This document shows positions 1 to 64,000 of a stretch of DNA of 64,000 nucleotides, piece after piece. This DNA comes from Alphaproteobacteria bacterium (GTDB lineage Bacteria; Pseudomonadota; Alphaproteobacteria; Micropepsales; Micropepsaceae), in the NCBI GenBank assembly GCA_016124635.1, contig WGNJ01000018.1, positions 276,551 through 340,550 on the forward strand. The letters run 5' to 3'. How positions within the stretch are numbered: the stretch's first letter is position 1; every line of letters begins with the position of its first letter. The position numbers were made by a program, and so were the translations under genes. The notes beneath the pieces are model-generated. The model ran no database searches and had not been told where the DNA came from. It saw only the letters and a program-made list of their open reading frames with translations.

Positions 1-2
1 GC

Positions 3-950
3 ACACTCGGCCTCGGCGGCTGCTCCAGCGGCCCGCCGTTCTTCTGCACCGGTTACATCCAACTGCGCAGCAGCGGACGCAGCCGCGAGCAGATTCTTTC
101 GATCTTCCCGGCAATCTTTCCTGCTGAGTACTTGAACAGCGAAAGTCAGAAGTGCGAGCAGAAATACGCCGATGCGGTCTTGGCGGCGCAGGAGGCGAAG
201 GCCGAAGCCGAGGCAGCAGAGAAGGCTAAACACCTTGGCGGTGCGAGCGCGTTCGGTTTTGCGCTGCGTTGGGGCCCCAAGTGCTACGACCAAGCGTGCA
301 AGGCCCAGCTTGCAAAACTCGCCGATCAATACACTGACGAAATCCAAGATCCCGATCTCATTCATGAAACCAAAGATTTCAAAGTCCTGAAAGCAAAGAT
401 GGACGCGAAATACGGCGCGTACGCACTGCTCACAATCGCCGCCTCGAAGAAGCGGACACGCGACAATCCGGCGGCGCCGGTCGACAAGCGCCTCCTTGCC
501 TTCGACTGCAAACCGTATCTCGGGATTGCGCGGCAGTCGTTTTGCAAGGAGCAGCAAGGGTTCGACGTCTGCCGCAGCTACGTCGATGAGCGCAAGTGGG
601 ATGCCTGCCGCCTGCAAGGCGCCGCCGGTGCATACTCCGCAACGCCGGCGCTGGCGCAACTCATGCGCCGTGCAGGATGCATCCCGCAGGGCTCGCGCGG
701 CACGCTCCGCATCGTCGTCCCGGGCACGCGCAGCATAAACGATCTCAAGGTGCAGTGTCTCTCCGCCCTCGCCCGCGCCCAGTGCAACGCCTATCGCGCC
801 GGCGGGTCGCGCGTGACCTGCTCGGGACCCGGAGAGATCGTGGCCTTCGATCGCGCACGGCTCAGCAAACAGACGCTCGTCCCGGGGGGACCGATCATGC
901 CACCTCCGCCAAGGCCGCCAGTCAGAATCCCGGGTCCACCACGGCGGTGA
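3..950 (+). CDS. Cys-rich hypothetical protein with Pro-rich C-terminal tail (5' partial, probably starts left of the window)
   Basis: The frame of listed ORF 132..950 stays open back to nt 3 with no stop. Third-position G/C bias is strong. 14 Cys by my count, an AEAKAEAEAAEKAK stretch, and a PPPPRPPVRIPGPPRR tail. No family recognised. Confidence 0.55.
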   Translation, partial: TLGLGGCSSGPPFFCTGYIQLRSSGRSREQILSIFPAIFPAEYLNSESQKCEQKYADAVLAAQEAKAEAEAAEKAKHLGGASAFGFALRWGPKCYDQACKAQLAKLADQYTDEIQDPDLIHETKDFKVLKAKMDAKYGAYALLTIAASKKRTRDNPAAPVDKRLLAFDCKPYLGIARQSFCKEQQGFDVCRSYVDERKWDACRLQGAAGAYSATPALAQLMRRAGCIPQGSRGTLRIVVPGTRSINDLKVQCLSALARAQCNAYRAGGSRVTCSGPGEIVAFDRARLSKQTLVPGGPIMPPPPRPPVRIPGPPRR

Positions 951-1053
951 GGATGCGCGCGGCGATTGTCGCGCCGGTGGAAACACAAGCGGACCGATGG
1001 AGCGGTTGCGGGCTTCGGTCGATCGGGCCGCTCGAGCAAGTTGTGAGCCTGCT

Positions 1054-1272
1054 TCAGTCGCGCAGCTTGAGCGTCGGGATGGTCTTGTCGGCTACGGTGT
1101 GGCCGTCGGCGAATTTCGTCACCTGGAAGAGGAACGCAAAACGTTCGCGCTGGACCTCCAGTGTGGCGCGCCAGGGGCGCGGAACCACATCAAACGTTAG
1201 TTTGCTTGCCGCAAGAACCCGAGCGATTGCCACTCTGACTGAGCATCCAGTCGCTCCTTTTTTGCAGATTGA
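1054..1272 (-). CDS. small hypothetical protein (start uncertain)
   Basis: The last ~50 codons have strong third-position G/C bias, and the antisense frame 997..1200 does not. Candidate starts ATG 1272 and GTG 1233 lack an SD. A good AAGGAG-N7-ATG (ATG at 1246..1244) lies in another frame that stops after 18 codons. Confidence 0.25.
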   Translation of the reverse strand, partial: SICKKGATGCSVRVAIARVLAASKLTFDVVPRPWRATLEVQRERFAFLFQVTKFADGHTVADKTIPTLKLRD

Positions 1273-1663
1273 CATGATGAGGCAATGTTGCGATATACGC
1301 AACCAGATGCGCGCATCTTCAAAATTCCATTTGAAGTGTTCTGGTGCTCTAGCGTTGGAGGTTCACCCGTCACGTGTTGGAGGTTTCGTGACGCATTTTT
1401 CCGCAGAAATCTGCCATTGTGCGAATGTGCGAGGTTTGGGTGAACATCATTGCAGGGCGCCGGGTTTCCGCCCCTCCACCATCGCGTTCCGCGATGGTCC
1501 CTCTCCCCCGCTGAAGCGGTGGAGGATGAAGAACGTGTGCGCGATGGCGTGGGGCGGCCTTGCGAGCGCCGCGCGCTATATCAATGCGGCAGGGGTGGGC
1601 GGGGTTGCCCGCACCTTCCGCCTTCGCCAAGGCTTCGGCGGACGAGCCCAGGACAAATGAGAC

Positions 1664-2194
1664 ATGCCTGAGTATTCGGACGACGTGATCAAGAAGGTGC
1701 TGGGGTCGGTGAAGACCATCGCCATCGTCGGCGTGTCGGCGAGCGAGGCCAAGCCTTCGCACTTCGTCATGAAATACATGCAGGGCAAGCGCTATCGCTG
1801 CATCCCGGTGAACCCGGGGCTCGCGGGCAAGACCTTGCTGGGCGAGACCGTCTATCCGGATCTGAAGTCGATCCCCTTCCCCGTCGACATGGTCGACATC
1901 TTCCGCAACTCGGAGGCCGCGGGTCAGGTGAGCGACGATGCGGTCGCGATCGGCGCCAAGGTCGTTTGGATGCAGCTCGGCGTCGTCAACGCGGCGGCGG
2001 CCGCCCGCGCCGAGTCGGCCGGCTTGACCGTCATCATGGACCGCTGCCCCAAAATGGAATATTCGCGCTTTTCCGGAGAATTCGGCTGGGTAGGAAGAAA
2101 CAGCCGAATCATCGACAATCGGCGCAAGATTCTGGGCGCCGGGCGTGCTGCGTTAGCGCGCGACGCCATCGGAAAGGGGAAAGGCACTCTATGA
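1664..2194 (+). CDS. CoA-binding domain protein (YccU/YneT-like)
   Basis: The N-terminus KTIAIVGVSASEAKPSHFVMKYMQGKRYRCIPVNPG is typical of the CoA-binding Rossmann family. Its stop overlaps the metY start (ATGA), implying translational coupling. Confidence 0.85.
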   Translation: MPEYSDDVIKKVLGSVKTIAIVGVSASEAKPSHFVMKYMQGKRYRCIPVNPGLAGKTLLGETVYPDLKSIPFPVDMVDIFRNSEAAGQVSDDAVAIGAKVVWMQLGVVNAAAAARAESAGLTVIMDRCPKMEYSRFSGEFGWVGRNSRIIDNRRKILGAGRAALARDAIGKGKGTL

Positions 2195-3486
2195 ACATGC
2201 AGGGCACGAAGCTCGCCGACTATGGCTTCAACACATTGTCGGTGCACGCGGGGGCGGCGCCCGACCCCACGACCGGCGCGCGCGCGACGCCGATCTATCA
2301 GACGACGTCCTACGTGTTCGACGACGTCGATCACGCGGCTTCGCTCTTCGGCCTGCAGCAGTTCGGCAATATCTATACGCGCATCGGCAACCCGACGCAG
2401 GCGGTGCTCGAGGAGCGCGTCGCGGCGCTCGAAGGCGGCACGGCGGCGCTGGCCGCGGCGTCGGGACACGGCGCGCAGCTCCTCTGCTTCCATTCGCTGA
2501 TGCAGCCGGGCGACGAGTTCATCGCCTCGCGCCAGCTCTACGGCGGCTCCGTCAATCAGTTCGGTCAAGCGTTCAAGAATTTCGGCTGGAACGTGAAGTG
2601 GGCGGACGGGCGCGATCCCGAAAGCTTCCGCCGCCTGGTGCACGCGAAGACCAAGGCGATCTTCATCGAGTCGATCGCCAATCCGGGCGGCGTCGTCATC
2701 GACATCGAGGCGATCTCGGCCGTCGCGCGCGAGGCGGGCATTCCGCTCATCGTCGACAACACGCTGGCGACACCCTATCTGGTGCGGCCGATCGAATGGG
2801 GCGCGGACATCGTGCTGCATTCGATGACGAAGTTCTTGGGCGGCCACGGCAATTCGATCGGCGGCATGATCGTCGACGCCGGCACCTTCGATTGGTCGCG
2901 CACGAAGAAGTATCCGATGCTGTCGGAGCCCTGCCCCTCCTATCACGGCATCAAGATGCACGAGACGTTCGGCGACATGGCGTTCGCCATCACTTGCCGC
3001 GTGCTCGGCTTGCGCGATCTCGGGCCCGCGATCTCGCCGTTCAACGCGTATCTCTTGCTCACCGGGATCGAGACGCTGCCGCTGCGCATGCAGAAGCATT
3101 GCGAGAATGCGCGCGCGGTGGCGCAGCATCTGTCGCGTCATCCGAAGGTGTCGTGGGTCTCCTACGCCAACCTGCCGAACGATCCGTGCTACGGCCTGGC
3201 GCAGACCTATTGCCCGAAGGGTGCCGGCGCCGTCTTCACGTTCGGCGTGCGCGGCGGCTATGAGGCGGGCGTCAAGCTCGTCAACTCGGTGAAGCTGTTC
3301 TCGCACCTCGCCAATGTCGGCGACACGCGCTCCTTGATCATTCACCCCGCCTCGACGACGCACCGTCAGCTGACGGACGATCAAAAGACGCACGCGGGCG
3401 CGGGGCCCGACGTCGTGCGCGTCTCCATCGGCATCGAAGACGTCGCCGACATCATCTCCGATCTGGATCAGGGGCTCGCCGCATAA
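2191..3486 (+). CDS. metY: O-acetylhomoserine sulfhydrylase (PLP-dependent Cys/Met metabolism enzyme)
   Basis: MNMQGTKLADYGFNTLSVHAGAAPDPTTGARATPIYQTTSYVF and the PLP-lysine region HSMTKFLGGHGNSIGG. ATG at 2191 lies inside the longer listed ORF 1966..3486. Confidence 0.95.
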   Translation: MNMQGTKLADYGFNTLSVHAGAAPDPTTGARATPIYQTTSYVFDDVDHAASLFGLQQFGNIYTRIGNPTQAVLEERVAALEGGTAALAAASGHGAQLLCFHSLMQPGDEFIASRQLYGGSVNQFGQAFKNFGWNVKWADGRDPESFRRLVHAKTKAIFIESIANPGGVVIDIEAISAVAREAGIPLIVDNTLATPYLVRPIEWGADIVLHSMTKFLGGHGNSIGGMIVDAGTFDWSRTKKYPMLSEPCPSYHGIKMHETFGDMAFAITCRVLGLRDLGPAISPFNAYLLLTGIETLPLRMQKHCENARAVAQHLSRHPKVSWVSYANLPNDPCYGLAQTYCPKGAGAVFTFGVRGGYEAGVKLVNSVKLFSHLANVGDTRSLIIHPASTTHRQLTDDQKTHAGAGPDVVRVSIGIEDVADIISDLDQGLAA

Positions 3487-3622
3487 CGGGCGCCGCACGA
3501 CAGACGCCGCAGACCGCGGCGCAGTCCACCAGGACGGCGAATGCATGCTACAAGCGGCGGATGACGCTGCGCGCCGATTGCCGCCTGTTCGCGCGCTTTG
3601 AGCGGCGCTTGCGGGGGACGTG

Positions 3623-4138
3623 ATGGAGTATACGCGGACATACACGTGGCACGACACCGACGAGTTGATGGCGAAGGGCCTAGGGCTTTCGGGGCTCGAG
3701 GTGATGCAGCGGATCGCGCGGCGCGAGATCCCGGGGCCGCCGGTCGGGCGGCTGATCGGTGTCGCCGGTCTCGAGGTCGAGAAGGGCAAGGTCGGGGTCG
3801 GCTTCGAGCCGCAGCCGTTCCACTACAATTCGCTCGGCACCGTACACGGCGGCGTCATCGCAACGGCGCTCGACATCGTGCTCGGCAGCGCGGTGCAGAC
3901 GACGCTGAAGGCGGGCTACGGCTTCACGACGCTGACGCTCGAGCTCAAATATCATCGCGCGGTCAGCGCCAAGAGCGGCAAGCTCAAGGCGATCGCCGAG
4001 GTCGTGACGCGCGGGCGCGATATCGTGACGGCTGAGGCGAAGCTCGTCGACGCGCGCGAGCGGCTGTTCGCGACAGCGACGTCGACACTCATGATCTTCG
4101 CGCTGCCGGTCGGCGGCGGGGAGCCGGGCGACACATGA
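3623..4138 (+). CDS. PaaI-family hotdog-fold thioesterase
   Basis: The core NSLGTVHGGVIATALDIVLGSAV is typical of PaaI/4HBT thioesterases. GGGGGA SD lies upstream. GTG 3620 is an alternative start. Confidence 0.85.
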   Translation: MEYTRTYTWHDTDELMAKGLGLSGLEVMQRIARREIPGPPVGRLIGVAGLEVEKGKVGVGFEPQPFHYNSLGTVHGGVIATALDIVLGSAVQTTLKAGYGFTTLTLELKYHRAVSAKSGKLKAIAEVVTRGRDIVTAEAKLVDARERLFATATSTLMIFALPVGGGEPGDT

Positions 4139-4653
4139 CCTACATCATGGTCGACATCGAATCCGACGGGCCGATCCCCGGCGACTACTCGATGATCGCG
4201 ATCGGTGCGATCGTGGTCGAGCCCAAGCTCGAGCGGACGTTCCGCGCGACGCTAAAACCGATCAGCGAAAAGTGGATCCCCGACGCGCTTGGCGTAACGG
4301 GTTTCACACGGGAAGAGACGCTCGCCTTCTCCGAGCCCAAAGCCGTGATGGAGGCCTTCGCCGATTGGCTCAAGGAGGCTGCGGGCGACAATCCGCGCTT
4401 CATCGCCGACAACGCCGGCTTCGACTGGCAGTTCGTCAATTGGTACTTCCACCATTTCCTCGGGCGCAATCCGTTCGGCTGGAGCTCGATGGGCCTCGGC
4501 TCGATCTATGCGGGCCTGTCGAAGAGCATGCGCGGAAGCTTCAAGCATCTGCGCCGCACGGTGCACACGCACGATCCGCTCGACGACGCGCGGGGCAACG
4601 CGGAGGCTCTGCTCACCATGATCGAGACGATGGGGCTGCATGCGAAGCTCTGA
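4135..4653 (+). CDS. DEDD-type 3'-5' exonuclease domain protein
   Basis: Exo motifs MVDIESDG, ADNAGFDWQF and HDPLDDA are present. The start overlaps the upstream stop. Confidence 0.75.
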   Translation: MTYIMVDIESDGPIPGDYSMIAIGAIVVEPKLERTFRATLKPISEKWIPDALGVTGFTREETLAFSEPKAVMEAFADWLKEAAGDNPRFIADNAGFDWQFVNWYFHHFLGRNPFGWSSMGLGSIYAGLSKSMRGSFKHLRRTVHTHDPLDDARGNAEALLTMIETMGLHAKL

Positions 4654-4655
4654 GA

Positions 4656-5486
4656 TCAAGCGGTGCGTCGAACCAGCTCTTGCCGCGGCTCGCGATCGGT
4701 GAGCGCGAGGAACAGGACGATCGCCGCCATGCCGGCGGTGATCGCGACGTCGACGGCGGCGGCGTAGTACATCGTCGCCACGGTATTGAAGGCGGCGTGA
4801 AAGAGCGTCGGCACGATCACGGCGCCGGAGCGCATCATGAGCCAGGAGATGATGTAGTTGGCGAGCACGATCTGCAGCGTGAACATGCCCATCCAATAGG
4901 CGGCTTGATCCACGCTCAGCACAAAGGGACTCGCGAGCAGCATCGGGTAATGCCAAAGCGCCCACACGACGCCGAGCACCGTCGCGCCGCGCCAAAAGCC
5001 GTAACGCTCCGCGAGACGCGGCAGCGCGAAGGCGCGCCAGCCGAGCTCTTCACCGGCGGCAAGCGGAAGCCAGACGCCGGCGAGGAGCGCCACTTGCGGA
5101 TCGAGCCAGAGCTTCGGCGGCTTGTGCCCGCTATAGGCGGCCCAGGCAAGGGAGGCGACCAGCAGCGCCGCGGGTAGCACGAGCGCGATGCCGTAGAGCG
5201 GCAGCGGCGCGCGCAAGGTCGCGATGCGCGACCACCACTCGCGCAAGCGACCGGAAAGCGTTGCGGCGACGAGCGCTGCGATCGCGGGCGCAAAGCCCAT
5301 GAGGCGCATGGCGCCTTGCGGCAGGTCGTAAGGATGCGGCAGGCCGTGCTGCGCGAGCGCGGCCGGCACGCTCAAGGCCCAAGCCAAAGCAAATGCGAGA
5401 AGCCAAAAGATCGCCAAGTGAGCCCCCGCCCCCGCGCGTGCCCGCGTCCTGCCTCGCCATATTGGCAGGGCCGGAAGCGAGTTCAA
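4656..5486 (-). CDS. CPBP-family intramembrane glutamic endopeptidase (CAAX protease/Abi-like)
   Basis: Polytopic membrane protein with EELGWRAFALP, WALWHYP and FHAAFN motifs. Confidence 0.85.
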   Translation of the reverse strand: MNSLPALPIWRGRTRARAGAGAHLAIFWLLAFALAWALSVPAALAQHGLPHPYDLPQGAMRLMGFAPAIAALVAATLSGRLREWWSRIATLRAPLPLYGIALVLPAALLVASLAWAAYSGHKPPKLWLDPQVALLAGVWLPLAAGEELGWRAFALPRLAERYGFWRGATVLGVVWALWHYPMLLASPFVLSVDQAAYWMGMFTLQIVLANYIISWLMMRSGAVIVPTLFHAAFNTVATMYYAAAVDVAITAGMAAIVLFLALTDREPRQELVRRTA

Positions 5487-5508
5487 CCGGGCTCTGGTGC
5501 CTGCGGGC

Positions 5509-6252
5509 CTATTTCGGCTTGACGAACTTGAAGATGAATTGGTCGGTGTGGCCGCGGATCGACGGGTCGAAGACCAGATTGTTCTTCGGATCGTCGGGAT
5601 TGCGCAGGATATCGCTCTCGGCCTCGAGCTTGAAGCCGGCCGCCAAGATCTGCTGCTTGACTACGTCAGGGTCGATGCGATGGGTCTTGTCGATCTGCTC
5701 GGGCGTCGTGATGCCGGGGCCGGTGTGGTCGATGACGAAATAGACGCCGCCGGGCTTGAGCGCATCGAAGATCGCCTTATTCATCTTTGCGACGTCGACC
5801 TTCTGCCAGACTTGATCGTGATAGATCTGGCTGATGAAGACGAGATCGACCGGCGCGTCAAACTTGATCTCGTCCATCGGTTGTACGACGGCTTCAACGT
5901 TGGGATAGCCAGCGGCGGCCAGCGCTTTGACGGCCGGCGTCTCGGTCGGGAATTTGGCGTCGACCCATGTCGGGTTGAAGCCATAGACTTTGCCGTTCGC
6001 GCCGACGATGCGGCTCATAATGCGGCTGTAGTAGCCCTTGCCCGGACCGACGTCGACGACGTGGTCGCCTTCCTTGATGCCGGTGAGCGCCATGATCTCA
6101 GCCGGATGGCGCGCGGCGTCGCGATCGACGTCTTGCTTCGGCCGATCCTTGTCGGCGACGGCGGCCGCGATATTCGCCGGAATGTCGGCGGCAAGCGCCG
6201 GCGTTGCGGACGCAGCGAAGAACGCTGCGAGCGCGAATGTCAGAATGCGCAT
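5509..6252 (-). CDS. class I SAM-dependent methyltransferase with N-terminal signal peptide
   Basis: Signal-like MRILTFALAAFFAASATPALA and the SAM-binding motif VVDVGPGKGYYS. Confidence 0.8.
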   Translation of the reverse strand: MRILTFALAAFFAASATPALAADIPANIAAAVADKDRPKQDVDRDAARHPAEIMALTGIKEGDHVVDVGPGKGYYSRIMSRIVGANGKVYGFNPTWVDAKFPTETPAVKALAAAGYPNVEAVVQPMDEIKFDAPVDLVFISQIYHDQVWQKVDVAKMNKAIFDALKPGGVYFVIDHTGPGITTPEQIDKTHRIDPDVVKQQILAAGFKLEAESDILRNPDDPKNNLVFDPSIRGHTDQFIFKFVKPK

Positions 6253-6377
6253 GATGATCTCTCCCCAGAGCTTTCCGCGCGGAGCCTAGCGTGCTCCGCT
6301 CCGCATCGCGCGTGAGATTGCGGCTCGCTCACCGCTTTGTGACGCGCGGACGCCAACGCCCCGCAGAAAATCGAGCC

Positions 6378-6938
6378 TTACTTGCCGAGCAAGTCGACGA
6401 CCGCCGGATCGTTCGGCTTGATCTGTTTGTCGAGGACCAGATGCGCGAGGCCGTGCACGAAGGCCCACGCGTTGATGGCGTCGGCCTGGCCGGTTCTCCC
6501 CGTGCGCGACAGCGTGCCCGTCAACACGGCGAACGCGTTGTCGGCCGCGGCGCGCAACTCCGCGTGCTCCCTCCGGTCGAGCTCCGCGCCGAACATCAGA
6601 CGGTACAATCTCGGATTGTCGAGCGCGAAGCGGAGATAAGCGCGGCCGATGGCGTTGCGGCGCCGCTTCGCATCGGGCTCCGCCTCGGCCGCCGCGCGCA
6701 ATTTGGCACCGAACTCTTCGAACCCTTCCGTTGCAACCGCGGCCAGCAGCGCCGAGAGACTGTCGAAGTGACGGTACGGCGCGTTGTGCGAAACGCCAGC
6801 CAGCCGCGCGACCTCGCGCAAGGTCACGGCGCCGGCGCCTTCCCGTTGCACGATCTTCGCAGCCGCGGCGACCAGGGCGCGGCGCAGGTCGCCGTGGTGG
6901 TAGCCTGGTTTTTCGGCCGCCCGAAGTGATGTTGACAC
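6378..6938 (-). CDS. TetR/AcrR family transcriptional regulator
   Basis: HTH region TLREVARLAGVSHNAPYRHF. GTG start. Divergent from the dioxygenase gene. Confidence 0.9.
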   Translation of the reverse strand: MSTSLRAAEKPGYHHGDLRRALVAAAAKIVQREGAGAVTLREVARLAGVSHNAPYRHFDSLSALLAAVATEGFEEFGAKLRAAAEAEPDAKRRRNAIGRAYLRFALDNPRLYRLMFGAELDRREHAELRAAADNAFAVLTGTLSRTGRTGQADAINAWAFVHGLAHLVLDKQIKPNDPAVVDLLGK

Positions 6939-6974
6939 CGTCTACATTCCTGCTAATGTTGTCACTGTCAACAT
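6929..6974. promoter_or_regulatory. two tandem imperfect palindromes (ATGTTGAC-N3-GTCTACAT and ATGTTG-N7-CAACAT); candidate TetR operators
   Basis: Read directly at 6929..6947 and 6956..6974 in the TetR/dioxygenase divergent region. A third half-site GTCAACAT lies at about 7003..7010. Confidence 0.5.
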
Positions 6975-7025
6975 TGAGCATCTCCCAAGCCCTGTCAACA
7001 TGCGGTTAAGCCGCAGGAGGCACTC

Positions 7026-8447
7026 ATGAAGCCCTTTCCAGCCCTGCCCTATCTCTCCGGCAACTTCGCGCCGCTGCTCGTCGAGTGCGACGCCAACGAC
7101 CTGGTGATCGAGGGCGAGATGCCGCGCGATCTCAGCGGCGCACTCTTTCGCACGGGGCCCAATCCGCAGTTTCCGCCGCTCGGCAACTCGCATCATTGGT
7201 TCTTGGGCGACGGCATGGTGCACGCGCTGTTCATCGACAATGGCCGCGTCAGCTATCGCAATCGCTGGGTCCGCACGCATCAATTCAACGAAGAGCGCGC
7301 GGCCGGGCGGCGCCTTTATTCATCGGCCTTCGGCGGCGAAGCGCCCGATCCCTCGGCCGCCGGCAAGCCGCGCAACGTCGCCAACACGAACATCGTACCG
7401 CATGCGGGCAAACTCTTTGCGATCGACGAAGGTAGTTCGCCGGTGGCAATGGATCCGCGCTCACTCGATACGCAGGGCTCCTGGACGTTCGAGGGTAAAT
7501 ATCAAGGTCCAATGACGGCGCATCCGAAGATCGACGCCGAGACGGGCGAGATGTTCTTCTTCGGCTATATGGCTGCGGGACCTGGATCGCCCGATATCTC
7601 CTTCGTCGTCGTCGACAAGCACGGCAAGGTGACGCGCAGCGAGATGTTCAAGGCACCCTATGCCAGCATGGTGCACGACTTCGCGATCACCGATCAGCAC
7701 ATCATCTTCCCGATCTATCCGGCGACGATCGACGTGCAGCGCATCATGAAGGGCGGCCCGGTGATCGCTTGGGATCCCGACGCCGGCACGCATATCGGCA
7801 TCATGCCGCGCAACGGGACGATGGCCGACATCCGCTGGTTCAAAGGCCCGGCGGCTTACGCCTACCACCCGCTGAACGCGTACAGCGAAGGCGGCAAAGT
7901 CGTACTCGACCACATGGTCTATCCGCGCGTCCCGCTGTTCCCGAACGCGGACGGCTCGCGGGCGCCGGCGGACATCGCCGATCAACCGGCGCGGCTCGAA
8001 CGGTGGACGTTCGACCTTTCGAACAACAGCGACAGCTATAAGCGCGAGGTGCTCGACGATCTTGCGACGGAGTTTCCACGCATCGACGATCGTTGGACCG
8101 GACTCAAACATCGCCACGGCTATGCCGGCGCGATCACGGGCGCGAAGCTGCCCGGCTCGCCGTTCGACACGATCGCGCACTACGACCTGAAGACGGGCGC
8201 GCGGGAGATCTGGAAACCGGGCGCCGGCAATTTCGTCATGGAGCCGGTCGTGGCGCCGCGCGGCCCAGGTGAAGCGAACGGCTACGTGCTGACGCTCGTC
8301 TACCGCAGCGAGACCAATCTCAGCGATCTCGTCGTGCTCGACGCGAAGAACATCGCCGCCGGTCCGGTCGCAACAGCCAAGCTGCCGGTGCGTGTGCCGT
8401 TCGGCTTCCACGGCAATTGGCTCGCCGCGGCGCAGGACCGCGCCTAA
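7026..8447 (+). CDS. carotenoid oxygenase family protein (carotenoid/apocarotenoid/stilbene cleavage dioxygenase)
   Basis: N-terminus PYLSGNFAPLLVECDANDLVIEGEMPRDLSGALFRTGPNPQF and conserved His-containing blocks (MTAHPKID, MVHDFAIT, YHPLNAY, FGFHGNW). Confidence 0.9.
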   Translation: MKPFPALPYLSGNFAPLLVECDANDLVIEGEMPRDLSGALFRTGPNPQFPPLGNSHHWFLGDGMVHALFIDNGRVSYRNRWVRTHQFNEERAAGRRLYSSAFGGEAPDPSAAGKPRNVANTNIVPHAGKLFAIDEGSSPVAMDPRSLDTQGSWTFEGKYQGPMTAHPKIDAETGEMFFFGYMAAGPGSPDISFVVVDKHGKVTRSEMFKAPYASMVHDFAITDQHIIFPIYPATIDVQRIMKGGPVIAWDPDAGTHIGIMPRNGTMADIRWFKGPAAYAYHPLNAYSEGGKVVLDHMVYPRVPLFPNADGSRAPADIADQPARLERWTFDLSNNSDSYKREVLDDLATEFPRIDDRWTGLKHRHGYAGAITGAKLPGSPFDTIAHYDLKTGAREIWKPGAGNFVMEPVVAPRGPGEANGYVLTLVYRSETNLSDLVVLDAKNIAAGPVATAKLPVRVPFGFHGNWLAAAQDRA

Positions 8448-8457
8448 CCTGCTTGCA

Positions 8458-8483
8458 GTCGGTCCGCGCGTGCGCGGACCGAC
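8458..8483 (+). terminator. GC-rich hairpin after the dioxygenase gene (11-bp perfect stem, 4-nt loop)
   Basis: GTCGGTCCGCG-CGTG-CGCGGACCGAC, 11 nt after the stop. No U-tract follows. Confidence 0.45.
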
Positions 8484-8611
8484 CTCGATTAAGTGCTCCG
8501 ACCACCTTCCTCTCATGATTTCAGTGGCTTAGATCCATCGCCGCTCATGCGACGCATTCGCTCTTGACGGTTCCTCTTGCGACTCATTATCAAGCGCAAA
8601 AGGATTCCTCA

Positions 8612-8956
8612 ATGAGTCAAGCGGTTCGCAAATTTGCAGCGTGGGCAATCGTCTGCTGGCTGAGCACCGGTGCCGGTGCGCTGGCCGATGATCTGCCGAC
8701 CTTTGAGCTCGCGATCAAGGACCATCACTTCGTCCCCGAGACGCTCACCGTTCCGGCCAACACGAAGTTCAAGCTGCTGGTCAAGAACCAAGACCCGACG
8801 CCCGAAGAGTTCGAGTCTTATGAGCTGCACCGCGAAAAGGTCGTGCTCGGCAACTCGGAGATCGTCGTCTTCATCGGGCCCCTTGACCCCGGCACCTACC
8901 CCTTCTTCGGCGACTTCAATCAGAATACAGCTCGCGGAAAGCTCATCGCGAAATAG
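8612..8956 (+). CDS. periplasmic cupredoxin-like protein (FtrB-like partner of FTR1 permease)
   Basis: Signal peptide MSQAVRKFAAWAIVCWLSTGAGALA, then a cupredoxin-like beta-sandwich pattern (LTVPANTKFKLLVKNQDPTPEEFES...GTYPFFGDF). AAGGA SD sits before ATG 8612. Confidence 0.75.
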   Translation: MSQAVRKFAAWAIVCWLSTGAGALADDLPTFELAIKDHHFVPETLTVPANTKFKLLVKNQDPTPEEFESYELHREKVVLGNSEIVVFIGPLDPGTYPFFGDFNQNTARGKLIAK

Positions 8957-8986
8957 AAACCGACATCGCAGCACAACACGGCCACC

Positions 8987-10546
8987 ATGCTCGCCACCGC
9001 CATCATCGTCTTCCGTGAAGTTTTCGAAGCGGCCCTGATCATCAGCATCGTCGCCGCCGCGACGGCGTCAATGCCCGGGCGCAATCGATGGCTCGCGCTC
9101 GGCATTCTCGGCGGCGTCATCGGCGCGATCGCCGTCGCGCTCTTCGCAGGGCAAATCGCGCAACTGGCACAAGGCGTTGGCCAAGAGTTGCTGAACGCGA
9201 GCGTCCTGTTCCTCGCCGTTCTGATGCTCGGCTGGCACAACGTTTGGATGCAGAGCCACGGACGCGAGCTGGCCTCGGAAATGAGCGCCGTCGGGCGCGC
9301 GGTCAGCTCAGGCGCGAGGCCGATGTATGCGATCGCCATTGCGGTCGGCTTGGCTGTGCTGCGCGAGGGCTCCGAAGTCGTGCTCTTTCTCTACGGTATC
9401 GCGAGCGGCGGGACCGGCGCCGCTTCGCTGCTTGTCGGCGGACTTCTCGGCCTAGCGGCCGGCGCCGCCATCGGCTTGGCGATCTACGCCGGCTTGCTCC
9501 GGTTGGCGACGCGCTACCTCTTCGCAACGACGAGTTGGCTGATCCTCTTGGTGGCTGCCGGCCTTGCCTCGCAAGGCGCGAACTTCCTTGTGCAGGCCGG
9601 GCTGCTGCCGGCTCTCGGAAACGCGATCTGGGACACCTCCGCAATCCTGTCAGAGCAAAGCCTGCTCGGCCAAACACTGCACGTGCTTGTCGGATACGTA
9701 GCGCAGCCCTCGGGCATTCAGCTCGTCTTCTACGCGGCGACTTTGCTTGCGATCGGTGGAACGATGATCATCTTCAATCACCCAAAGACGGCCATGCGCG
9801 CTTCGAGCGCAGTGCTTGTTGCCGTTGCCCTGCCCTTCTTGTTCGCGAAGGATAGCGCTCGAGCGGCCGACAAAATCTACACGCCTTATGTCGAGTACCG
9901 GGAACTCGAGATCGAGTATCGCGGCACGCGCACCTTTGACGGCGACAGCGCGCTCGACAACGGCCAGTCGCACAAGTTGGCGATCGGTTACGGCTTCACG
10001 GAGTATTGGGCTTCCGAAGTCTACGCGCAGTGGAAGCGCGACCCGGGCGGCGAGACGGCGTTCGATGCATTCGAGTGGGAGAATAAATTCCAGATCACCG
10101 AGCCCGGCGAGTATTGGGCCGACTTCGGCGCACTCGTCGAATGGGAGCACAACGACCCGCACGATCCCGACGAGGTCGAAGTTCGCCTGTTGTTCAACAA
10201 GGACATCAGCAAGTTCAGCAACACGCTCAATCTCACCTTCGTCAAAGAACTCGGCGACAACTCCGCCCCAGGCGTTTCATTCGAATACGGGGCTCGCGTA
10301 AGCTACCGGCTCGACCAAATGTTCGAGCCGGCCGTCGAGGCGTTCGGCGAGATGGGCGAAATCGGCTCGTTCCCCGCGTTCGATCGGCAAAGTCATCAGA
10401 TCGGGCCAGCGATACTCGGCACGGTTCCGATTCCTGGCGGCGCGACGAAGCTCAAATACAATGTCGGATACTTCGTCGGCGTCTCGGACGATGCTCCGCA
10501 AGGCGAGTTCAAACTCGAGCTGGAGTTTGAAGTGCCTCTCGGTTGA
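8987..10546 (+). CDS. FTR1-family iron permease fused to a C-terminal beta-rich domain
   Basis: Two RExxE motifs (REVFE, REGSE) in a 7-TM N-terminal half of about 269 aa. Then an in-frame signal-peptide-like segment MRASSAVLVAVALPFLFAKDSARA (ATG 9794) and about 225 aa with alternating beta-strand patterns. Confidence 0.85.
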   Translation: MLATAIIVFREVFEAALIISIVAAATASMPGRNRWLALGILGGVIGAIAVALFAGQIAQLAQGVGQELLNASVLFLAVLMLGWHNVWMQSHGRELASEMSAVGRAVSSGARPMYAIAIAVGLAVLREGSEVVLFLYGIASGGTGAASLLVGGLLGLAAGAAIGLAIYAGLLRLATRYLFATTSWLILLVAAGLASQGANFLVQAGLLPALGNAIWDTSAILSEQSLLGQTLHVLVGYVAQPSGIQLVFYAATLLAIGGTMIIFNHPKTAMRASSAVLVAVALPFLFAKDSARAADKIYTPYVEYRELEIEYRGTRTFDGDSALDNGQSHKLAIGYGFTEYWASEVYAQWKRDPGGETAFDAFEWENKFQITEPGEYWADFGALVEWEHNDPHDPDEVEVRLLFNKDISKFSNTLNLTFVKELGDNSAPGVSFEYGARVSYRLDQMFEPAVEAFGEMGEIGSFPAFDRQSHQIGPAILGTVPIPGGATKLKYNVGYFVGVSDDAPQGEFKLELEFEVPLG

Positions 10547-10750
10547 GGCTCGGTCGGGCGGTGGCGGCCTGATCTGAGCCGCTTCCGGCCAGGCCTGCTC
10601 CCTTCCACGGCATTTGCTCGGCCCAAAGCGCGGTCACGCCTCGCTGGGGACGCCTTAGTTAATGACGCCGCCCCCTTGCCGACGACGCGCATATTGAAAG
10701 GTACGGGCCGATCCTTCAGGGTCCAAGCCTCTCGCAGGGGAGAGGCAAAG

Positions 10751-11173
10751 ATGAAGGCACGACATATTCGTCCCGCTGTCGTTGGGATTTCGCTGTTGAT
10801 GATTGCCGCGGCGCCGCCATCTAGCTCCACGGGCAACACCGACAACAACGACCGGCTGGCCGAACAGTCGCACATCTGCGGCTCGGGTCCGGACGATGCG
10901 GCGACGATTGCGGCTTGCACGGCGGTCATCTCGTCGGATCGCTATCAAGGCGAGGCGCTCGCGATCGACTATTTCAACCGCGGTTTGCATTACGCCAAAA
11001 CGCAACATTACGAGGAAGCAATCGCCGACTTCGATCAGGCGATCAAGATCAAGCCCGACTTCGCCAACGCCTATTTCGTCCGCGGCACCGTCAAGCAGGT
11101 GATGGGCGCCAACGAAGACGGCGCCGCCGATATCGCCAAGGCCAAGGAGCTCGATCCGACCATCGCGCCGTAA
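10751..11173 (+). CDS. TPR-repeat protein with signal peptide
   Basis: MKARHIRPAVVGISLLMIAAAP leader. TPR-like AIADFDQAIKIKPDFANAYFVRGTVKQVMG. GGGGAGAGG SD lies upstream. Confidence 0.8.
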   Translation: MKARHIRPAVVGISLLMIAAAPPSSSTGNTDNNDRLAEQSHICGSGPDDAATIAACTAVISSDRYQGEALAIDYFNRGLHYAKTQHYEEAIADFDQAIKIKPDFANAYFVRGTVKQVMGANEDGAADIAKAKELDPTIAP

Positions 11174-11182
11174 GCGCTTCGA

Positions 11183-12736
11183 TCAGCGTGCATTGAGGCG
11201 CGCGGACATCCGAGGCCGGAGTGCGAGAAATAGCGCGGCAAGCGCGACGACTCCGGTGAGGAGCGCGGCCACGCCCATATCAGGAAGCGAGACGACAAGC
11301 TCGGTCAGCGGGACACCTATAACCTCGCGCGGCAAGACGTACATCAAGCCGACCGCGGCCGCGCCGTAGATCAAGACCGTGATCACGCGACCCGTAATGC
11401 TGCGCGGCCGCCCGGTGCGCCAAAGCAAGACAAGAACCAACAGCAGCAATACCGGCACCGCGAACACGGCAGCGAGGATCAACCACGCCATCGTGTGGAT
11501 CGTCGCATCGTTGCGCGGCGCACGGCCGGCAAGCATGTTGATCACACCGCTCGAGATCTCCTGCGTATAAGGCGAGGTCAGCCAATTGCTGCCGTTGGTC
11601 AACAGAACCACCGCGCGGCGGTTTTGGAGATCGAGTGTGAATTCGGACGAGAACACACCGGTGTCGCCGGTGTGATAGACGACGGGAAGACCGTTGAACG
11701 TGTCGACCGCCCAACCCATCGCGTAGTGACCCTTGCCGGCGGGATCCATTGCGGCAACGCCCGTGTGCCAGGCTTCGAGCGACTGCGGCGAGATCCCGAG
11801 CTGAGCGGCTGTCGCCGAGCCAGGCAACTGCGCAGCCAGGTATTTTGCGATGTCGCTCGCCGAGGAGATCACGAAGCCGACGGGGACAAAGGCCGGCGGA
11901 TAGGGAACGTCGCCTTCGATGCTGGTGCCCAAGAACATCCGGTGGCCGTGCGCCATTAGTTCGCGCGGCGCCTCGGCAAGGCTCGCATAGGTGTGGCTCA
12001 TGCCAAGCGGCGCGAAGACATGCGCGCGCATATAGTCGCGATAGCGCTCGCCACTCGCCGTCTCGACGATCGCGCCGAGAACAACGTAGTTCGCATTGCT
12101 GTATTCGTAGGATGCGCCCGGCGCACGATCGAGCGCGTCGGGGCCAAGCCGGCGCGCCAAGTTTTGGATTGCCTGATCGCTGAGGTCCCCAGCGTCGAGC
12201 ACGGGCTGGTCACCGGCTTGGTGCGAAATGCCGCTCGTCTGGTTGAGCAGCATGCGCACGGTGATCGCTTGGCCGCGCGGGTCGCCGTGCAGGAAGGAAC
12301 CGCCAACGTAGCGGCCTGCTGGGTCGTCGAGATGCACCTTGCCGGCATCGACGAGTTGAAGAATCGCGAGCGCCGTCATCGACTTCGTCGTCGAACCGAT
12401 GATGAAGAGACTGTCCGGCGTTGCAGCGCGACCGCTATCATCGACCCGGCCGAAGCCTCGCATATAGATCGGCGCATCGCCTTCGACGATGCCGAGGGCC
12501 ATGCCCGGCAACCCCGAACGCTGAAAAAGCGCCTGCGCGTAAGCGTCGATGCGGTCGAGATCGGGACGAGGCTGCGCAAATGCAGGGGAGCCGACGGCGA
12601 GCGCGACAGCCGCAAAGAAAGCAGCTGCCCATTCCGTTCTTCCGAGCGACTTCGCCACCGCACCCTCCTCCACCTCAGCGTGCCGTTTCAGCTGGGGCTG
12701 GGACCGAGTCGCTGCAATGTAGCGCATGACAGTCAT
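11183..12736 (-). CDS. serine hydrolase (class C beta-lactamase/PBP-like) with C-terminal transmembrane helices
   Basis: SxxK motif in FIIGSTTKSMTALAILQLV. Signal-like AAAFFAAVALAVGSPAFA. Three hydrophobic helices in the last ~110 aa. The listed ORF extends to 13207, but ATG 12736/12727 fits better. Confidence 0.85.
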   Translation of the reverse strand: MTVMRYIAATRSQPQLKRHAEVEEGAVAKSLGRTEWAAAFFAAVALAVGSPAFAQPRPDLDRIDAYAQALFQRSGLPGMALGIVEGDAPIYMRGFGRVDDSGRAATPDSLFIIGSTTKSMTALAILQLVDAGKVHLDDPAGRYVGGSFLHGDPRGQAITVRMLLNQTSGISHQAGDQPVLDAGDLSDQAIQNLARRLGPDALDRAPGASYEYSNANYVVLGAIVETASGERYRDYMRAHVFAPLGMSHTYASLAEAPRELMAHGHRMFLGTSIEGDVPYPPAFVPVGFVISSASDIAKYLAAQLPGSATAAQLGISPQSLEAWHTGVAAMDPAGKGHYAMGWAVDTFNGLPVVYHTGDTGVFSSEFTLDLQNRRAVVLLTNGSNWLTSPYTQEISSGVINMLAGRAPRNDATIHTMAWLILAAVFAVPVLLLLVLVLLWRTGRPRSITGRVITVLIYGAAAVGLMYVLPREVIGVPLTELVVSLPDMGVAALLTGVVALAALFLALRPRMSARLNAR

Positions 12737-13061
12737 GCAATTCGTACATGCTCGCTCGACTTTCCGACTCGCGGTGCTCACTGGTCCGACCTCTGAAGCT
12801 CTATTGGCAGCCGTCAGAGACGATCGACCTTCGTGCGCTCGCTGATCTCGCTCTTGTGACTGAGGGCATGCTTTGGCCGGCCCCGGCTCACCAAAGTTAA
12901 CCCGGCCAAAAGCCTGCCCTTCCGGCGCTGGAGCAGAGAGCATTCTCCTATGAGGCGAGTGGCCGCAGTTCTTGCACCGGTCGCGGAGAGCGCCGGGGGT
13001 TGCGATCCTTTTTAGAGTATCGCATCTCTCCCGACCGCACTTCGTTCGAGGTTTGAGCACA

Positions 13062-15140
13062 ATGAAAAATCTGAGCCGTCGCGTTTTGATCGCGGGCGCC
13101 GCCGTTGGCGTTGCCGCTGCGTCGATCGCATTCGCCTTGCAGAGCAGCGTTGCCGCCCCCGGCGGCAAACCGGAAATCGGTTCGTGGGGCTTCGACCTTG
13201 CGGGCATGGATCGTTCGGTGAAGCCGGGTGACGATTTCTTCCGCTATGCCGGCGGCACCTGGATGAAGAACACGCAAATCCCGGCCGAGCGCACGCGCTG
13301 GGGCTCTTTCGATATGCTCGCCGCCCAATCCGAGCAGGACGTCAAGGACCTCGTCCAACAGGTTTCCAGTCACGCGCAGGCGCCGGGCTCGATCGAACAG
13401 AAGGTCGCCGACTTCTACTCGTCCTACATGGACACCAAGGGGATCGAAGCGGCCGGACTCAAGCCGTTCCAAGGCGACCTTTCGCGCATCGCCGGACTCA
13501 AGACGATGGACGACGTTGCCGCCTTGATCGGCGATCCGGCCTTCGCGGGCGATGCGCCGTTCCTGTGGGGCGTCGGACTCGACGATAAGAATCCGGACCG
13601 CTATTCGATCGACATCGTGCAATCCGGCCTCGGCTTGCCGGATCGCGACTATTATCTCAAGGACGATCCGAAGTTCGTCGAAGCGCGCACAAAGTACCGC
13701 GCTTACGTCGAGCAGATGCTGAAGCTCGCGAACTATCCGGATGCGGCGAAGGCCGCGGACGCGATCGTCGCCGTCGAACACAAGATCGCCGAAGCGCATT
13801 GGCCCAACGAGAAGCGGCGCGACGTCGAGCTCGCTTACAACCCGCGTACGCTCGCGGAGTTGAAGACGTCGGTGCCTGATTTCCCATGGGACGCAGCGCT
13901 GAATTCGTCCGGCATCAGCAGCCAAAACTTCTTCCTGTTGCGTATGCCGGAGCCGATAGCGAAGCTTGCAGCGCTGATGAAAGCGACGCCGATCGAGACG
14001 TGGCGCGCCTATTTCACCTTCCATTATCTGAACGCGCAGGCGGACATCATGCCTGTGGCCTTCGACGACGCGGCGTTCGAGTTCAACGGGCGCGTGCTCA
14101 ACGGTCAAGAGCAGAAGCTCGAACGGTGGCGCCGCGCGGTGCAGGCGCTGTCCGGCCGCTACGGTGAGCGGCCGCTGGGCCAGGGCGTGGGTGAGATCTA
14201 CGTCAAGACCCACTTCACGCCGGAAGCCAAGGCGCAAGTGCGTGAGATCGTCGACAATCTGCTCGCGTCCTATCGCGACCGCATCTCCAAGCTCGCGTGG
14301 ATGAGCCCGGAGACGCGCAAGGTCGCGATGCGCAAGGCCCAGACGGTCCGTATCAAGATCGGCTATCCCGACGAGTGGCGCGACTACTCGGCGCTCGAGA
14401 TCAAGCCGGGCGATGCGTACGGCAACCGCGTCCGCGCGGCCGTGTGGGATTGGAAGCGTCAAGCCGTCCGCCTGGCGCAGAAGACGGACAAGAGCGAATG
14501 GGGCATGAGCCCGCAGACGGTCAACGCCTATTACAATCCGACGTGGAACGAGATCGTCTTCCCGGCCGCGATCCTGCAGCCGCCGTTCTTCGATCCGAAC
14601 GCCGACCCCGCCATCAACTACGGCGGCATCGGCGGCGTGATCGGCCACGAAATGGGCCACGGTTACGACGATCAAGGCGCCAAGTCGGACGAGAACGGCA
14701 TCCTGCACGTGTGGTGGAACAAGAAGGACATCGAGCGCTTCCAGGTGAAGGTGAAAGCCCTCGCCGCGCAGTACTCGAAGTTCGAGCCACTGCCCGGCTT
14801 GCACGTCAACGGCGACTTCACGAGCGGCGAGAACATCGGCGACCTCGGCGGCGTGACCGTTGCGCATGCAGCCTACCTGCTCTCGCTCAAGGGCAAGACG
14901 CCGCCGGTGCTCGACGGCTTCACCGGCGAGCAGCGGTTCTTCCTGGGATGGGCGCAAGTTTGGCGCTCGCTCCAGCGCGACGCATCACTCCGCGTGCAGG
15001 TGACGAGCAACCCGCACTCGCCCGCCGAATACCGTTGCAACGGCGTCGTGCGCAACGTCGATGCCTGGTATTCAGCGTATGACGTGACCTCCGGCGACAA
15101 GCTTTATCTTGCGCCGCAGGACCGCGTGCACATCTGGTAA
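13062..15140 (+). CDS. M13-family zinc metallopeptidase (PepO/endothelin-converting-enzyme-like), paralog 1
   Basis: HEMGHGYDDQG (HExxH), GENIGDLGG, NAYYNPTWNEIVFPAAILQPPFF. The N-terminus MKNLSRRVLIAGAAVGVAAASIAFA is Tat-like. Confidence 0.93.
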   Translation: MKNLSRRVLIAGAAVGVAAASIAFALQSSVAAPGGKPEIGSWGFDLAGMDRSVKPGDDFFRYAGGTWMKNTQIPAERTRWGSFDMLAAQSEQDVKDLVQQVSSHAQAPGSIEQKVADFYSSYMDTKGIEAAGLKPFQGDLSRIAGLKTMDDVAALIGDPAFAGDAPFLWGVGLDDKNPDRYSIDIVQSGLGLPDRDYYLKDDPKFVEARTKYRAYVEQMLKLANYPDAAKAADAIVAVEHKIAEAHWPNEKRRDVELAYNPRTLAELKTSVPDFPWDAALNSSGISSQNFFLLRMPEPIAKLAALMKATPIETWRAYFTFHYLNAQADIMPVAFDDAAFEFNGRVLNGQEQKLERWRRAVQALSGRYGERPLGQGVGEIYVKTHFTPEAKAQVREIVDNLLASYRDRISKLAWMSPETRKVAMRKAQTVRIKIGYPDEWRDYSALEIKPGDAYGNRVRAAVWDWKRQAVRLAQKTDKSEWGMSPQTVNAYYNPTWNEIVFPAAILQPPFFDPNADPAINYGGIGGVIGHEMGHGYDDQGAKSDENGILHVWWNKKDIERFQVKVKALAAQYSKFEPLPGLHVNGDFTSGENIGDLGGVTVAHAAYLLSLKGKTPPVLDGFTGEQRFFLGWAQVWRSLQRDASLRVQVTSNPHSPAEYRCNGVVRNVDAWYSAYDVTSGDKLYLAPQDRVHIW

Positions 15141-15168
15141 GCACGCAGTTCGTCAGACAACCGCTCGG

Positions 15169-15203
15169 GCGCCGGAGGCAAAACCTCCGGCGCTTTCGTT
15201 TTT
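15169..15203 (+). terminator. rho-independent terminator after M13 paralog 1
   Basis: GCGCCGGAGG-CAAAA-CCTCCGGCGC followed by TTTCGTTTTT. Confidence 0.75.
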
Positions 15204-15214
15204 CGAGCTGACAC

Positions 15215-16063
15215 CTAGGCGGGTGGCGATATTCCGGCGGCGACGAGCGAGCGGATCGTGGCATCGCCGTTGGAGCGCTTGCTGCGCGCATATTCGCCCG
15301 GCGTGACGCCTGTCAGCGCCTTAAATTCGCGGATCATGTGCGGTTGATCGGCGAAGTTCAGTTCGAGCTTGTGTGGATCTCGTTCCCATGGCGACGGATG
15401 CAAGCGACGCATCAGCCTGTCGACGCGCAGAACGCGGCGATAGAGCCGCGGCGAGAAACCGTAGCGCAATTGAAACTGGCGGCGATGTTGACGCTCGCTC
15501 AGGCCTGCTGCTTCTGCGGCCCGACGAACGGCATCGACTCTGTCTTCAAGCAAATGCGACAGGGAACGATCGAGCGGATGCGTGTCGATTGGCTTGGTGC
15601 CCACCAGGCGGAGCACGAGTTCGGTCGTCGCAAGGGCCCAGTCGGGCGCGCTGCCGCGCGACACGATCCGTTCGATCTCGCCCGCCATTTGTGGTTGGAC
15701 ATCGGCGAGGGCGACGACACGATCGGTGACCTGCGCGGCGGGCCTTGCCACGAGAGCCTCAAACCCTTGCGGCGTGAGCGCGAAGCCGAACGCGCGCACG
15801 ACCTTGCGTGCGTATCCGTAACCCCAATTCACGCGCGGTCCCCACAGCGCGATACGCGGCACGGCGCACCATTCTTCTCCATCACCGCGCTCGCGAAGCC
15901 AATAGTCGTCGGCGAGCATGATCTGGATCGTGGGGCGAAGCTCCGGCAGCTCGTAGACGACGTCGCCGCACCTGCTGTCGTGACGATAGACGAAGCCCAT
16001 CACCCATGGCGCCACGCGTTTCTCGGCGGCGATGAAGGTGAGCTCGTCCGGCGGCGATGCCAT
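15215..16063 (-). CDS. AraC-family transcriptional regulator
   Basis: C-terminal HTH pair (AAEAAGLSERQHRRQFQLRYGFSPRLY ... FADQPHMIREFKALTGVTPGEY). The start is uncertain: the ORF is open to 16231, and I chose ATG 16063 (MASPPDELTF). Confidence 0.85.
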   Translation of the reverse strand: MASPPDELTFIAAEKRVAPWVMGFVYRHDSRCGDVVYELPELRPTIQIMLADDYWLRERGDGEEWCAVPRIALWGPRVNWGYGYARKVVRAFGFALTPQGFEALVARPAAQVTDRVVALADVQPQMAGEIERIVSRGSAPDWALATTELVLRLVGTKPIDTHPLDRSLSHLLEDRVDAVRRAAEAAGLSERQHRRQFQLRYGFSPRLYRRVLRVDRLMRRLHPSPWERDPHKLELNFADQPHMIREFKALTGVTPGEYARSKRSNGDATIRSLVAAGISPPA

Positions 16064-16160
16064 TGTCGCGGCCAGCCCCTCGAAGCGTGCGCTTTGTCCG
16101 AAACCTTCAATCACTGAGCGACGTCCGTGCGCTATCCATGAGCTAGAGAGTAGCATCGGC

Positions 16161-16943
16161 GTGGCGGAATTGCGGCGGGCGATAACCTTGCATTTACCGG
16201 CAAACAGCAGACGCATTTGGGGCGCGATCATCCCGCTCGCATTCGTGCTCGTCTCAGCGTTCCAAGATCCGCTTTATGACGCCAGCCCGCTCAAGGGCGT
16301 CCCGCACGGCTGGCCCATCTTCTTCTTCACCTACGGGATCGTGGCGCCGATCGCGGTGATGTCGCTCATCGATCGAGGGCCATCGCGCATCGTGCGGGAA
16401 ATCGGTTTGACCGCCAACCCTTGGCCCGCATTCCTGTTCACGGCGGTTGCGCTCTCGCCCGCTATCATCGGCTTCGCGCTCAAGGCCAAGATCGACCCCG
16501 GGCTCAAGGCCGACGACATCGTTTGGGGTGGGCTATTCTTTCCCTTCGTCGAGGAGACGTTCTTTCGCGGCGTGCTCTTTGGACAGCTCTACCAGCGCGC
16601 CGGATGGGGCTTTTGGCCGGCGGCGCTGGTGCCTGCCGTCGTTTTCGCCGCAGGGCACATGTATCAATCGCAGGATCCGGCGGAGCTCGCGCAAATCTTT
16701 GCCATCACAGGCCTTGGCGCCGTCGTCTTCTCCTATCTCTTCATGCAGTGGGGCGGGAACATCTGGGTGCCGTTTGCGGCGCACGCCGGGCTCAACATTC
16801 TCTGGACCGTGTTTGCCGTCAGCGACACGGCGCTCGGCGACACCTTCGCCAATGCGCTGCGGTTCGGCTCCATCGGCCTTGCCATTGCACTCTGCTTCAT
16901 CGGTCAGCGTGTCGGCTGGCTGAAACCGATTGCGCGCTCCTAG
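16161..16943 (+). CDS. CPBP-family intramembrane glutamic endopeptidase (second copy in window)
   Basis: FPFVEETFFRGVLFGQLY, AAGHMYQ and AAHAGLNILW motifs. The start is uncertain (GTG 16161, TTG 16170/16188). The listed start 16032 would overlap the AraC gene. Confidence 0.8.
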   Translation: MAELRRAITLHLPANSRRIWGAIIPLAFVLVSAFQDPLYDASPLKGVPHGWPIFFFTYGIVAPIAVMSLIDRGPSRIVREIGLTANPWPAFLFTAVALSPAIIGFALKAKIDPGLKADDIVWGGLFFPFVEETFFRGVLFGQLYQRAGWGFWPAALVPAVVFAAGHMYQSQDPAELAQIFAITGLGAVVFSYLFMQWGGNIWVPFAAHAGLNILWTVFAVSDTALGDTFANALRFGSIGLAIALCFIGQRVGWLKPIARS

Positions 16944-17003
16944 ACGTTTCCCGACCTCGGTCTCCCGTGCTACGACAGCCGCAAAACATGGGAGGACTAC
17001 CGC

Positions 17004-18407
17004 ATGAGCGCCTACAAATTGCTGATCAATGGCCGCCTGGAAGACGGCGACGCCACGATGAACGTGCTCAACCCGGCGACCGAAGACGTGCTTGCCGTCT
17101 GTCCGCGCGCCTCGAAGGCGCAGCTCGACAAGGCCGTCGCGGCGGCAAAAGCGGCGTTCCCGGCTTGGTCCAAGACGCCGATCGCCGAGCGCAAGAAAGC
17201 GCTGCTCGCGATCGCCGAGGTGATCGAGAAGAACGCGGGCGACCTCGCGCGCCTGCTCACGCAGGAACAGGGCAAGCCGATCGCCGACGCGACCATGGAG
17301 ATCTACGGGGCGGCGGCGTTCTTCAAATATTTCACCATGCTCGACCTGCCGGTGAAGGTGCTCGTCGACGGCAACGGCCAGCGCGTCGAAGCGCATCGCA
17401 AGCCGCTGGGCGTTATCGGCACCATCACGCCGTGGAACTTCCCGCTCATTCTGCTTGCCTTCAAACTGCCGCCGGCGTTGCTCGCCGGGAATACGGTCGT
17501 CGTTAAGCCGGCACCGACGACGCCTTTGACCACACTGCGCTTCGGCGAGCTGATCAAGGACCTCCTGCCGCCCGGCGTCGTGAATGTGATCGCAGATGCG
17601 AACGATCTCGGCGGCGCGCTGACCGCGCATCCGGACGTGCGCAAGATTTCGTTCACCGGCTCGACGGAGACGGGCAAGAAGGTGATGGCGAGCGCCGCGG
17701 CAACGCTCAAGCGCGTCACGCTGGAGCTCGGCGGCAACGATGCCGGGATCGTGCTCGACGACGTCAACCCGAAGGAGACGGCGCCGAAGCTGTTCCAGGG
17801 CGCGTTCCAGAACAACGGCCAGGTGTGCATCGCGCTGAAGCGGCTCTATGTGCACGAGTCGATCTACGACGAAATGTGCAACGAGCTTGCGGCGCTGGCG
17901 GAGCAAGCGATCGTGGGCGACGGCCTGCAACAGGGCACGCAACTCGGGCCGCTGCAAAACAAGATGCAGTACGAGAAGGTGAAGGAGATCCTGGCCGACG
18001 CGCGCAAGCACGGTAAGGTCATCGCGGGCGGCGAGGTTCCGGACGGCCGCGGCTACTTCATCAAGCCGACGATCGTGCGCGACGTTAAAGAAGGCGCGCG
18101 CGTCGTCGACGAAGAGCAGTTCGGCCCCGTTCTTCCGGTGATCAAGTACAAGGATACCGACGAGGCCGTCGCACGGGCGAATGCCTCACCGTACGGTCTC
18201 GGCGGCTCGGTCTGGTCGAAGGACAAGGACCGCGCTTACGAGGTCGCGAACCGGATGAACTCGGGCACCGTCTGGGTGAACAAGCATGCGGACCTCGCGC
18301 CGAACATTCCGTTCGGCGGTTCAGGCCAGTCCGGCTTGGGATCCGAACTCGGTGAGGAAGGCTTGGCCGAGTTCACCCAACTGCAGATCATCAACGTCGC
18401 GCTCTGA
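17004..18407 (+). CDS. NAD(P)-dependent aldehyde dehydrogenase family protein
   Basis: TPWNFPL, FTGSTETGKKV, LELGGNDA and FQNNGQVCIA (catalytic Cys) motifs. Confidence 0.93.
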   Translation: MSAYKLLINGRLEDGDATMNVLNPATEDVLAVCPRASKAQLDKAVAAAKAAFPAWSKTPIAERKKALLAIAEVIEKNAGDLARLLTQEQGKPIADATMEIYGAAAFFKYFTMLDLPVKVLVDGNGQRVEAHRKPLGVIGTITPWNFPLILLAFKLPPALLAGNTVVVKPAPTTPLTTLRFGELIKDLLPPGVVNVIADANDLGGALTAHPDVRKISFTGSTETGKKVMASAAATLKRVTLELGGNDAGIVLDDVNPKETAPKLFQGAFQNNGQVCIALKRLYVHESIYDEMCNELAALAEQAIVGDGLQQGTQLGPLQNKMQYEKVKEILADARKHGKVIAGGEVPDGRGYFIKPTIVRDVKEGARVVDEEQFGPVLPVIKYKDTDEAVARANASPYGLGGSVWSKDKDRAYEVANRMNSGTVWVNKHADLAPNIPFGGSGQSGLGSELGEEGLAEFTQLQIINVAL

Positions 18408-18525
18408 GCGGCTTGGCGCGCTGCTCCTCGGCGGCGCGCCAATTCACCTCGTCACTGAAATCGCTGTGGATGAGCAGGCCCTCTCATCGCCCCGCCGCTA
18501 GACATTAAGAACAAAACATGAACAT

Positions 18526-18807
18526 ATGCTCTGGCGATGGGAGACGACGATGCTGCTACTCGATGAAGCCCAGGAGGTCTTGGAGCGCACCGAACGGCTC
18601 GCCGTGCGATCGGCTTTCGCGCTCTGCCTGGCCTTCGAAATGATGCAGCGCTCGAGTTCGAACGCAGCGCCGGCGATGGGCGACCTTGAGACGTTGCGGG
18701 CGGAGGTCGACCGCGTCGGCGAGGCGCTTGGCGAAATCCTGGCGGCGCGCGAGCCGCCGAGGTCAGGAGAGCGAGCGGCCGTTCTCGGTACGCAGCGGCT
18801 TCACTGA
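18526..18807 (+). CDS. small hypothetical protein
   Basis: The 93-codon ORF has G/C-biased third positions and follows an AT-richer stretch. No family recognised. Confidence 0.35.
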   Translation: MLWRWETTMLLLDEAQEVLERTERLAVRSAFALCLAFEMMQRSSSNAAPAMGDLETLRAEVDRVGEALGEILAAREPPRSGERAAVLGTQRLH

Positions 18808-18822
18808 ACGCTACGCCCTCGC

Positions 18823-19755
18823 CTACACGACGGCGTCCGAAGCGAGCACGCAGGCAAACTCGGGATCGCCGGCCTCGACTTGGAACGTGACGTGCGCGAC
18901 GCCGAAGCGCTGGTGGAGATCGGTGGTTGCGCGCGCCAGCAGACCGTCGTCGAGCGAATGACCGGGGCGCACGAGATGTACTGTCATGGCGGTCTCGGTC
19001 GTGCTCATGGCCCAGATGTGGAGGTCGTGGACATCCGCAACGCCGGGTAGGTCGCGCAAGTAGCGATCGACTTCGCCGTGGTCGATGTGGTTCGGCACGG
19101 CATCGAGCGCGAGGTTCAACGAGTCGCGCAGCATCGACCAGGTGCTGACGGCGATCACCAGCACAATCGCGAGGCTTACGGCCGGGTCGAGCCAGAGCCA
19201 TCCCGTGAAGATGATCGCGACGCCTGCGATCACCACGCCGACCGAAACCAGCGCATCGGCCGCCATGTGCAGGAAGGCGCCGCGGATGTTGAGATCGGTG
19301 TTGCGGCCCGACATGAAGAGCAGCGCGGTCGCCGTGTTGATCGCAATCCCGATTGCGGCGACCACGATCACGGTCGCGCCTTCGATGGGTTGCGGATTGG
19401 CAAAGCGGTGCAATGCCTCCCAGGCGATGGCGCCGATGGCAAGCAGCAGCACAACCGAATTTGCCAGCGACGCGAGGATTGAGCTGCGGCGCAGGCCGTA
19501 GGTGTGTCGCGCCGTCGGCTCGCGGCGCGAGAGGACGGCTGCGCCCCAGGCAAGCACCAGGCTCAAGACATCGCCCAGATTGTGGCCCGCGTCGGACAGC
19601 AGCGCGAGCGAGTTCGCGACGATGCCATAGGCTGCCTCGATCACCACGAAGCCCATGTTCAGCACAATGCCGATGGCGAAGGCGCGGCCGTAGTTCGCGG
19701 TGCCGTGACTGTGGACGTGACCGTGATGGTGGCCGTGATTGTTGGATGCAGTCAT
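18823..19755 (-). CDS. cation diffusion facilitator (CDF) metal efflux transporter (CzcD/ZitB-like)
   Basis: His-rich N-terminus NNHGHHHGHVHSHG and TM2 motif LALLSDAGHNLGDV. Divergent from the MerR regulator. Confidence 0.93.
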   Translation of the reverse strand: MTASNNHGHHHGHVHSHGTANYGRAFAIGIVLNMGFVVIEAAYGIVANSLALLSDAGHNLGDVLSLVLAWGAAVLSRREPTARHTYGLRRSSILASLANSVVLLLAIGAIAWEALHRFANPQPIEGATVIVVAAIGIAINTATALLFMSGRNTDLNIRGAFLHMAADALVSVGVVIAGVAIIFTGWLWLDPAVSLAIVLVIAVSTWSMLRDSLNLALDAVPNHIDHGEVDRYLRDLPGVADVHDLHIWAMSTTETAMTVHLVRPGHSLDDGLLARATTDLHQRFGVAHVTFQVEAGDPEFACVLASDAVV

Positions 19756-19797
19756 CGCAGGATACGGGGCGCCTTCGACTCGACGGTTCGGGCTCCG

Positions 19798-19828
19798 ACC
19801 CTACATGCTACAGTCACTGTAGGTTCAA
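19798..19828 (-). promoter_or_regulatory. MerR-type promoter for the CDF gene: TTGAAC-N19-TAGGGT with a perfect dyad CTACAGT-C-ACTGTAG in the spacer
   Basis: Read on the minus strand. The -35 is at 19828..19823, the -10 at 19803..19798 and the dyad at 19808..19822. The 19-bp spacer is the hallmark of MerR-activated promoters. Confidence 0.65.
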
Positions 19829-19839
19829 GAGGGTGAGAA

Positions 19840-20277
19840 ATGGCCGAAATCCTCAGCATCGGCGCGTTGGCGAAGCGGGCTGCGACGAATGTGCAAACGA
19901 TTCGGTTCTACGAGCAGGAAGGCTTGATGCCGAGACCGGCGCGAAGCGAAGGCGGGCAGCGCCGCTACTCGCGCGCGCACGCGGACAGGCTCGCCTTCAT
20001 CCGGCACGCGCGAGAGCTCGGCTTTCCGCTCGACGCGATACGTGAGCTTTTGAAGCTGGCCGACAGGCCAGAGCAACCTTGTGCGCGCGTCGACCGCGTC
20101 GCCGGAGACGTGCTCGCCGACGTCGAGGCGAAGATTGCGCGGCTCGAGTCGCTTCGCTCGGAGCTGCGGCGCATGCTGCGCCAATGTCGGCACGGCCGCG
20201 TTTCGGAGTGCCGCATCATCCGTGTGTTGGCCGATCACAGCCACAGCCAATGCGCGACGTCTGATCATCGTCACTAG
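19840..20277 (+). CDS. MerR-family heavy-metal-responsive transcriptional regulator (ZntR/CadR-like)
   Basis: HTH IGALAKRAATNVQTIRFYEQEGLMP, a coiled-coil dimerisation helix, and C-terminal Cys/His ligands (QCRHGRVSECRII...HSHSQC). Confidence 0.9.
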   Translation: MAEILSIGALAKRAATNVQTIRFYEQEGLMPRPARSEGGQRRYSRAHADRLAFIRHARELGFPLDAIRELLKLADRPEQPCARVDRVAGDVLADVEAKIARLESLRSELRRMLRQCRHGRVSECRIIRVLADHSHSQCATSDHRH

Positions 20278-20428
20278 GCGACTCCCCACCGCTCGCAATC
20301 GACGAGCGACATCTGTGCAGCGGCGAAACGGCTCGCAGGATCGTGATGCGGTCTGACGCGTCTGTGTGTTGTTCGCGATGCCAGTGCGCATTGAAGCTCT
20401 GCTTCAATCAATTCTCTGGGGAGAGACC

Positions 20429-22504
20429 ATGCCAAAGCTGACGCGCCGCCTGCTGATGGCCAGCGCCGCCGCTGCCGCCGCGACCACCACGCTTGCCGTT
20501 TCGTTCAACACGATTGCCGCGGCATCCGGAAAGCCGGTGATCGGAAATTGGGGCTTCGACCTTTCGAGCATCGACACGTCGGTGAAGCCGGGCGACGATT
20601 TCTTCCGCTACGTCAACGGCAACTGGCTGAAGAGCACCGAGATCCCGCCCGATCGCGTGGTTTGGGGCTCGTTTCCGATGCTGATGGCGAAGGCGGAGGA
20701 AGACACGCGTAAAGTCATCGTCGCCGCAGCGTCCCATTCCAACCGGCCCGGCTCGGTCGAACAAAAGGTCGCCGACTACTACAACTCTTATATCGATACC
20801 GATCGGATCAACGCGCTCGGCATGAAGCCGTTCGAGAGCGACCTTGCAACGATCGCCGGGCTCCAATCGCACGAGGACGTGGCGCGCTGGATGGGGCGGC
20901 CGGACGTGGCGGTGAACGGACCGGTCGGCAGCTTCTTCTTCATCGATCAAAAGAACCCGGACCGTTATTCGCTCGAACTCGTTCAGGCCGGTCTCGGTCT
21001 GCCTGATCGCGACTACTATTCGAAGCCGGACGAGCAATTCGCGAAAACGCGCGCCGCCTATCGCGCCTACGTCGAGAAGATGCTCTCGCTCGTGCACTAC
21101 GCCGACGCGGCGGCGCGCGCCGACCAGATCATGAAGCTCGAGACCCAGATCGCCGAGCGCCAATGGCCGCTCGAGAAGCGCCGCAACCGCGATCTGAATT
21201 ACAATCCGAAGACGCGCGCGGAGCTCAAGAGCTTCGCCGGCGGCTTCCCGTGGGACGACTACTTCTCGAGCGAAGATTTGCCGGAGCAATCTTTCCTCGT
21301 GCTTCGCAACCCCGAACCGGTGCAGAAGCTGGCACAGCTCTTCCGCTCGACGCCGGTCGAGACGTGGCGCGCCTACCTCACGTTCCACTATCTCAACGGC
21401 ACCGCCGACATCATGCCCGCGGCGTTCGACGACGCATCGTTCGAGTTCAACGGCAAGGTACTGCTCGGACAACAACAGCAGCGCGACCGCTGGAAACGCG
21501 CGGTGCTGGCGATCACCGGCCCCTACGGGGGCCAGCCGCTTGCCGAGGCCGTCGGCCAACTCTATGTACGCGACAACTTCTCGCCCGATGCGAAAGCCAA
21601 GGTGCGCGAGCTCGTCGGCAACATTCTGGCCGCCTATCGCGCGCACATGCAGAACCTGGATTGGATGTCGCCCGAAACGCGCCAAGCGGCGATCCGCAAG
21701 GTGAATTCGGCACGCATCAAGATCGGCTTCCCGGATACCTGGCGCGATTATTCGACACTCGAGATCAAGCCCGGCGATGCCTACGGCAATCGGCAACGCG
21801 CCGCGCTTTGGGATTGGATGCGCCAAGCACGGCGAATGACGCAGCCCGCGGACAAGGCCGAATGGGGCATGGCGCCGCAAACCGTCAATGCGTACTACAA
21901 CGCGCAGTGGAACGAGATCGTGTTTCCGGCCGCGATCTTGCAGGCGCCGTTCTTCGACCCGAACGCGGATCCCGCGATCAATTACGGCGGCATCGGCGGC
22001 ACGATCGGCCATGAAATGGGCCACGGCTTCGACGATCAGGGCGCCAAGTCCGACGAGCATGGCGTGCTGCACACGTGGTGGAGCAAGCAAGACATCGACC
22101 GCTTCAACAAGAAGGCGCACGCGTTGGCGGCGCAATACTCGCAGTACCAGCCCCTGCCCGGCCTGCACATCAACGGCGATTTCACGTCGGGCGAAAACAT
22201 GGGCGATCTCGGCGGGCTGACCATCGGCTACGCGGCGTACGAGCTTTCGCTGCACGGTCAGAAGGCGCCCGTGCTCGACGGGTTCACCGGCGAACAGCGC
22301 GTGTTCCTGGGCTGGGCGCAGGTGTGGCGGTCCAAGTATCGCGACGAGGCGCTACGTGCGCAGGTGACGAGCAATGTGCATTCGCCGGGGCCCTGGCGCT
22401 GCAACGGCATCGTGCGCAATGTCGACGGCTGGTACGACGCGTTCAACATCAAGCCCGGCGACAAGATGTACCTGGCGCCAGGTGAGCGCGTGCATATTTG
22501 GTAA
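20429..22504 (+). CDS. M13-family zinc metallopeptidase, paralog 2
   Basis: HEMGHGFDDQG, GENMGDLGG, NAYYNAQWNEIVFPAAILQAPFF. Tat-like MPKLTRRLLMASAAAAAATTTLA. Collinear with 13062..15140 along its full length. Confidence 0.93.
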   Translation: MPKLTRRLLMASAAAAAATTTLAVSFNTIAAASGKPVIGNWGFDLSSIDTSVKPGDDFFRYVNGNWLKSTEIPPDRVVWGSFPMLMAKAEEDTRKVIVAAASHSNRPGSVEQKVADYYNSYIDTDRINALGMKPFESDLATIAGLQSHEDVARWMGRPDVAVNGPVGSFFFIDQKNPDRYSLELVQAGLGLPDRDYYSKPDEQFAKTRAAYRAYVEKMLSLVHYADAAARADQIMKLETQIAERQWPLEKRRNRDLNYNPKTRAELKSFAGGFPWDDYFSSEDLPEQSFLVLRNPEPVQKLAQLFRSTPVETWRAYLTFHYLNGTADIMPAAFDDASFEFNGKVLLGQQQQRDRWKRAVLAITGPYGGQPLAEAVGQLYVRDNFSPDAKAKVRELVGNILAAYRAHMQNLDWMSPETRQAAIRKVNSARIKIGFPDTWRDYSTLEIKPGDAYGNRQRAALWDWMRQARRMTQPADKAEWGMAPQTVNAYYNAQWNEIVFPAAILQAPFFDPNADPAINYGGIGGTIGHEMGHGFDDQGAKSDEHGVLHTWWSKQDIDRFNKKAHALAAQYSQYQPLPGLHINGDFTSGENMGDLGGLTIGYAAYELSLHGQKAPVLDGFTGEQRVFLGWAQVWRSKYRDEALRAQVTSNVHSPGPWRCNGIVRNVDGWYDAFNIKPGDKMYLAPGERVHIW

Positions 22505-23508
22505 GTGTGGACAGAAGCGTGCGCCCGCACTTCATACTTGCTCTGACGGTCGCGGTCTTGATGTCGCCCCCTGAGCATTCGTTTGCCGATGAGGCTGCGC
22601 TACCTCACGAGCAGTCCGTTGCAAGCGGGGTCTGGCTCATTCCCGGCAGCTTCCGACCGAAGCGGCAGCCGGACGGCAACACCATTATCTTTACCGCGCC
22701 AAAGGGCCTGATCGTGATGGATACAGGCCGGCATGTGTGGCAGCGCGAGGCGATCCTCGACTTCGCGCGCCGACAGCGCCAACCGATTGCCGCCATCATC
22801 AACAGTCATTGGCATCTCGATCATGTCAGCGGCAATCCGGCGCTGAAGGCCGCCTATCCTTCCGCCAAAGTCTATGCGAGCGGCGCCATACGCGATGCTC
22901 TGACGGGGTTTCTCGCGAGAAGCGCGGCCGGCGCGGAAGAATATTTGAATTCGCACACTGTGCCGCCCGAAACCGCCAAAGACATCCGCAACGACATTGC
23001 AACCTTCAAGGCGGGCCAATTGCTGCTGCCGGATATCGAGATAAAGGAATCTGGGAGCCGCGTGATCGCGGGAAAGACTCTGGACGTCAATCTCGCGTCG
23101 AACGCGGCGACCGACGGAGATGTATGGATCTTCGATGCTTCGACGGGCGTCGTGGCCAGCGGTGATCTCGTTACCCTGCCCGTTCCGTTCCTCGACACCG
23201 CATGTCCTGAAGGCTGGCGGCGGGCGCTCGCGCAGGTGGACGCCACGCCATTCAAGATCCTTATTCCGGGGCACGGGGCGCCAATGACGCGGCGGGACTT
23301 CGCGACCTATCGCGCGGCCTTCGAAGCCTTTATCGACTGTGCAAATTCTAAGCGTGATTCAAAGGAGTGTACCGCGGACTGGATGCACGACGTCGCGACG
23401 CTGCTGCCGGATGACGCCATGCGCCAGAAGGCCGAAGGCATGGCGCCCTACTATGTCGACACCGTTCTGCGCGCCCATGGCGGAAAAAGTGCAGAGTGCA
23501 AGATCTGA
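22498..23508 (+). CDS. MBL-fold metallo-hydrolase with signal peptide
   Basis: HxHxDH motif in INSHWHLDHVSGN. The start (TTG 22498 or GTG 22507) overlaps the stop of M13 paralog 2. Confidence 0.88.
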   Translation: MVSVDRSVRPHFILALTVAVLMSPPEHSFADEAALPHEQSVASGVWLIPGSFRPKRQPDGNTIIFTAPKGLIVMDTGRHVWQREAILDFARRQRQPIAAIINSHWHLDHVSGNPALKAAYPSAKVYASGAIRDALTGFLARSAAGAEEYLNSHTVPPETAKDIRNDIATFKAGQLLLPDIEIKESGSRVIAGKTLDVNLASNAATDGDVWIFDASTGVVASGDLVTLPVPFLDTACPEGWRRALAQVDATPFKILIPGHGAPMTRRDFATYRAAFEAFIDCANSKRDSKECTADWMHDVATLLPDDAMRQKAEGMAPYYVDTVLRAHGGKSAECKI

Positions 23509-23531
23509 TAGATGGCCGTCAAATAGCGACG

Positions 23532-23813
23532 TCAATAACACTCGACCCAGATCGCCGCGTAGCGTTCGCCGTCGCGCAGCGGCGCTTGCGCAGCTGCCGT
23601 CAGCGCATCGACATCCTTGCCGTCGAGCTCGTAGGCGATTGTGCCCCAGTCGAGTTGCTTGTGGGGACGGTCATGCATCCACGCCGGCGCGCCGTGCCAG
23701 GGTTCAAAACGCGACTCTCGGAACGTCGTGACTTCGTCGCGCCATTTGTCCGTCAGCGTGGATACGGACTTGCCAGGAGGCAGCACCGCCAAATAATGCA
23801 CCATCATCGTCAT
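23532..23813 (-). CDS. hypothetical protein
   Basis: 93 aa from ATG 23813 (MTMMVHYLAVLPPGK...). The longer listed ORF to 24029 would overlap the TonB-receptor 3' end. No family recognised. Confidence 0.45.
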   Translation of the reverse strand: MTMMVHYLAVLPPGKSVSTLTDKWRDEVTTFRESRFEPWHGAPAWMHDRPHKQLDWGTIAYELDGKDVDALTAAAQAPLRDGERYAAIWVECY

Positions 23814-23877
23814 TGTGACGGCATACCATAGCCCGAGGCGCTGGCCAGCGCGGAAAGGCTTGGTCTGGCGTCGAGCA

Positions 23878-26223
23878 TCATCGCAAAAAGGCGCGCAGGC
23901 CGATAAATGCGGCAATGGGGGCACCAGGGCTTTGGAAGCGGTTGTCGGCATCGGCGCTGTTTGCCGGGACGCCTGGAGCGCCGATGCCCGCGGGGTCACC
24001 GAGCACGCCGAAGCTCGCATACTTCGCATCGAAGACGTTCTCTATTCCGGCGAACAAGTTCAGACTCTCCGTCGGGCTGTAATTCGCGTGGAGATTGACG
24101 AGCGCATAACCGGGCACCGGCGACATCTGGTTGGACTCGTCACCGCGGTAGAATTGCTCGCTGACAAAGACAACGCTGCCGCCGATCGTGATGCGCTGCT
24201 CAATCTTGTAGTCAAGCCCAGCTTTGACTCGGTGACGTGGAATACCCGGCAGGCGATCGCCAGCCTCGACCTCGATGTTGCCGTCCGTGTCCTGAAAGGG
24301 ATTTGAGGGCGAGTGCAACGTGAGCGGCGATAGGAATGTTGCGTCTACGAGGCTGTAGTTCAGATAACCGCTGAACCGGTCGTCGCGATAGTTGACGCCG
24401 GCCTCTATCCCTTGGCGACGCGTTCCCTCGATGTTCTGAAAGAAGCCCGCATTGAGCGACGTCGCCACGCCGTAGATGTCGTCATCAAGATCGGTTCTGA
24501 AGGCGCTGACATTCCAACTGACGCGCGCTTTCACAGCGTCGATGTCGAATGCACCGCGAACGCCGGCTTCGAACGTGTGCGCAACCACCTGCCGAAGCGT
24601 GGGCGGGTCGCTCGAAAGCGACGACGGCAACAGGCACGGGTGATCCGGATCCGAACATTCGATCTCACTAGGCGTTGGCGTGCGGTTGGCCTCAGCGTAT
24701 CCGGCATAAGCGGTCATGCTTGGCGTGAGCTTGTACGTGGCGCCGACCGCTGGATTGACCCGCTGGTAGTTGCTATCGCCGTTCAAGCTGATGCCCAGCC
24801 GATCGTTCAGTGCGATGCGTGCGTCGTTCCAGCGCACGCTCGCCGTTATCGCTAAGTGCGGTGTCACATCGAGCGTGTCCGTTGCATAGACGCCGTAATA
24901 CGTGGTCCCCGCGCCGAGGCTGACGGGCGTTGCATTGAAATCCGTCCCTTCGGGCGTCACGACGAAGAATCCTGACGGGAGTACGCGCAGCTTCGTATCG
25001 ATAACGCCGACCTCGGTCGCCGTATTGAAATCGGTCCGTGCGTGATCGATCGAGGCTCCGATAGCAAAATGGTTTTCGCCTCCGAAGATTGGCGCGATCG
25101 ACATCGCTTGAACCGTGCCGCCGGTGCCGCGCGAACGGATGGCTTCAAAGTCGTTTTGTCCGATCGGGATCGTGCCGCCTTGCGACAGATCGGGGATCGT
25201 AGCGCCATTGCCGTCGATGAGCGGCGTGACTTCATCGTCTTGGCACAGCGCGTCCGGCGCTGAGGAGCACGCGCTATATTCCGTCGTGTTACCGTTGACG
25301 ACGTTCTGTCGAAATGCGCGATAATACGCGTTCGCCTGCAGCGATAGCGTTTCTGTTACGGCGAGGGCGCCGTTCAGGGTGACGAAACTCAATCGGTCGA
25401 TATTGCTCTGCGGGCTGGTGAACACGAGCGCACGGTCGACCGCAAGCTCCTGCACAGGAGCCGGCGACTCGCCGGACAGGTGATTATCGGCGCCAGTGAA
25501 GCTAAGATCGATGGACGCAGTCTCCGTGCGATACGTCAAGTCGCCATAGAGTTGGCGCAGCGAACTCGGTGAAAACTCGCGCCAGCCGTCTTCGTCCAGC
25601 CACGTGCCGGCGATATAGGCAGCGAAATTGCCCTCGCTCGTGCCGAGTTCTCCCGAAGCGGTCCAACGGCCAAAGGAACCGCCCGATACCTCGCCGTGTG
25701 CTCCCGGCGCGTTGAAGCCGTTTTTCATCGAGACAATCACGGCGCCGCCAAGAGCATTCAGTCCGTAGACGGGGTTTTCGCTTATGAGGTCGATGCGCTT
25801 GATCGCGATCGACGGTACGAAGTCCCAGTTGACGGAATCGCCGAACGCTTCGTTGATGCGCACGCCGTTCTCAAAGACCGCAAGACCCTGAGGCGTGCCG
25901 AGCACAGGCGACGCCTCGAATCCGCGAAACAAGATGTCGGGTTGAAAGGGGTTGTCCAGGTTGTCGTTGATGCTGACGCTTCCGAGCGTGTTTTGAAGAG
26001 CCCGTGTTGCGCTCGCCGGCCCTTCGCGGTCGATATCGTCGGCCGAAAGCGTTTGGATATTTTGCGGCAGCTTATCTCTGTCGACGCCGGTCCCAGGAAG
26101 CGGCGTTGTGCCGACGACGACAACGTGCTCGATGGGCGGTTGATCTGCCGCGGCCACAGGGTCGACGAGGCCCCAACAGACCGCCATGCCGCAAACCACG
26201 CACCTGATTTTTGGTGCAACCAA
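23878..26223 (-). CDS. TonB-dependent outer-membrane receptor
   Basis: Plug motifs (NPFQPDILFRGFEASP, GVRINEAFGDSVNWDF, ENPVYGLNALGGAVIV) and a large beta-barrel region. TTG 26223 gives a signal-like LVAPKIRCVVCGMAVCWGLVDPVAAA. The ORF is open to 26340. Confidence 0.9.
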   Translation of the reverse strand: MVAPKIRCVVCGMAVCWGLVDPVAAADQPPIEHVVVVGTTPLPGTGVDRDKLPQNIQTLSADDIDREGPASATRALQNTLGSVSINDNLDNPFQPDILFRGFEASPVLGTPQGLAVFENGVRINEAFGDSVNWDFVPSIAIKRIDLISENPVYGLNALGGAVIVSMKNGFNAPGAHGEVSGGSFGRWTASGELGTSEGNFAAYIAGTWLDEDGWREFSPSSLRQLYGDLTYRTETASIDLSFTGADNHLSGESPAPVQELAVDRALVFTSPQSNIDRLSFVTLNGALAVTETLSLQANAYYRAFRQNVVNGNTTEYSACSSAPDALCQDDEVTPLIDGNGATIPDLSQGGTIPIGQNDFEAIRSRGTGGTVQAMSIAPIFGGENHFAIGASIDHARTDFNTATEVGVIDTKLRVLPSGFFVVTPEGTDFNATPVSLGAGTTYYGVYATDTLDVTPHLAITASVRWNDARIALNDRLGISLNGDSNYQRVNPAVGATYKLTPSMTAYAGYAEANRTPTPSEIECSDPDHPCLLPSSLSSDPPTLRQVVAHTFEAGVRGAFDIDAVKARVSWNVSAFRTDLDDDIYGVATSLNAGFFQNIEGTRRQGIEAGVNYRDDRFSGYLNYSLVDATFLSPLTLHSPSNPFQDTDGNIEVEAGDRLPGIPRHRVKAGLDYKIEQRITIGGSVVFVSEQFYRGDESNQMSPVPGYALVNLHANYSPTESLNLFAGIENVFDAKYASFGVLGDPAGIGAPGVPANSADADNRFQSPGAPIAAFIGLRAFLR

Positions 26224-26435
26224 ACCGCCTCCCCTCGTTACCCCACAGTTCGCCGCTTTTGGCGGGAGTCCGGATTTCCGTCGCAATGGACTACACGCCG
26301 GTGTTTGTCCTGTCACGCGAGTACGTTCGACGGATTTCAAGTTGGTGTCCCGGGGACTGTTCGGCCTTCGAGCGCTCGACTATTCGTCAACGCCCTAGCG
26401 GGAAAGGAGGCATTGCCCGTAATTGCGATAAAAGC

Positions 26436-26464
26436 TTGACAGATTGCGACTTTTGCAACAATAT
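26436..26464 (+). promoter_or_regulatory. near-consensus sigma70-type promoter TTGACA-N17-CAATAT
   Basis: Read directly in an AT-richer stretch about 90 nt upstream of ATG 26556. It is flanked by direct ATTGCGA repeats at 26422 and 26443. Confidence 0.5.
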
Positions 26465-26555
26465 CGGCGACGCGATCGATCAAGCTGCCGGGCTTGCGCC
26501 CTGCCCCTCGCGGATCGCGACCGCTCGCCCTCCCAACTCACTGCAGATTCACGCC

Positions 26556-27038
26556 ATGCCGAACAAACCGTCGCGCACGCCCGAAGGCGATGCGCGCTTT
26601 TTCATTGCGCTCGAAAACGGGCACGCCGTGGCGGCCGCCTGCAAGGCCGCCGGCTACGCGCGCAGCCGCGTCTATGCCTGGCGGCATGAGGACGCCGAAT
26701 TCGCGGCGCACTGGGACGCAGCGTGTGCCGTCGCCAGCGATCTGCTCGAGGAAGAAGCCGACCGGCGCGGCCGCGACGGCTACGACGAGGCCGTCTTCTA
26801 TCGCGGCGAAGAAAGCGGAACGCGGCGGAAATACTCGGACGGCTTGCTGCTCGCGCGGCTCAAGGCGCTGAAGCCCGAGAACTATCGCGAAGGTATGACG
26901 GCCGCGACCGGCAAGCTCACCGTGATCGTTCGCGATTTCGACGCCGAGGCCGCGCTCAAGCAACTGATCGCCGAGAAGCGGTTGTCGCCGGACGAACTGG
27001 AAGAGGGCTTGCGACGACGGCTGACGAGCGAGACGTAG
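26556..27038 (+). CDS. phage terminase small-subunit-like HTH protein (orphan)
   Basis: N-terminal HTH-like ARFFIALENGHAVAAACKAAGYARSRVYAWRHEDAEFAAHWDAA, followed by RGRDGYDEAVFYRGEESGTRRKYSDGLLLARLKALKPENYRE. That pattern is typical of small terminase/HTH phage proteins. No other phage genes are nearby. Confidence 0.6.
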   Translation: MPNKPSRTPEGDARFFIALENGHAVAAACKAAGYARSRVYAWRHEDAEFAAHWDAACAVASDLLEEEADRRGRDGYDEAVFYRGEESGTRRKYSDGLLLARLKALKPENYREGMTAATGKLTVIVRDFDAEAALKQLIAEKRLSPDELEEGLRRRLTSET

Positions 27039-27150
27039 CTGTTCGGAGCGGGATTGCTTTCGATTGAGTTCTATGGCGTGCTTGCAAGGTTCTACCGCGC
27101 CGTAGCGTAAACGAGCTGCACACAAACTCTTCAAAAGGAGTAAGCGCCTT

Positions 27151-27624
27151 ATGAGCATTCGCCTGCTAAGAATCTCAGCGATGACGCTGCTTGCAGCCGT
27201 GTTCGCTTTGTCGGCTGCCGTCGAAGCCGCTAACGCAAAGGGTTTCCAGCGTATTCAAAACCGCTGGAAACCGAACGAGTACATTCACATCGAGAACGGC
27301 GAGGTCGAAGCCGGACCGATCGAACCAGGCTGGTGGAGCGCGCAGTGGAAGATCGAGCGTGTGGACGGCTTCGTCCGCTTCAGGAACAAATGGAAGCCCG
27401 ACCAGTATCTCCACGTCGAGCATGGCGAGTTGGAGGCTGGGGAAATCGAGCCGGGCTGGTGGAGCGCAATGTGGATTCTCGAACCGGCGGAAGCGGGCTA
27501 TGTCCGGATCTGCAACCGTTGGAAGGAGGGCACGTGCATTCATATCGAACACGGTGAGATCGAGGCCGGCCAAGTCGAGGACGGTTGGTGGAGCGCCATG
27601 TGGCGCCTGCGCCCGGCGAACTGA
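27151..27624 (+). CDS. secreted protein built from three internal 42-43 aa repeats (beta-trefoil-like)
   Basis: Signal peptide MSIRLLRISAMTLLAAVFALSAAVEAANA. Three copies of G[FY]xR[IF]xN[RK]WK..xY[IL]H[IV]E.GE[VLI]EAG.[IV]E.GWWSA.W. AAGGAG SD lies upstream. Confidence 0.8.
   Translation: MSIRLLRISAMTLLAAVFALSAAVEAANAKGFQRIQNRWKPNEYIHIENGEVEAGPIEPGWWSAQWKIERVDGFVRFRNKWKPDQYLHVEHGELEAGEIEPGWWSAMWILEPAEAGYVRICNRWKEGTCIHIEHGEIEAGQVEDGWWSAMWRLRPAN
27241..27621 (+). repeat. intragenic tandem triplication (units 27241..27366, 27367..27495, 27496..27621)
   Basis: The protein-level repeat is obvious by eye. The nucleotide units are diverged but alignable (for example GGCTGGTGGAGCGC recurs in each unit). 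Confidence 0.85.
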
Positions 27625-27647
27625 CCTTTAGATTTGGACTCAAACTC

Positions 27648-27676
27648 AACGGGCGCCATTGCGGCGCCCGTTTCGT
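27648..27676. terminator. hairpin terminator between convergent genes (AACGGGCGCC-ATTGC-GGCGCCCGTT, then TCGTT)
   Basis: 10-bp perfect stem 24 nt after the stop at 27624. On the minus strand it lies about 130 nt beyond the stop of 27805..29655. Confidence 0.7.
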
Positions 27677-27804
27677 TGACAACGCCTCGCCGGCTGCTTG
27701 CGGGAAGAAGACACTGAACCGCGGTGATAAATGGGACGGGCTCGCGCTACCCTGTCTCGTGCCTAGACGCGAAGGGCATGCCAAGCCGGACAACAGCGGC
27801 GATC

Positions 27805-29655
27805 TCAATGCGGCGGCCAGACGATGTCCGCGTCTTCTCCGGCTCCGCCAGGTTCGCCGTCGCGGCCGAAGCTCTCGAGCGTGATGGTCCCCTCGGACGA
27901 AAGGCGATAGACGAACACGCGGCCCCAACCGTCACGCAGCATTTCGTCGTTAGCTAGAAGCGGGCTGGTCGCCGTCGATCCCGGTGTGGCGCGCAGCAAG
28001 GAAGCCAGCGTGTCGGGATACTTGCCTTCGAGCAGGCGATACGCCTCAAGCGCGCTTCCGATCGTCGCGATACGCGCGCGCGTCGTTCTCTCGTGCGCCG
28101 CAGCGGCACCGCGCATGAGATCGATCACGGTCAACGCGATGAGCGGCGTGACAATCGCAACGACGGCCAATGCGTCTACAAGCGCCGCAAGGATCGGCCG
28201 GCGCCGCACCGGCGGTGCGTCCAAGGAGACCTCGCTCATCGCAAGATCGGATTGTGAACGGAGTGCTTGGCGCAGCGCCGCGGTGTAGCTCGCGCTGGTC
28301 GATGTCGCGGCCGTCAATATCTTCAAGCGGCCCGTCGCCGTGCGATACCAGCCTATGCAAGCGCGCTTGCCGCCACCTTTCGTGTGCGGAAGAGCGTCGC
28401 TCGGCAACGACATCTCGCGCTGAAGAAGCCGCTGTGCCGCCTCACCGTGCGCAAGATGCGGAGGCAGAATAAACAACGTCTTCTGCTCATGACCGGCGGC
28501 GCGAATATGGCCGAGCTCCCAAAGGACGCCGTCCGTGTTGTCCATGACGACGACGACCGCACGCGCTCCATTCGCAAGCTTGGCGACGGCATCTTTCCAA
28601 TGACTCTCATCGACGAAGGTGCGCGCGGCGCCGAACGGCGCGGGCCGGCCCGGCAGACCGATAGCGACGACGGGACCGATCGGCGTACCTTCTTCGAACA
28701 GGAGGTGATCGAAACGCGGGCGGGGCTCGCCCAGCGACATGAGCCAGCGGAAGGGTCCGCGTCTCGGGCGCTTCAGCTTGACCTGATCGTCGCCGAATGA
28801 CCGCAGGAAGAGGATCGCGGGCCGATGGTCGACGGAGGCGATGGACTCAAGGGAGTTGCGCGCGGTCGTGCGCGCGAGCCACCGCAGCGCCGCCGAGATC
28901 GCCAACAACGCCGCAACGATAAGGGGAATGAACACGACGGTTCCAAGGCGTTCGGCGCAGTGAAGGGCCTCAACTTGGCCGGGCTTGAAACAGGCGGCGA
29001 CGTCGGCCGCTTGATCGCGCAATCCGCCCAAAACAAAGACGATAGCGATCCCGGCGCCCAACGACAGCGCAAGCGTCGTCGCGGCAAAGAGAGTGGCGGC
29101 CGCAACCCGCCTTCCGCTGCTCGGCAGCCACGCGCAAATCGGATGAATATTGAGGAGGCTCGCCGCCACGCCCGCGACATTCGCACGACCCGGCGCGATC
29201 GCGGCGACTGCGTTGCGGACATTGCGTCGCGCCGTCACGAGACGAAAGCCGTCGAGCGTTACGCGCAGCGCGAATCCTAGGGCAAGAACTGCGCCCGCTA
29301 CGTTCATGCCGATCTCGACAGCGTCGCCGGAGGCGAGGAGATTGGTGAGATCGATCGCGCCAAAGGCGAATACAAAACCGAACAGCACCGTGCCGACAGC
29401 GAGCGGAACGCGACGGAAGAGGACCATGCTCAAGGTCCAAGGCAGGGCGGTCATGAGGAAGCCAAGCGCGATGGCCATCATCGTCGGCCAAATCGGCCCC
29501 ATCGTCGCCGGACCTATCGCGGCGGTTACCAGCAGAAGGATGACCGACAACAATAGAAAGGCCGAAGCGAAAGCCGCCAGAAACGAAGCCGCCGCCATGC
29601 CTTTGGCGATGGGATCGAGCGCGACCTCGTCGAATTCGGCTGAGCGTTGGTCCAT
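27805..29655 (-). CDS. polytopic membrane protein with unassigned central alpha/beta module and C-terminal T2SS pseudopilin G-like domain
   Basis: About 6 hydrophobic helices (29655..28828). A soluble module starting ILFLRSFGDD (28827..28207). A TM helix plus GspG-like HERTTRARIATIGSALEAYRLLEGKYPDT...LRDGWGRVFVYRL...ESFGRDGEPGGAGEDADIVW (28206..27805). The start is ATG 29655 or 29703, and the ORF is open to 29955. Confidence 0.8.
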   Translation of the reverse strand: MDQRSAEFDEVALDPIAKGMAAASFLAAFASAFLLLSVILLLVTAAIGPATMGPIWPTMMAIALGFLMTALPWTLSMVLFRRVPLAVGTVLFGFVFAFGAIDLTNLLASGDAVEIGMNVAGAVLALGFALRVTLDGFRLVTARRNVRNAVAAIAPGRANVAGVAASLLNIHPICAWLPSSGRRVAAATLFAATTLALSLGAGIAIVFVLGGLRDQAADVAACFKPGQVEALHCAERLGTVVFIPLIVAALLAISAALRWLARTTARNSLESIASVDHRPAILFLRSFGDDQVKLKRPRRGPFRWLMSLGEPRPRFDHLLFEEGTPIGPVVAIGLPGRPAPFGAARTFVDESHWKDAVAKLANGARAVVVVMDNTDGVLWELGHIRAAGHEQKTLFILPPHLAHGEAAQRLLQREMSLPSDALPHTKGGGKRACIGWYRTATGRLKILTAATSTSASYTAALRQALRSQSDLAMSEVSLDAPPVRRRPILAALVDALAVVAIVTPLIALTVIDLMRGAAAAHERTTRARIATIGSALEAYRLLEGKYPDTLASLLRATPGSTATSPLLANDEMLRDGWGRVFVYRLSSEGTITLESFGRDGEPGGAGEDADIVWPPH

Positions 29656-29960
29656 CGGCCTCGTCGCGAGTTCCCGTTGAATCCGGCACGAATTCGCAGC
29701 CATTTGCAAGATTCGGGCGCAACGGATTCCTTCTCGCAATCCAACTACGCCTGAGGCGTGAAGAAGGACAGGACAAACGAGACGGCTCGCGCTTTGCCGT
29801 GTCTCGTGTCCCGGCGCGCGGGGCGCGGATTTGCGCAGCGCATGACGTTTGAAACAGGACACGTGCGAGACGGGTGACCCCTGTCTCGTTTGTCTCGCAT
29901 GTCCCGCTTGAGGCGGCGCCAGGCCACCTGCTAGCGTCGGCCTCAAGGGAGACATTCATC

Positions 29961-30929
29961 ATGAAAGATTTTGCGGGCAAGATCGCCGTCATCACGGGCG
30001 GCGGCACGGGCATGGGCCGCGAGCTGGCGAAGCAGCTGGTGGCCGAAGGCTGCACGGTCGCGATGTGCGACGTGTCGGCGGAGAACATGGCGGAGACGAA
30101 ACGTCTCGCCATGGCCAGCGCGCCGCAAGGCACGCGCGTCATGACCTTCGTCGCGGACGTTTCCGACGAGGCGCAAATCCTGCGCTTCCGCGATCAGGTC
30201 AAGCGCGAGCTGGACACCGATCACATCCACCTGTTGTTCAACAACGCCGGCATCGGCGGCGGACCGAGCTTCATCAACTCCTCGCGCGAGGAGTGGGAGC
30301 GCACGTTCAATGTCTGCTGGTACGGCGTCTACTACTCGACGCGCGCGTTCATGCCGATGCTCTTGAAGGCGCACGAAGCGCACATCGTCAACACGTCGAG
30401 CGTCAACGGGTTCTGGGCGTCGCTCGGGCCGTCACGCGCGCACACCGCCTACCCCGCCGCCAAATTCGCGGTGAAAGGTTTTACCGAAGGCTTGATCACG
30501 GACCTCCGGCTCAACGCGCCGCACGTGAAGTGCTCGGTCGTGATGCCAGGCCATATCGGCACGTCGATCGTCGAGAACTCGCGCAAGGTGCTGACCGGCC
30601 ACGGCATCACCGAGATGACGGCGAACGAGGTCGCCGACGCGCGGCGCTCGATCGAGGCGATGGGCTTTCCGACCAAGAGCCTCAGCGACGATCAGATCAA
30701 GCAGCTGATCGCCGAGCGCGCCAAGCAATTCGAAACCGCCGCACCGACCAGTGCCGCGGAAGCCGCGACAATCATTCTCAACGGTGTCAAAGCTGAGAAG
30801 TGGCGCATCCTGATCGGCAAGGACGCCGAGTTCATGGACAGCCTGGTGCGTGAGGCGCCGGAGCAAGCCTACGAGCAGACCTTTGTCGACCGCTTGCGGG
30901 CCGGCGGTCACTGGGGCGGCTTCAGCTAA
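29961..30929 (+). CDS. SDR-family oxidoreductase
   Basis: AVITGGGTGMGRELA cofactor motif, NNAGIGG, and the YPAAK catalytic Tyr-x3-Lys. Confidence 0.9.
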   Translation: MKDFAGKIAVITGGGTGMGRELAKQLVAEGCTVAMCDVSAENMAETKRLAMASAPQGTRVMTFVADVSDEAQILRFRDQVKRELDTDHIHLLFNNAGIGGGPSFINSSREEWERTFNVCWYGVYYSTRAFMPMLLKAHEAHIVNTSSVNGFWASLGPSRAHTAYPAAKFAVKGFTEGLITDLRLNAPHVKCSVVMPGHIGTSIVENSRKVLTGHGITEMTANEVADARRSIEAMGFPTKSLSDDQIKQLIAERAKQFETAAPTSAAEAATIILNGVKAEKWRILIGKDAEFMDSLVREAPEQAYEQTFVDRLRAGGHWGGFS

Positions 30930-30942
30930 AGCGCGCGCCGCG

Positions 30943-33900
30943 TTACTCGGCCGGCTCACGCTCCTTGACGCGAACGCGCGTGGATTGCGGCTTGGCGCCG
31001 TAAACCAGGCGCTCTAGGCCCTGCGAGACGCGCTCCATATAGAGATAGAGCACCGGCGTGATGAAGAGCGTCAGGAGCTGCGACACGAGCAGGCCCGCCA
31101 CCACGACAACGCCGAGCGGCTGGCGCAGCTCGGCGCTCGACCCGGCGCCGAGTGCGATCGGCAGCACGCCCATGAGGGCTGCGAAGGTCGTCATCATGAT
31201 CGGACGGAAACGCAACAAGCAGGCGCGGTAGATCGCCTGCTCCGGCGGCGCGCCGGCGCGCTGTTCGGTCAGCGCGACGTCGATCATCATGATGGCGTTC
31301 TTCTTGACGATGCCGATCAGCATCAAGATGCCGATCATAGCGATGACGCTGAGCTCCATGCCGAAGAGCGCCAAGGCACCGAGCGCGCCCAAGGCTGCCG
31401 CCGGCAAGCCGGTCAAGATCGTGAAGGGGTGGATGAAGCTTTCGTACAGGATCCCGAGCACCAAATAGATGACGACCACCGCGGCCGTAAGCAGGAGCCC
31501 CTGATTGCTGAGCGACTGCTGGAACGTCTTCGCGGTCCCCGAGAAGCCGGTCGTGATCGTCGTCGGCAGACCGACGCGCGCTTTCAACGCCTCGATGCGC
31601 TTGACGGCGTCGCCGAGCGCGACACCGGCCGGCAGGTTGAAGGAGATCGTCACCGCCGGCAGCTGGCCGATCTGATTGACCGACAAGGGGCCCGCCGTGC
31701 GCTCGACATGCGCGATGGCGCTCAGCGGTACAAGCTTGCCGCCTGCGGCGCGCACACGCACGTTATCGAGCGCGGCAACGGTCCAATCGGTCGACTGATC
31801 GAAGCGTATGATCACTTGGTAGCTGTCGCCGGTCGCGTAGATCGAGGCGACCTGCGAAGAGCCGAAGCCGGCATACAATGTCGATCGCAGCTGGCTCGCG
31901 GAGATACCGAGCGCGCTGGCCTTGTCCCTATCGACAACGACGGTCGCTTCGATCGCCGAATTCTCGAGATCCGACGACACGTCGGTGAAGATCGGGTCGG
32001 CTTCCATGGCGTCGTTCAGTTTCTGCGACCACTTGTAGAGCGCGCCGCGATCGATGCCTTGGATGACGAATTGATACTGACTGCGGCTGCGTCGTGCGCC
32101 GATGTTCAGATTTTGGATCGGCTGCATGAACGAGTTGATGCCGGGGATCGCCGCGAGCTGACGGCGTAGCGAACTCATCAATTCGTCCAAGTCCGGCCGC
32201 TGATCCTTGGGCTTCAGCTCGACGAACATACGTCCGGCATTGATGCTGCTCGAGCCGCCGCCGGCGCCGATGATCGAAGCGACGTGCTCGACATAAGGCG
32301 AGCGGCGGAACACGGCTTCGACCTGCTTCTGCAGCTGGATCATCGAGTCAAACGAGATGTCCGGTCTTGCTTGAGTCGAAACTCGGATCTGACCGATGTC
32401 TTCCTGCGGGAAGAAGCCCTTCGGCACGTACATGAAGAGCAGGACGGTGCCCGCGATGGTGCCTAGGAACAGCAGGAAGATGAGCGGCTTGGCGGCGAGC
32501 GTGGCACGCAACATGCGATCGTAAAGGTTGCGCATGCCGTCGAACGCGCGCTCGAGAAAGCCCGAGAAGCCGGTTTGCGCGGCTTGGCCGGCATCGGCCG
32601 CCGTCAGGACCCTGGCGCACATCATGGGCGTCAGGGTCAACGACACGAAAGCCGACGCCGCGATCGCCATGGTCACGACCAGCGCGAACTCGTTGAAGAT
32701 GCGCCCGATCACGCCGCCCATCAGCAACACCGGGATGAACACGGCGATGAGCGACAGCGTGATCGACATGATGGTGAAGCCGATTTCGCGACTGCCCTTC
32801 AACGCGGCTTCAAAGGCCGGCAAGCCGTCTTCGTCCATATGGCGGACGATATTCTCGAGCATCACGATGGCGTCGTCGACGACGAGACCGACCGCGAGCG
32901 TCATGCCGAGCAGCGAAATGTTGTCGATGCTGAAGCCGAGCAGATACATGCCGCCGAGCGTGGCGATCAGCGAGATCGGCACGGCGAGGCTCGGAATAAG
33001 GGTCGCTGATGCCCGGCGCAGGAAGAGGAAAATCACCAGGACGACGAGGAACACCGTCAGCAGGAGCGTGAACTGTACGTCGTCCACAGCGGCGCGGATC
33101 GAGAGCGAGCGGTCGATCAGCACCCCGATCGAGGCCGCGGGCGGCAACCGCTCTTCGAAGGTCGGGATCATCGCCTTGACGCGGTCGACGACGGCAACCG
33201 TGTTGGCGTCCGGCTGGCGCTGCACGGCGAGAACGATGGAGCGGTCGCCGTCGTACCAGCTGGCGCGCTTGTCGTCCTCGACCGAGTCGATCACACGCGC
33301 GACATCGCCCAAACGGACGGTATGATTGTCCTTGGTGGCAATGATGAGATCGCGGAACTGAGCGGCGCTGCTCATCTCCGTGTTCGTTTCGATCGCCAAG
33401 CTCTGATGGCGGCTGTCGATCTGACCAACGGGTGTGTGAGCCTGGGCGGCGGAGACGGCGCTCGAGACTTGGTCGATGCCGATGCCGCGCGCCGTCAGCG
33501 CGGCGGCGTTGAGTTCGATGCGCACCGCGTATTTCTGGCTGCCGTAGATCGTGACCTGAGCGACGCCCGGCAAGGTCGACAGGGCCGGCGAAATGACCTG
33601 CTCGGCAAAGTCGTCGAGCTGCGTCATCGGCAGCGTGTTGCTAGTGATCGCGAGCAGCAGGATCGGTTGATCGGCGGGGTTCACCTTCCGGTACGACGGC
33701 GCGGTCGTCATTTCGACCGGCAGTTGACGCTGCACGCGCGCGATGGCGGCCTGCACGTCGGCCGCGGCCGCATCGATGTCGCGATCGAGATCGAATTCGA
33801 TCGCGATCGACGTCGAGCCCTGCGTGCTCGTCGAGGAGATCGTGTCGACACCGGCGATCGTCTCGAACTGTTTGATCAGCGGCGTCGCAACGGCGTTGGC

Positions 33901-34077
33901 CATCGTGTCCGGCGAGGCGCCGGGCAACGATGCGCTCACGTTGATGGTCGGGAAATCCGTCCGCGGCAACGCAGCGACCGGCAATTGGAAATAGGCGAAG
34001 AAGCCGCCGACAACGAGCGCGACGGAAAGCAGGATCGTGGCAACCGGACGTCGAATACAGATTTCGGAGAGGTTCAT
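30943..34077 (-). CDS. RND efflux transporter permease (AcrB/MdtC-like, HAE1 family)
   Basis: 1044 aa. The N-terminus MNLSEICIRRPVATILLSVALVVGGFFAYFQLPVAALP and the 12-TM/two-large-loop organisation are typical of AcrB-type pumps. Confidence 0.95.
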   Translation of the reverse strand: MNLSEICIRRPVATILLSVALVVGGFFAYFQLPVAALPRTDFPTINVSASLPGASPDTMANAVATPLIKQFETIAGVDTISSTSTQGSTSIAIEFDLDRDIDAAAADVQAAIARVQRQLPVEMTTAPSYRKVNPADQPILLLAITSNTLPMTQLDDFAEQVISPALSTLPGVAQVTIYGSQKYAVRIELNAAALTARGIGIDQVSSAVSAAQAHTPVGQIDSRHQSLAIETNTEMSSAAQFRDLIIATKDNHTVRLGDVARVIDSVEDDKRASWYDGDRSIVLAVQRQPDANTVAVVDRVKAMIPTFEERLPPAASIGVLIDRSLSIRAAVDDVQFTLLLTVFLVVLVIFLFLRRASATLIPSLAVPISLIATLGGMYLLGFSIDNISLLGMTLAVGLVVDDAIVMLENIVRHMDEDGLPAFEAALKGSREIGFTIMSITLSLIAVFIPVLLMGGVIGRIFNEFALVVTMAIAASAFVSLTLTPMMCARVLTAADAGQAAQTGFSGFLERAFDGMRNLYDRMLRATLAAKPLIFLLFLGTIAGTVLLFMYVPKGFFPQEDIGQIRVSTQARPDISFDSMIQLQKQVEAVFRRSPYVEHVASIIGAGGGSSSINAGRMFVELKPKDQRPDLDELMSSLRRQLAAIPGINSFMQPIQNLNIGARRSRSQYQFVIQGIDRGALYKWSQKLNDAMEADPIFTDVSSDLENSAIEATVVVDRDKASALGISASQLRSTLYAGFGSSQVASIYATGDSYQVIIRFDQSTDWTVAALDNVRVRAAGGKLVPLSAIAHVERTAGPLSVNQIGQLPAVTISFNLPAGVALGDAVKRIEALKARVGLPTTITTGFSGTAKTFQQSLSNQGLLLTAAVVVIYLVLGILYESFIHPFTILTGLPAAALGALGALALFGMELSVIAMIGILMLIGIVKKNAIMMIDVALTEQRAGAPPEQAIYRACLLRFRPIMMTTFAALMGVLPIALGAGSSAELRQPLGVVVVAGLLVSQLLTLFITPVLYLYMERVSQGLERLVYGAKPQSTRVRVKEREPAE

Positions 34078-34080
34078 CGC

Positions 34081-35292
34081 CTAGCCCCGAGCGGCGCGCG
34101 CAGCCGATCGGCCCCCGTGCCCGCTGCCTTCCGGTGCTTGCTGTTGGGTCTTGGCGCCGGCGGGAACAGCCTTGACGCGAGCGCCGTCGGTCAGGCGCTG
34201 CTGACCCTCGATCACCACTTGGTCTCCGGCCGCAAGCCCGGTGCTGATCGCGCTCAGTTCGCCATCACTGCCGGCGACTTGGACTTGGCGTGCGATCGCC
34301 TTCGAGTCGGGGCCGATCAGATAGACATACTGCCCGTTCTGACCCGACTGGAGAGCAACCGTCGGAATGATCACGGCGTGCGGGCGAACGCCAACGTCGA
34401 CCTCCACGTTGACGTATTGGCCAGGCCAGAGTTCCTGATTTGCGTTCGGCATCGTCGCCTTGACGGCGATCGTTCCCGTCGATTGATCGACAGCGCTGTC
34501 GAGAAACGTAACGCGTCCCGTTGCGCGGGGCTGCTTGTCGTCGGCTAGCATGGCGCGCGTTTCAGGTCCTTTGCCGCCGGGCTTGCTCATCGCGGCACGC
34601 AACGTCGCAAGATCGCGCTCGGGCAGAGTGAACGACACCCATACGGGCGCCATCTGCGTGATCGTGACCAGCGGCGCCGTATCGCTCGTGCGCACGAGAT
34701 TGCCCGGCGTTATCGACACGGCGCCCGCGCGGCCCGCAATCGGCGCATGGATTTCGGTGTATGTCAGCTGGACCCGGTCGGCGTTGAGCGCGGCTTGGTC
34801 TGCGTCGACAGTCGCTTGCGCGGTCTTTGCGTCCGCCGTTCGTTGATCGAGAACCTGCTTGCTCAGAAAGCCCTTGGCGACAAGATCCTGTCCGCGGCGA
34901 AGATCCGCCTGGGCGCGCGCCAAGGTCGCTCGGTCGCGCGCAAGGTTGGCGGTGTCGCGCGCGATCGCGGCGCGCACTTCGCGGTCGTCGAGCTTGAACA
35001 GAAGCTCGTCTTTTTTGACGATCTGTCCTTCCACGACATGCTGCTCGGCGATCTGACTGTTGAGCCGCGTGGAGACCGAGACTCTTTGGACCGGCTCGAC
35101 CCAACCGATGGAGCGTAAGCGGATCGGAAGATCGGCGATGCGCGCGACCGCCGTCGTCACGCTGGTCGCTTGACCGCCGCGTCCGGCTTTCCCACCGGTA
35201 GTGTCAGCCTTCTGCGCCGGCCACATCCAATACGCCAGCGCACCGACAACCAGGATGCTCAACGCAATGAAAATTTTTCGTTGCGCGCTCAT
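34081..35292 (-). CDS. RND efflux periplasmic adaptor (membrane fusion protein)
   Basis: Lipoyl/coiled-coil/beta-barrel pattern (LFKLDDREVRAAIARDTANLARDRATLARAQADL..., YTEIHAPIAGRAG). It sits immediately upstream of the permease with a 3-nt gap. Confidence 0.93.
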   Translation of the reverse strand: MSAQRKIFIALSILVVGALAYWMWPAQKADTTGGKAGRGGQATSVTTAVARIADLPIRLRSIGWVEPVQRVSVSTRLNSQIAEQHVVEGQIVKKDELLFKLDDREVRAAIARDTANLARDRATLARAQADLRRGQDLVAKGFLSKQVLDQRTADAKTAQATVDADQAALNADRVQLTYTEIHAPIAGRAGAVSITPGNLVRTSDTAPLVTITQMAPVWVSFTLPERDLATLRAAMSKPGGKGPETRAMLADDKQPRATGRVTFLDSAVDQSTGTIAVKATMPNANQELWPGQYVNVEVDVGVRPHAVIIPTVALQSGQNGQYVYLIGPDSKAIARQVQVAGSDGELSAISTGLAAGDQVVIEGQQRLTDGARVKAVPAGAKTQQQAPEGSGHGGRSAARAARG

Positions 35293-35502
35293 CGATGCGC
35301 TGTCCGAGCCGGACGTGTCGGAGACGGTTTCGATATACTCATCGTGGAACCAGAATTAGATCGACGAGGCTCGCCCCTTCGGGAACTCAAACGCTGAAGA
35401 CGCCAGTTTGGCTCATCATTGTGACAAGCCGGATGAGGCCCTGTCACTGTCGCAAATAGGAATACATCTGCCCCTTTTGAGGCAAGGTTAAGGTCGTGCC
35501 GT

Positions 35503-36138
35503 TCACGGCAAGCCGTTGCGTTTCGCGACCTTCTTGGTGCTCTCCAACTCCCTAACACGCCCGGCAATCGCGTGAAGCGTTGGACACTCCTTCGACATCC
35601 AGTCTTTGCCCGGACGCCAATGCGACATGGTCCAGACGTAGAAATCGAGAGCCGATCGCTTTCGCCCCAAGAACCAGGGCCCTTTGATCTGCTTCTCAAC
35701 GAATTTCCAAAGCATTTTTCTGTGATCGTCCGTTACCGCCCTTAGTTTCTTTGCAGCCTGTTCATCCCCGGACAACCAGCGTTTCGGGTCGTCCCCATAA
35801 GTGAACGTCGGATAGACAGCGGCGACCAGAAATACGAGCCAGCGCAAGAACCGGGCGCGGTCGCGATCCGTCGGTGCCGGCGCCAACTTTGCGGTGGGCG
35901 CACGCTCCGCGAGGTACAGCATTATCCCCGCGCTTTCGCTCATCGCGTCACCGTTCGGCAAAATCAGCGTCGGTACCTGACCGAGCGGATTGAGCCGCTT
36001 CAAACGTCTGCTGCTCCAGCCGGTGTCTTCCCACGGAATGTCGACAATCTTCAGCGGGAGCTTGGTTTCGGCGAACGCAAGCTCGACGATCATCGAGCCG
36101 CCGCCTTTGGCTGCATAGAGCGTGTAGGGCTTCGGCAT
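35503..36138 (-). CDS. glutathione S-transferase family protein
   Basis: N-terminal thioredoxin-like domain with LNPLGQVPTLILPNGDAMSESAGIMLYLAE. Confidence 0.88.
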   Translation of the reverse strand: MPKPYTLYAAKGGGSMIVELAFAETKLPLKIVDIPWEDTGWSSRRLKRLNPLGQVPTLILPNGDAMSESAGIMLYLAERAPTAKLAPAPTDRDRARFLRWLVFLVAAVYPTFTYGDDPKRWLSGDEQAAKKLRAVTDDHRKMLWKFVEKQIKGPWFLGRKRSALDFYVWTMSHWRPGKDWMSKECPTLHAIAGRVRELESTKKVAKRNGLP

Positions 36139-36210
36139 TTCATCCCCTCAAGTTAGAGAACAGCGTAGCATGTGCACTCGCTGTCGTGAGAAGATGCGGT
36201 CTTGGCAAAA

Positions 36211-36684
36211 ATGGCTCACGAATCTCAGATAACGGTCAGAGCTGCCCACGTTCGCGAGGCTCATGCCCTGTCGGAGTTGTGCGTTCGGTCGAAGGCGCAT
36301 TGGGGCTATGACGACGCCTTCATGGCGCAGGCGCGCCCGTCGCTGACCGTCAGCACGCATCAAATCGAAGGCGGCGATGTTTGGATCGCCGAAATCGACG
36401 GTAAGGTCGCGGGCATGGTTGCGCTCGCGAAGCTGGACGAGCCGGGGCTCGTCGATCTCGACAAGCTCTTCGTTGAGCCGTCCCGCATCGGAAGTGGAAC
36501 CGGCCGCGCACTCATGGAGATCGCGGTCGCGCAGGCGAAGGCGCGCGGCTACACGCGGATGGCGATCTTGGCCGATCCGAATGCCGCGAAATTCTATGAG
36601 CGGATGGGTGCCGTCTACATTGCGGACAAAGCGTCGGACGCAATCCCCGGGCGGCTACTGCCCTACTTCGAGCTCAGGCTCTAG
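36211..36684 (+). CDS. GNAT-family N-acetyltransferase
   Basis: Acetyl-CoA motif LFVEPSRIGSGTGRALMEIAV. TTG 36202 is an alternative start. The 3' end overlaps the ctaA 3' end by 11 nt. Confidence 0.85.
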   Translation: MAHESQITVRAAHVREAHALSELCVRSKAHWGYDDAFMAQARPSLTVSTHQIEGGDVWIAEIDGKVAGMVALAKLDEPGLVDLDKLFVEPSRIGSGTGRALMEIAVAQAKARGYTRMAILADPNAAKFYERMGAVYIADKASDAIPGRLLPYFELRL

Positions 36685-37732
36685 CTTGGCGCAACGCGAA
36701 GACGTGCAGGAGCGCGGCCGTAAACAACGCGACCGCGCCAAGCTGATGCACGGCGGAAAGCCACACCGGCGCCGCTTCGAGCAACGTCCAAATGCCAAGC
36801 GCGATTTGGAAACCGACCGCCGTCAAAAGCAGGTGCGCCGTAAAGGCTGCTTCTTGGGTTTGCGGCCGGCGCCGTTCGGTGAGCCACAGCGCGACCACGC
36901 CCGCGGCCACAAGATAGGCAATCATGCGGTGGTCGAACTGAGCCGTGGTCACGTCTTCAAACGGCGCGATCAGCGAAGGATAAAGGCCGTTCGGTATCAG
37001 GTGTCCGTCCATGAGCGGCCAAGTGTTGTAAACCAAACCGGCGTGCAGGCCGGCGACAAAACCGCCCAGCAGCATTTGGAAATAGACCAGCGCTGTTAGA
37101 GCGATCGCCCAGCCGAGCAACGGATGGCTTGCGGATTTCGCCGGCCACTCGCCACGCCATAGCGGCAATGCGGTCCACAGCATTGCTGCGTAGATCGCAA
37201 CCGCCAACCCAAGATGCGCCACGAGTCTGTATTGGCTAACTTCGACGCGATCCTGCAGACCGCTCATCACCATGAACCAGCCGAGCGCTCCCTGCAGGCC
37301 GCCAAGAACGAAAAGCCCGATCAAACGCGGATAGACCGATGGCTCAATTCGCCGCTGAAAGGCGAAGGCGAGAAACGGAATCAAGAAGGCGAACCCGATA
37401 AAGCGCCCTAGATTTCGATGCGCCCACTCCCACCAGAAGATTCCTTTGAATTCCTCAAGCGTCATCCCTTTGTTCAGCTGCTGGTATTGAGGGATGGCCT
37501 TGTAAGCGTCGAACTCTTGCTGCCATTCGACGGCACTCAGCGGCGGCAGCGCACCGTGGATCGGCTTCCATTCCGTGATCGACAGGCCCGAGCCGGTCAG
37601 ACGCGTCAAGCCGCCGAGCACCACCATTGCCACGATCAGCGCGGCCACCGCGAACAGCCAGATGGCGATCGCGCGGCGCGATGCGATCTGACGCGGCGTG
37701 GCTGAGGCAGCGAAAATAGTGGCGGCGGTCAT
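36674..37732 (-). CDS. ctaA: heme A synthase (COX15/CtaA family)
   Basis: LGGLTRLTGSGLSITEWKPIHGALPP ... FWWEWAHRNLGR, with conserved His pairs in an 8-TM protein. ATG 37732 (MTAATIF). Confidence 0.9.
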   Translation of the reverse strand: MTAATIFAASATPRQIASRRAIAIWLFAVAALIVAMVVLGGLTRLTGSGLSITEWKPIHGALPPLSAVEWQQEFDAYKAIPQYQQLNKGMTLEEFKGIFWWEWAHRNLGRFIGFAFLIPFLAFAFQRRIEPSVYPRLIGLFVLGGLQGALGWFMVMSGLQDRVEVSQYRLVAHLGLAVAIYAAMLWTALPLWRGEWPAKSASHPLLGWAIALTALVYFQMLLGGFVAGLHAGLVYNTWPLMDGHLIPNGLYPSLIAPFEDVTTAQFDHRMIAYLVAAGVVALWLTERRRPQTQEAAFTAHLLLTAVGFQIALGIWTLLEAAPVWLSAVHQLGAVALFTAALLHVFALRQARA

Positions 37733-37789
37733 GATGGGCGGGGAATAGACCGCTGCCCGCCATCGCACAAGCGGCCATGCGGCCGCGCC

Positions 37790-38128
37790 CTAGCGACGAA
37801 AGCGCAAGGTGGACGGCACCGCGCGTAGGAACGTTCGCTCCTCGCGGAGAATGAACCGCCCTTCCTTGGCGGTGTTGAAATTGGCGAGACCAGCCGGATC
37901 CGATTTCAGCCGTGCGCGATAGGCCTCGTAAGCACCGAGTGAGTCGAATGCGATAAGGCCAAAGGCCTCGTAGTTCGTGCCTTCGTGCGGCATAAAATAG
38001 CCGATCAAATTTCCGCCGCAGGCCGGGATGATCTCGGCCCAGCGTTCCGCATAGGCTTCGAATGCGTCGGTTCGCGACGGGTCGAGCTCGTAGCGAATGA
38101 AGCAAACGACGGTCATCTTAGCCTCCAT
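37790..38128 (-). CDS. NIPSNAP-family protein
   Basis: Ferredoxin-like dimeric alpha-beta barrel pattern [23 protein letters not shown]...[32 protein letters not shown]. Confidence 0.8.
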
Positions 38129-38201
38129 AGTTCGACCGGGAACGAAGTATTCAGGATGATATCCGCTTGCCCGTCGGGGATGCTTCGCTCATGATCGAAC
38201 T

Positions 38202-38891
38202 ATGAGAGACGGACCGGACATCGCGGAAATTGCGAGCCTGATCGGCGACCCGGCGCGGGCGCAGATGCTGATGGCATTGGCCGACGCGCGCGCGTGGACA
38301 GCCGGCGAATTGGCGCGCGAAGCGTCGATCACAGCACAGACCGCGAGCGCGCACTTGGCGAAGCTCGAAGCGGCCGGGCTCGTCCGGATCGAGGCGCAAG
38401 GCCGGCATCGTTACGTGTCGCTCGCCTCCGCGTCGGTGAGCGACGCGCTCGAGGCGCTGCTGCGGCTCGCGGCCGACCAGCCGAAACCGAAGAGGAAGCC
38501 AGGGCCGCGCGATCCGGCGCTGCGGCACGCACGCAGTTGCTACAATCATCTTGCCGGCGAGGTCGCCGTGCGCCTCACCGATCATTTCTTGGCGCGCGGC
38601 TGGCTCAAAGGGTCGCGCGAAGGCGGCTGGCACCTCAGTCAGGCGGGAGCGAAAGGCTTTGCCGATGCCTTCGGCATCACGGTCGACGAACTCGGCTCGA
38701 GAAAGCCGTTGGCGCGGCCATGTCTCGACTGGAGCGAGCGGCGGCCGCACTTGGCCGGACCGCTCGGGTCGGCGCTTCTGGAAAGCTTGTTCGAACACGG
38801 TTGGGTGCGGCGCGCGGACGGCCGCACCGTGACGTTGACAAAGCGGGGCGAGGAGCGGATCGCCGCCCTCGTGGGCGGCTCAACTCGCTAG
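38202..38891 (+). CDS. ArsR/SmtB-family winged-helix transcriptional regulator with C-terminal extension
   Basis: LIGDPARAQMLMALADARAWTAGELAREASITAQTASAHLAKLEAAGLV. Confidence 0.85.
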   Translation: MRDGPDIAEIASLIGDPARAQMLMALADARAWTAGELAREASITAQTASAHLAKLEAAGLVRIEAQGRHRYVSLASASVSDALEALLRLAADQPKPKRKPGPRDPALRHARSCYNHLAGEVAVRLTDHFLARGWLKGSREGGWHLSQAGAKGFADAFGITVDELGSRKPLARPCLDWSERRPHLAGPLGSALLESLFEHGWVRRADGRTVTLTKRGEERIAALVGGSTR

Positions 38892-39575
38892 CGAAAAGTC
38901 TACGGCGGCTTGCGCGTGGATCGCCGTGGTATCGAAACACGGCACATCAAAATCGTCCTGCGACAACAGCAGACAGATTTCCGTGCAACCGAAGATGACG
39001 CCGTCGGCGCCGGCCTGGAGTTCGCGAGTGACGATGTCCATGAAGGCCGCCCTAGACTTCGGCCGAACGTCGTCGTGAACGAGCTCTTCGAAGATCACCC
39101 GGTGCACGACGGCGCGATCACGCGCGTTCGGCACGCGTACGTCGATGTCGTGGCGCTGACGGAGGCGGCCGACGTAGAACTCCTGCTCCATCGTATAGGC
39201 CGTGGCGAGAAGCAATGGGCGCCTGCAGCTCTTGCGCTTGATCTCAGAGGCGGTGGCGTCGGCGATGTGAATGAAGGGGATACGGACCGCCGCGCCGACT
39301 GCGTCCGCGACCTTATGCATGGTATTTGCGGTGATCAGAATGACATCGGCGCCTGCGCGCTCAAGGCGACGCGCCGCGTCGGCAAGGCGTTCCCCTGCCC
39401 CGCCCCAATCGCCGGCAACCTGCATGCGCTCGATTTCAGCGAAGTCGACCGACCAAAGCGCGATTTGAGCCGAATGATAGCCGCCCAGCCGTTCGTTTAC
39501 CGCCTCGTTGATCAGGCGATAATAGATCGCCGTCGAAACCCAACTCATGCCTCCGATGAGGCCGATCGTCTTCAT
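38880..39575 (-). CDS. aspartate/glutamate racemase family protein
   Basis: MKTIGLIGGMSWVSTAIYY and the two catalytic-Cys regions (ITANTMH..., IFGCTEI). The 3' end overlaps the ArsR gene by 12 nt. Confidence 0.88.
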   Translation of the reverse strand: MKTIGLIGGMSWVSTAIYYRLINEAVNERLGGYHSAQIALWSVDFAEIERMQVAGDWGGAGERLADAARRLERAGADVILITANTMHKVADAVGAAVRIPFIHIADATASEIKRKSCRRPLLLATAYTMEQEFYVGRLRQRHDIDVRVPNARDRAVVHRVIFEELVHDDVRPKSRAAFMDIVTRELQAGADGVIFGCTEICLLLSQDDFDVPCFDTTAIHAQAAVDFSLAS

Positions 39576-39699
39576 TTGCGCGCATCCGTTACGCAATCAC
39601 CATGACATGGTTTGCCAGCGCAAGCCAATGACACGAGCCAATGACAGGCGGCGGCGACCCAACTAGCATGCGCGCACGCTGACCGGTGAAGGCAACAAC

Positions 39700-41007
39700 A
39701 TGCCGCTCGTCGAAATTGGAATATTCCTCTCGCTCCTCATTCTGAACGGCGTGTTCGCCATGTCCGAACTTGCCGTCGTGTCGTCGCGGCGAAGCAAGCT
39801 CAAATCGCTCGCGGAGAGCGGCCGGAGCGGCGCCAGCAATGCGCTCGCCCTCGCCTCCGAGCCGGGCCGGTTTCTGTCGACGATTCAGATCGGGATCACG
39901 CTGGTCGGGATTTTGGTCGGCGCGGTGTCGGGCGCGCAGTTCGGCGAGCGCCTCGCGCAGTGGCTGGCCTCGCTGGGCATCTCCTACGCCGTGGCTCACG
40001 CGGCCGGATACGGCTTCGTCATCGCGATCATCACCTATCTGTCGCTGGTCATCGGCGAGCTCGTGCCCAAGCAACTGGCGCTGCGCAATCCCGAACGCGT
40101 GGCGATGGCCATCGCTCCGGCGATGCAGGTGCTCTCCCGCCTCGCGGCACCGTTCGTCTGGGGCCTGGATCTCTCCGGTCGCATCGTCTTGCGCCTGTTC
40201 CGCGCGCCCGATGCTCATGAAACCAACATCACAGCGGAAGAGATCAAGGCGCTTATCGGGGAAGCCGAGAGCAGCGGGGCGATCGAACCCGAGGAGCGTC
40301 AGATGATCGCCGGCATTCTGCGCCTCGGCGAGCGGTCGGCACGCACCATCATGACCCATCGCAACGCCGTCGAGATCATCGACGCCACGCAGCCGTTCGA
40401 GACCGTGCGGCCGAAGCTGCTTGCGTCCGTTCACGGTCGCTTTCCGGCGCACGTCGGAAATCCGGATGAGATCACCCGCGTGCTGCAGACCAAAGACGTG
40501 CTCAAAGCCATGCTCGCCGGAAAGCCGATCGATCTCATGACGCTCGTGCGCGAGGCGCCCGTCGTCCCCGACACGACGGACCTGCTCAATGTCGTGAAAC
40601 TATTGCGCGGGTCCTCGATCCATCTCGGGCTCGTGCACGACGAGTACGGCCAATTCGAGGGCATCGTGACCAATGCCGACATCCTCGAGTCGATCACCGG
40701 CGCCTTTCATACGGACGAAGGGCCGCCGGAGCCCAGGGCGGTCGAGCGCGCAGACGGATCCTGGCTGATCTCGGGCGACATGCCCGTCGACGAACTCAAC
40801 GACACGCTGGGGTTCAAGGCAAAGTTCGACGGACGCGCCCATACCGTGGCCGGTTTCGTCATCGCGGCGTTCAAGCGGCTGCCCACGATCGGCGAATGCG
40901 TCGTCATACAGGGCTGGCGCTTCGAGGTCGTCGACATCGACGGGCGCCGCGTCGATAAGCTGCTCGTCTCGCGTCCGCTCGAGCCGCGGCGGCGAACGGC
41001 GGTCTAG
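39700..41007 (+). CDS. hemolysin-family (CNNM/TlyC) protein: DUF21-CBS pair-CorC_HlyC
   Basis: N-terminal 4-TM DUF21 (LNGVFAMSELAVVSSR), then a CBS pair, then the C-terminal transporter-associated domain. Confidence 0.92.
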   Translation: MPLVEIGIFLSLLILNGVFAMSELAVVSSRRSKLKSLAESGRSGASNALALASEPGRFLSTIQIGITLVGILVGAVSGAQFGERLAQWLASLGISYAVAHAAGYGFVIAIITYLSLVIGELVPKQLALRNPERVAMAIAPAMQVLSRLAAPFVWGLDLSGRIVLRLFRAPDAHETNITAEEIKALIGEAESSGAIEPEERQMIAGILRLGERSARTIMTHRNAVEIIDATQPFETVRPKLLASVHGRFPAHVGNPDEITRVLQTKDVLKAMLAGKPIDLMTLVREAPVVPDTTDLLNVVKLLRGSSIHLGLVHDEYGQFEGIVTNADILESITGAFHTDEGPPEPRAVERADGSWLISGDMPVDELNDTLGFKAKFDGRAHTVAGFVIAAFKRLPTIGECVVIQGWRFEVVDIDGRRVDKLLVSRPLEPRRRTAV

Positions 41008-41040
41008 CGGCAGCCGGCGCTCCTTGCTAAACAGCGCCCC

Positions 41041-41259
41041 ATGTCCATGCGCTGGAAGAAATTCATAGGCGTCTTCGCGCTGCTGGCGATCATCACTGTG
41101 TATGTGCTGCTCGTCATGCGCGCGGCTGTCGCGATCTTGCCGACGGCCGGACCGGTGGCCGAGTTTCTCTTCTACGCGGTGGCCGGCATGGCCTGGGTCG
41201 TGCCCGTGCGATACCTCATCCTTTGGATGAATCGGCCCGGACGCGGCGAGCAAGTTTGA
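41041..41259 (+). CDS. DUF2842-family small membrane protein
   Basis: 72 aa, two TM helices, conserved ending WVVPVRYLILWM. The family is common in Alphaproteobacteria. Confidence 0.75.
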   Translation: MSMRWKKFIGVFALLAIITVYVLLVMRAAVAILPTAGPVAEFLFYAVAGMAWVVPVRYLILWMNRPGRGEQV

Positions 41260-41316
41260 CAGCTGACTTCGGCAATGGCCGATGCGGCGCGCCTCGACGA
41301 CGCAGGCCTTCAGACG

Positions 41317-41754
41317 TCACGGGATGACGATGACCGGGACCGGCGAGAGCCCGCTCAATTTCTGCGACACGCTTCCCTGCAACAGGCGCTCAAGCGTTCC
41401 GGCCCCCCTGCGTCCCGCAACGATGAGGTCGACTTTGCGCTCTTTGACAATTTCGAAGAGCGCCTTCGTCACCTCGCCTGTCCGCGACTCGAGTTGAACC
41501 GACCCCGCGCCAAGGGCCACTGCGCGATCGCGCGCGTTGGCCAATATCTCCGCCGAGGCGGAGGCGAGAAGCTCATCGAACCAGACGTTTTGAGCATGCG
41601 TGAATTGCCTCACAACTCCGCCTGGCAGGCCATAGCCGCCTATCACGTTGGCAATGATCAGTTCGGCCTTGGTGTCTTTCGCCAAGCTCGCGGCATAGTC
41701 GACCGCCCGACCCGCGCCTTCCGATCCGTCGGTTGCCACCAATATCCGTTTCAT
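41317..41754 (-). CDS. universal stress protein (UspA family)
   Basis: MKRILVATDGSEGAGRAVDYA ... LIVAGRRGAGTLERLLQGSVSQKL. Confidence 0.88.
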   Translation of the reverse strand: MKRILVATDGSEGAGRAVDYAASLAKDTKAELIIANVIGGYGLPGGVVRQFTHAQNVWFDELLASASAEILANARDRAVALGAGSVQLESRTGEVTKALFEIVKERKVDLIVAGRRGAGTLERLLQGSVSQKLSGLSPVPVIVIP

Positions 41755-41793
41755 CGTTTCGCCCTCGCGCCGGGTATATTCAGCTTCGATCTC

Positions 41794-44298
41794 TTATGAC
41801 TGAGGAACATGTGTCGTGAGCGAGCGCTCGACGCGCTCGAGATGCCTCGCCTGACCGCGTATGTGATGCGTAAACACGTGATAGGCCATGATCTTGAAAA
41901 CGCTGTTGACCAAAAACCACGCAAGCGCGTAGGCCCAGACAAATCCGGCGTTCGCCCATCCGATTGGCGTGATGAACCAACCATAGACCGCGGCCAGCGT
42001 GCCGACGATCTGCGTCGCCTCCGTGGTGACGAAGAGGCGCCAGCTCGGCCACGGTTTCTGCCAAATCGGGCCCTTGTTGCGCGTGAGGTAGATGGTGAGG
42101 TGACCGGCAACCAAGAGCTTGAGGAAGATCAGCGATTGGATCTCGCCGGACGGCATATGCCAGTAGTCGCGGGCGAGCCAGAACAGCCCGAATGAAGCGA
42201 CGACGCCGAGGAAGCCGAGAAGCAGCGACAACAAAAGCGTGACGTGCATGTCCCAGCGCACGGGGCTTTGCGCGATGGGGGCATTGTCATAAGCGATCAT
42301 CATGATCGGCACGTCATTGAGAAGCGCCAGAAGCACGATCATCACCGCCGTCACGGGATAGAAGTTGAAGACGATGATCGAAAGCGTCATGAACAAGAGC
42401 ACGCGGACCGTTTCGCTGATGCGATAGATCGAATAGCTCGTCATGCGCTCGAAGATGCGCCTGGCCTCCTCGATGCCCGTCGTGATGACCGAAAGGCCGG
42501 ATTCGGTCAGTACGATATCGGCGGCGGCGCGCGCTGCGTCGGTCGCGCCGCTCACCGCAATGCCGACATCGGCCTGCTTGAGCGCTGGCGCGTCGTTGAC
42601 GCCGTCGCCCGTCATGCCAACGATATGGTTGCGCGACTGCAGCGCCTTCACGATTGCAAATTTGTGGTCGGGGAAGACCTGTGAGTAGCCGTCAGCGGCA
42701 TCGATCGCAGACGGATTGATCGCGCCGTCATCCGCCTTGAAGGCGCGGTCAGCGGGCAGAATATTTTGGCCCAGCTTGAGCGTTGCCGCGATCTGACGCG
42801 CAATCGCCTGATTGTCGCCCGTCACCATCTTGACGTCGACGCCCATTTCCCGCGTGCGCTCGATCGTGGCGGCGGCGTCCTCGCGCGGCGGATCGAACAG
42901 CGGCAGCAGGCCGAGGAAGCGCCAGCGCTTGCCGTCGTCGGAACGCGCAACGCCCAGCGAACGAAACCCCTTGGCCGCGAAGGCATCGACCGCCTTGTGT
43001 ATCTGCGCGCTCAACGCAGGGTCGGGCTTGGCGAGATCGAGAATGACTTGTGGCGCGCCCTTCGAGACACTGAACGTTTCGGCGCCGTGGGCGACGCTGG
43101 CTTCGCTCCGCTTGATGACCGGATCGAACGGCTTGAACGCTTTTATCGAATATCCGTCGAGCGCGTTCGGCGACTTGAGACCGGCGACGACCGCCTGATC
43201 GATGACATCGCCGCCCTCCGCTCTGGAAGCCAATGCCGCCGCGAGGAGCAAGGCGTCGGCGTCGGGCGCCTCGAAGCATTGGACGTCACCCAACGTGAGC
43301 TTGTTTTGGGTCAGCGTGCCAGTCTTGTCGGAGCACAGCGTGTCCATGCCGGCCAGCTCTTCGATCGAAACAAGACGAGAGACGATGACCTTGAGCTTCG
43401 CGAGCTTCTGCGCGCCGACCGCCATCGTGACGGATAGGACCGTCGGCAGGGCGACAGGGATTGCTGCAACGGTGAGAATGAGCGCGAAGAGAATCGTCTC
43501 GACCAAAGGGTCGCCACGAAACAACGCGACGACCAGGATCACAGCAACGAGTCCAATGGTCGCGAGAATGAGAAAATTGCCGATGCGCAGAACCGCACGC
43601 TGAAAATGCGAGACGGCGCCGGCACTGTCGACCAGGCGCGCGGTCTTACCGAAATACGTGCTCATGCCGGTCGCCGTGACGACACCCGTCATCTCGCCGA
43701 GCTTCACCGCCGAGCCGGAATAGGCGACGTCGCCAACCTTCTTGTCGACCGGCAGCGACTCGCCAGTTAGTGCGGATTGATCGACGCTCAGATAGTCGCC
43801 GTGCGCGAGTTCGAGGTCCGCGGGAACGATGCTGCCGAGGCGAACCGACACGACGTCGCCCGGGACCAGATCGCGCGCCGGTATGTCTTGCCATTTGCCG
43901 TCGCGCAGGGCGCGCGCCATGAGAGCGAGGCGCTGCTTCAGCGCGGCGATTGCGCTGTCCGCTTTGAACTCCTGCCAAAAGCCGACGGCGGCGTTCAGGA
44001 GCAGCATCACAAGGATGATGCCGAAATCCGCCCAGTGCTGGACGACGCCCGACAAGACCGCGGCAATTTCGATCATCCAGGGGATGGGTCCCCAAAAGTA
44101 GGAGAGCAGCTTGGCGAGCGCGCTGACGTGCTTTTCTCGAATGACGTTCGCGCCGTATTGCTCAAGGCGCCGTGCGGCCTCAGTGCTCGCGAGCCCTTGG
44201 CTCAGGTCGGTCGCGGGCCGGCGCTCGGACGAAGCAGGCGGGGGAGCTGCCTGTGCACCCGCGTGCTGCGTTTTGATGCGCTCAGCGCCCTGAACCAT
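41794..44298 (-). CDS. P-type ATPase, plasma-membrane proton-pump-like (P3A subfamily)
   Basis: CSDKTGTLTQNKL, MVTGDNQAIA, GMTGDGVNDAPALKQADVGIAV. The overall layout and the EAARRLEQYGANVI N-terminus resemble fungal/plant-type H+-ATPases. Confidence 0.92.
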   Translation of the reverse strand: MVQGAERIKTQHAGAQAAPPPASSERRPATDLSQGLASTEAARRLEQYGANVIREKHVSALAKLLSYFWGPIPWMIEIAAVLSGVVQHWADFGIILVMLLLNAAVGFWQEFKADSAIAALKQRLALMARALRDGKWQDIPARDLVPGDVVSVRLGSIVPADLELAHGDYLSVDQSALTGESLPVDKKVGDVAYSGSAVKLGEMTGVVTATGMSTYFGKTARLVDSAGAVSHFQRAVLRIGNFLILATIGLVAVILVVALFRGDPLVETILFALILTVAAIPVALPTVLSVTMAVGAQKLAKLKVIVSRLVSIEELAGMDTLCSDKTGTLTQNKLTLGDVQCFEAPDADALLLAAALASRAEGGDVIDQAVVAGLKSPNALDGYSIKAFKPFDPVIKRSEASVAHGAETFSVSKGAPQVILDLAKPDPALSAQIHKAVDAFAAKGFRSLGVARSDDGKRWRFLGLLPLFDPPREDAAATIERTREMGVDVKMVTGDNQAIARQIAATLKLGQNILPADRAFKADDGAINPSAIDAADGYSQVFPDHKFAIVKALQSRNHIVGMTGDGVNDAPALKQADVGIAVSGATDAARAAADIVLTESGLSVITTGIEEARRIFERMTSYSIYRISETVRVLLFMTLSIIVFNFYPVTAVMIVLLALLNDVPIMMIAYDNAPIAQSPVRWDMHVTLLLSLLLGFLGVVASFGLFWLARDYWHMPSGEIQSLIFLKLLVAGHLTIYLTRNKGPIWQKPWPSWRLFVTTEATQIVGTLAAVYGWFITPIGWANAGFVWAYALAWFLVNSVFKIMAYHVFTHHIRGQARHLERVERSLTTHVPQS

Positions 44299-44755
44299 AA
44301 TCGACCTCTTTCCGAAACTTCTGAAACCTCCGAAGCAACTCCAATCAAGCCGTCAGCAAGTTAGAGTGGCATGAAGCATTGCCGTTGTGAGGCGCGAGAG
44401 CGCGCCGGATGCGCCAGATGCCGCATCTGATCGTGAGCAAGACGATATTTGCACGTCGCTTTATCGTGAGCCTATGCGACAGGATCACCACCGACGAGCG
44501 CGCCCTTCAAGTTCCGGCCGACCGCGAGAATGTTTTCGTAAATCCGACTCGACGAGCAAATCATCGTGCGGTGTGGAAATCCTGCCGACCCACGGCTCGG
44601 TATTCGCGGATATCGACTTTCATGCGCTGTTCTTGCTTTCGGCGCGGTTCCTGGCCTATTGGGACACTCAAACCCGGCACGTCTGCCGCCGCATTCATCG
44701 CCGATTTCAGCTATAACCAACGCGTCGCTTCATTTTGGAAAGTAAAGGTCGATAG

Positions 44756-46273
44756 ATGTCCGATCCAGGCTCGTTCGTTCTCGGTAAGGGTTCCGTTGAA
44801 CAGGATTTGATCCTGTCCGTAACCAATCGTCACGGCCTGATCGCTGGTGCGACGGGCACCGGCAAAACATCGACGCTGCGCGTGATGGCCGAAGGATTGA
44901 GCCGCGCAGGCGTGCCCGTCTTCGTCGCCGACATCAAGAGCGACCTCGCAGGCATCTGCCAGCCTGGCGAGGAAAAACCGTTCATCACCCAGCGTGCACA
45001 GAAGTTAGGGCTGCATTGGTCACCTGCCGGCTCGCCGACGGTGTTCTGGGACTTGTTCGGTGAGTTGGGTCATCCGCTACGCGCAACCGTGTCGGAGATG
45101 GGGCCCGTGCTGCTCGCGCGCATGTTCGACCTCAACGACACGCAGGAAGGCGTTCTCAACATCGTGTTCCGCGTCGCGGACGAGCAAGGCCTGCTGCTCC
45201 TCGATCTCAAAGACCTGCGCGCCATGGTGGCGCATGTCGGCGAGAACGCCGAGAAGTACACCATGCAGTTCGGCAATATCGCGCCTTCGACGATCGGCGC
45301 CATACAGCGCGCGCTGCTGACGATCGAAAACCAAGGCGCGGATCACTTCTTCGGCGAGCCGGCACTGAAGCTCGACGATCTGATGAAGGTCGACGCGCAA
45401 GGGCGCGGCTACATCAGCGTGCTGGCGGCCGAGAAGCTCTTCGGCAGCCCAAAGCTCTACGCCACGTTCTTGTTGTGGCTGCTCTCCGAACTCTATGAGC
45501 AGATGCCGGAGGTCGGCGATCTCGACAAGCCGCGCTTCGTGTTCTTCTTCGACGAAGCGCATTTGCTGTTCGACGACGCGCCGAAGGCGTTGCTCGACAA
45601 GGTGCAACAGGTCGTGCGGCTGATCCGGTCGAAAGGGGTCGGCGTCTATTTCATCACGCAATCGCCGCTCGACATACCGGACGACGTGCTCGGTCAGCTC
45701 GGTAACAAGGTGCAGCACGCGCTGCGTGCCTTCACGCCGAAAGATCGGAAATCCGTCAAAGCCGTCGCCGATAATTTCCGGGAGAATCCGAAGTTCGATG
45801 CCGCCGACGCCGTGCAAGAGCTCGAGGTCGGCGAGGCGCTCGTGTCGCTGCTCGATGCCAAAGGCATCCCGGGCGTCGTCGACCGCACGCTAATCGCACC
45901 GCCGCAGTGCCGGATGGGTCCGATCACGCCGGCGGAGCGGGCGCAAACGATGCAGCTGAGCCCGGTCAAGGGCGTCTATGACCAGGCGATCGACCGCGAG
46001 TCGGCCTACGAGAAACTCGTGGTGCGAGTTCAGGAGGCGCCGCAACCGATGCCGACATCCGCGCCGCAGGGCGGTCCCAGGCCGCGCCAGCCGGAGCCGA
46101 TGCCCTACCCCGCTCCTCAGCCGGCGCCGCGCCCGCGGAGTTCCGGATATCAACGTCAAACGATGAGCGAAGCCATCGCCAAAAGTGCCGCCCGTTCCGT
46201 AACTTCGGCCATCGGCAGCAGCATTGGCCGCGCGCTGGTTCGCGGTATGCTAGGGTCGTTGCTGAAGAGATAG
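44756..46273 (+). CDS. DUF853/YjgR-family HerA-like P-loop ATPase
   Basis: Walker [14 protein letters not shown] and Walker [15 protein letters not shown] Pro-rich linker precedes the C-terminal basic tail. Confidence 0.88.
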
Positions 46274-46275
46274 AC

Positions 46276-47229
46276 ATGAGCATCGCGACCAAGACGCGGA
46301 CGATCTTCATCGACGGTGAAGCCGGGACCACCGGCCTTCAGATCCGCGACCGTATCCGCGCACTGCAAGGTGTGACGGTGAAGAGCATCGCGCCGGAGCA
46401 GCGCAAGGACCCGGCGGCGCGGCGCGCGCTGATGGCCGAGAGCGACGTCGTGGTGCTGTGCCTGCCCGACGACGCGGCCAAAGAAGCCGTGGCCATGATC
46501 GACGCGATGGGCGGGTCCGGCCCGCGCATCATCGATGCAAGTACGGCGCATCGCGTGGCGCAAGGCTGGACCTATGGCTTTGCCGAATTGCAGCCGGGCC
46601 AAGCGGATGCGATCGCGAAGGCGCGGCGCGTCTCAAATCCAGGCTGCTATCCGACCGGTGCGATTGCACTGATCCGTCCGCTGGTGGACGCGGGGCTGAT
46701 CGCCGCCGATCATCCGATCACGATCAACGCCGTCTCCGGCTATAGCGGCGGCGGCAAGTCGATGATCGAGAGCTTCGAATCAGGCGCGGCGCCGAACTTC
46801 GAGCTCTACGGCCTCGGCTTCGAGCACAAGCATCTGCCGGAGACGCATCTCTATGCCGGCTTGAAGCGCAGGCCGATCTTCGTGCCGTCGGTCGGGAATT
46901 ACAGGCAAGGGATGCTGGTGTCGGTACCGCTCTATCTCGACGACCTTCCTAGAAAGCCCAAGGGGCGCGATCTTCACGACGCGCTCGAGGCACGCTATCG
47001 CGGCATGAAATACGTCAAGGTGGTCGAGGGCGGCGACAATGCAGCTCGGGCCGAGCGGCTCGAGCCCGAGGCACTGAACGGTACGAACGCGATGGAGCTG
47101 CGCGTCTTCGCCAGCGAGAAGCACCGTCAGGCGGTGCTGGTGGCGCGTCTCGACAATTTGGGCAAAGGCGCATCGGGGGCGGCGGTGCAGAACCTGGCGC
47201 TGATGCTCGGCCTCGAGAGCGGCGTGTGA
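46276..47229 (+). CDS. argC: N-acetyl-gamma-glutamyl-phosphate reductase (short form)
   Basis: [13 protein letters not shown] and the active-site SNPGCYPTG. The ~317 aa short type is common in Alphaproteobacteria. Confidence 0.93.
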
Positions 47230-48029
47230 TTTTGCAGCGCCTATTCGTTGCCGTCATTTGTGTCTGCTGGGCGATTGCGGTTGCTCCCGTTCTTGCCGCA
47301 GAAAGCGAGAGCGACGCCTCGCCATTCATCTTTGCGCCGAGCGCGCTTGCGCCTGCGCCATCCAGAGGCTGGGTGATCTTGCTGCCGGGCCAGGACGAGC
47401 TCGGGTTCAATGAGATCGCGGCGCATTACGAAAAGATCGCGCTGCTGCTCAACGCCAACGGCTTCGACACGCTGATCGTGCCCTACGAGGAAGCGTACGA
47501 CGGAGATGTCGACGGCGATGTGGATAGTGTTGGCGAGAAAATCGCCGCGGTGACGATGCGCGCGGTGAACTGGATGCGCCGCACGCATCCCGGCAAAGAG
47601 GACGATCCGGGCGCCGTGATCGCCTGGGCGGAGGGTGCGCAAGGCCTTTCGGTCTTGGCTGCCACGGGAAGCCGATATCCGCTGCCGAGACTTGTCGCTT
47701 CGGCAGCTTTCTATCCGGACATTGACGACGACCAGGTGTTCGACAGCCGTCTGCCGATGCTCGTGCAGATCGGCGCCGAAGACGAAACCGCATCAGAACT
47801 GCGGCACTACTTCCGCGCGCGCGAGCCCGGCAGCGTCGAGCCGGAAGTGATCTTTCAAGACGATGCCCGGCGCGCCTTCGACGTCGAACGCTTTGCCGAA
47901 CCCGAGACCGTGCGCGCAACGCCGCTGATTGGCGGCAGCGTGACCTTGGCTTACAATGCAGGCGCCGCGCGCGCCGCTCAACAAAAGATGCTCACGTTTC
48001 TGAAGGCGCGCCTCGAAGCACCCGAGTGA
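47226..48029 (+). CDS. secreted alpha/beta-fold (dienelactone hydrolase-like) protein, tentative
   Basis: Signal peptide [26 protein letters not shown] start overlaps the argC stop. No clean GxSxG/GxCxG nucleophile elbow is visible (AWAEGAQG instead). Confidence 0.55.
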
Positions 48030-48040
48030 AAGAGAGACAT

Positions 48041-48457
48041 ATGCGCACGACGCTGCTTGCTTTGGCATGTTCGTTGGCTGTCGGACTCACCGCTTGCGAG
48101 AGCACGGCATCCAACTCCGGTTTCGCCGACCAGATCCGAGGCCACACTTGGATTGCTGAAGCGATCGATAGCGAAGACGTTCTCGACGGCACCCGCGTGA
48201 CGATGACCGTCGACGGCGACAAGGTGAGCGGCAAAGCGGGCTGCAACAGCTATGGCGGCCCTGTCGAGATCAGCGGCGACCGGGTCAAGTTCGGCGCGCT
48301 GTTTTCCACCAGGATGGCCTGCATGCGCGAAGGCGTGATGGAACAGGAACAGCGTTTTCTCAGCACGCTCCGGAGAGTCACGCACGGCGAGATCCGATCC
48401 GACGGGATACTGCTCCTCAAAGGGCGCGCCGGCGTCATCGAATTCAACGCCGAATAA
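48041..48457 (+). CDS. META-domain (HslJ-like) lipoprotein
   Basis: Lipobox LAVGLTAC. META motifs GKAGCNSYGG and FSTRMAC. Confidence 0.8.
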   Translation: MRTTLLALACSLAVGLTACESTASNSGFADQIRGHTWIAEAIDSEDVLDGTRVTMTVDGDKVSGKAGCNSYGGPVEISGDRVKFGALFSTRMACMREGVMEQEQRFLSTLRRVTHGEIRSDGILLLKGRAGVIEFNAE

Positions 48458-48468
48458 GGCCGCGGGCA

Positions 48469-49374
48469 TTGCGCATCGGTATTGCACTTGGTGGCGGCGG
48501 CGCTCGGGGTTGGGCGCATATTGGTGTTCTGCGCACGCTGATCGAAGCGGGCTTTGCGCCGGAGGTCGTTGCCGGCACATCGATGGGTGCAATCGTGGGC
48601 GGCGCCTATGCGGCGGGTCGGCTGGATGCACTAGAGTCGTTTGCGCGCGGGCTTGACCGGAAGGCCGTCTGGCGTCTCGCCGATTTGAACTTGGGCGCCG
48701 GCGGCGGCCTCGTTTTGGGTGAGCGCGTATCCACGACGCTCAGAGAGGTCGTCGGCAAGTTCGACATCCGTGCGCTTGAAAAGAAGTTCGCGGCCGTCGC
48801 GACGGAGCTTGGAACCGGACATGAGGTCTGGCTCAGCGACGGCGATCTCGTCGCTGCAATGCGCGCCTCCTACTCCTTGCCCGCGATCTTCGTGCCCGTA
48901 CGGCGAGACGAGCGCGTGCTCATCGACGGCGGCATCACGAATCCCGTTCCCGTCTCGGCATGTCGCGCGATGGGCGCGCACGTCGTCGTCGCCGTGCCGC
49001 TGCCAGCAGGACCCGCGACGGGCGCGCGCTTCTCGCCGCCGGCGGTCGCGGCCGAGCGATCCGCGTGGCGCAAGGCGCTTGCCGCGTTTCGCGAGCCTGA
49101 ACGTTTCGTCGCCGCGCAGCTGTTCGGTGATACGCCCGACACGCTGACGACCGCGTCCGTTTCGGTTGGCGCGTTGAACATATTGCTCGACCGGATGACA
49201 CGCGTGCGCCTGGCAAGCGACCCGCCCGATGTCACGGTGACGTCCGAGATCGGCAGCATTGCGCTGCTCGAATTCGATCGCGCGGCAGACGCGATCCGCA
49301 TTGGCGCAGAGGCGACCAAGCGCGTCTTGCCGGAGATCGAGGCTTTGGTGAGGGCGACGGCCAAACCGCACTAG
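48469..49374 (+). CDS. patatin-like phospholipase (RssA-like)
   Basis: GIALGGGGARGWAHIGVL oxyanion motif, GTSMGA nucleophile, and DGG in VLIDGGITNP. TTG start. Confidence 0.9.
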   Translation: MRIGIALGGGGARGWAHIGVLRTLIEAGFAPEVVAGTSMGAIVGGAYAAGRLDALESFARGLDRKAVWRLADLNLGAGGGLVLGERVSTTLREVVGKFDIRALEKKFAAVATELGTGHEVWLSDGDLVAAMRASYSLPAIFVPVRRDERVLIDGGITNPVPVSACRAMGAHVVVAVPLPAGPATGARFSPPAVAAERSAWRKALAAFREPERFVAAQLFGDTPDTLTTASVSVGALNILLDRMTRVRLASDPPDVTVTSEIGSIALLEFDRAADAIRIGAEATKRVLPEIEALVRATAKPH

Positions 49375-49449
49375 CGCCGGGGTGGGTTGCTTCGCCGTTC
49401 GCCCCGCGCTGATATGTGCAGATCGCTAGCACGCTGAAAGGGCACCGAC

Positions 49450-50232
49450 ATGGCTTACGCACCGTTCAATTTGACCGGCAAGGTCGCACTCGTGACCGGC
49501 GGCAATGGCGGCATTGGGCTCGGCATGGCGGACGCGATGGCGCAAGCTGGCGCCGGTGTCGTGATCTGGGGCACGAACGAAGACAAGAACCGCAAGGCTG
49601 AAGCGCAGCTCAAGGCGCACGGCGGCAAGGTATTCGTGCAGCGCATCGACGTCTCCAAAGAATCCGAGGTCGTCCACGGCATGCGCGAGGCGGTCGCGAA
49701 GATGGGACGCGTCGACAGCGTGTTCGCGAATGCGGGCATCGGGCTCGGTGCGAAATCGTTTCTCGACATCACGGCCGAGCAGTACCGTAAGGTGCTCGCG
49801 GTGAACGAGGACGGCGTGTTCTTCACGCTACGCGAGGGTGCGCGGCACATGCGCGAGCGCGCGCAAGCGGGCGATCGCGGCGGCTCGCTGGTCGGCGTCG
49901 CCAGTCTCGCGGCGATCGAAGGTGCCGCGCGCAATCAGCACTACGCGGCGACCAAGGGCGCGGTGATCTCGATGATCAAAGGTATCGCGGTCGAGTTCGC
50001 GCGCGACGGCGTTAGGGCGAACTCCATTCTTCCGGGGTGGATCGCGACCGACATGACATCGGGCGCGCAATCGTCGCCGGCGTTCGCCGAAAAGGTGATC
50101 CCGCGCGTGCCGGCGCGGCGCTGGGGCGAGCCCGCCGACTTCGGAGGCATCGCGGTCTATCTCACGAGCGACGCATCGGCTTATCACTCCGGCGATACGT
50201 TCGTGATCGACGGCGGCTACGCGATCTTCTAG
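49450..50232 (+). CDS. SDR-family oxidoreductase
   Basis: ALVTGGNGGIGLGMA, NAGIG, YAATKGAV. Confidence 0.9.
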   Translation: MAYAPFNLTGKVALVTGGNGGIGLGMADAMAQAGAGVVIWGTNEDKNRKAEAQLKAHGGKVFVQRIDVSKESEVVHGMREAVAKMGRVDSVFANAGIGLGAKSFLDITAEQYRKVLAVNEDGVFFTLREGARHMRERAQAGDRGGSLVGVASLAAIEGAARNQHYAATKGAVISMIKGIAVEFARDGVRANSILPGWIATDMTSGAQSSPAFAEKVIPRVPARRWGEPADFGGIAVYLTSDASAYHSGDTFVIDGGYAIF

Positions 50233-50243
50233 TGAACAAAAAA

Positions 50244-50267
50244 GGCCGCCCATTTGTCTGGGCGGCC
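50244..50267. terminator. GC hairpin GGCCGCCCA-TTTGTC-TGGGCGGCC preceded by an A-run
   Basis: It starts 12 nt after the SDR stop. The U-tract would be on the minus-strand reading, so the orientation is ambiguous. Confidence 0.45.
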
Positions 50268-50356
50268 CGAGGCCAAGCGCCATTAATCCGCATTGGCTCC
50301 TCTAGGATAGCCGAAAGAAATAGTCTGGAAAAGAGGCTTTCTGCTCTTTAGTTGGA

Positions 50357-50383
50357 GACCCCTCATTCGCAAAAGGAGGGGTC
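50357..50383 (+). promoter_or_regulatory. SD-sequestering hairpin directly abutting the start codon of the Hsp70-like gene
   Basis: GACCCCTC (50357..50364) pairs perfectly with GAGGGGTC (50376..50383). The 11-nt loop is ATTCGCAAAAG. The SD GGAGG (50375..50379) is largely inside the stem, and the ATG is at 50384. Confidence 0.55.
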
Positions 50384-51637
50384 ATGAACGCGGCCGGATT
50401 CGACTTCGGGACTTCCAACTCCGCCATCGGCATCGTCGGCGGCAACGGCGCCAGGCTTGCGCCTGTCGAAGGCGACGCGACGATGTTGCCGTCGGCGGTG
50501 TTCTTCGATTTCAACGACCACGACAAGCCGTTCTACGGACGCAGCGCCATCGACAGCTACACGGCCGGTAATGACGGGCGGCTGATGCGCAGTCTGAAGA
50601 CGATCCTGTCGACATCCTTGATCAACGAGCGCACCGCGCTGTCAAAGCGCTCGATCTTGCTGACGGACGTGATCGCGATGTTCACGCGGCATATGCGCAG
50701 CTGTGCAGAGGAAGCGCTGGGCGCGCCGATCGAGGCCGTCGTGCACGGGCGGCCCGTGCGCTTCGTCGAAGGCGACGACGCGGCAGACCGGCTCGCCGAG
50801 GACACCTTGCGCGCAGTGGCGCAGAAGGCCGGTTACAGCGATATCTCGTTCGTCTACGAACCGATCGCGGCGGCGACGCAATATGAGCAAAGTGCGACGC
50901 GCGAGGAGATCGTGCTCGTCGCCGACATCGGCGGCGGCACATCGGATTTTTCGATCGTGCGGATCGGACCTGAGCGGCGCGGCGCCGAAGACCGGCGCGG
51001 CGACATCCTCGCGAACACCGGCGTGCGCGTCGGCGGGACCGATTTCGACCGCAACCTGAGCATGAACGCTGTGATGCCGTTGCTGGGCCTGGGCTCCGAG
51101 CTCGTCGACAAGAGCCTGCCGATGCCGCGCTCGACCTATGCCGATCTCGCATGGTGGCCGACGATCAATCTGACCTACACATCGAAGGCGTTGCGCGAGG
51201 CGAACGAAGTGCATCGCCTCGCGGTCGAGCCGCAGAAGACCGCGCGCCTGTTGACGGTGTTGAACAAGCATCTCGGCCATCGCATCGCCTTCGCAGTCGA
51301 GGGCGGAAAGATCGCGCTGACCGACGCTGAGCGGACAGCGATCGCGCTCGCTTTCGTCGAAGCCGGTCTCGAGGCGCCGGCGACGCGCGACGAATTCGAG
51401 GAAGCGATCGAGCGCGAGCTCATGCGGCTCAGGATCTCGGTATGGGACTGCCTCGCCCTCGCCGATCTTCAGGACACGGACATCGACACCGTGTTCATGA
51501 CCGGCGGCTCGAGCCTCGTGCCGGCTGTCGAAGCCGTGGTCGCGCAGGAACTCACCAACGCCAGCGTGCGCCGCGGCGACGATTTTCTCTCGGTCGCCAT
51601 GGGCCTGACACTCGAAGCGCAGAAGCGGTATGGGTGA
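50384..51637 (+). CDS. Hsp70-family ATPase (YegD-like, lacks a canonical DnaK substrate-binding domain by length)
   Basis: GFDFGTSNSAIG (phosphate-1), DIGGGTSDFS (phosphate-2), MTGGSSLVPAV (adenosine motif). 417 aa. Confidence 0.9.
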   Translation: MNAAGFDFGTSNSAIGIVGGNGARLAPVEGDATMLPSAVFFDFNDHDKPFYGRSAIDSYTAGNDGRLMRSLKTILSTSLINERTALSKRSILLTDVIAMFTRHMRSCAEEALGAPIEAVVHGRPVRFVEGDDAADRLAEDTLRAVAQKAGYSDISFVYEPIAAATQYEQSATREEIVLVADIGGGTSDFSIVRIGPERRGAEDRRGDILANTGVRVGGTDFDRNLSMNAVMPLLGLGSELVDKSLPMPRSTYADLAWWPTINLTYTSKALREANEVHRLAVEPQKTARLLTVLNKHLGHRIAFAVEGGKIALTDAERTAIALAFVEAGLEAPATRDEFEEAIERELMRLRISVWDCLALADLQDTDIDTVFMTGGSSLVPAVEAVVAQELTNASVRRGDDFLSVAMGLTLEAQKRYG

Positions 51638-51661
51638 GCGATCCGCGATCGGCAGACGCGC

Positions 51662-52315
51662 CTAGCGGCGACTGCCCCGGGTCAATAAGTCCCGATATTG
51701 TGGCGCCAGCTGACCGGATATCGCCTGGATGTCACGCGGGCTCGGCACAACGGAGCGGAAGCGGACATATGACATTGCCGCAGGGTGACCACCTTGGCCC
51801 TGCAAGCTCGAAGTGAGCGGATTGGCGAGCTTCCTCAACGTGCTCTCAAAGGTGTCGACGAAGTCCTGGATATTCACCGCCAAGTTCTGGCGCGTGACGC
51901 CGCCGTCGATGATTAGCACGTGCGCGAAGGCGATCGTGTTTCCTCCAACCTTGAAGCTCGAGAGGTAGATGTTATCGCTATTGATCTTGATCAGCTGATC
52001 AGACGTGAGCGTCGTCGGACTCGTATCGACCAGTGCCATCGGAGCCACCACGATGCATTTGCCGGCGTCGCACGCTGTGACGCTGACGGTGTAGGACTGC
52101 TCGCCATGGAAGAAGGTTACGGTCTTCTGATTGTTGTCGTCATGAGTCTCGACGCGCTGACCGCCGACCTCGGCAATGATTGCAGCGACCGTTGCGACGT
52201 CGGCGCTGTCCAACACCTTTGAGGGATCGCTGACCACCTTGTTTTTGGCGAAAGCCGAGCCGGCGGCGAAGATTGTGAGGGCGAGTGCCGCGAGGACAAT
52301 GCTTGGTCTGTGCAT
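51662..52315 (-). CDS. secreted hypothetical protein (possibly YbjN-like fold)
   Basis: ATG 52315 gives the signal peptide MHRPSIVLAALALTIFAAGSAFA. The family assignment is only a weak impression from the alternating beta/alpha pattern. Confidence 0.55.
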   Translation of the reverse strand: MHRPSIVLAALALTIFAAGSAFAKNKVVSDPSKVLDSADVATVAAIIAEVGGQRVETHDDNNQKTVTFFHGEQSYTVSVTACDAGKCIVVAPMALVDTSPTTLTSDQLIKINSDNIYLSSFKVGGNTIAFAHVLIIDGGVTRQNLAVNIQDFVDTFESTLRKLANPLTSSLQGQGGHPAAMSYVRFRSVVPSPRDIQAISGQLAPQYRDLLTRGSRR

Positions 52316-52491
52316 GACATCTCTCCAATTTGTTGAAGAGACGCTAGGCCACATTTGTGCGACCCGGCAACGCAGCCGCATCAACATTTGTGCCGCATTG
52401 TGATGATCGCCTGTGCACGCCGACACCGGCACGCGAGTGAGCCCTGAAGCGCACAACCCGCAGGAGCTTATTCAGCCTGGGATCGTCAGCG

Positions 52492-53253
52492 TCACTTCAC
52501 CGTTAGCGGGCCGCGGCGGGGATCGGTGCGCGTCATGTGCGTGTCGGCAGTGAGCTTCACGCCCATCTCGCCCAGCACGCGGCGATGGTCGGCGATCTGC
52601 GTACGCACGAGCGGAGCGCCCATCTTTTCGAAACGCGCGAAGGCGTCTTCGTCGCGCAGGCGACGTACCCACGCCATCGTCTTCGGCCAACGGTTGGCAT
52701 CGGGTTCGACGCGCGCCCAACTCAGATTGGCGAAATAGGGCACGATCGAAATATCGGCGATAGAAATGTCGCCGAAGATATAGCCGTGAGCCGGCGCCCA
52801 CTCTTCCAGGTAGTCCATGACCGGCGGCAACTCTTCCATCACCGCGCGCTCGACCGCCGCCTTGTCGCGCGGCCTATTCCAAACGCCTGGATCGATGACG
52901 GCCGCTTGAAAGATCTTCCAGGCGAAGACATCGGCGATGCGCGTGTCCGCAAACTCCTCAAGCCAGCGCGCCTCGGCACGCTTGACGATGTCCTTCGGAT
53001 AGAGATGCGGCGTCGGATAGGCATCTTCGAGATATTGGCAGATGACGCTCGAGTCGCAGAGCGTGGCGTGCGCGTCGCGGTAGACCGGAATGCGGCGGAC
53101 GGGCGAAAGCTTGGTGAAGTGCTCGTCGCCGTAGAATGCGACGAGCGGATCAATTTCGATCTCGATGCCCTTCAGCGCGCAGGCGGCGAAGACCTTGCGC
53201 GCATAGGGCGAGATCGGCGAGCCGATGACTGTGGCGGATTTCATCTCCATCAC
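52492..53253 (-). CDS. glutathione S-transferase family protein
   Basis: SPISPYARKVFAACALKGIEIEIDPL ... SPVRRIPVYRDAHATLCDSSVICQYLEDAYP. Confidence 0.88.
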   Translation of the reverse strand: MMEMKSATVIGSPISPYARKVFAACALKGIEIEIDPLVAFYGDEHFTKLSPVRRIPVYRDAHATLCDSSVICQYLEDAYPTPHLYPKDIVKRAEARWLEEFADTRIADVFAWKIFQAAVIDPGVWNRPRDKAAVERAVMEELPPVMDYLEEWAPAHGYIFGDISIADISIVPYFANLSWARVEPDANRWPKTMAWVRRLRDEDAFARFEKMGAPLVRTQIADHRRVLGEMGVKLTADTHMTRTDPRRGPLTVK

Positions 53254-53681
53254 TCAGTTTGGTACATTAACGCTCTACGGTCCATTTCGGGTGTCCCCCC
53301 TCTCAGCTCCGAGATTGGCTCGCTACTACCCTTCGCAATGACATCTATTTTGGTGGCATCGAGCCCGTGGTGAACGAGATCCGCCCTTACGGCTTCGGCT
53401 CGACATCGCGAAAGTGCAATCACCTTGGTGTCCACGCCCTCGTCTTTGCCCGCGTTGCCTTCCACGACGAAGTGTCTACCATGACCTTTCGTTGCCTCAT
53501 CAGCGAACTCGGCGACGACGGTGTCGGCCTCAGCAGTGATGGTGCAGCTGCCCTTTGCAAAAAATGCAATGAAATCCATATTTGCAAGAGCTGCCGGGGC
53601 GATGGTTGCGCCGATTGCCGGCGCAACAATCGCGAGTGCAAGCCGACGAACCGGCGTTAATCGCAGACCAGTTCGCCCCAT
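53250..53681 (-). CDS. OmpA-like (OmpA/MotB C-terminal domain) periplasmic protein
   Basis: Signal LALAIVAPAIGATIAPAALA. OmpA-like FFAKGSCTITAEAD...FVVEGNAGKDEG...ALSRCRAEAVRADLVHHGLDATKIDVIAKGSSEP. The 4-nt stop/start overlap with the GST gene suggests an operon. Confidence 0.7.
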   Translation of the reverse strand: MGRTGLRLTPVRRLALAIVAPAIGATIAPAALANMDFIAFFAKGSCTITAEADTVVAEFADEATKGHGRHFVVEGNAGKDEGVDTKVIALSRCRAEAVRADLVHHGLDATKIDVIAKGSSEPISELRGGTPEMDRRALMYQTE

Positions 53682-54085
53682 TGGGTTCGCTTGTTGCGCT
53701 TGAGACAGGCTTCGGATGGTTCGATGTAGTGACCGTCGGGCGACCACTGCGCCTTGCCGCGCTGCGAGGCCGCGTACCATTCCTTTTCGCATTTGTCCGC
53801 GCTGTCTTGGCCGTGCGATTCCGGACGGAAGCCCTGGTAATTGCACAGGATGATCGCCCACCACATCTCGCTCGGCGAATTCAGGATGCGGTCCTTGAGA
53901 TATTTCGGCGCCTTGGCCCACCACTTGGGCAAGTTGGCCTTAAATTGTTCCGGGACGCGCTCATAGGAGATTTCCATGAACTGATCACTGGTATACGGCG
54001 GCCCCTTGTCGACAACCGCTGCGATCGCAACGCCGACGAAAATCGCGATTGCAAACGCCGAGGCGGACAGCACGCGAAAAGCCAT
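53657..54085 (-). CDS. hypothetical membrane-anchored or secreted Cys-containing protein
   Basis: ATG 54085 gives MAFRVLSASAFAIAIFVGVAIAAV. 4 Cys. Its 3' end overlaps the OmpA-like start by 25 nt. Confidence 0.55.
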   Translation of the reverse strand: MAFRVLSASAFAIAIFVGVAIAAVVDKGPPYTSDQFMEISYERVPEQFKANLPKWWAKAPKYLKDRILNSPSEMWWAIILCNYQGFRPESHGQDSADKCEKEWYAASQRGKAQWSPDGHYIEPSEACLKRNKRTQWGELVCD

Positions 54086-54227
54086 TGTTTCCTCCAAAAA
54101 TTCGTTCTTAGTCAGAATGTTAGCCGAAGGCCGAGGTCGGTCCAACGGTCATTTTCGCGGAGCCTCGGGGTTGTCCTTTGTGCCGGTTTCCGCATGATGA
54201 AGCACCTGGGCTTGGGGCTTACCGAAT

Positions 54228-55049
54228 ATGGACACCTTTCCGAGCGCCGACGCGGTTGTACCGATCATCTTGGGAGCGGCTGCGCTTGTGTTGTTTGCGT
54301 GGCTAATCCTGTCGCGACGGCAACAAGTCGTCGTTTACGAATGGCATTGGGGGTTGCATTTCCGACGCGGGCGGTTCGTGCGCGTGCTGAAGCCCGGGCT
54401 GTATCGTTTTTTCCAACCACCGTCGACGTGGATGCTGCTCGATCGGCGGGTGCAGGCGCTTGCCGTTCCGGGGCAAGAGGTGCTGACCAAGGATGCGCTC
54501 GGCATCAAGCTGACACTGCACGCCGAATATCAGATCGAAGATGCGGTCAGGCTGATCAGGACGTTGCCGGCGTGGACGCAAGCCGACGTTGCGACGGCCA
54601 TCTATCCGATCATTCAGCTGCCGATCCGTGAAGCGGCGGCGGAGCATACGCTCGACGAACTCTTGCAGAACCGGGACATGCTGCCTGAGCGCGTGATGAT
54701 CGCGGCGTCGGCACGGCTCGCCGATACCGGCGTCAAGCTCGTGCGGGTCGCGGTACGCGACATCATGATCCCGGCGTCGCTGCGCGATGCGTTTGCGGCG
54801 GCAACCATTGCGCAGAAGCAAGGCGCCGCATCGCTCGAGCGTGCGCGGTCCGAGGTCGCTTCCATGCGCGCGCTCGCGAACGCGGCGCGGATGGCGCAGG
54901 ACCACCCGTCCCTCCTCCAGCTGCGTGCGCTGCAAACGATGCAAGCGAGCGACGGCAAGAACACGATCGTGCTGGATCTTTCCGGCAAAGGCGCCGGCAT
55001 CGCGAAAACCGACAGCGACGCGCTTGGCGAGGACGACAAGACTGAGTAG
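54228..55049 (+). CDS. SPFH/band-7 domain protein (slipin/HflC-like)
   Basis: N-terminal TM VVPIILGAAALVLFAWLIL, then an SPFH core (VLTKDALGIKLTLHAEYQIEDAV...) and an Ala/Arg-rich coiled region. Confidence 0.88.
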   Translation: MDTFPSADAVVPIILGAAALVLFAWLILSRRQQVVVYEWHWGLHFRRGRFVRVLKPGLYRFFQPPSTWMLLDRRVQALAVPGQEVLTKDALGIKLTLHAEYQIEDAVRLIRTLPAWTQADVATAIYPIIQLPIREAAAEHTLDELLQNRDMLPERVMIAASARLADTGVKLVRVAVRDIMIPASLRDAFAAATIAQKQGAASLERARSEVASMRALANAARMAQDHPSLLQLRALQTMQASDGKNTIVLDLSGKGAGIAKTDSDALGEDDKTE

Positions 55050-55350
55050 GATTCGGAGCCTGTTGGCTCCAGCCGAGCATCGCGAAGCCGGATTGCTGTT
55101 AGGCCTGGGTTCGAATCCCAATCGCTTTAGGTGCAACTGAGGAACGGCCGTCGTTTCCCGCGCGAGAGCGCAGCATGTGATGGGCCCTGCGGGCTTTCGG
55201 ACCCCCGCCCATCGGATGTGGAGATTGCGGCCGTTTCGTTTTTTGAACTCGCCATTCTGCCGTAGCGTCAACGCAAGCCGCTTTGGACTTGAGCCGCACG
55301 CGAGCTGCGGCACAGAATGGAACGAACGCTATTCGCCGGAGATATTCGCC

Positions 55351-56319
55351 ATGACCATTCGTACGCCGATCTGCGACCTGCTCGGCATTCAGTATCCCAT
55401 CCTCCTCGCTGGCATGGGCGGTGTCTCCTATGCGGAAGTTTGCGCAGCGGTCTCCGAGGCCGGCGGCTTCGGCACGCTCGGCATGGCTGGACGGCGGCCG
55501 AAGGAAATCCGCGAACAGATGAAGCGCGTGAAGCAGCTGACCAAGAAGCCGTTCGGCGTCGACCTTCTCGCCGCCGTGCCCGAGAGCCTCGAGGAATGCG
55601 CCGACATGATCATCGAGGAAGGCGCCTCAGCGTTCATCTCGGGGCTCGGCGTGCCGCCTCGTCATTTGGTCGATCGCTTCCACGCGGCGGGGCTCAAGGT
55701 GATGAATGTGTGCGGCACGGTTCGCCACGCGAAGGCCGGCGAAGACGGCGGGCTCGACGCCGTCGTGGCGCAAGGCACCGAAGCCGGCGGTCACACCGGC
55801 AGGATCGCCGGCATGGCGCTGGTGCCGCAGATCGTCGATGCGGTGAAGATTCCGGTGCTTGCGGCGGGCGCGATCGTCGACGGACGCGGGCTTGTGGCGG
55901 CGCTGGCGCTCGGCGCGCAAGGCGTTTGGATGGGCACGCGTTTCATCGCGTCGACCGAAGCGCATGCCGGCGAGATGTACCGCCAGGTCATCGTCGATGC
56001 GCGCGACGAGGACACCATCATCACGCGCGCCTATTCGGGCAAGCCGATGCGCGTGTTCAAGAACGACTACGTGGCCGATTGGGAGCGGCGGCCGAACGAG
56101 ATCAAGCCGTTTCCGCTACAGGCCGCGATTTCCGTGCAAGCAGGCGTGATGGGCGGTATCGGCGGTCAGACCGAGGGGCTCGATCGCGCACGCTCCGCCT
56201 TCGCGATGGGTCAAGGCGCAGGCGCGATCCACGAGGTGCTGCCCTGCGCGGAAATCATCCGGGGTGTGATGGCGCAAGCCGAGCAGATCATCGGCAAGAT
56301 GAACGCGCTGCGGGCTTAA
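55351..56319 (+). CDS. nitronate monooxygenase / NMO-family FMN oxidoreductase
   Basis: ICDLLGIQYPILLAGMGGVS, VVAQGTEAGGHTG, GAQGVWMGTRF. ATG 55351 lies inside the longer listed ORF. Confidence 0.92.
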   Translation: MTIRTPICDLLGIQYPILLAGMGGVSYAEVCAAVSEAGGFGTLGMAGRRPKEIREQMKRVKQLTKKPFGVDLLAAVPESLEECADMIIEEGASAFISGLGVPPRHLVDRFHAAGLKVMNVCGTVRHAKAGEDGGLDAVVAQGTEAGGHTGRIAGMALVPQIVDAVKIPVLAAGAIVDGRGLVAALALGAQGVWMGTRFIASTEAHAGEMYRQVIVDARDEDTIITRAYSGKPMRVFKNDYVADWERRPNEIKPFPLQAAISVQAGVMGGIGGQTEGLDRARSAFAMGQGAGAIHEVLPCAEIIRGVMAQAEQIIGKMNALRA

Positions 56320-56322
56320 TCC

Positions 56323-57276
56323 TCACCGCTGGCGCGCCAGCCATTCCTCGTAGAGCATCGCGTAGAAGACGCTGTCCAAGTATTCGCCGTCGCGGAAGAA
56401 GGCTTGACGGAAGAGGCCTTCACGGCGGAAGCCCGCGCGCTCCGCGACGGCGACAGAACGGGCGTTTTGCGGGTCGATATCGAGATAAACGCGATGCAGC
56501 TTCAGCGTCTTGAAGCCGTGCGTCAGCATCGCCTCGACGGCTTCTGCGACGTAACCGTTGCCACGCTGGGCGGCGGCTAGGATGTAGCCAAGACCCGCGA
56601 TGCCGTGGTTCTCGTTGTAGAAATTGATCCAGCCCAGAGCGCGCTCGCCATCCTTGGTGATGGCGAACGAGAAGGCGGGCTTCGATTGCGGCGGCAGATT
56701 GTGGGCGATGCGCGTCTGCATCTCATCGATGCGCGTCAGCGGCGCATGCGACCAGTGCTGCATGGTGTCCGGATCGCTGAACAGCGGGAAGAGAGCGTGC
56801 GCGTCGCTCATGCGGATCGGACGCAGAATAAGCCGCTCGGTCCGCAGAATGGGTTCGGCCACCGCCTTCGGTTTTGCCGGGCCCTTCAGCTCGATGACGT
56901 TCTGGAACGGATCGCGGATATAGACGGAGGGCCCGTCGCCCTCCGCCCCGTAGCGATCGCCCTGCTCGTGGATTTCAATGCCGTGCATCGTCAGGTGGCG
57001 CGTGATCTGCGCCTCCTCAAACGGGTCGATGCGCAAGCAGATGTGATCGACGTTGAACGACTCTGGCGCGAGCTTCGTGTCCTTCGCCCATTTGGCGAGA
57101 TCGATGAGATCTATCAGCGAGCGGCCGACGCGAAGCTGAACCAGGCCGATGCGATCGATGCGCCGTTCTTCCACCGCGCCAAGGACGCCGACGTAAAAGT
57201 CGAGCGCCCGCTCCATATCGGGAACGCGCAAGACGACATGATCCAATCCGATGAGCGCGAACGGTGCGACGCTCAT
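56323..57276 (-). CDS. bifunctional fusion: VOC (glyoxalase/bleomycin-resistance fold) domain + RimJ/RimL-type GNAT acetyltransferase
   Basis: N-terminal LDHVVLRVPDMERALDFYVGVLG...YIRDPFQNVIEL, a linker, then LRTERLILRPIRMSDAHALFPLFSDPDTMQHW...GNGYVAEAVEAML...NARSVAVAERAGFRREG. Confidence 0.88.
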   Translation of the reverse strand: MSVAPFALIGLDHVVLRVPDMERALDFYVGVLGAVEERRIDRIGLVQLRVGRSLIDLIDLAKWAKDTKLAPESFNVDHICLRIDPFEEAQITRHLTMHGIEIHEQGDRYGAEGDGPSVYIRDPFQNVIELKGPAKPKAVAEPILRTERLILRPIRMSDAHALFPLFSDPDTMQHWSHAPLTRIDEMQTRIAHNLPPQSKPAFSFAITKDGERALGWINFYNENHGIAGLGYILAAAQRGNGYVAEAVEAMLTHGFKTLKLHRVYLDIDPQNARSVAVAERAGFRREGLFRQAFFRDGEYLDSVFYAMLYEEWLARQR

Positions 57277-57279
57277 GCC

Positions 57280-57945
57280 TCAAATCCTTTGCCAGACCGC
57301 GTAGCCCAAGAAGACGAGACCGGTAAGGAAGATAAGGATGCCGGAGCCCTGGTTCATGCGGCGCAAGGTCTCGGGCCCGATCGTCTTGTGAAAGATCGCG
57401 GTGATCTCGGTGACGACGAACCACCAGAGCACGGAACCGCCGAAGACCGAGACAACGACGACGAACGTGGCGAGCAAACTCGCATGGAAATCGACGATCG
57501 ATTGCAGGCCCGCGAACGAGGCTGCGAAGCCGACAAGGGTTGCGGGGTTCGTGATCGTTAGCGCGAACGTCGCCGCAACGGCGACGGCAAGGGCGCCCGC
57601 CTCGCCGCGGTGCATGCTCTCGTCCGGATGGGCCATGACCTGAGGGGCCGCGGCAATGAAGGCTCTGTAGCCGTAGACCATCAAGATCAAAGCGCCGATG
57701 AGCTTCAAGAAGATGCCCATGTCTTCGATCAGCTGGAACACGGCCGTGATGCCGAAGCCCGAGACGACGGCAAAGATGCCGTCGCCACAAGCGGCGCCCA
57801 TGCCGGCCATGAAGCCGTTGAGCTGCCCATAGGTCAGCGTGCGGCGAATACAGATCAGGTTCACGGGCCCGATGGGCGCGGCCACAAGAATGCCAATAAC
57901 GAGCCCACCGCCAATCAGGGTCGCCCAGTCCATTCCATAATTCAC
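57280..57945 (-). CDS. LysE/RhtB-family amino-acid exporter
   Basis: APIGPVNLICIRRTLTYG motif and six TM helices. Confidence 0.9.
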   Translation of the reverse strand: MNYGMDWATLIGGGLVIGILVAAPIGPVNLICIRRTLTYGQLNGFMAGMGAACGDGIFAVVSGFGITAVFQLIEDMGIFLKLIGALILMVYGYRAFIAAAPQVMAHPDESMHRGEAGALAVAVAATFALTITNPATLVGFAASFAGLQSIVDFHASLLATFVVVVSVFGGSVLWWFVVTEITAIFHKTIGPETLRRMNQGSGILIFLTGLVFLGYAVWQRI

Positions 57946-58416
57946 AGGCTGGTATCCCCTGGACCCGACCGGAATCTTTCAAGGTTCGATAATATCGTTA
58001 CTTGGACCGTCTGCGTAAAGACGATTCCTGCTGTGCGAGGTCCCCGACCTCTTCCTTTAACGATTTGGCTCTTGGATGGCCAGCGATTGCGATCGGTGCC
58101 TTGCATCGTAAGAAGGTGCAGTTCGTGTCTCAGGCGAAAGCGTTGCGGTGGCGATGACACGCATCGAAGCTCGGCGCAACACTTTGTTTATGTATTCGTT
58201 GCGGTTCGTAATGATTCCTCCACCGCGAGGAAAACGTTCGCTGCCTATCGCCGTTCGGCAATGCGGAAGAATTTGTAGACTTTGTCGCAGCCACCATCTG
58301 CGTTGCGACAATCGCCACGGCGAATGGCCGAGTTCGGCGGCTGTTACATGGCACATCGCGTGCGTTGGGCTCTTCGCCACCTCGCATTTTGCGGCTGGCG
58401 GCCAAAGGAGAAACGC

Positions 58417-59241
58417 ATGCAAATATCCAGTGTAGGAGGGCCGGCATCTTGGAATCCTTCCCAGATGCTCTCGGCTCTCTTGTCGCGACTGGACCAGCAA
58501 TCCAGTTCGACAACGCAGAACGACGGCGCGACGTCTACGCCTCAGTCCCAGTCGGCGAGCGCTCCCGCTATCAACGGCAACAACAAGCCAAGTCTCAGCT
58601 CGATGGTCCTCGGCGCCTTGATGTGGGCGCAAAACGACAGCGAGGCCACGGCCGGTGGGCCGATCGATGCATCTTCGCAACCGCAAGATCCGGTGCAGTC
58701 GCTGTTCTCAGCCATGGATCAGGATGGCGACGGAACCGTGTCACAAGGCGAAATGGAGACGTACATCGAAGCCAAGGGCGGCACGCAAAGCGAAGCCGAC
58801 ACGCTTTATAGCCTGGTGACGCAAAACGGAGCCGAGGCGTTGAGCGAACAGCAATTGGCCTCGCAAGTCCCGCCGTCTCCGGGCGGCCCCCAAGGCGCCC
58901 AAGGCCATCGGCACGGGCATCATCACCACCACGTCTCGGCAACCGACACCGCGGATGCTCTCGTCAACGCGATCGACAGCAACGGTGACGGATCTGTCGA
59001 CCAAAGCGAGATGGAGAACTTCTTCACGAGCAACGGGGGCACGACCAGCCTGGCAGACTCGGTTTTCGGGACAATCGACTCGAATGGCACCGGCGCAATC
59101 TCGTCTTCTGATTTCGCCAGCGCGATCGAAAGCCTGCAAAAGAGCGTTGCGTCGGGCTCGGCCTCCTCGATGATGGCCCTGCTCAACGCATTTACGCAAC
59201 AGACGACGTCCGCCGCCAATACAGTATCCGTCGCCGCCTAA
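58417..59241 (+). CDS. EF-hand calcium-binding protein with His-rich linker
   Basis: AAGGAG SD 6 nt before ATG 58417. EF loops DQDGDGTVSQGE, DSNGDGSVDQSE and DSNGTGAISSSD. HRHGHHHHH tract. No N-terminal signal peptide is visible. Confidence 0.8.
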   Translation: MQISSVGGPASWNPSQMLSALLSRLDQQSSSTTQNDGATSTPQSQSASAPAINGNNKPSLSSMVLGALMWAQNDSEATAGGPIDASSQPQDPVQSLFSAMDQDGDGTVSQGEMETYIEAKGGTQSEADTLYSLVTQNGAEALSEQQLASQVPPSPGGPQGAQGHRHGHHHHHVSATDTADALVNAIDSNGDGSVDQSEMENFFTSNGGTTSLADSVFGTIDSNGTGAISSSDFASAIESLQKSVASGSASSMMALLNAFTQQTTSAANTVSVAA

Positions 59242-59286
59242 ACGGTGTCGTTGCCGGCCGAGATTCGCAGAACGCGAAGCTTGGTC

Positions 59287-59751
59287 TCAGCTTATCGCAA
59301 CAATCTCGGCGTCGCCCTGCCCGACATGAACGACGTCGCCGACGCCCTTGCCCATCAAAGCCTTTGCCATCGGCGCCACATACGAGACCGTGCCCTTCTC
59401 CGGGTCGGCTTCGTCAAGACCGACAATGCGAAACGTTTGCTCACGGCCGTCATTACGCTCGATGGTGACGCGCAAGCCAAAGGCGACTTTCGATTTGTCC
59501 GCTGGCATGGGCACGAGCTCGGCATTCGAGCGGCGCGCCGTCCAATAGCGAAGGTCACGCGCGATGTGAGCTTGCGCATTCAGATCTTCGCGTTCCTCGG
59601 CCTCCGTCAGCTGCTTGCTGAGGTCCGATTGCATGCGCTCGATCTGAGCGAGGCCCTCCGCGGTCACGAGATTGGGATGCGGCGGGATCTCGCGATCCGG
59701 CAGAACATCGATCTGGCCTTCATCGTCGTCGTTGACAAACGCTTTGTTCAT
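59287..59751 (-). CDS. GreA/GreB-family transcription elongation factor-like protein
   Basis: The C-terminal FKBP-like domain pattern VAFGLRVTIERNDGREQTFRIVGLDEADPEKGTVSYVAPMAKALMGKGVGDVV is typical of GreA/B C-termini. Confidence 0.88.
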   Translation of the reverse strand: MNKAFVNDDDEGQIDVLPDREIPPHPNLVTAEGLAQIERMQSDLSKQLTEAEEREDLNAQAHIARDLRYWTARRSNAELVPMPADKSKVAFGLRVTIERNDGREQTFRIVGLDEADPEKGTVSYVAPMAKALMGKGVGDVVHVGQGDAEIVAIS

Positions 59752-59770
59752 ACACGGCTCCTTTCGGCCG

Positions 59771-60331
59771 TCACACCAACATCTCCGGCTTGAATTTGCG
59801 ACGCATGTTGAGCGGCGGTCCGGAAATCATGAACATGCCCTCGCCGCGGTAATGGACCGTGCGCGGATACTTCGGCGCGCGGGCGGCGTGGGCCTTCACA
59901 ACCTCGAAGATGAAGTAATTGTACTTTTGAATGAGCCGCGCGTCGACCAGCTTGCACTCGAGATTCGCGAAACATTCGGCGATCAATGGCGCCTTTACCA
60001 TCGCGCCGGCCGCTCGCGTCAGCTTGAATTCCGCGAATTTGTCCATCTCCGCGCCGCTCGAATTGCCGATTCCCACCACCTGATCGATAAGATGAACTTC
60101 GGGAACGTTGATAACGCATTGCTTGCTGCGGCGGATCAAATCGAAGCTGTGGTTGGCGCTCGAAATGACGCAGCCGACGAGCGAGGGACTGAACTCCATG
60201 ACAGTGTGCCAGCCCAAGGTCATGATGTTCGACGCGCCCTGCCAGGCGGAACTGACAAGGACGACCGGGCCAGGCTCAAGGAAGCGGCGGACCTTTTCGA
60301 TCGGAAAGTCGCTCTTCACATACTTGCGCAT
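59771..60331 (-). CDS. flavin reductase family protein
   Basis: PVVLVSSAWQGASNIMTLGWHTVMEFSPSLVGCVIS is typical of the flavin reductase-like FMN-binding split barrel. ATG 60331. Confidence 0.85.
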   Translation of the reverse strand: MRKYVKSDFPIEKVRRFLEPGPVVLVSSAWQGASNIMTLGWHTVMEFSPSLVGCVISSANHSFDLIRRSKQCVINVPEVHLIDQVVGIGNSSGAEMDKFAEFKLTRAAGAMVKAPLIAECFANLECKLVDARLIQKYNYFIFEVVKAHAARAPKYPRTVHYRGEGMFMISGPPLNMRRKFKPEMLV

Positions 60332-60407
60332 TTCAAGACCTTTGCGACGGTCAACTCTATCACGTTGCTTGAGCGGGTTCCCGGTGCGGGACGAGCGCGT
60401 CCATGAA

Positions 60408-61538
60408 ATGACCGAAACGTTGCGAGGCTTGCTGCGTGCGCTCACGGTGCTGACGGTCGTTGTGCTCCTAACGGCCGCGGCGCGAGCTGCTGAGGCCCCG
60501 GCGTCACGCGCCTATCCTGAGGGGGACAGATTGTTTCACACGGACCCGCGCTGGCTCGGCGGTGACGCGGCTTTCTCAGTTGCACTGTCATCTGGGCGAA
60601 CGCTGTGGCTCTTCGGCGATTCATTCGTCGACGAGACGGCGCCCTATGCGCGCACAGATGCGGCTTTCGTGCGCAACACAGTCGCCATTGAAACGGGAAC
60701 CGATCCTCGTAGAGCTGGAATGCATTTCTATTGGCGCCATGACAAACGCGGAAAGCCCACCGCGTTCGTTCCCGGCGCCACCGATTCTTGGTATTGGCCG
60801 CGCGGCGGCGTGCGGCTGAAGGCGGGACCGCTCATCCTCTTCCTCAGCAAGATCAAGCCCGCAGCCAACGACTTGGGCTTCGCCACCGTCGGCTATGCGA
60901 TCGCGCGTGTCGCCAATCCAAGCGAAGAACCCGCACAGTGGCGCATGCGCGTCTTCGATCAGCCGAGATTGCCGTTCGACGCGCTTCCGGGCTCAGGGCC
61001 CGTTCTCGACGGCGGGTTTGTCGTAACGTTGGCGACGCGCGAACGTGACGCTCATGCTGCATCGCTCGTGCGCTATCGCATCAGCTCTCTTGAGAAAAGG
61101 CGGCTAATCCCTGGCCGGTGGTGGGAGGGAAAAACTCGAAGTTGGGTTTCGATCGCACGCGTCGCCGCCGTCGGGCCGACCATCGTGATCGGCGATGCTG
61201 GGGCTGAATCGTCGCTACATTGGAGCGGGACGCTGCGGTCTTACGTCCATGTCGCCAGCTACGGGTTCGGCGCTTCCACAATCGGCGTGCGCACCGCGCC
61301 CAAGCTCACCGGACCATGGAGTGCCGTGCGCACGGTTTACCGGCCACCGGAATCCGACGCGCCGAAGCCATTCGTTTACGCCGGCAAGGCGCACCCAGAG
61401 CAAACGGGTGCGCCGGGACTTCTCGTCACCTATGTTGCCAACGCGTTCGACCCAGCGTCCCTGTTGACGCCCGATGGCGAGCGCAAGCTTTATTGGCCAC
61501 ATTTCGCCGTCGTGCCGATCGAGAAAATACAAGAATAA
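60408..61538 (+). CDS. secreted hypothetical protein (DUF4185/beta-propeller glycosidase-like, tentative)
   Basis: Signal MTETLRGLLRALTVLTVVVLLTAAARAAEA. TLWLFGDSFV and SWYWPRGG motifs recall DUF4185-type proteins. Confidence 0.65.
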   Translation: MTETLRGLLRALTVLTVVVLLTAAARAAEAPASRAYPEGDRLFHTDPRWLGGDAAFSVALSSGRTLWLFGDSFVDETAPYARTDAAFVRNTVAIETGTDPRRAGMHFYWRHDKRGKPTAFVPGATDSWYWPRGGVRLKAGPLILFLSKIKPAANDLGFATVGYAIARVANPSEEPAQWRMRVFDQPRLPFDALPGSGPVLDGGFVVTLATRERDAHAASLVRYRISSLEKRRLIPGRWWEGKTRSWVSIARVAAVGPTIVIGDAGAESSLHWSGTLRSYVHVASYGFGASTIGVRTAPKLTGPWSAVRTVYRPPESDAPKPFVYAGKAHPEQTGAPGLLVTYVANAFDPASLLTPDGERKLYWPHFAVVPIEKIQE

Positions 61539-61636
61539 CAAGCAATTTCTCAGTCTCGGCGGTGGAATCAACGTGCGTGACATTAACGTGTCGCAATGCC
61601 AGGTTCCGCCCCTCAACAGCTGGGGCAAGCAAATCA

Positions 61637-61885
61637 GTGACAGAGCAAATCATTGCGCCGACAAGCCACACGACGCAGGCACGATCGCTGGCCAAAACGT
61701 TCTCGTGGCGCGCCCTGGCGTCGGTCGACACATTCATTTTGGGCTTGATCATCACCGGCAGCATGACTTTCGCCGGATCGATTGCGACGCTCGAGGTTCT
61801 GACGAAATTGATCTTGTACTATCTGCATGAGCGCGCTTGGGCTCGCGTTGCGTGGGGCGTGAAACCCGCGGAGGAGACACCGTGA
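61637..61885 (+). CDS. DUF2061-family small membrane protein
   Basis: RSLAKTFSWRALASVDTFILGLIITG...LILYYLHERAW is the DUF2061 signature. GTG 61637 is chosen as start, and upstream of it the frame is not protein-like. Confidence 0.6.
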   Translation: MTEQIIAPTSHTTQARSLAKTFSWRALASVDTFILGLIITGSMTFAGSIATLEVLTKLILYYLHERAWARVAWGVKPAEETP

Positions 61886-62265
61886 TATTTCGAATCCAAA
61901 CAGCTGCGGCGATCGCCGCCTTGATCGCCACATCGGCCGGTAACGCGATGGCCGACGGCGACGCGGCGAAGGGTGCGAACTATGTGAAGGGGCGATGCAC
62001 TGTTTGCCACTCGATCGAAAAGGGTGGCGGCAACCGGATCGGGCCCAATCTCTATGGCGTCTACGGCAGGCATTCCGCGTCGGCTCCCGGCTACTCGTAC
62101 TCGGGCGCGATGAAGAACTCGGGCATCGTCTGGACGGCCGACAAGCTCAAGGTGTTCTTGCACAATCCGCGCGTGGCAGTGCCTGGCACAAAGATGACCT
62201 ATGCCGGGATTCCGCGTGACGAGGACCTCGCCAACACGATCGCTTATCTCGCGACACTGAAGTGA
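61882..62265 (+). CDS. class I c-type cytochrome (cytochrome c2/c550-like)
   Basis: CTVCH heme-binding motif and the distal Met in PGTKMTYAG. Signal peptide present. GTG start overlaps the DUF2061 stop (GTGA), with GGAGGAG SD upstream. Confidence 0.9.
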   Translation: MIFRIQTAAAIAALIATSAGNAMADGDAAKGANYVKGRCTVCHSIEKGGGNRIGPNLYGVYGRHSASAPGYSYSGAMKNSGIVWTADKLKVFLHNPRVAVPGTKMTYAGIPRDEDLANTIAYLATLK

Positions 62266-62266
62266 G

Positions 62267-63088
62267 TTACTTCGAAGCCGAGGTCTTGGTGAAAGACGCG
62301 GTGAAGCTCGTCACCTCGTCGCGCGTTTTCACGCACGCGCTCGCCGATCCCAGCCTCGCGCGATAGACGGCAATGCCCGGCGAGTTCGGTGCAAAGGGAT
62401 CGCTGATGCGCGTGTGATAGGCACCCTCGCCGATCGGAGACGGCGTTCCTTCCTTCGGCTCGAACGGCTTGTGTGCGTCCGCCTTCGCAGCATCCGCACC
62501 TGCGAGCGCCAGCATAATCGTTCGGCTGCCTGCATGGGCGGTAAACGTCACCGCATGCGGATTGGCGTTTTGGACCCAAAGGCAATGGCCAATGGTTCTG
62601 AATATCACTTCGTTGCAAGCATCGCCGCAGGCGTGCGGATCGATTGGAGCCGGCGCTGACGGCGCCGCCGCAGGCTCGGTCGCAGCCGGCGAGGTTGTGA
62701 TCGCCGGGGCGGTCGGCGTCGAGGGGGGCGCCGGCGCTACTGGGGCCACGCCCAGCGCAAGCGGCTTTGAGCGCGGGAATGGTCCGCCCACGGTCGCCAT
62801 TGCCGGCTTGGGCTTGGGAAGTACCTTTGACGACGCTGTGGTCATTGCCGTTGCCGCAGAGTTGTCCACGACGATCGGAGGGTTCGGCGAATAGGCCTCG
62901 TCTTTGGGGTCGGGCTTGTGGCGGGGCTCAGGCGGTAGAGGCGCTTCGGGCGTCGGCGCTGCCTCGCTCTGGTCCGGTGCCGCTGACGCCGGTGGCGTCA
63001 CGGCTCCAGCCGACGTATCAGCAGCCGCTAGCGCTGAGGTGGAAGACAGCGCGAGGGCAAGCAACACAGCAACGGCTCTGTCACTCAT
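62267..63088 (-). CDS. secreted Pro/Ala-rich protein with C-terminal Cys-containing globular domain
   Basis: ATG 63088 gives MSDRAVAVLLALALSSTSALAAA. About 150 aa of P/A/T-rich low complexity follow, then about 110 aa of ordered sequence (HACGDACNEVIFRTIGHCLWVQNANPHAVTF...). Confidence 0.6.
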   Translation of the reverse strand: MSDRAVAVLLALALSSTSALAAADTSAGAVTPPASAAPDQSEAAPTPEAPLPPEPRHKPDPKDEAYSPNPPIVVDNSAATAMTTASSKVLPKPKPAMATVGGPFPRSKPLALGVAPVAPAPPSTPTAPAITTSPAATEPAAAPSAPAPIDPHACGDACNEVIFRTIGHCLWVQNANPHAVTFTAHAGSRTIMLALAGADAAKADAHKPFEPKEGTPSPIGEGAYHTRISDPFAPNSPGIAVYRARLGSASACVKTRDEVTSFTASFTKTSASK

Positions 63089-63509
63089 GATCTGCACAGG
63101 GGGGCTCACGGCTTACGAAGCTCTAAAGACTATCCGAGTCCGGGCGTCGGCTGAAGGGAATTTCCGATGGCTTCCTTACCGGCTCGACGCCACGGGCGAT
63201 CCGATCTCGGCGGCGCAACATAACCGGGCGCCCAACGGAAAGTGACCCGAAATGAACCACGCGGCGGTATGCACCATCGGACAATTGATTTTCGTCCGCG
63301 GAGGCGAGTCGCCCGGAGCGTTTTCGCCTGCGCGGTCAAACTCGCCGTCGCTCCCGGCGCGCTCGCCCACAACGAAGTCTGAGCACCCTGCTTTGTTGAA
63401 GGGATTGGCTTAACCAAGCGGCCGTGTACGATTCGCGCTGGGTGGTGTCGCGCGGTGACAGCTTCGGCGGGCCGTCCCTGCCTACTATTGCGTTGGGTAG
63501 GGGGCATTC

Positions 63510-64000
63510 ATGGGGCAATTCGACAGCGCGCGGCATGCGCGCTGGATTGTTTGCGTAAGCATTGTTGTTGCAGTCCTTGGTCTGCCGGGCCCTGCCCGCG
63601 GCGAAACGCTGAACGAAGCACTTGCGCAGGCCTACAGCACAAATCCGGATCTTGCAGCCGCGCGGTCGCGATTGCGCCAGGTGGACGAGCAACTGTCTGT
63701 AGCGAACGCGAATTGGCGCCCAAAGGTCGTGGCGACAACAGGGGCGGAGCATCTGCGCGAAACCGGCGCCTACCCCGGCGGCAACTACACCGACGACTAT
63801 CCGATCGCGACTGCCGAGGTCGAAGCCGTGCAACCGCTCTTTTCGAGCGGCAGGTTCGGCGCGACACGCCGCGTCGCGCAAGCTCAAATCCGGGCAGAAC
63901 GCGCGCAACTCCGGCAGACGGAGCAAAATGTGCTGCTCGATACAATCAAGGCGTTCGCCGACGTCGCGCTGGCGGAACGAAGCTTCGACCTCATCCGCGA
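63510..64000 (+). CDS. TolC-family outer-membrane efflux protein (3' partial, runs off window end)
   Basis: Not in the ORF track because it has no stop in the window. ATG 63510 gives MGQFDSARHARWIVCVSIVVAVLGLPGPARGETLNEALAQAYSTNPDLAAARSRLRQVDEQLSVANANWRPKV, a typical TolC N-terminus. Confidence 0.85.
   Translation, partial: MGQFDSARHARWIVCVSIVVAVLGLPGPARGETLNEALAQAYSTNPDLAAARSRLRQVDEQLSVANANWRPKVVATTGAEHLRETGAYPGGNYTDDYPIATAEVEAVQPLFSSGRFGATRRVAQAQIRAERAQLRQTEQNVLLDTIKAFADVALAERSFDLIR

Follow-up and report, generated by a model that had tools for sequence, protein, structure and literature searches.

A family of trefoil carbohydrate-binding modules (CBMs), provisionally named CBMXXX, has just been described from the GH87 α-1,3-glucanase of Flavobacterium johnsoniae (Widén, McKee, Koropatkin, Larsbrink, bioRxiv 10.64898/2026.01.30.702845; hereafter Widén et al.). 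The founder, FjCBM_GH87, binds α-1,3-glucan and α-gluco-oligosaccharides; the Kd values for malto-, isomalto- and nigero-oligosaccharides are 0.26–1.4 mM (Widén et al.). Mutagenesis led to loss of binding at a dominant β site (W832/W833/W853) and a weaker γ site (W768/W877), each CBMXXX site being formed by a Trp–Trp pair before a short helix and a further Trp from the initial loop of the leaflet that follows; the binding residues of CBM13 come from other loops (Widén et al.). A second F. johnsoniae CBMXXX module showed almost no binding to the ligands tried (Widén et al.). The family in the preprint comprises 376 sequences; some members have aromatics at all three sites, and 'a few single CBMXXX domains', one of them from Sulfurovum, are mentioned as possible lectins or fragments (Widén et al.). 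The module of PDB entry 1UPS, which is appended to the GH16 catalytic domain of a Clostridium perfringens GH16_24 enzyme (Endo-β-Gal-GnGa), is named as a member 35% identical to the founder; it is without α-site aromatics and has a Tyr–Trp pair in the γ site (Widén et al.).

The window, a 64,000-nucleotide stretch of alphaproteobacterial DNA, contains a gene for a free-standing protein of this kind. The open reading frame (27151–27624, plus strand) starts with ATG, encodes 157 aa and ends with a TGA stop codon (27622–27624, plus strand). A Shine–Dalgarno-like AAGGAG (27135–27140, plus strand) can be read 10 nt 5′ of the ATG. A terminator-like hairpin (27648–27672, plus strand) with a 10-bp GC-rich stem and a 5-nt loop, followed by UCGUU, is located 24 nt 3′ of the stop codon (RNA folding energy −26.6 kcal/mol, z = −2.1); with its weak T tract, it is missing from the output of a terminator consensus scan. 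Two antisense open reading frames, 27175–27573 (minus strand, 132 aa) and 27380–27928 (minus strand, 182 aa), overlap the gene and were rejected as mere shadows that the conserved plus-strand gene casts in GC-rich DNA. The antisense frame is also open in six homologous loci, where it appears as a 'conserved neighbour' and could be a mis-called gene.

Residues 1–29 (27151–27237, plus strand) constitute a predicted Sec-type signal peptide, MSIRLLRISAMTLLAAVFALSAAVEAANA, followed by KG. As read from the sequence, its n, h and c regions follow the pattern of a Sec/SPase I leader: R4 and R7 are the basic residues, the hydrophobic core spans 17 residues, A-N-A occupies positions −3 to −1 and there is no lipobox Cys. 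The layout, the AxA motif and the equivalent leaders present in relatives agree with the earlier note, which had placed the cleavage near ANA/KG. In the AlphaFold2 (AF2) model, the leader is a low-confidence helix set apart from the trefoil domain. The mature protein of about 128 aa (residues 30–157; about 15.2 kDa, pI about 5.4) contains 12 Trp; the architecture is limited to a leader and a single trefoil, with no other domain.

The mature part consists of three consecutive units of 42, 43 and 42 aa, delimited by a regular expression, by alignment of the units and by AF2 strands. Repeat 1, the α leaflet (residues 31–72; 27241–27366, plus strand), contains NRW39, GW61W62 and W66, with strands at residues 33–37, 44–46, 53–55 and 66–71. 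Repeat 2, the β leaflet (residues 73–115; 27367–27495, plus strand), contains NKW81, GW103W104 and W108, and aligns with the WW-bearing leaflet of 1UPS (TWWSAQW). Repeat 3, the γ leaflet (residues 116–157; 27496–27621, plus strand), contains NRW124, GW146W147 and W151, and aligns with NRWK and TYWTSQW of 1UPS. The consensus proposed in the earlier note for repeats of 42–43 aa, written as a regular expression, has exactly three matches (residues 31–66, 73–108 and 116–151), so that all three units fit it. Unit-versus-unit BLASTP comparisons gave E values from 4e-24 to 2.5e-20, which puts the repetition far beyond chance. The accompanying estimate that more than half of the positions are identical holds for pairs of units (55–60% amino acid identity); across all three units it does not, since 19 of the 43 aligned columns (44%) are identical. 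The third unit also possesses Cys121 (27511–27513) and Cys129 (27535–27537) on adjacent strands of a hairpin (RIC-NRWKEGT-C-IHIE); both are shared with P0002 and P0003, the two nearest orthologs, but the wider family does not conserve them, and they may form a lineage-specific disulfide.

The fold was modelled with AF2 using an alignment of 64 relatives. The mean pLDDT is 91.3, with block means of 95–98 over the mature part, and the model shows twelve strands in a 3 × 4 pattern, three four-strand units with the pseudo-threefold arrangement of a β-trefoil, and a short helical turn at each WSA. A Foldseek search against the PDB gave 292 matches at E ≤ 1e-3, and the best 50 of the 292 are all β-trefoils. 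The first is the C-terminal domain of 1UPS (E 5e-10, 33% identity, RMSD 1.7–2.2), followed by CBM42 (3KMV), the trefoils of the mosquitocidal holotoxin (MTX), botulinum HA33/HA17 and CBMs attached to GH43 and GH54 enzymes; further matches include the designed ThreeFoil and Symfoil proteins and SeviL, and cocaprin 1 is found at rank 37. TM scores normalised to query length are 0.65–0.75, lowered by the unaligned leader. The strand pattern and these matches together support the trefoil interpretation, and the mature protein is, according to the model, a β-trefoil as the earlier note had supposed; that note had named a non-trefoil fold as the outcome that would speak against it, and the predicted fold and the Foldseek matches agree on a trefoil.

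Only one domain of solved structure is related in sequence, that at the C-terminus of the C. perfringens GlcNAc-α-1,4-Gal-releasing endo-β-galactosidase, 1UPS. A phmmer comparison with 1UPS residues 309–418 gave an E value of 1.4e-14, and the family profile matched residues 292–419, covering all three leaflets, with an E value of 3.3e-20. The 1UPS module is thus homologous over the whole trefoil as well as being the best structural match, and its WWSAQW and NRWK motifs occupy the same positions as in the window protein. Since the similarity to this domain is significant and the preprint names the domain as a member, the window protein belongs, by sequence homology through the 1UPS module, to the proposed family CBMXXX. 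In the strict CAZy sense, a CBM is a module of a carbohydrate-active enzyme; the window protein consists of leader and trefoil only and is, in these terms, a lectin homologous to the CBM.

The kinship with ricin-type lectins is more distant. A Pfam search of the protein returned only PF14200 (RicinB_lectin_2), at 19.5 bits, below the cut-off of 25.6, and neither PF00652 nor AbfB; an NCBIfam search of the protein gave no meaningful match. PF14200 is matched at E ≤ 1e-3 by 27 of 64 relatives, which places the lineage at the fringe of the ricin-type superfamily and makes a superfamily-level relationship with ricin-B type lectins likely. The resemblance to ricin and AbfB subdomains seen in the earlier note is therefore remote but real. 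That note was also right to set the GWWSAxW block apart from the canonical QxW: the units read SA[Q/M]W, a signature of a separate trefoil CBM family. Ricin-B lectins and CBM13 share with the window protein the trefoil, the three subdomains of about 42 aa, a core Trp opening the fourth strand and the potential for three sites, as well as the weak profile similarity to PF14200; they differ in having QxW in place of A-[Q/M]-W, and the window protein has no PF00652 match and a sub-threshold PF14200 match. CBM42 (AbfB-type; 3KMV, 9NXI) is the second-best structural class (E about 1e-7, TM about 0.69–0.78); its identity to the window protein, however, is only about 16%. The designed proteins ThreeFoil (3PG0) and Symfoil (3Q7W, 4D8H) are also highly symmetric internally and superpose well (TM normalised to target length 0.75–0.83), whereas the window protein is natural and its symmetry, at the 55–60% identity between its units, is kept by selection.

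The known binding sites of the family can be projected onto the window protein. In the phmmer alignment, GWW (residues 102–104) falls on TWW of 1UPS, NRWK (122–125) on NRWK and GWW (145–147) on TYW, in agreement with the β site (three Trp) and the γ site (Tyr and Trp on the last loop) that the preprint assigns to 1UPS. The spacing of W39, W103, W104 and W124 (+64, +65 and +85) equals that of residues 768, 832, 833 and 853 of FjCBMXXX_GH87, a comparison of published residue numbers, not of sequences. The putative α site would be formed by W61 and W62 with W81 (GWW of repeat 1, N[RK]W of repeat 2), the putative β site by W103 and W104 with W124 (GWW of repeat 2, N[RK]W of repeat 3) and the putative γ site by W146 and W147 with W39 (GWW of repeat 3, N[RK]W of repeat 1). 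The sites of the founder likewise combine a WW loop with the initial loop of the leaflet that follows. By analogy, the opening Trp pair of GWWSAxW can be explained as ligand-stacking residues, and the N[RK]WK Trp of the following leaflet as the residue that completes the pocket. The last Trp of the block (W66, W108 and W151) is invariant in the family and opens the fourth strand of its unit in the AF2 model; it probably lies buried in the core and corresponds to the W of QxW.

All three predicted sites of the window protein are WWW triads. Three WWW triads are also present in 46 of 169 three-repeat relatives, and 90 of the 169 have nothing but aromatics in all three triads. The protein thus differs from the 1UPS module, with its incomplete set of aromatics, and from FjCBMXXX_GH87, which has two sites, β dominant and γ weak, on an α-1,3-glucanase; the window protein has three complete predicted sites and no enzyme. 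The idea of three equivalent ligand sites, raised in the earlier note, is plausible and well supported by homology, each unit keeping the residues of sites verified by mutagenesis in a related CBM.

The symmetry of the protein might reflect youth or constraint, and the earlier note offered both a recent triplication and a strong symmetric constraint. The units are 60–65% identical in DNA, and where they share a residue the codon differs in about half of the cases; dS between units (NG86) is saturated and not computable for two of the three pairs and 1.5 for the third. Tandem Repeats Finder reported nothing. A tree of single units (135 units from 45 proteins), built on only 41 columns and with deep branches not resolved, groups the units by position: it contains 25 label changes, the mean after shuffling being 63.9, and none of 200 shuffles gave a value as low as 25. 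A recent triplication was rejected on the basis of the DNA identity, the saturated dS, the lack of a reported tandem repeat and the grouping by position across orthologs. For every unit of the window protein, the closest unit in the orthologs is the one at the same position, which indicates that the symmetry is held by constraint, not by youth, as the other branch of that proposal had it. As judged from these comparisons, the triplication is older than at least the divergence of the orthologs compared, and the threefold symmetry is ancient and maintained by selection. The gene is under purifying selection, with a dN/dS of 0.15–0.21 against the two nearest orthologs, at dS values near saturation.

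Repeat number was counted with a single-unit HMM over 218 collected relatives. Three units are found in 171 proteins, two in 22, six in 11, five in 7, four in 3, one in 3 and eight in 1; most of the counts that are not multiples of three represent fragments or proteins with one degenerate unit, such as P0051, whose first unit is without WW. The earlier note had held that repeat numbers incompatible with a closed threefold fold would count against a trefoil; the prevalence of three units (171/218), along with six (11/218), is compatible with such a fold. Full-length proteins composed of a leader and one trefoil make up 36 of the 218 relatives, so the stand-alone form is a genuine architecture, not an assembly artefact; one stand-alone homolog belongs to Bernardetia sp. 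OM2101 (L013).

In longer proteins, the module occurs in fusion with MACPF, F5/8 type C, B-lectin, fn3, Xlink, phospholipase-C-type phosphoesterase and GH31 domains and with a CDtoxinA-like segment. The WW-type trefoil behaves as a portable binding module. MACPF fusions occur in P0150, P0151 and P0094, the GH31 fusion in P0135, the phosphoesterase fusion in P0092 and the CDtoxinA-like segment in P0112; the MACPF, phosphoesterase and GH31 partners are absent from the list in the family-defining preprint. An exhaustive search gave 1115 clusters (50% identity) at E ≤ 1e-3, so the family far exceeds the 376 sequences of the preprint. Hosts identified in a locus search made with 12 sequences include Alpha-, Beta- and Gammaproteobacteria, Bacteroidota, Spirochaetes, Myxococcales, Gemmatimonadota and Ignavibacteria.

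One single relative and one subfamily have distinctive features. In Antarctobacter heliothermus DSM 11445, a complete 110-aa open reading frame (P0049; L037:6013–6345, plus strand) encodes a signal peptide and two units, followed by a stop codon and then by ruvB; no third unit was found downstream in any frame. Such a chain could not close a trefoil alone and might trimerise into two trefoils. Designed two-unit 'Difoil' proteins reportedly trimerise in this way, and P0049, if it does so, would be a natural analogue of a proposed evolutionary intermediate. A Bacteroidota subfamily of 260–290 aa proteins (L014–L036 and similar loci, from Cyclobacteriaceae/Cytophagales MAGs) combines the trefoil with a conserved C-terminal extension and repeatedly adjoins two-component-type genes, encoding a LytTR response regulator and a protein of about 666 aa. 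In locus L018, for example, the neighbour gene at 3923–5923 lies beside the trefoil gene at 5944–6801, and one neighbour cluster spans 24 loci.

The surroundings of the gene in the window are as follows. A TonB-dependent receptor gene (23878–26340, minus strand) lies about 800 bp upstream, and a 160-aa HTH/small-terminase-like open reading frame (26556–27038, plus strand) is located between it and the trefoil gene. On the other side, a convergent gene (27805–29955, minus strand) encodes a membrane protein whose length is 616–716 aa according to which start is taken, and which carries a T2SS GspG domain (PF08334) at its C-terminus; further neighbours include an SDR and an RND pump. The trefoil gene is single-copy in its genome and was found in none of 60 other genomes, a set that comprises 34 from its genus, 2 from its family and 24 from its class. 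An ortholog of the TonB receptor at E ≤ 1e-30 is likewise absent from the 34 same-genus genomes, and only one other genus genome has a part of the membrane protein, the N-terminal one (49% identity over residues 93–556). Since the trefoil and receptor genes are absent from the 34 other genus genomes and the membrane protein is rare in them, the whole stretch between about 23.9 and 30 kb has the look of accessory DNA specific to the strain; local GC is 0.578 against about 0.63. The same-genus comparison gave no clean empty site that would mark the boundaries of an insertion, both flanking genes being absent or rare in the genus too.

The neighbourhoods of the nearest orthologs, P0002 and P0003 (about 62–65% identity), are unrelated to that of the window and differ completely; the nearest ortholog has a gene for a 171-aa protein upstream of it, and this protein shows no relationship to the HTH protein of the window. 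Clustering of neighbours over 79 loci gave no shared neighbour for the proteobacterial stand-alone forms, recurrent neighbours being confined to a Bacteroidota subfamily. An operon or module with the HTH open reading frame or with the membrane protein gene was considered and found no support, no partner being shared with the ortholog loci. Genomic context gives no functional hint.

The reading that we prefer, and consider likely, is that the window protein is a free-standing trefoil of family CBMXXX whose three Trp triads would allow it to act as a trivalent glycan-binding lectin. Sugar binding, the use of all three sites and the role as a lectin are what we infer from homology. The small protein would be exported through its Sec-type leader, and the mature single trefoil would act as a free, trivalent lectin of low affinity and high avidity. 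It would work outside the cytoplasm, where its target would be a repetitive glycan carried by a polysaccharide, by a matrix or by the surface of another cell, and it would not serve as the helper of a tethered enzyme. An α-linked glycan is a reasonable first guess at the ligand because of the catalytic partners of the family (GH87, GH13, GH99, GH16_24 and GH31). These partners span different glycans, so ligand specificity is not transferable, and the conserved Trp residues are no guarantee of a known ligand, given that the second F. johnsoniae module bound almost nothing.

Other roles can be set against this one. The structural neighbours HA33/HA17, the MTX holotoxin trefoils and CdtA, together with relatives in which the module is joined to a MACPF pore-forming domain or a CDtoxinA-like segment, bring to mind the B-type component of a two-part toxin or enzyme system, which would dock a separate effector on target-cell glycans like the HA33/HA17 or CDT-A trefoils. 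We think this unlikely: the gene is single-copy, no toxin-like or effector gene adjoins it, and the unrelated neighbourhoods of its nearest orthologs contain no common partner. The proximity of the TonB-dependent receptor gene on the opposite strand, and the joint absence of both genes from the 34 other genus genomes, would suit a periplasmic or surface protein that captures glycans and feeds oligosaccharides to the receptor. However, the two genes are not co-oriented and are separated by an unrelated HTH gene, no TonB receptor gene is found beside the trefoil gene at the closest orthologous loci and no glycoside hydrolase gene occurs near it, which leaves glycan capture a little less probable than the toxin role.

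Fold alone does not fix function, and cocaprin 1 and other non-lectin trefoils are among the Foldseek matches; the protein could then be a protease inhibitor of the Kunitz-STI or cocaprin type or a protein–protein adaptor. Sequence homology leads only to the CBM/lectin lineage (1UPS, RicinB_lectin_2, SeviL and MOA), however, and the conserved surface residues are aromatics typical of sugar stacking, so a non-carbohydrate function seems improbable. Least credible is a decaying or non-functional horizontally acquired open reading frame. The patchy distribution (0/60 related genomes) and the slightly lower local GC are what such an origin might leave, but the frame is intact, with a ribosome-binding site, a leader and a terminator-like hairpin, the low dN/dS against the orthologs indicates constraint and all family-invariant residues are kept; we regard decay as very improbable.

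A wider interpretation, put forward tentatively, extends the lectin reading to the family. The WW-type trefoil CBMs may have given rise to a widespread clade of free, secreted, near-symmetric trivalent lectins with all three pockets active, which would recognise a repetitive α-linked glycan, such as a matrix polysaccharide of fungi, algae or bacteria, through avidity. The family would then be several-fold larger and architecturally broader than in the preprint, with MACPF, GH31 and phosphoesterase fusions and a natural two-repeat form.

The window protein is a new stand-alone three-site member of a just-described trefoil CBM/lectin family, not a new kind of system, and it is most probably a trivalent glycan-binding lectin. 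It is a compact natural symmetric trefoil with three intact predicted copies of a pocket characterised so far only in two-site, enzyme-tethered modules. For the host genome it represents a single accessory gene of modest consequence. For the family, it is a convenient test case for whether the α site can function and for the effect of valency on polysaccharide binding, and it may be a possible scaffold for glycan probes.

Follow-up and report, generated by a model that had tools for sequence, protein, structure and literature searches.

A GspG-type pseudopilin domain without a prepilin cleavage site at the C-terminus of a predicted three-module membrane protein from uncultured Alphaproteobacteria

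The gene described here lies on the minus strand of a stretch of DNA of 64,000 nucleotides (hereafter the window), where the whole coding sequence occupies 27805..29655 and encodes 616 aa followed by a stop codon, as delimited by the list of open reading frames, the alignment of homologues and a gene call. A preliminary description of this DNA had placed the start at 29703, but the ATG at 29655 (MDQRSAEF...), 48 nt downstream, is most likely the true start: the homologue alignment begins at MDQRS/MGKNE, which matches this codon, a separate gene call for the window's protein (P0001) also gives 616 aa, and GAGG is found immediately upstream of the ATG. The NCBI call for the MAG protein takes the longest open reading frame, with a length of 716 aa and a start at 29955, and the cluster member MBI1213109.1 is a protein of 716 aa labelled 'hypothetical protein'. 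GC3 and codon-position GC are even over all three modules of the gene, and the GC3 of the gene is below that of its flanks.

The N-terminal module (aa 1-262; 28870..29655, minus strand) is a six-TM domain, defined by a hydropathy scan, positive-inside loops and the structural model. The scan places its helices at approximately residues 20-46, 58-78, 84-104, 113-134, 184-211 and 237-258, with a seventh helix before the pilin head, and it bears out the earlier account of six hydrophobic helices followed by a soluble domain of about 200 aa. The topology, which was read from the hydropathy scan together with the positive-inside loops, has the N-terminus of this domain predicted to be inside. The domain is modelled as a helical bundle with a pLDDT of ~90, and an AlphaFold (AF2) model of the TM and central parts only forms one unit (pLDDT 89.2, pTM 0.89). 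An HMM of the N-terminal domain matches dozens of family members, including fusions to FGE-sulfatase and TPR modules. Two features of the loops are conserved. The cytoplasmic-loop motif GIHPICxWLP (aa 169-178; 29122..29151, minus strand), which is followed by RR before TM5, was recognized from its invariant columns: I170, H171, P172, I173, C174, W176, R182 and R183 are invariant in the clade alignment A1, and in a wider alignment of 44 sequences at least 90% keep G169 and C174. The loop between TM5 and TM6, which is predicted to be periplasmic, contains a pair of cysteines, C222 and C233 (28957..28992, minus strand), of which the former is invariant and the latter at least 90% conserved in A1, and these may possibly form a disulfide in the outside loop.

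The central module (aa 268-470; 28246..28854, minus strand) is a putatively cytoplasmic alpha/beta (Rossmann-like) domain delimited by the AF2 model and the family profile. Modelled alone it reaches a pLDDT of 90.1 and a pTM of 0.87, and the model displays a three-layer alpha/beta arrangement with a long insertion after strand 1 and an extra beta-hairpin. Its first strand carries the conserved motif ILFLRSFGDD (aa 281-290, with Arg285 and Asp289/290; 28786..28815, minus strand), in which L282, F283, L284, R285, S286, F287, D289 and D290 are invariant in A1 and at least 90% of the sequences in the broad alignment keep the L, R and F. A further motif, DNTDGVLWELGHI (aa 372-384; 28504..28542, minus strand), was identified by its conservation in the broad alignment A3, where E113 and W86 are invariant and W112 is at least 90% conserved; Trp379-Glu380 open the helix that follows the third core strand, and Glu380, without variation throughout the broad family, may belong to the active site or contact a ligand. 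The central-domain profile is matched at E<=1e-3 by 8,324 representative clusters (50% identity) from many phyla, and P0001, which is included in the profile, matches it at E=1.1e-98. The central and TM domains gave nothing significant in Pfam (E<=10, 43 members), NCBIfam (43 members), PADLOC or a PDB sequence-profile search, and Foldseek comparison of both models with the PDB returned zero matches at E<=1e-3, the best named match having E=2.9e-3 or worse; the central module, which the preliminary description could not place in any family, thus finds no named family either by sequence or by the structural check that had been proposed for it. In BFVD, Foldseek found one match to the central domain, an unnamed viral protein at E=8.8e-4. 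A single weak tblastn match to a Streptomyces plasmid 'transferase' was set aside, as no supporting domain was found. As judged from sequence conservation, the six-TM and central modules are the core shared by the members of a very large, uncharacterised family.

The C-terminal module is a pseudopilin. Its GspG-type globular domain (aa 514-612; 27820..28116, minus strand), predicted to be periplasmic, was assigned by Pfam PF08334 and by PDB matches to EpsG, XcpT and PulG. Pfam T2SSG (PF08334) matches the last ~100 aa at E=1.1e-16 (61.3 bits, compared to a cutoff of 21) over profile positions 3-106 of 108, and a clade profile of the C-terminal 138 aa retrieves solved GspG structures from the PDB at E=3e-21 to 1e-13, with XcpT (E=3e-21) as the best match, so that the GspG-type character claimed in the preliminary description, which was staked on a significant T2SS-G match, holds. 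The equivalog threshold of TIGR01710 for GspG is missed (54.7 versus 88.85 bits), and the alignment to this model begins at model position 5. The single hydrophobic helix that had been noted in this segment is indeed present, but it should be identified as the pilin alpha1-N itself, with a Glu5-like acid retained: this helix, TM7 (aa 487-511; 28123..28197, minus strand), was assigned by hydropathy and by profile alignment to pilins, is preceded by RRR on the cytoplasmic side, lies opposite PulG residues 3-25 within an alignment of the clade profile to PulG residues 3-120, and also aligns with type IV pilin N-termini in the PDB. In the profile-to-PulG alignment the 'l-i-d' of the clade profile falls on L3-L4-E5 of PulG, which makes Asp494 (28174..28176, minus strand) the counterpart of pilin Glu5, and the corresponding column is acidic in 10 of 11 homologues (D in eight, E in two, G in one). 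The retention of a membrane-buried acid suggests pilin-specific interactions, which are left unexplained if the module is read as a generic sensor. The calcium-loop motif GRDGEPGGAGEDAD (aa 597-610; 27826..27867, minus strand) was located by clade conservation and by the PulG alignment; the pattern G-x-D-G..GG.GED.D is invariant in the clade, as is the GEDAD motif, and the Asp opposite D117 of PulG, where D117 and D125 are the Ca ligands (PMC13081927), is kept in all 10 aligned sequences. Despite module identities of 31-39%, the residues that define the fold of the pilin head and those at its Ca site are invariant. Compared to GspG (PulG/XcpT/EpsG; PF08334, TIGR01710), the module shares a hydrophobic alpha1-N with an acid at position 5, a long alpha1-C, the DPWG..Y motif, the SLGxDG..GG.G.DAD calcium loop and the invariant Asp117 equivalent.

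What defines type IV pilins and pseudopilins is a class III signal at the N-terminus, cleavage of which allows the subunit to exit the membrane and to polymerise. The protein described here differs from GspG in this respect, as it has no leader peptide, no Gly-1 and no Phe+1 cleavage/methylation site. No G/FTLIE motif was found anywhere in the protein by a regex scan and there is no Pfam N_methyl match, Leu occupies position -1 relative to the Asp aligned with Glu5 (with the equivalent residues varying among homologues), and the pseudopilin module is internal, beginning at about residue 487 of a polytopic protein with no gsp operon nearby; the absence of the canonical prepilin motif and the internal placement of the domain, both pointed out in the preliminary description, are thereby confirmed. 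The module also differs from GspG in falling below the equivalog cutoff and in not conserving the Arg87/Arg88 and Glu44 filament contacts. Because there is no cleavage site, the pilin head probably stays permanently, and uncleaved, on the periplasmic face. An uncleaved prepilin, before processing by PilD/GspO, sits in the inner membrane with its basic residues in the cytoplasm, alpha1-N crossing the bilayer and the head in the periplasm. The predicted orientation of the present module is the same, except that the 'leader' is a folded protein of 486 residues, and since no cleavage motif is present the state resembling an uncleaved prepilin is presumably permanent.

The three-part architecture recurs at full length in independent metagenomes. 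Ten further 90%-identity clusters possess the pseudopilin ending, at 39-54% identity, and seven of these, from JGI, ENA and Logan data, are full length (97-98% query coverage); in addition, an identical 616-aa call is found on an independent contig. The pseudopilin fusions form one clade in the central-domain tree, which shows a single origin of the fusion, and the gene is, on this comparative evidence, real and conserved in uncultured Alphaproteobacteria. It is accordingly very improbable that the open reading frame is a frameshift or misassembly chimera or that the pseudopilin segment is a non-functional relic. The MAG copy L009 has two frameshifts and three homologue entries are truncated at the N-terminus, as such an artefact might lead one to expect, but the full-length clusters and the identical call from independent data, the invariant fold and Ca-site residues of the pilin head and the uniform codon-position GC across the modules all argue the other way, and the preliminary description's own concern that separate genes might have been joined by frameshift or assembly error is not borne out. 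The name of the L009 record points to the MFD series of MAGs, which are presumably long-read assemblies, and if they are, both of its frameshifts are likely to be indel errors.

No T2SS genes were found in the neighbourhood of the gene. Within the 64 kb window there is no other T2SSG-like open reading frame or prepilin motif and no gsp, pil or tad gene (as had been stated earlier, and as a scan of open reading frames and motifs verifies), the sampled neighbours being housekeeping genes, and no T2SS Pfam families are listed beside any of five homologues. The neighbouring trefoil and HTH genes, whose retention beside homologues had been raised as a point to survey, are not conserved, and the pseudopilin clade has no conserved partner, since the neighbours differ in every homologue context examined. 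When the open reading frames of 43 genome loci were clustered in a search for recurrent neighbours, only generic ABC ATPase and SDR families and one membrane gene recurred near family genes; the last of these is a polytopic membrane gene located upstream in 5 of the 43 loci, mostly gammaproteobacterial. The homologue P0003 adjoins TIR_2-WD40 and TPR-S genes, and in the window an orphan terminase-like HTH gene adjoins the gene.

In other family members the central domain is followed by a basic stretch and a single TM helix and then by a TPR, WD40 or FGE-sulfatase module, each of which is predicted to lie outside the cytoplasm. Because these modules occupy the same C-terminal slot, the pseudopilin can be regarded as one of several swappable outside modules. 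The explanation that we favour, with a confidence slightly better than even, is that of an inner-membrane protein of three modules whose pseudopilin head is tethered in the periplasm for binding or docking, in the manner of a receptor. The six-helix membrane bundle would be packed tightly against the cytoplasmic Rossmann-like domain with its invariant Arg/Arg/Glu residues, and the third module is a complete GspG-type pseudopilin, composed of an alpha1-N with a Glu5-like Asp, an alpha1-C and a Ca-loop head, which has lost its leader peptide and Gly-1 cleavage site. The pseudopilin helix would enter the membrane from the cytoplasmic side, as in an uncleaved prepilin, so that the head would be displayed in the periplasm and remain covalently tethered there. 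Since the same slot holds TPR, WD40 or FGE-sulfatase modules in relatives, the head is read as a replaceable module for binding or docking outside the cytoplasm, one that would signal to the membrane and Rossmann-like core or determine where it is placed. The core would most plausibly bind or process a small phosphorylated or nucleotide-like ligand, a ligand class suggested by weak fold neighbours (E>1e-3, TM 0.3-0.5) and by a non-significant motif resemblance. The positive-inside loops, the RRR before TM7 and the Cys pair in the outside loop agree with periplasmic anchoring; the earlier proposal of a permanently anchored periplasmic module for sensing or docking is thus strengthened by the positive-inside topology, the Cys pair and the observed exchange of modules, although the function is inferred.

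An alternative, which we consider unlikely, is that the GspG module is a tethered terminal pseudopilin, docking as the last subunit below a growing endopilus of the T2SS or below a related type IV filament. The Glu5-like Asp, an acid being present at this position in 10 of 11 homologues although it lies within the membrane, and the Asp48-like residue, which is E in eight and Q in two of the 10 aligned sequences, would bind the subunit above. Because there is no free N-terminus and no Arg87/Arg88 (9 of 10 sequences have a deletion at the R87 equivalent, and only two have Arg at the R88 equivalent), no further subunit could join, and a module that keeps docking features and its Ca-stabilised head while losing the features needed to accept a subunit would cap or anchor the filament base and couple the filament to the 6TM/Rossmann-like core. 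The relevance of these residues follows from PulG and OutG pili, in which E44/D48 of one subunit (P) form pairs with R87/R88 of the subunit above it (P+1), contacts that are required for pilus assembly (PMC13081927; PMC6692295). The Glu44 equivalent is not kept, being G, A, V, S or T in the 10 aligned sequences, which counts against such docking, though XcpT also lacks Glu44; more broadly, no gsp, pil or tad gene lies within the 64 kb or beside any of the five homologues examined, and the use of this slot for TPR, WD40 or FGE modules in sister proteins argues for a generic module. If this alternative were true, a six-TM protein bearing a nucleotide-type domain in the cytoplasm would be physically coupled to the state of a filament, and pseudopilus assembly would be regulated or sensed in a manner not known before.

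The resemblances of the central domain to nucleotide-processing folds raise another alternative, also improbable in our judgement, namely that the protein is a conflict or defence effector in which the central domain, of divergent TIR/NDT/SLOG type, would act as a nucleotide glycohydrolase or sense nucleotides, the TM bundle would be a membrane-damaging or gating effector, and the variable TPR, WD40, FGE-sulfatase and pseudopilin modules would be sensors of invaders, as in STAND/TIR conflict systems. The named Foldseek neighbours that recur are DNPH1, nucleoside 2-deoxyribosyltransferase, TIR/ThsB, LOG, DprA and YpsA, all with E>1e-3 and TM 0.3-0.5; DNPH1 is matched at E 0.05-0.06 (probability 0.89-0.94, TMt 0.44-0.52) and the LOG-family structures 9us2, 5wq3, 1wek, 1weh and 1ydh at E 0.1-1.3 (TMt 0.3-0.42). 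LOG/SLOG, NDT/DNPH1 and TIR proteins resemble the central domain in their three-layer alpha/beta fold, and a conserved Glu starts the helix after a core strand both here (D.T.GV.WELGH) and in DNPH1 (SLGVGYELGR), but the central domain has no significant sequence, profile or fold score to any of them and differs in its long insertion after strand 1 and its extra beta-hairpin. Weak matches to TIR_2 (PF13676; sub-threshold, in only 1 of 43 family members, E=0.057) and to SLOG cluster4 (E=0.18) fall on the same strand-helix motif, the one with the invariant Glu. The idea of a TIR domain arose from the LFLRSFxDD and WEL motifs and from the TIR_2-WD40 neighbour of one homologue, and was not supported: hhalign of the 163-sequence family profile against a TIR_2 profile of 90 sequences, a narrow one drawn from one subfamily, gave a probability of 0.4%. 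Similarity to DNPH1/NDT is not significant: hhalign sets WE380LG on YE104LG of human DNPH1 (catalytic Glu104; sequence checked against the PDB) over 61 columns at 26% identity, but its score of 11.8 is at noise level, within the range of 7-17 of shuffled controls. The TIR_2-WD40 and TPR-S genes beside P0003, the gene's GC3 below that of its flanks and the adjacent orphan terminase-like HTH gene would suit a conflict role, whereas PADLOC returned no match, the 43 loci share no nearby nucleotide cyclase or other partner, most contexts consist of housekeeping genes, and the variable modules, in contrast to classical conflict sensors, have a predicted location outside the cytoplasm.

The favoured explanation, a core with a tethered periplasmic head, has partial parallels among known systems. 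KefC-type transporters with a KTN/RCK Rossmann domain embody a similar idea, a TM bundle with a docked Rossmann-like domain, and KefC (9emb_A) is the top whole-model Foldseek match, but with E=0.024 and TM 0.17 this is not a fold match, and the central domain, unlike KTN/RCK, has no GxGxxG dinucleotide motif. Receptor-type bacterial membrane proteins, such as receptor Ser/Thr kinases, link a cytoplasmic domain through one TM helix to a variable, swappable module on the outside (TPR, WD40 or FGE-sulfatase). The present family has the same layout and repertoire of outside modules and differs in that its cytoplasmic domain is no kinase or known signalling enzyme and in possessing an extra conserved six-TM bundle. 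A pseudopilin is not known as the outside module of such receptors; T2SSG fusions and pilin-like modules that stay uncleaved were sought in the literature with no relevant result, and the preliminary description's view that the architecture is not among described systems agrees with our finding no described family with a pseudopilin fusion of this kind in the literature. The occurrence of a full pseudopilin as an internal, uncleavable C-terminal module implies that a fixed periplasmic domain can be built on this fold. The large family, which is without a Pfam or NCBIfam model, may represent a new class of transmembrane receptors or effectors with swappable modules, and its pseudopilin-bearing member would be a natural 'non-extractable pilin' for probing the docking of subunits at the assembly platform.

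The target gene is most likely the minus-strand coding sequence 27805..29655, because its homologues align from MDQRSAEFDEVAL, an identical protein has been called as 616 amino acids in an independent assembly, and GAGG lies a short way upstream of the ATG that gives this 616-amino acid product. It is contained in a single long minus-strand open reading frame in the ORF list of the window (27805..29955), of which NCBI record MBI1213109.1 (“hypothetical protein”) takes the maximal, 716-amino acid extent; translation from 29703 is identical to the sequence quoted in the preliminary description. The close relatives comprise only 13 clusters at 90% identity, with the window's own protein among them. 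The full three-part architecture is found in seven further clusters (39-47% identity, 97-98% coverage); another three, though cut short at the N-terminus, still carry the T2SSG ending, and two of the 13 are without the pseudopilin. The possibility, allowed for at the outset, that separate genes had been fused by a frameshift or an assembly error is excluded by this conserved architecture and because the three modules share the same codon-position GC (GC3 0.74-0.76 throughout), and there is very little chance that an artefact or relic explains the reading frame. The sole disrupted copy (8001-9845 of a locus in the MFD-series MAG CAWHLV01, near-identical to homologue P0003) carries two frameshifts in the stretch from TM5 to the central domain, which may be long-read indel errors of assembly rather than marks of a pseudogene.

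The last ~100 residues, previously described as GspG-like, match Pfam PF08334 (T2SSG) with E=1.1e-16 and 61 bits (cutoff 21), over profile positions 3-106 of 108. The NCBIfam GspG equivalog scores 54.7 bits, under its 88.85-bit cutoff, in an alignment that opens at model position 5, within the hydrophobic helix; phmmer recovers the EpsG, XcpT and PulG structures, and a profile of the C-terminal 138 residues of the pseudopilin-bearing clade matches GspG chains of known structure, with E from 3e-21 to 1e-13. The pseudopilin assignment is therefore far beyond chance. The profile-to-PulG alignment spans PulG residues 3-120 and places the clade's “l-i-D” on L3-L4-E5, in a column that is mostly acidic (Asp in 8/11 sequences, Glu in 2/11, Gly in 1/11), so that TM7 corresponds to pilin alpha1-N and includes the acidic residue that is its signature. 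Ahead of the Glu5-aligned position the residues are unconserved and are not Gly/Phe, and a motif scan found no class III motif in the protein or in the entire window, as the earlier reading of a missing prepilin-peptidase motif had it.

According to published structures of PulG-type pili, E44/D48 of one subunit (P) pair with R87/R88 of another (P+1), and all of these positions are described there as strongly conserved and essential (PMC13081927; PMC6692295). Relative to PulG, the clade keeps an acid at the equivalents of Glu5 and D117 (the latter Asp in 10/10, in a calcium loop which is invariant in the clade) and mostly Glu at that of D48 (Glu in 8, Gln in 2), whereas the equivalents of E44 (never acidic), R87 (deleted in 9/10) and R88 (Arg in only 2/10) are largely gone. 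This pattern of conservation argues that the head is selected for its fold and for calcium binding, but not for every contact that a homopolymer needs.

Hydropathy places six helices within residues 20-258, in line with the roughly six noted before, and a seventh at 487-511. Because Arg-rich loops follow TM2, TM4 and TM6 and precede TM7, the loops after TM1 and TM3 are free of K/R, and two conserved cysteines, C222 and C233, lie in the TM5-TM6 loop, the N-terminus and central domain are predicted to be cytoplasmic and the pseudopilin head periplasmic, the same predicted orientation as in an uncleaved prepilin. The six-TM domain, with its conserved cytoplasmic motif GIHPICxWLP..RR, is homologous across many members of the family that shares the central domain. 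AlphaFold models the central domain alone at pLDDT 90.1 and pTM 0.87, and residues 1-481 at pLDDT 89.2 and pTM 0.89, which implies that the modelled TM bundle and Rossmann-like domain form a fixed unit.

The central alpha/beta module, which the preliminary description could not place, still has no named match: neither these 200 residues nor the membrane region match anything in Pfam, NCBIfam or PADLOC, and in Foldseek neither model matches any PDB structure at E<=1e-3, while the search of the central domain against BFVD gave one unnamed viral protein at 8.8e-4. The recurring named weak neighbours are CoaB, KefC-KTN, DNPH1, nucleoside 2-deoxyribosyltransferases, LOG-family proteins, DprA/YpsA and ThsB/TIR, and conservation among the polar residues falls on Arg285 (LFLRSF), Arg345 (GAAR) and Glu380 (WE), the last of them invariant. 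Assignment as a TIR domain found no support (hhalign probability 0.4% against the TIR_2 profile); against DNPH1, Glu aligns on the catalytic Glu as expected but the hhalign score equals that of shuffled controls. The most fitting label is that of an unassigned Rossmann-like domain, perhaps distantly related to the LOG/NDT/TIR group. A profile of the domain retrieves 8,324 representative clusters with E<=1e-3, 3,934 of them at <=1e-10, with loci in Alpha- and Gammaproteobacteria, Actinomycetota, Verrucomicrobiota, Acidobacteriota, Nitrospira, Gemmatimonadota and others. Family members are named “hypothetical protein” in their sources, except for the only plasmid-borne member found (5260-6777 of the locus from Streptomyces sp. 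NBC_00984 plasmid NZ_CP108736), which RefSeq calls “transferase”; a search for a domain backing that name found none.

Among the 189 family members in hand, the commonest architecture is five or six TM helices followed by the central domain, and there are also small members that have between one and three TM helices. In C-terminally extended members a basic stretch leads into one TM helix and then an outside module, which is WD40 in P0127, TPR in P0082, P0157, P0162 and P0168, and FGE-sulfatase in P0103; the pseudopilin sits in this same C-terminal slot. Additional TM segments are found in other members, among them fusions to transporter-like membrane domains: DUF805 in P0079 (627 aa), BPD_transp_2 at the N-terminus of P0063 (782 aa) and a weak BPD_transp_1 match at the C-terminus of P0133 (724 aa). 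When the central domain is placed in a neighbour-joining tree, the 11 sequences that bear the pseudopilin group in a single clade of their own, which indicates that the pseudopilin was fused once and has been kept since.

The reading favoured here, by a modest measure, is that the target is a receptor-like inner-membrane protein in which the uncleavable pseudopilin head would stay tethered in the periplasm and serve for binding or docking, with the 6TM/Rossmann-like unit as the conserved working core. An unlikely alternative is a filament-capping terminal pseudopilin, a role that would fit both the selective retention of the Glu5-like and Asp48-like acids and the loss of Arg87/88 and of the free N-terminus. 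Equally unlikely is the proposal that the protein is a conflict-system effector with a nucleotide-processing domain. Both the pilin fold and the modular membrane receptor type are already known, and what is new is their combination, an internal, uncleavable and complete pseudopilin on an unannotated 6TM/Rossmann-like core, of which a literature search found no published description. The clade that carries the fusion is small, and the function proposed for it is drawn from sequence and models.

ORF clustering across 43 genome loci revealed no conserved gene partner, and no T2SS component lies nearby at any locus examined, which extends the earlier observation that the 64 kb holds no gsp/pil/tad genes. 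The neighbours proposed for a survey, a trefoil-like and an HTH gene, adjoin the target only on an identical contig, and other homologues adjoin unrelated genes. P0003 lies directly downstream of genes for a divergent 1,211-aa TIR_2-WD40 protein and a TPR-S protein (L001 1747-7777; L002 566-6635), which are typical conflict-system genes and are not found beside other homologues. At five loci (L036, L037, L040, L042 and L048), four of them gammaproteobacterial by record name, the family member overlaps an upstream polytopic membrane gene of ~430-460 aa, conserved across the five and without a Pfam match, which may be a partner in that branch; in L036 the genes at 5686-7062 and 7059-8654 share an ATGA-type 4-nt overlap.

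The window itself is ordinary chromosome, with genes for M13 peptidases, a metallo-beta-lactamase-fold protein, a CDF transporter, a TonB receptor, an SDR, an RND pump, CtaA and a P-type ATPase; the two M13 (neprilysin-like) genes, at 12972-15140 (+) and 20366-22504 (+), are paralogous and ~5 kb apart. The orphan HTH gene at 26211-27038 (+), which is likely in truth shorter (160 aa as called in another locus, L052), shows weak, below-cutoff similarity (E=3e-5) to the small subunit of the Sf6 terminase, and no other phage genes were noted near it. The trefoil-like gene at 27151-27624 (+) encodes a 157-aa predicted secreted protein with three ~43-aa repeats (..NRWKPxxYxHxExGExEAGxIEPGWWSAxW..) and only a sub-threshold RicinB_lectin_2 match (E=0.0016). 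GC3 is 0.72-0.75 in the TonB receptor, the trefoil gene and the target (23878-29655), against 0.83-0.88 in the flanking SDR, RND and peptidase genes, and the 24-26 kb bin has the second lowest GC in the window (0.597); 23878-29655 may form a small block that was acquired or is less adapted.
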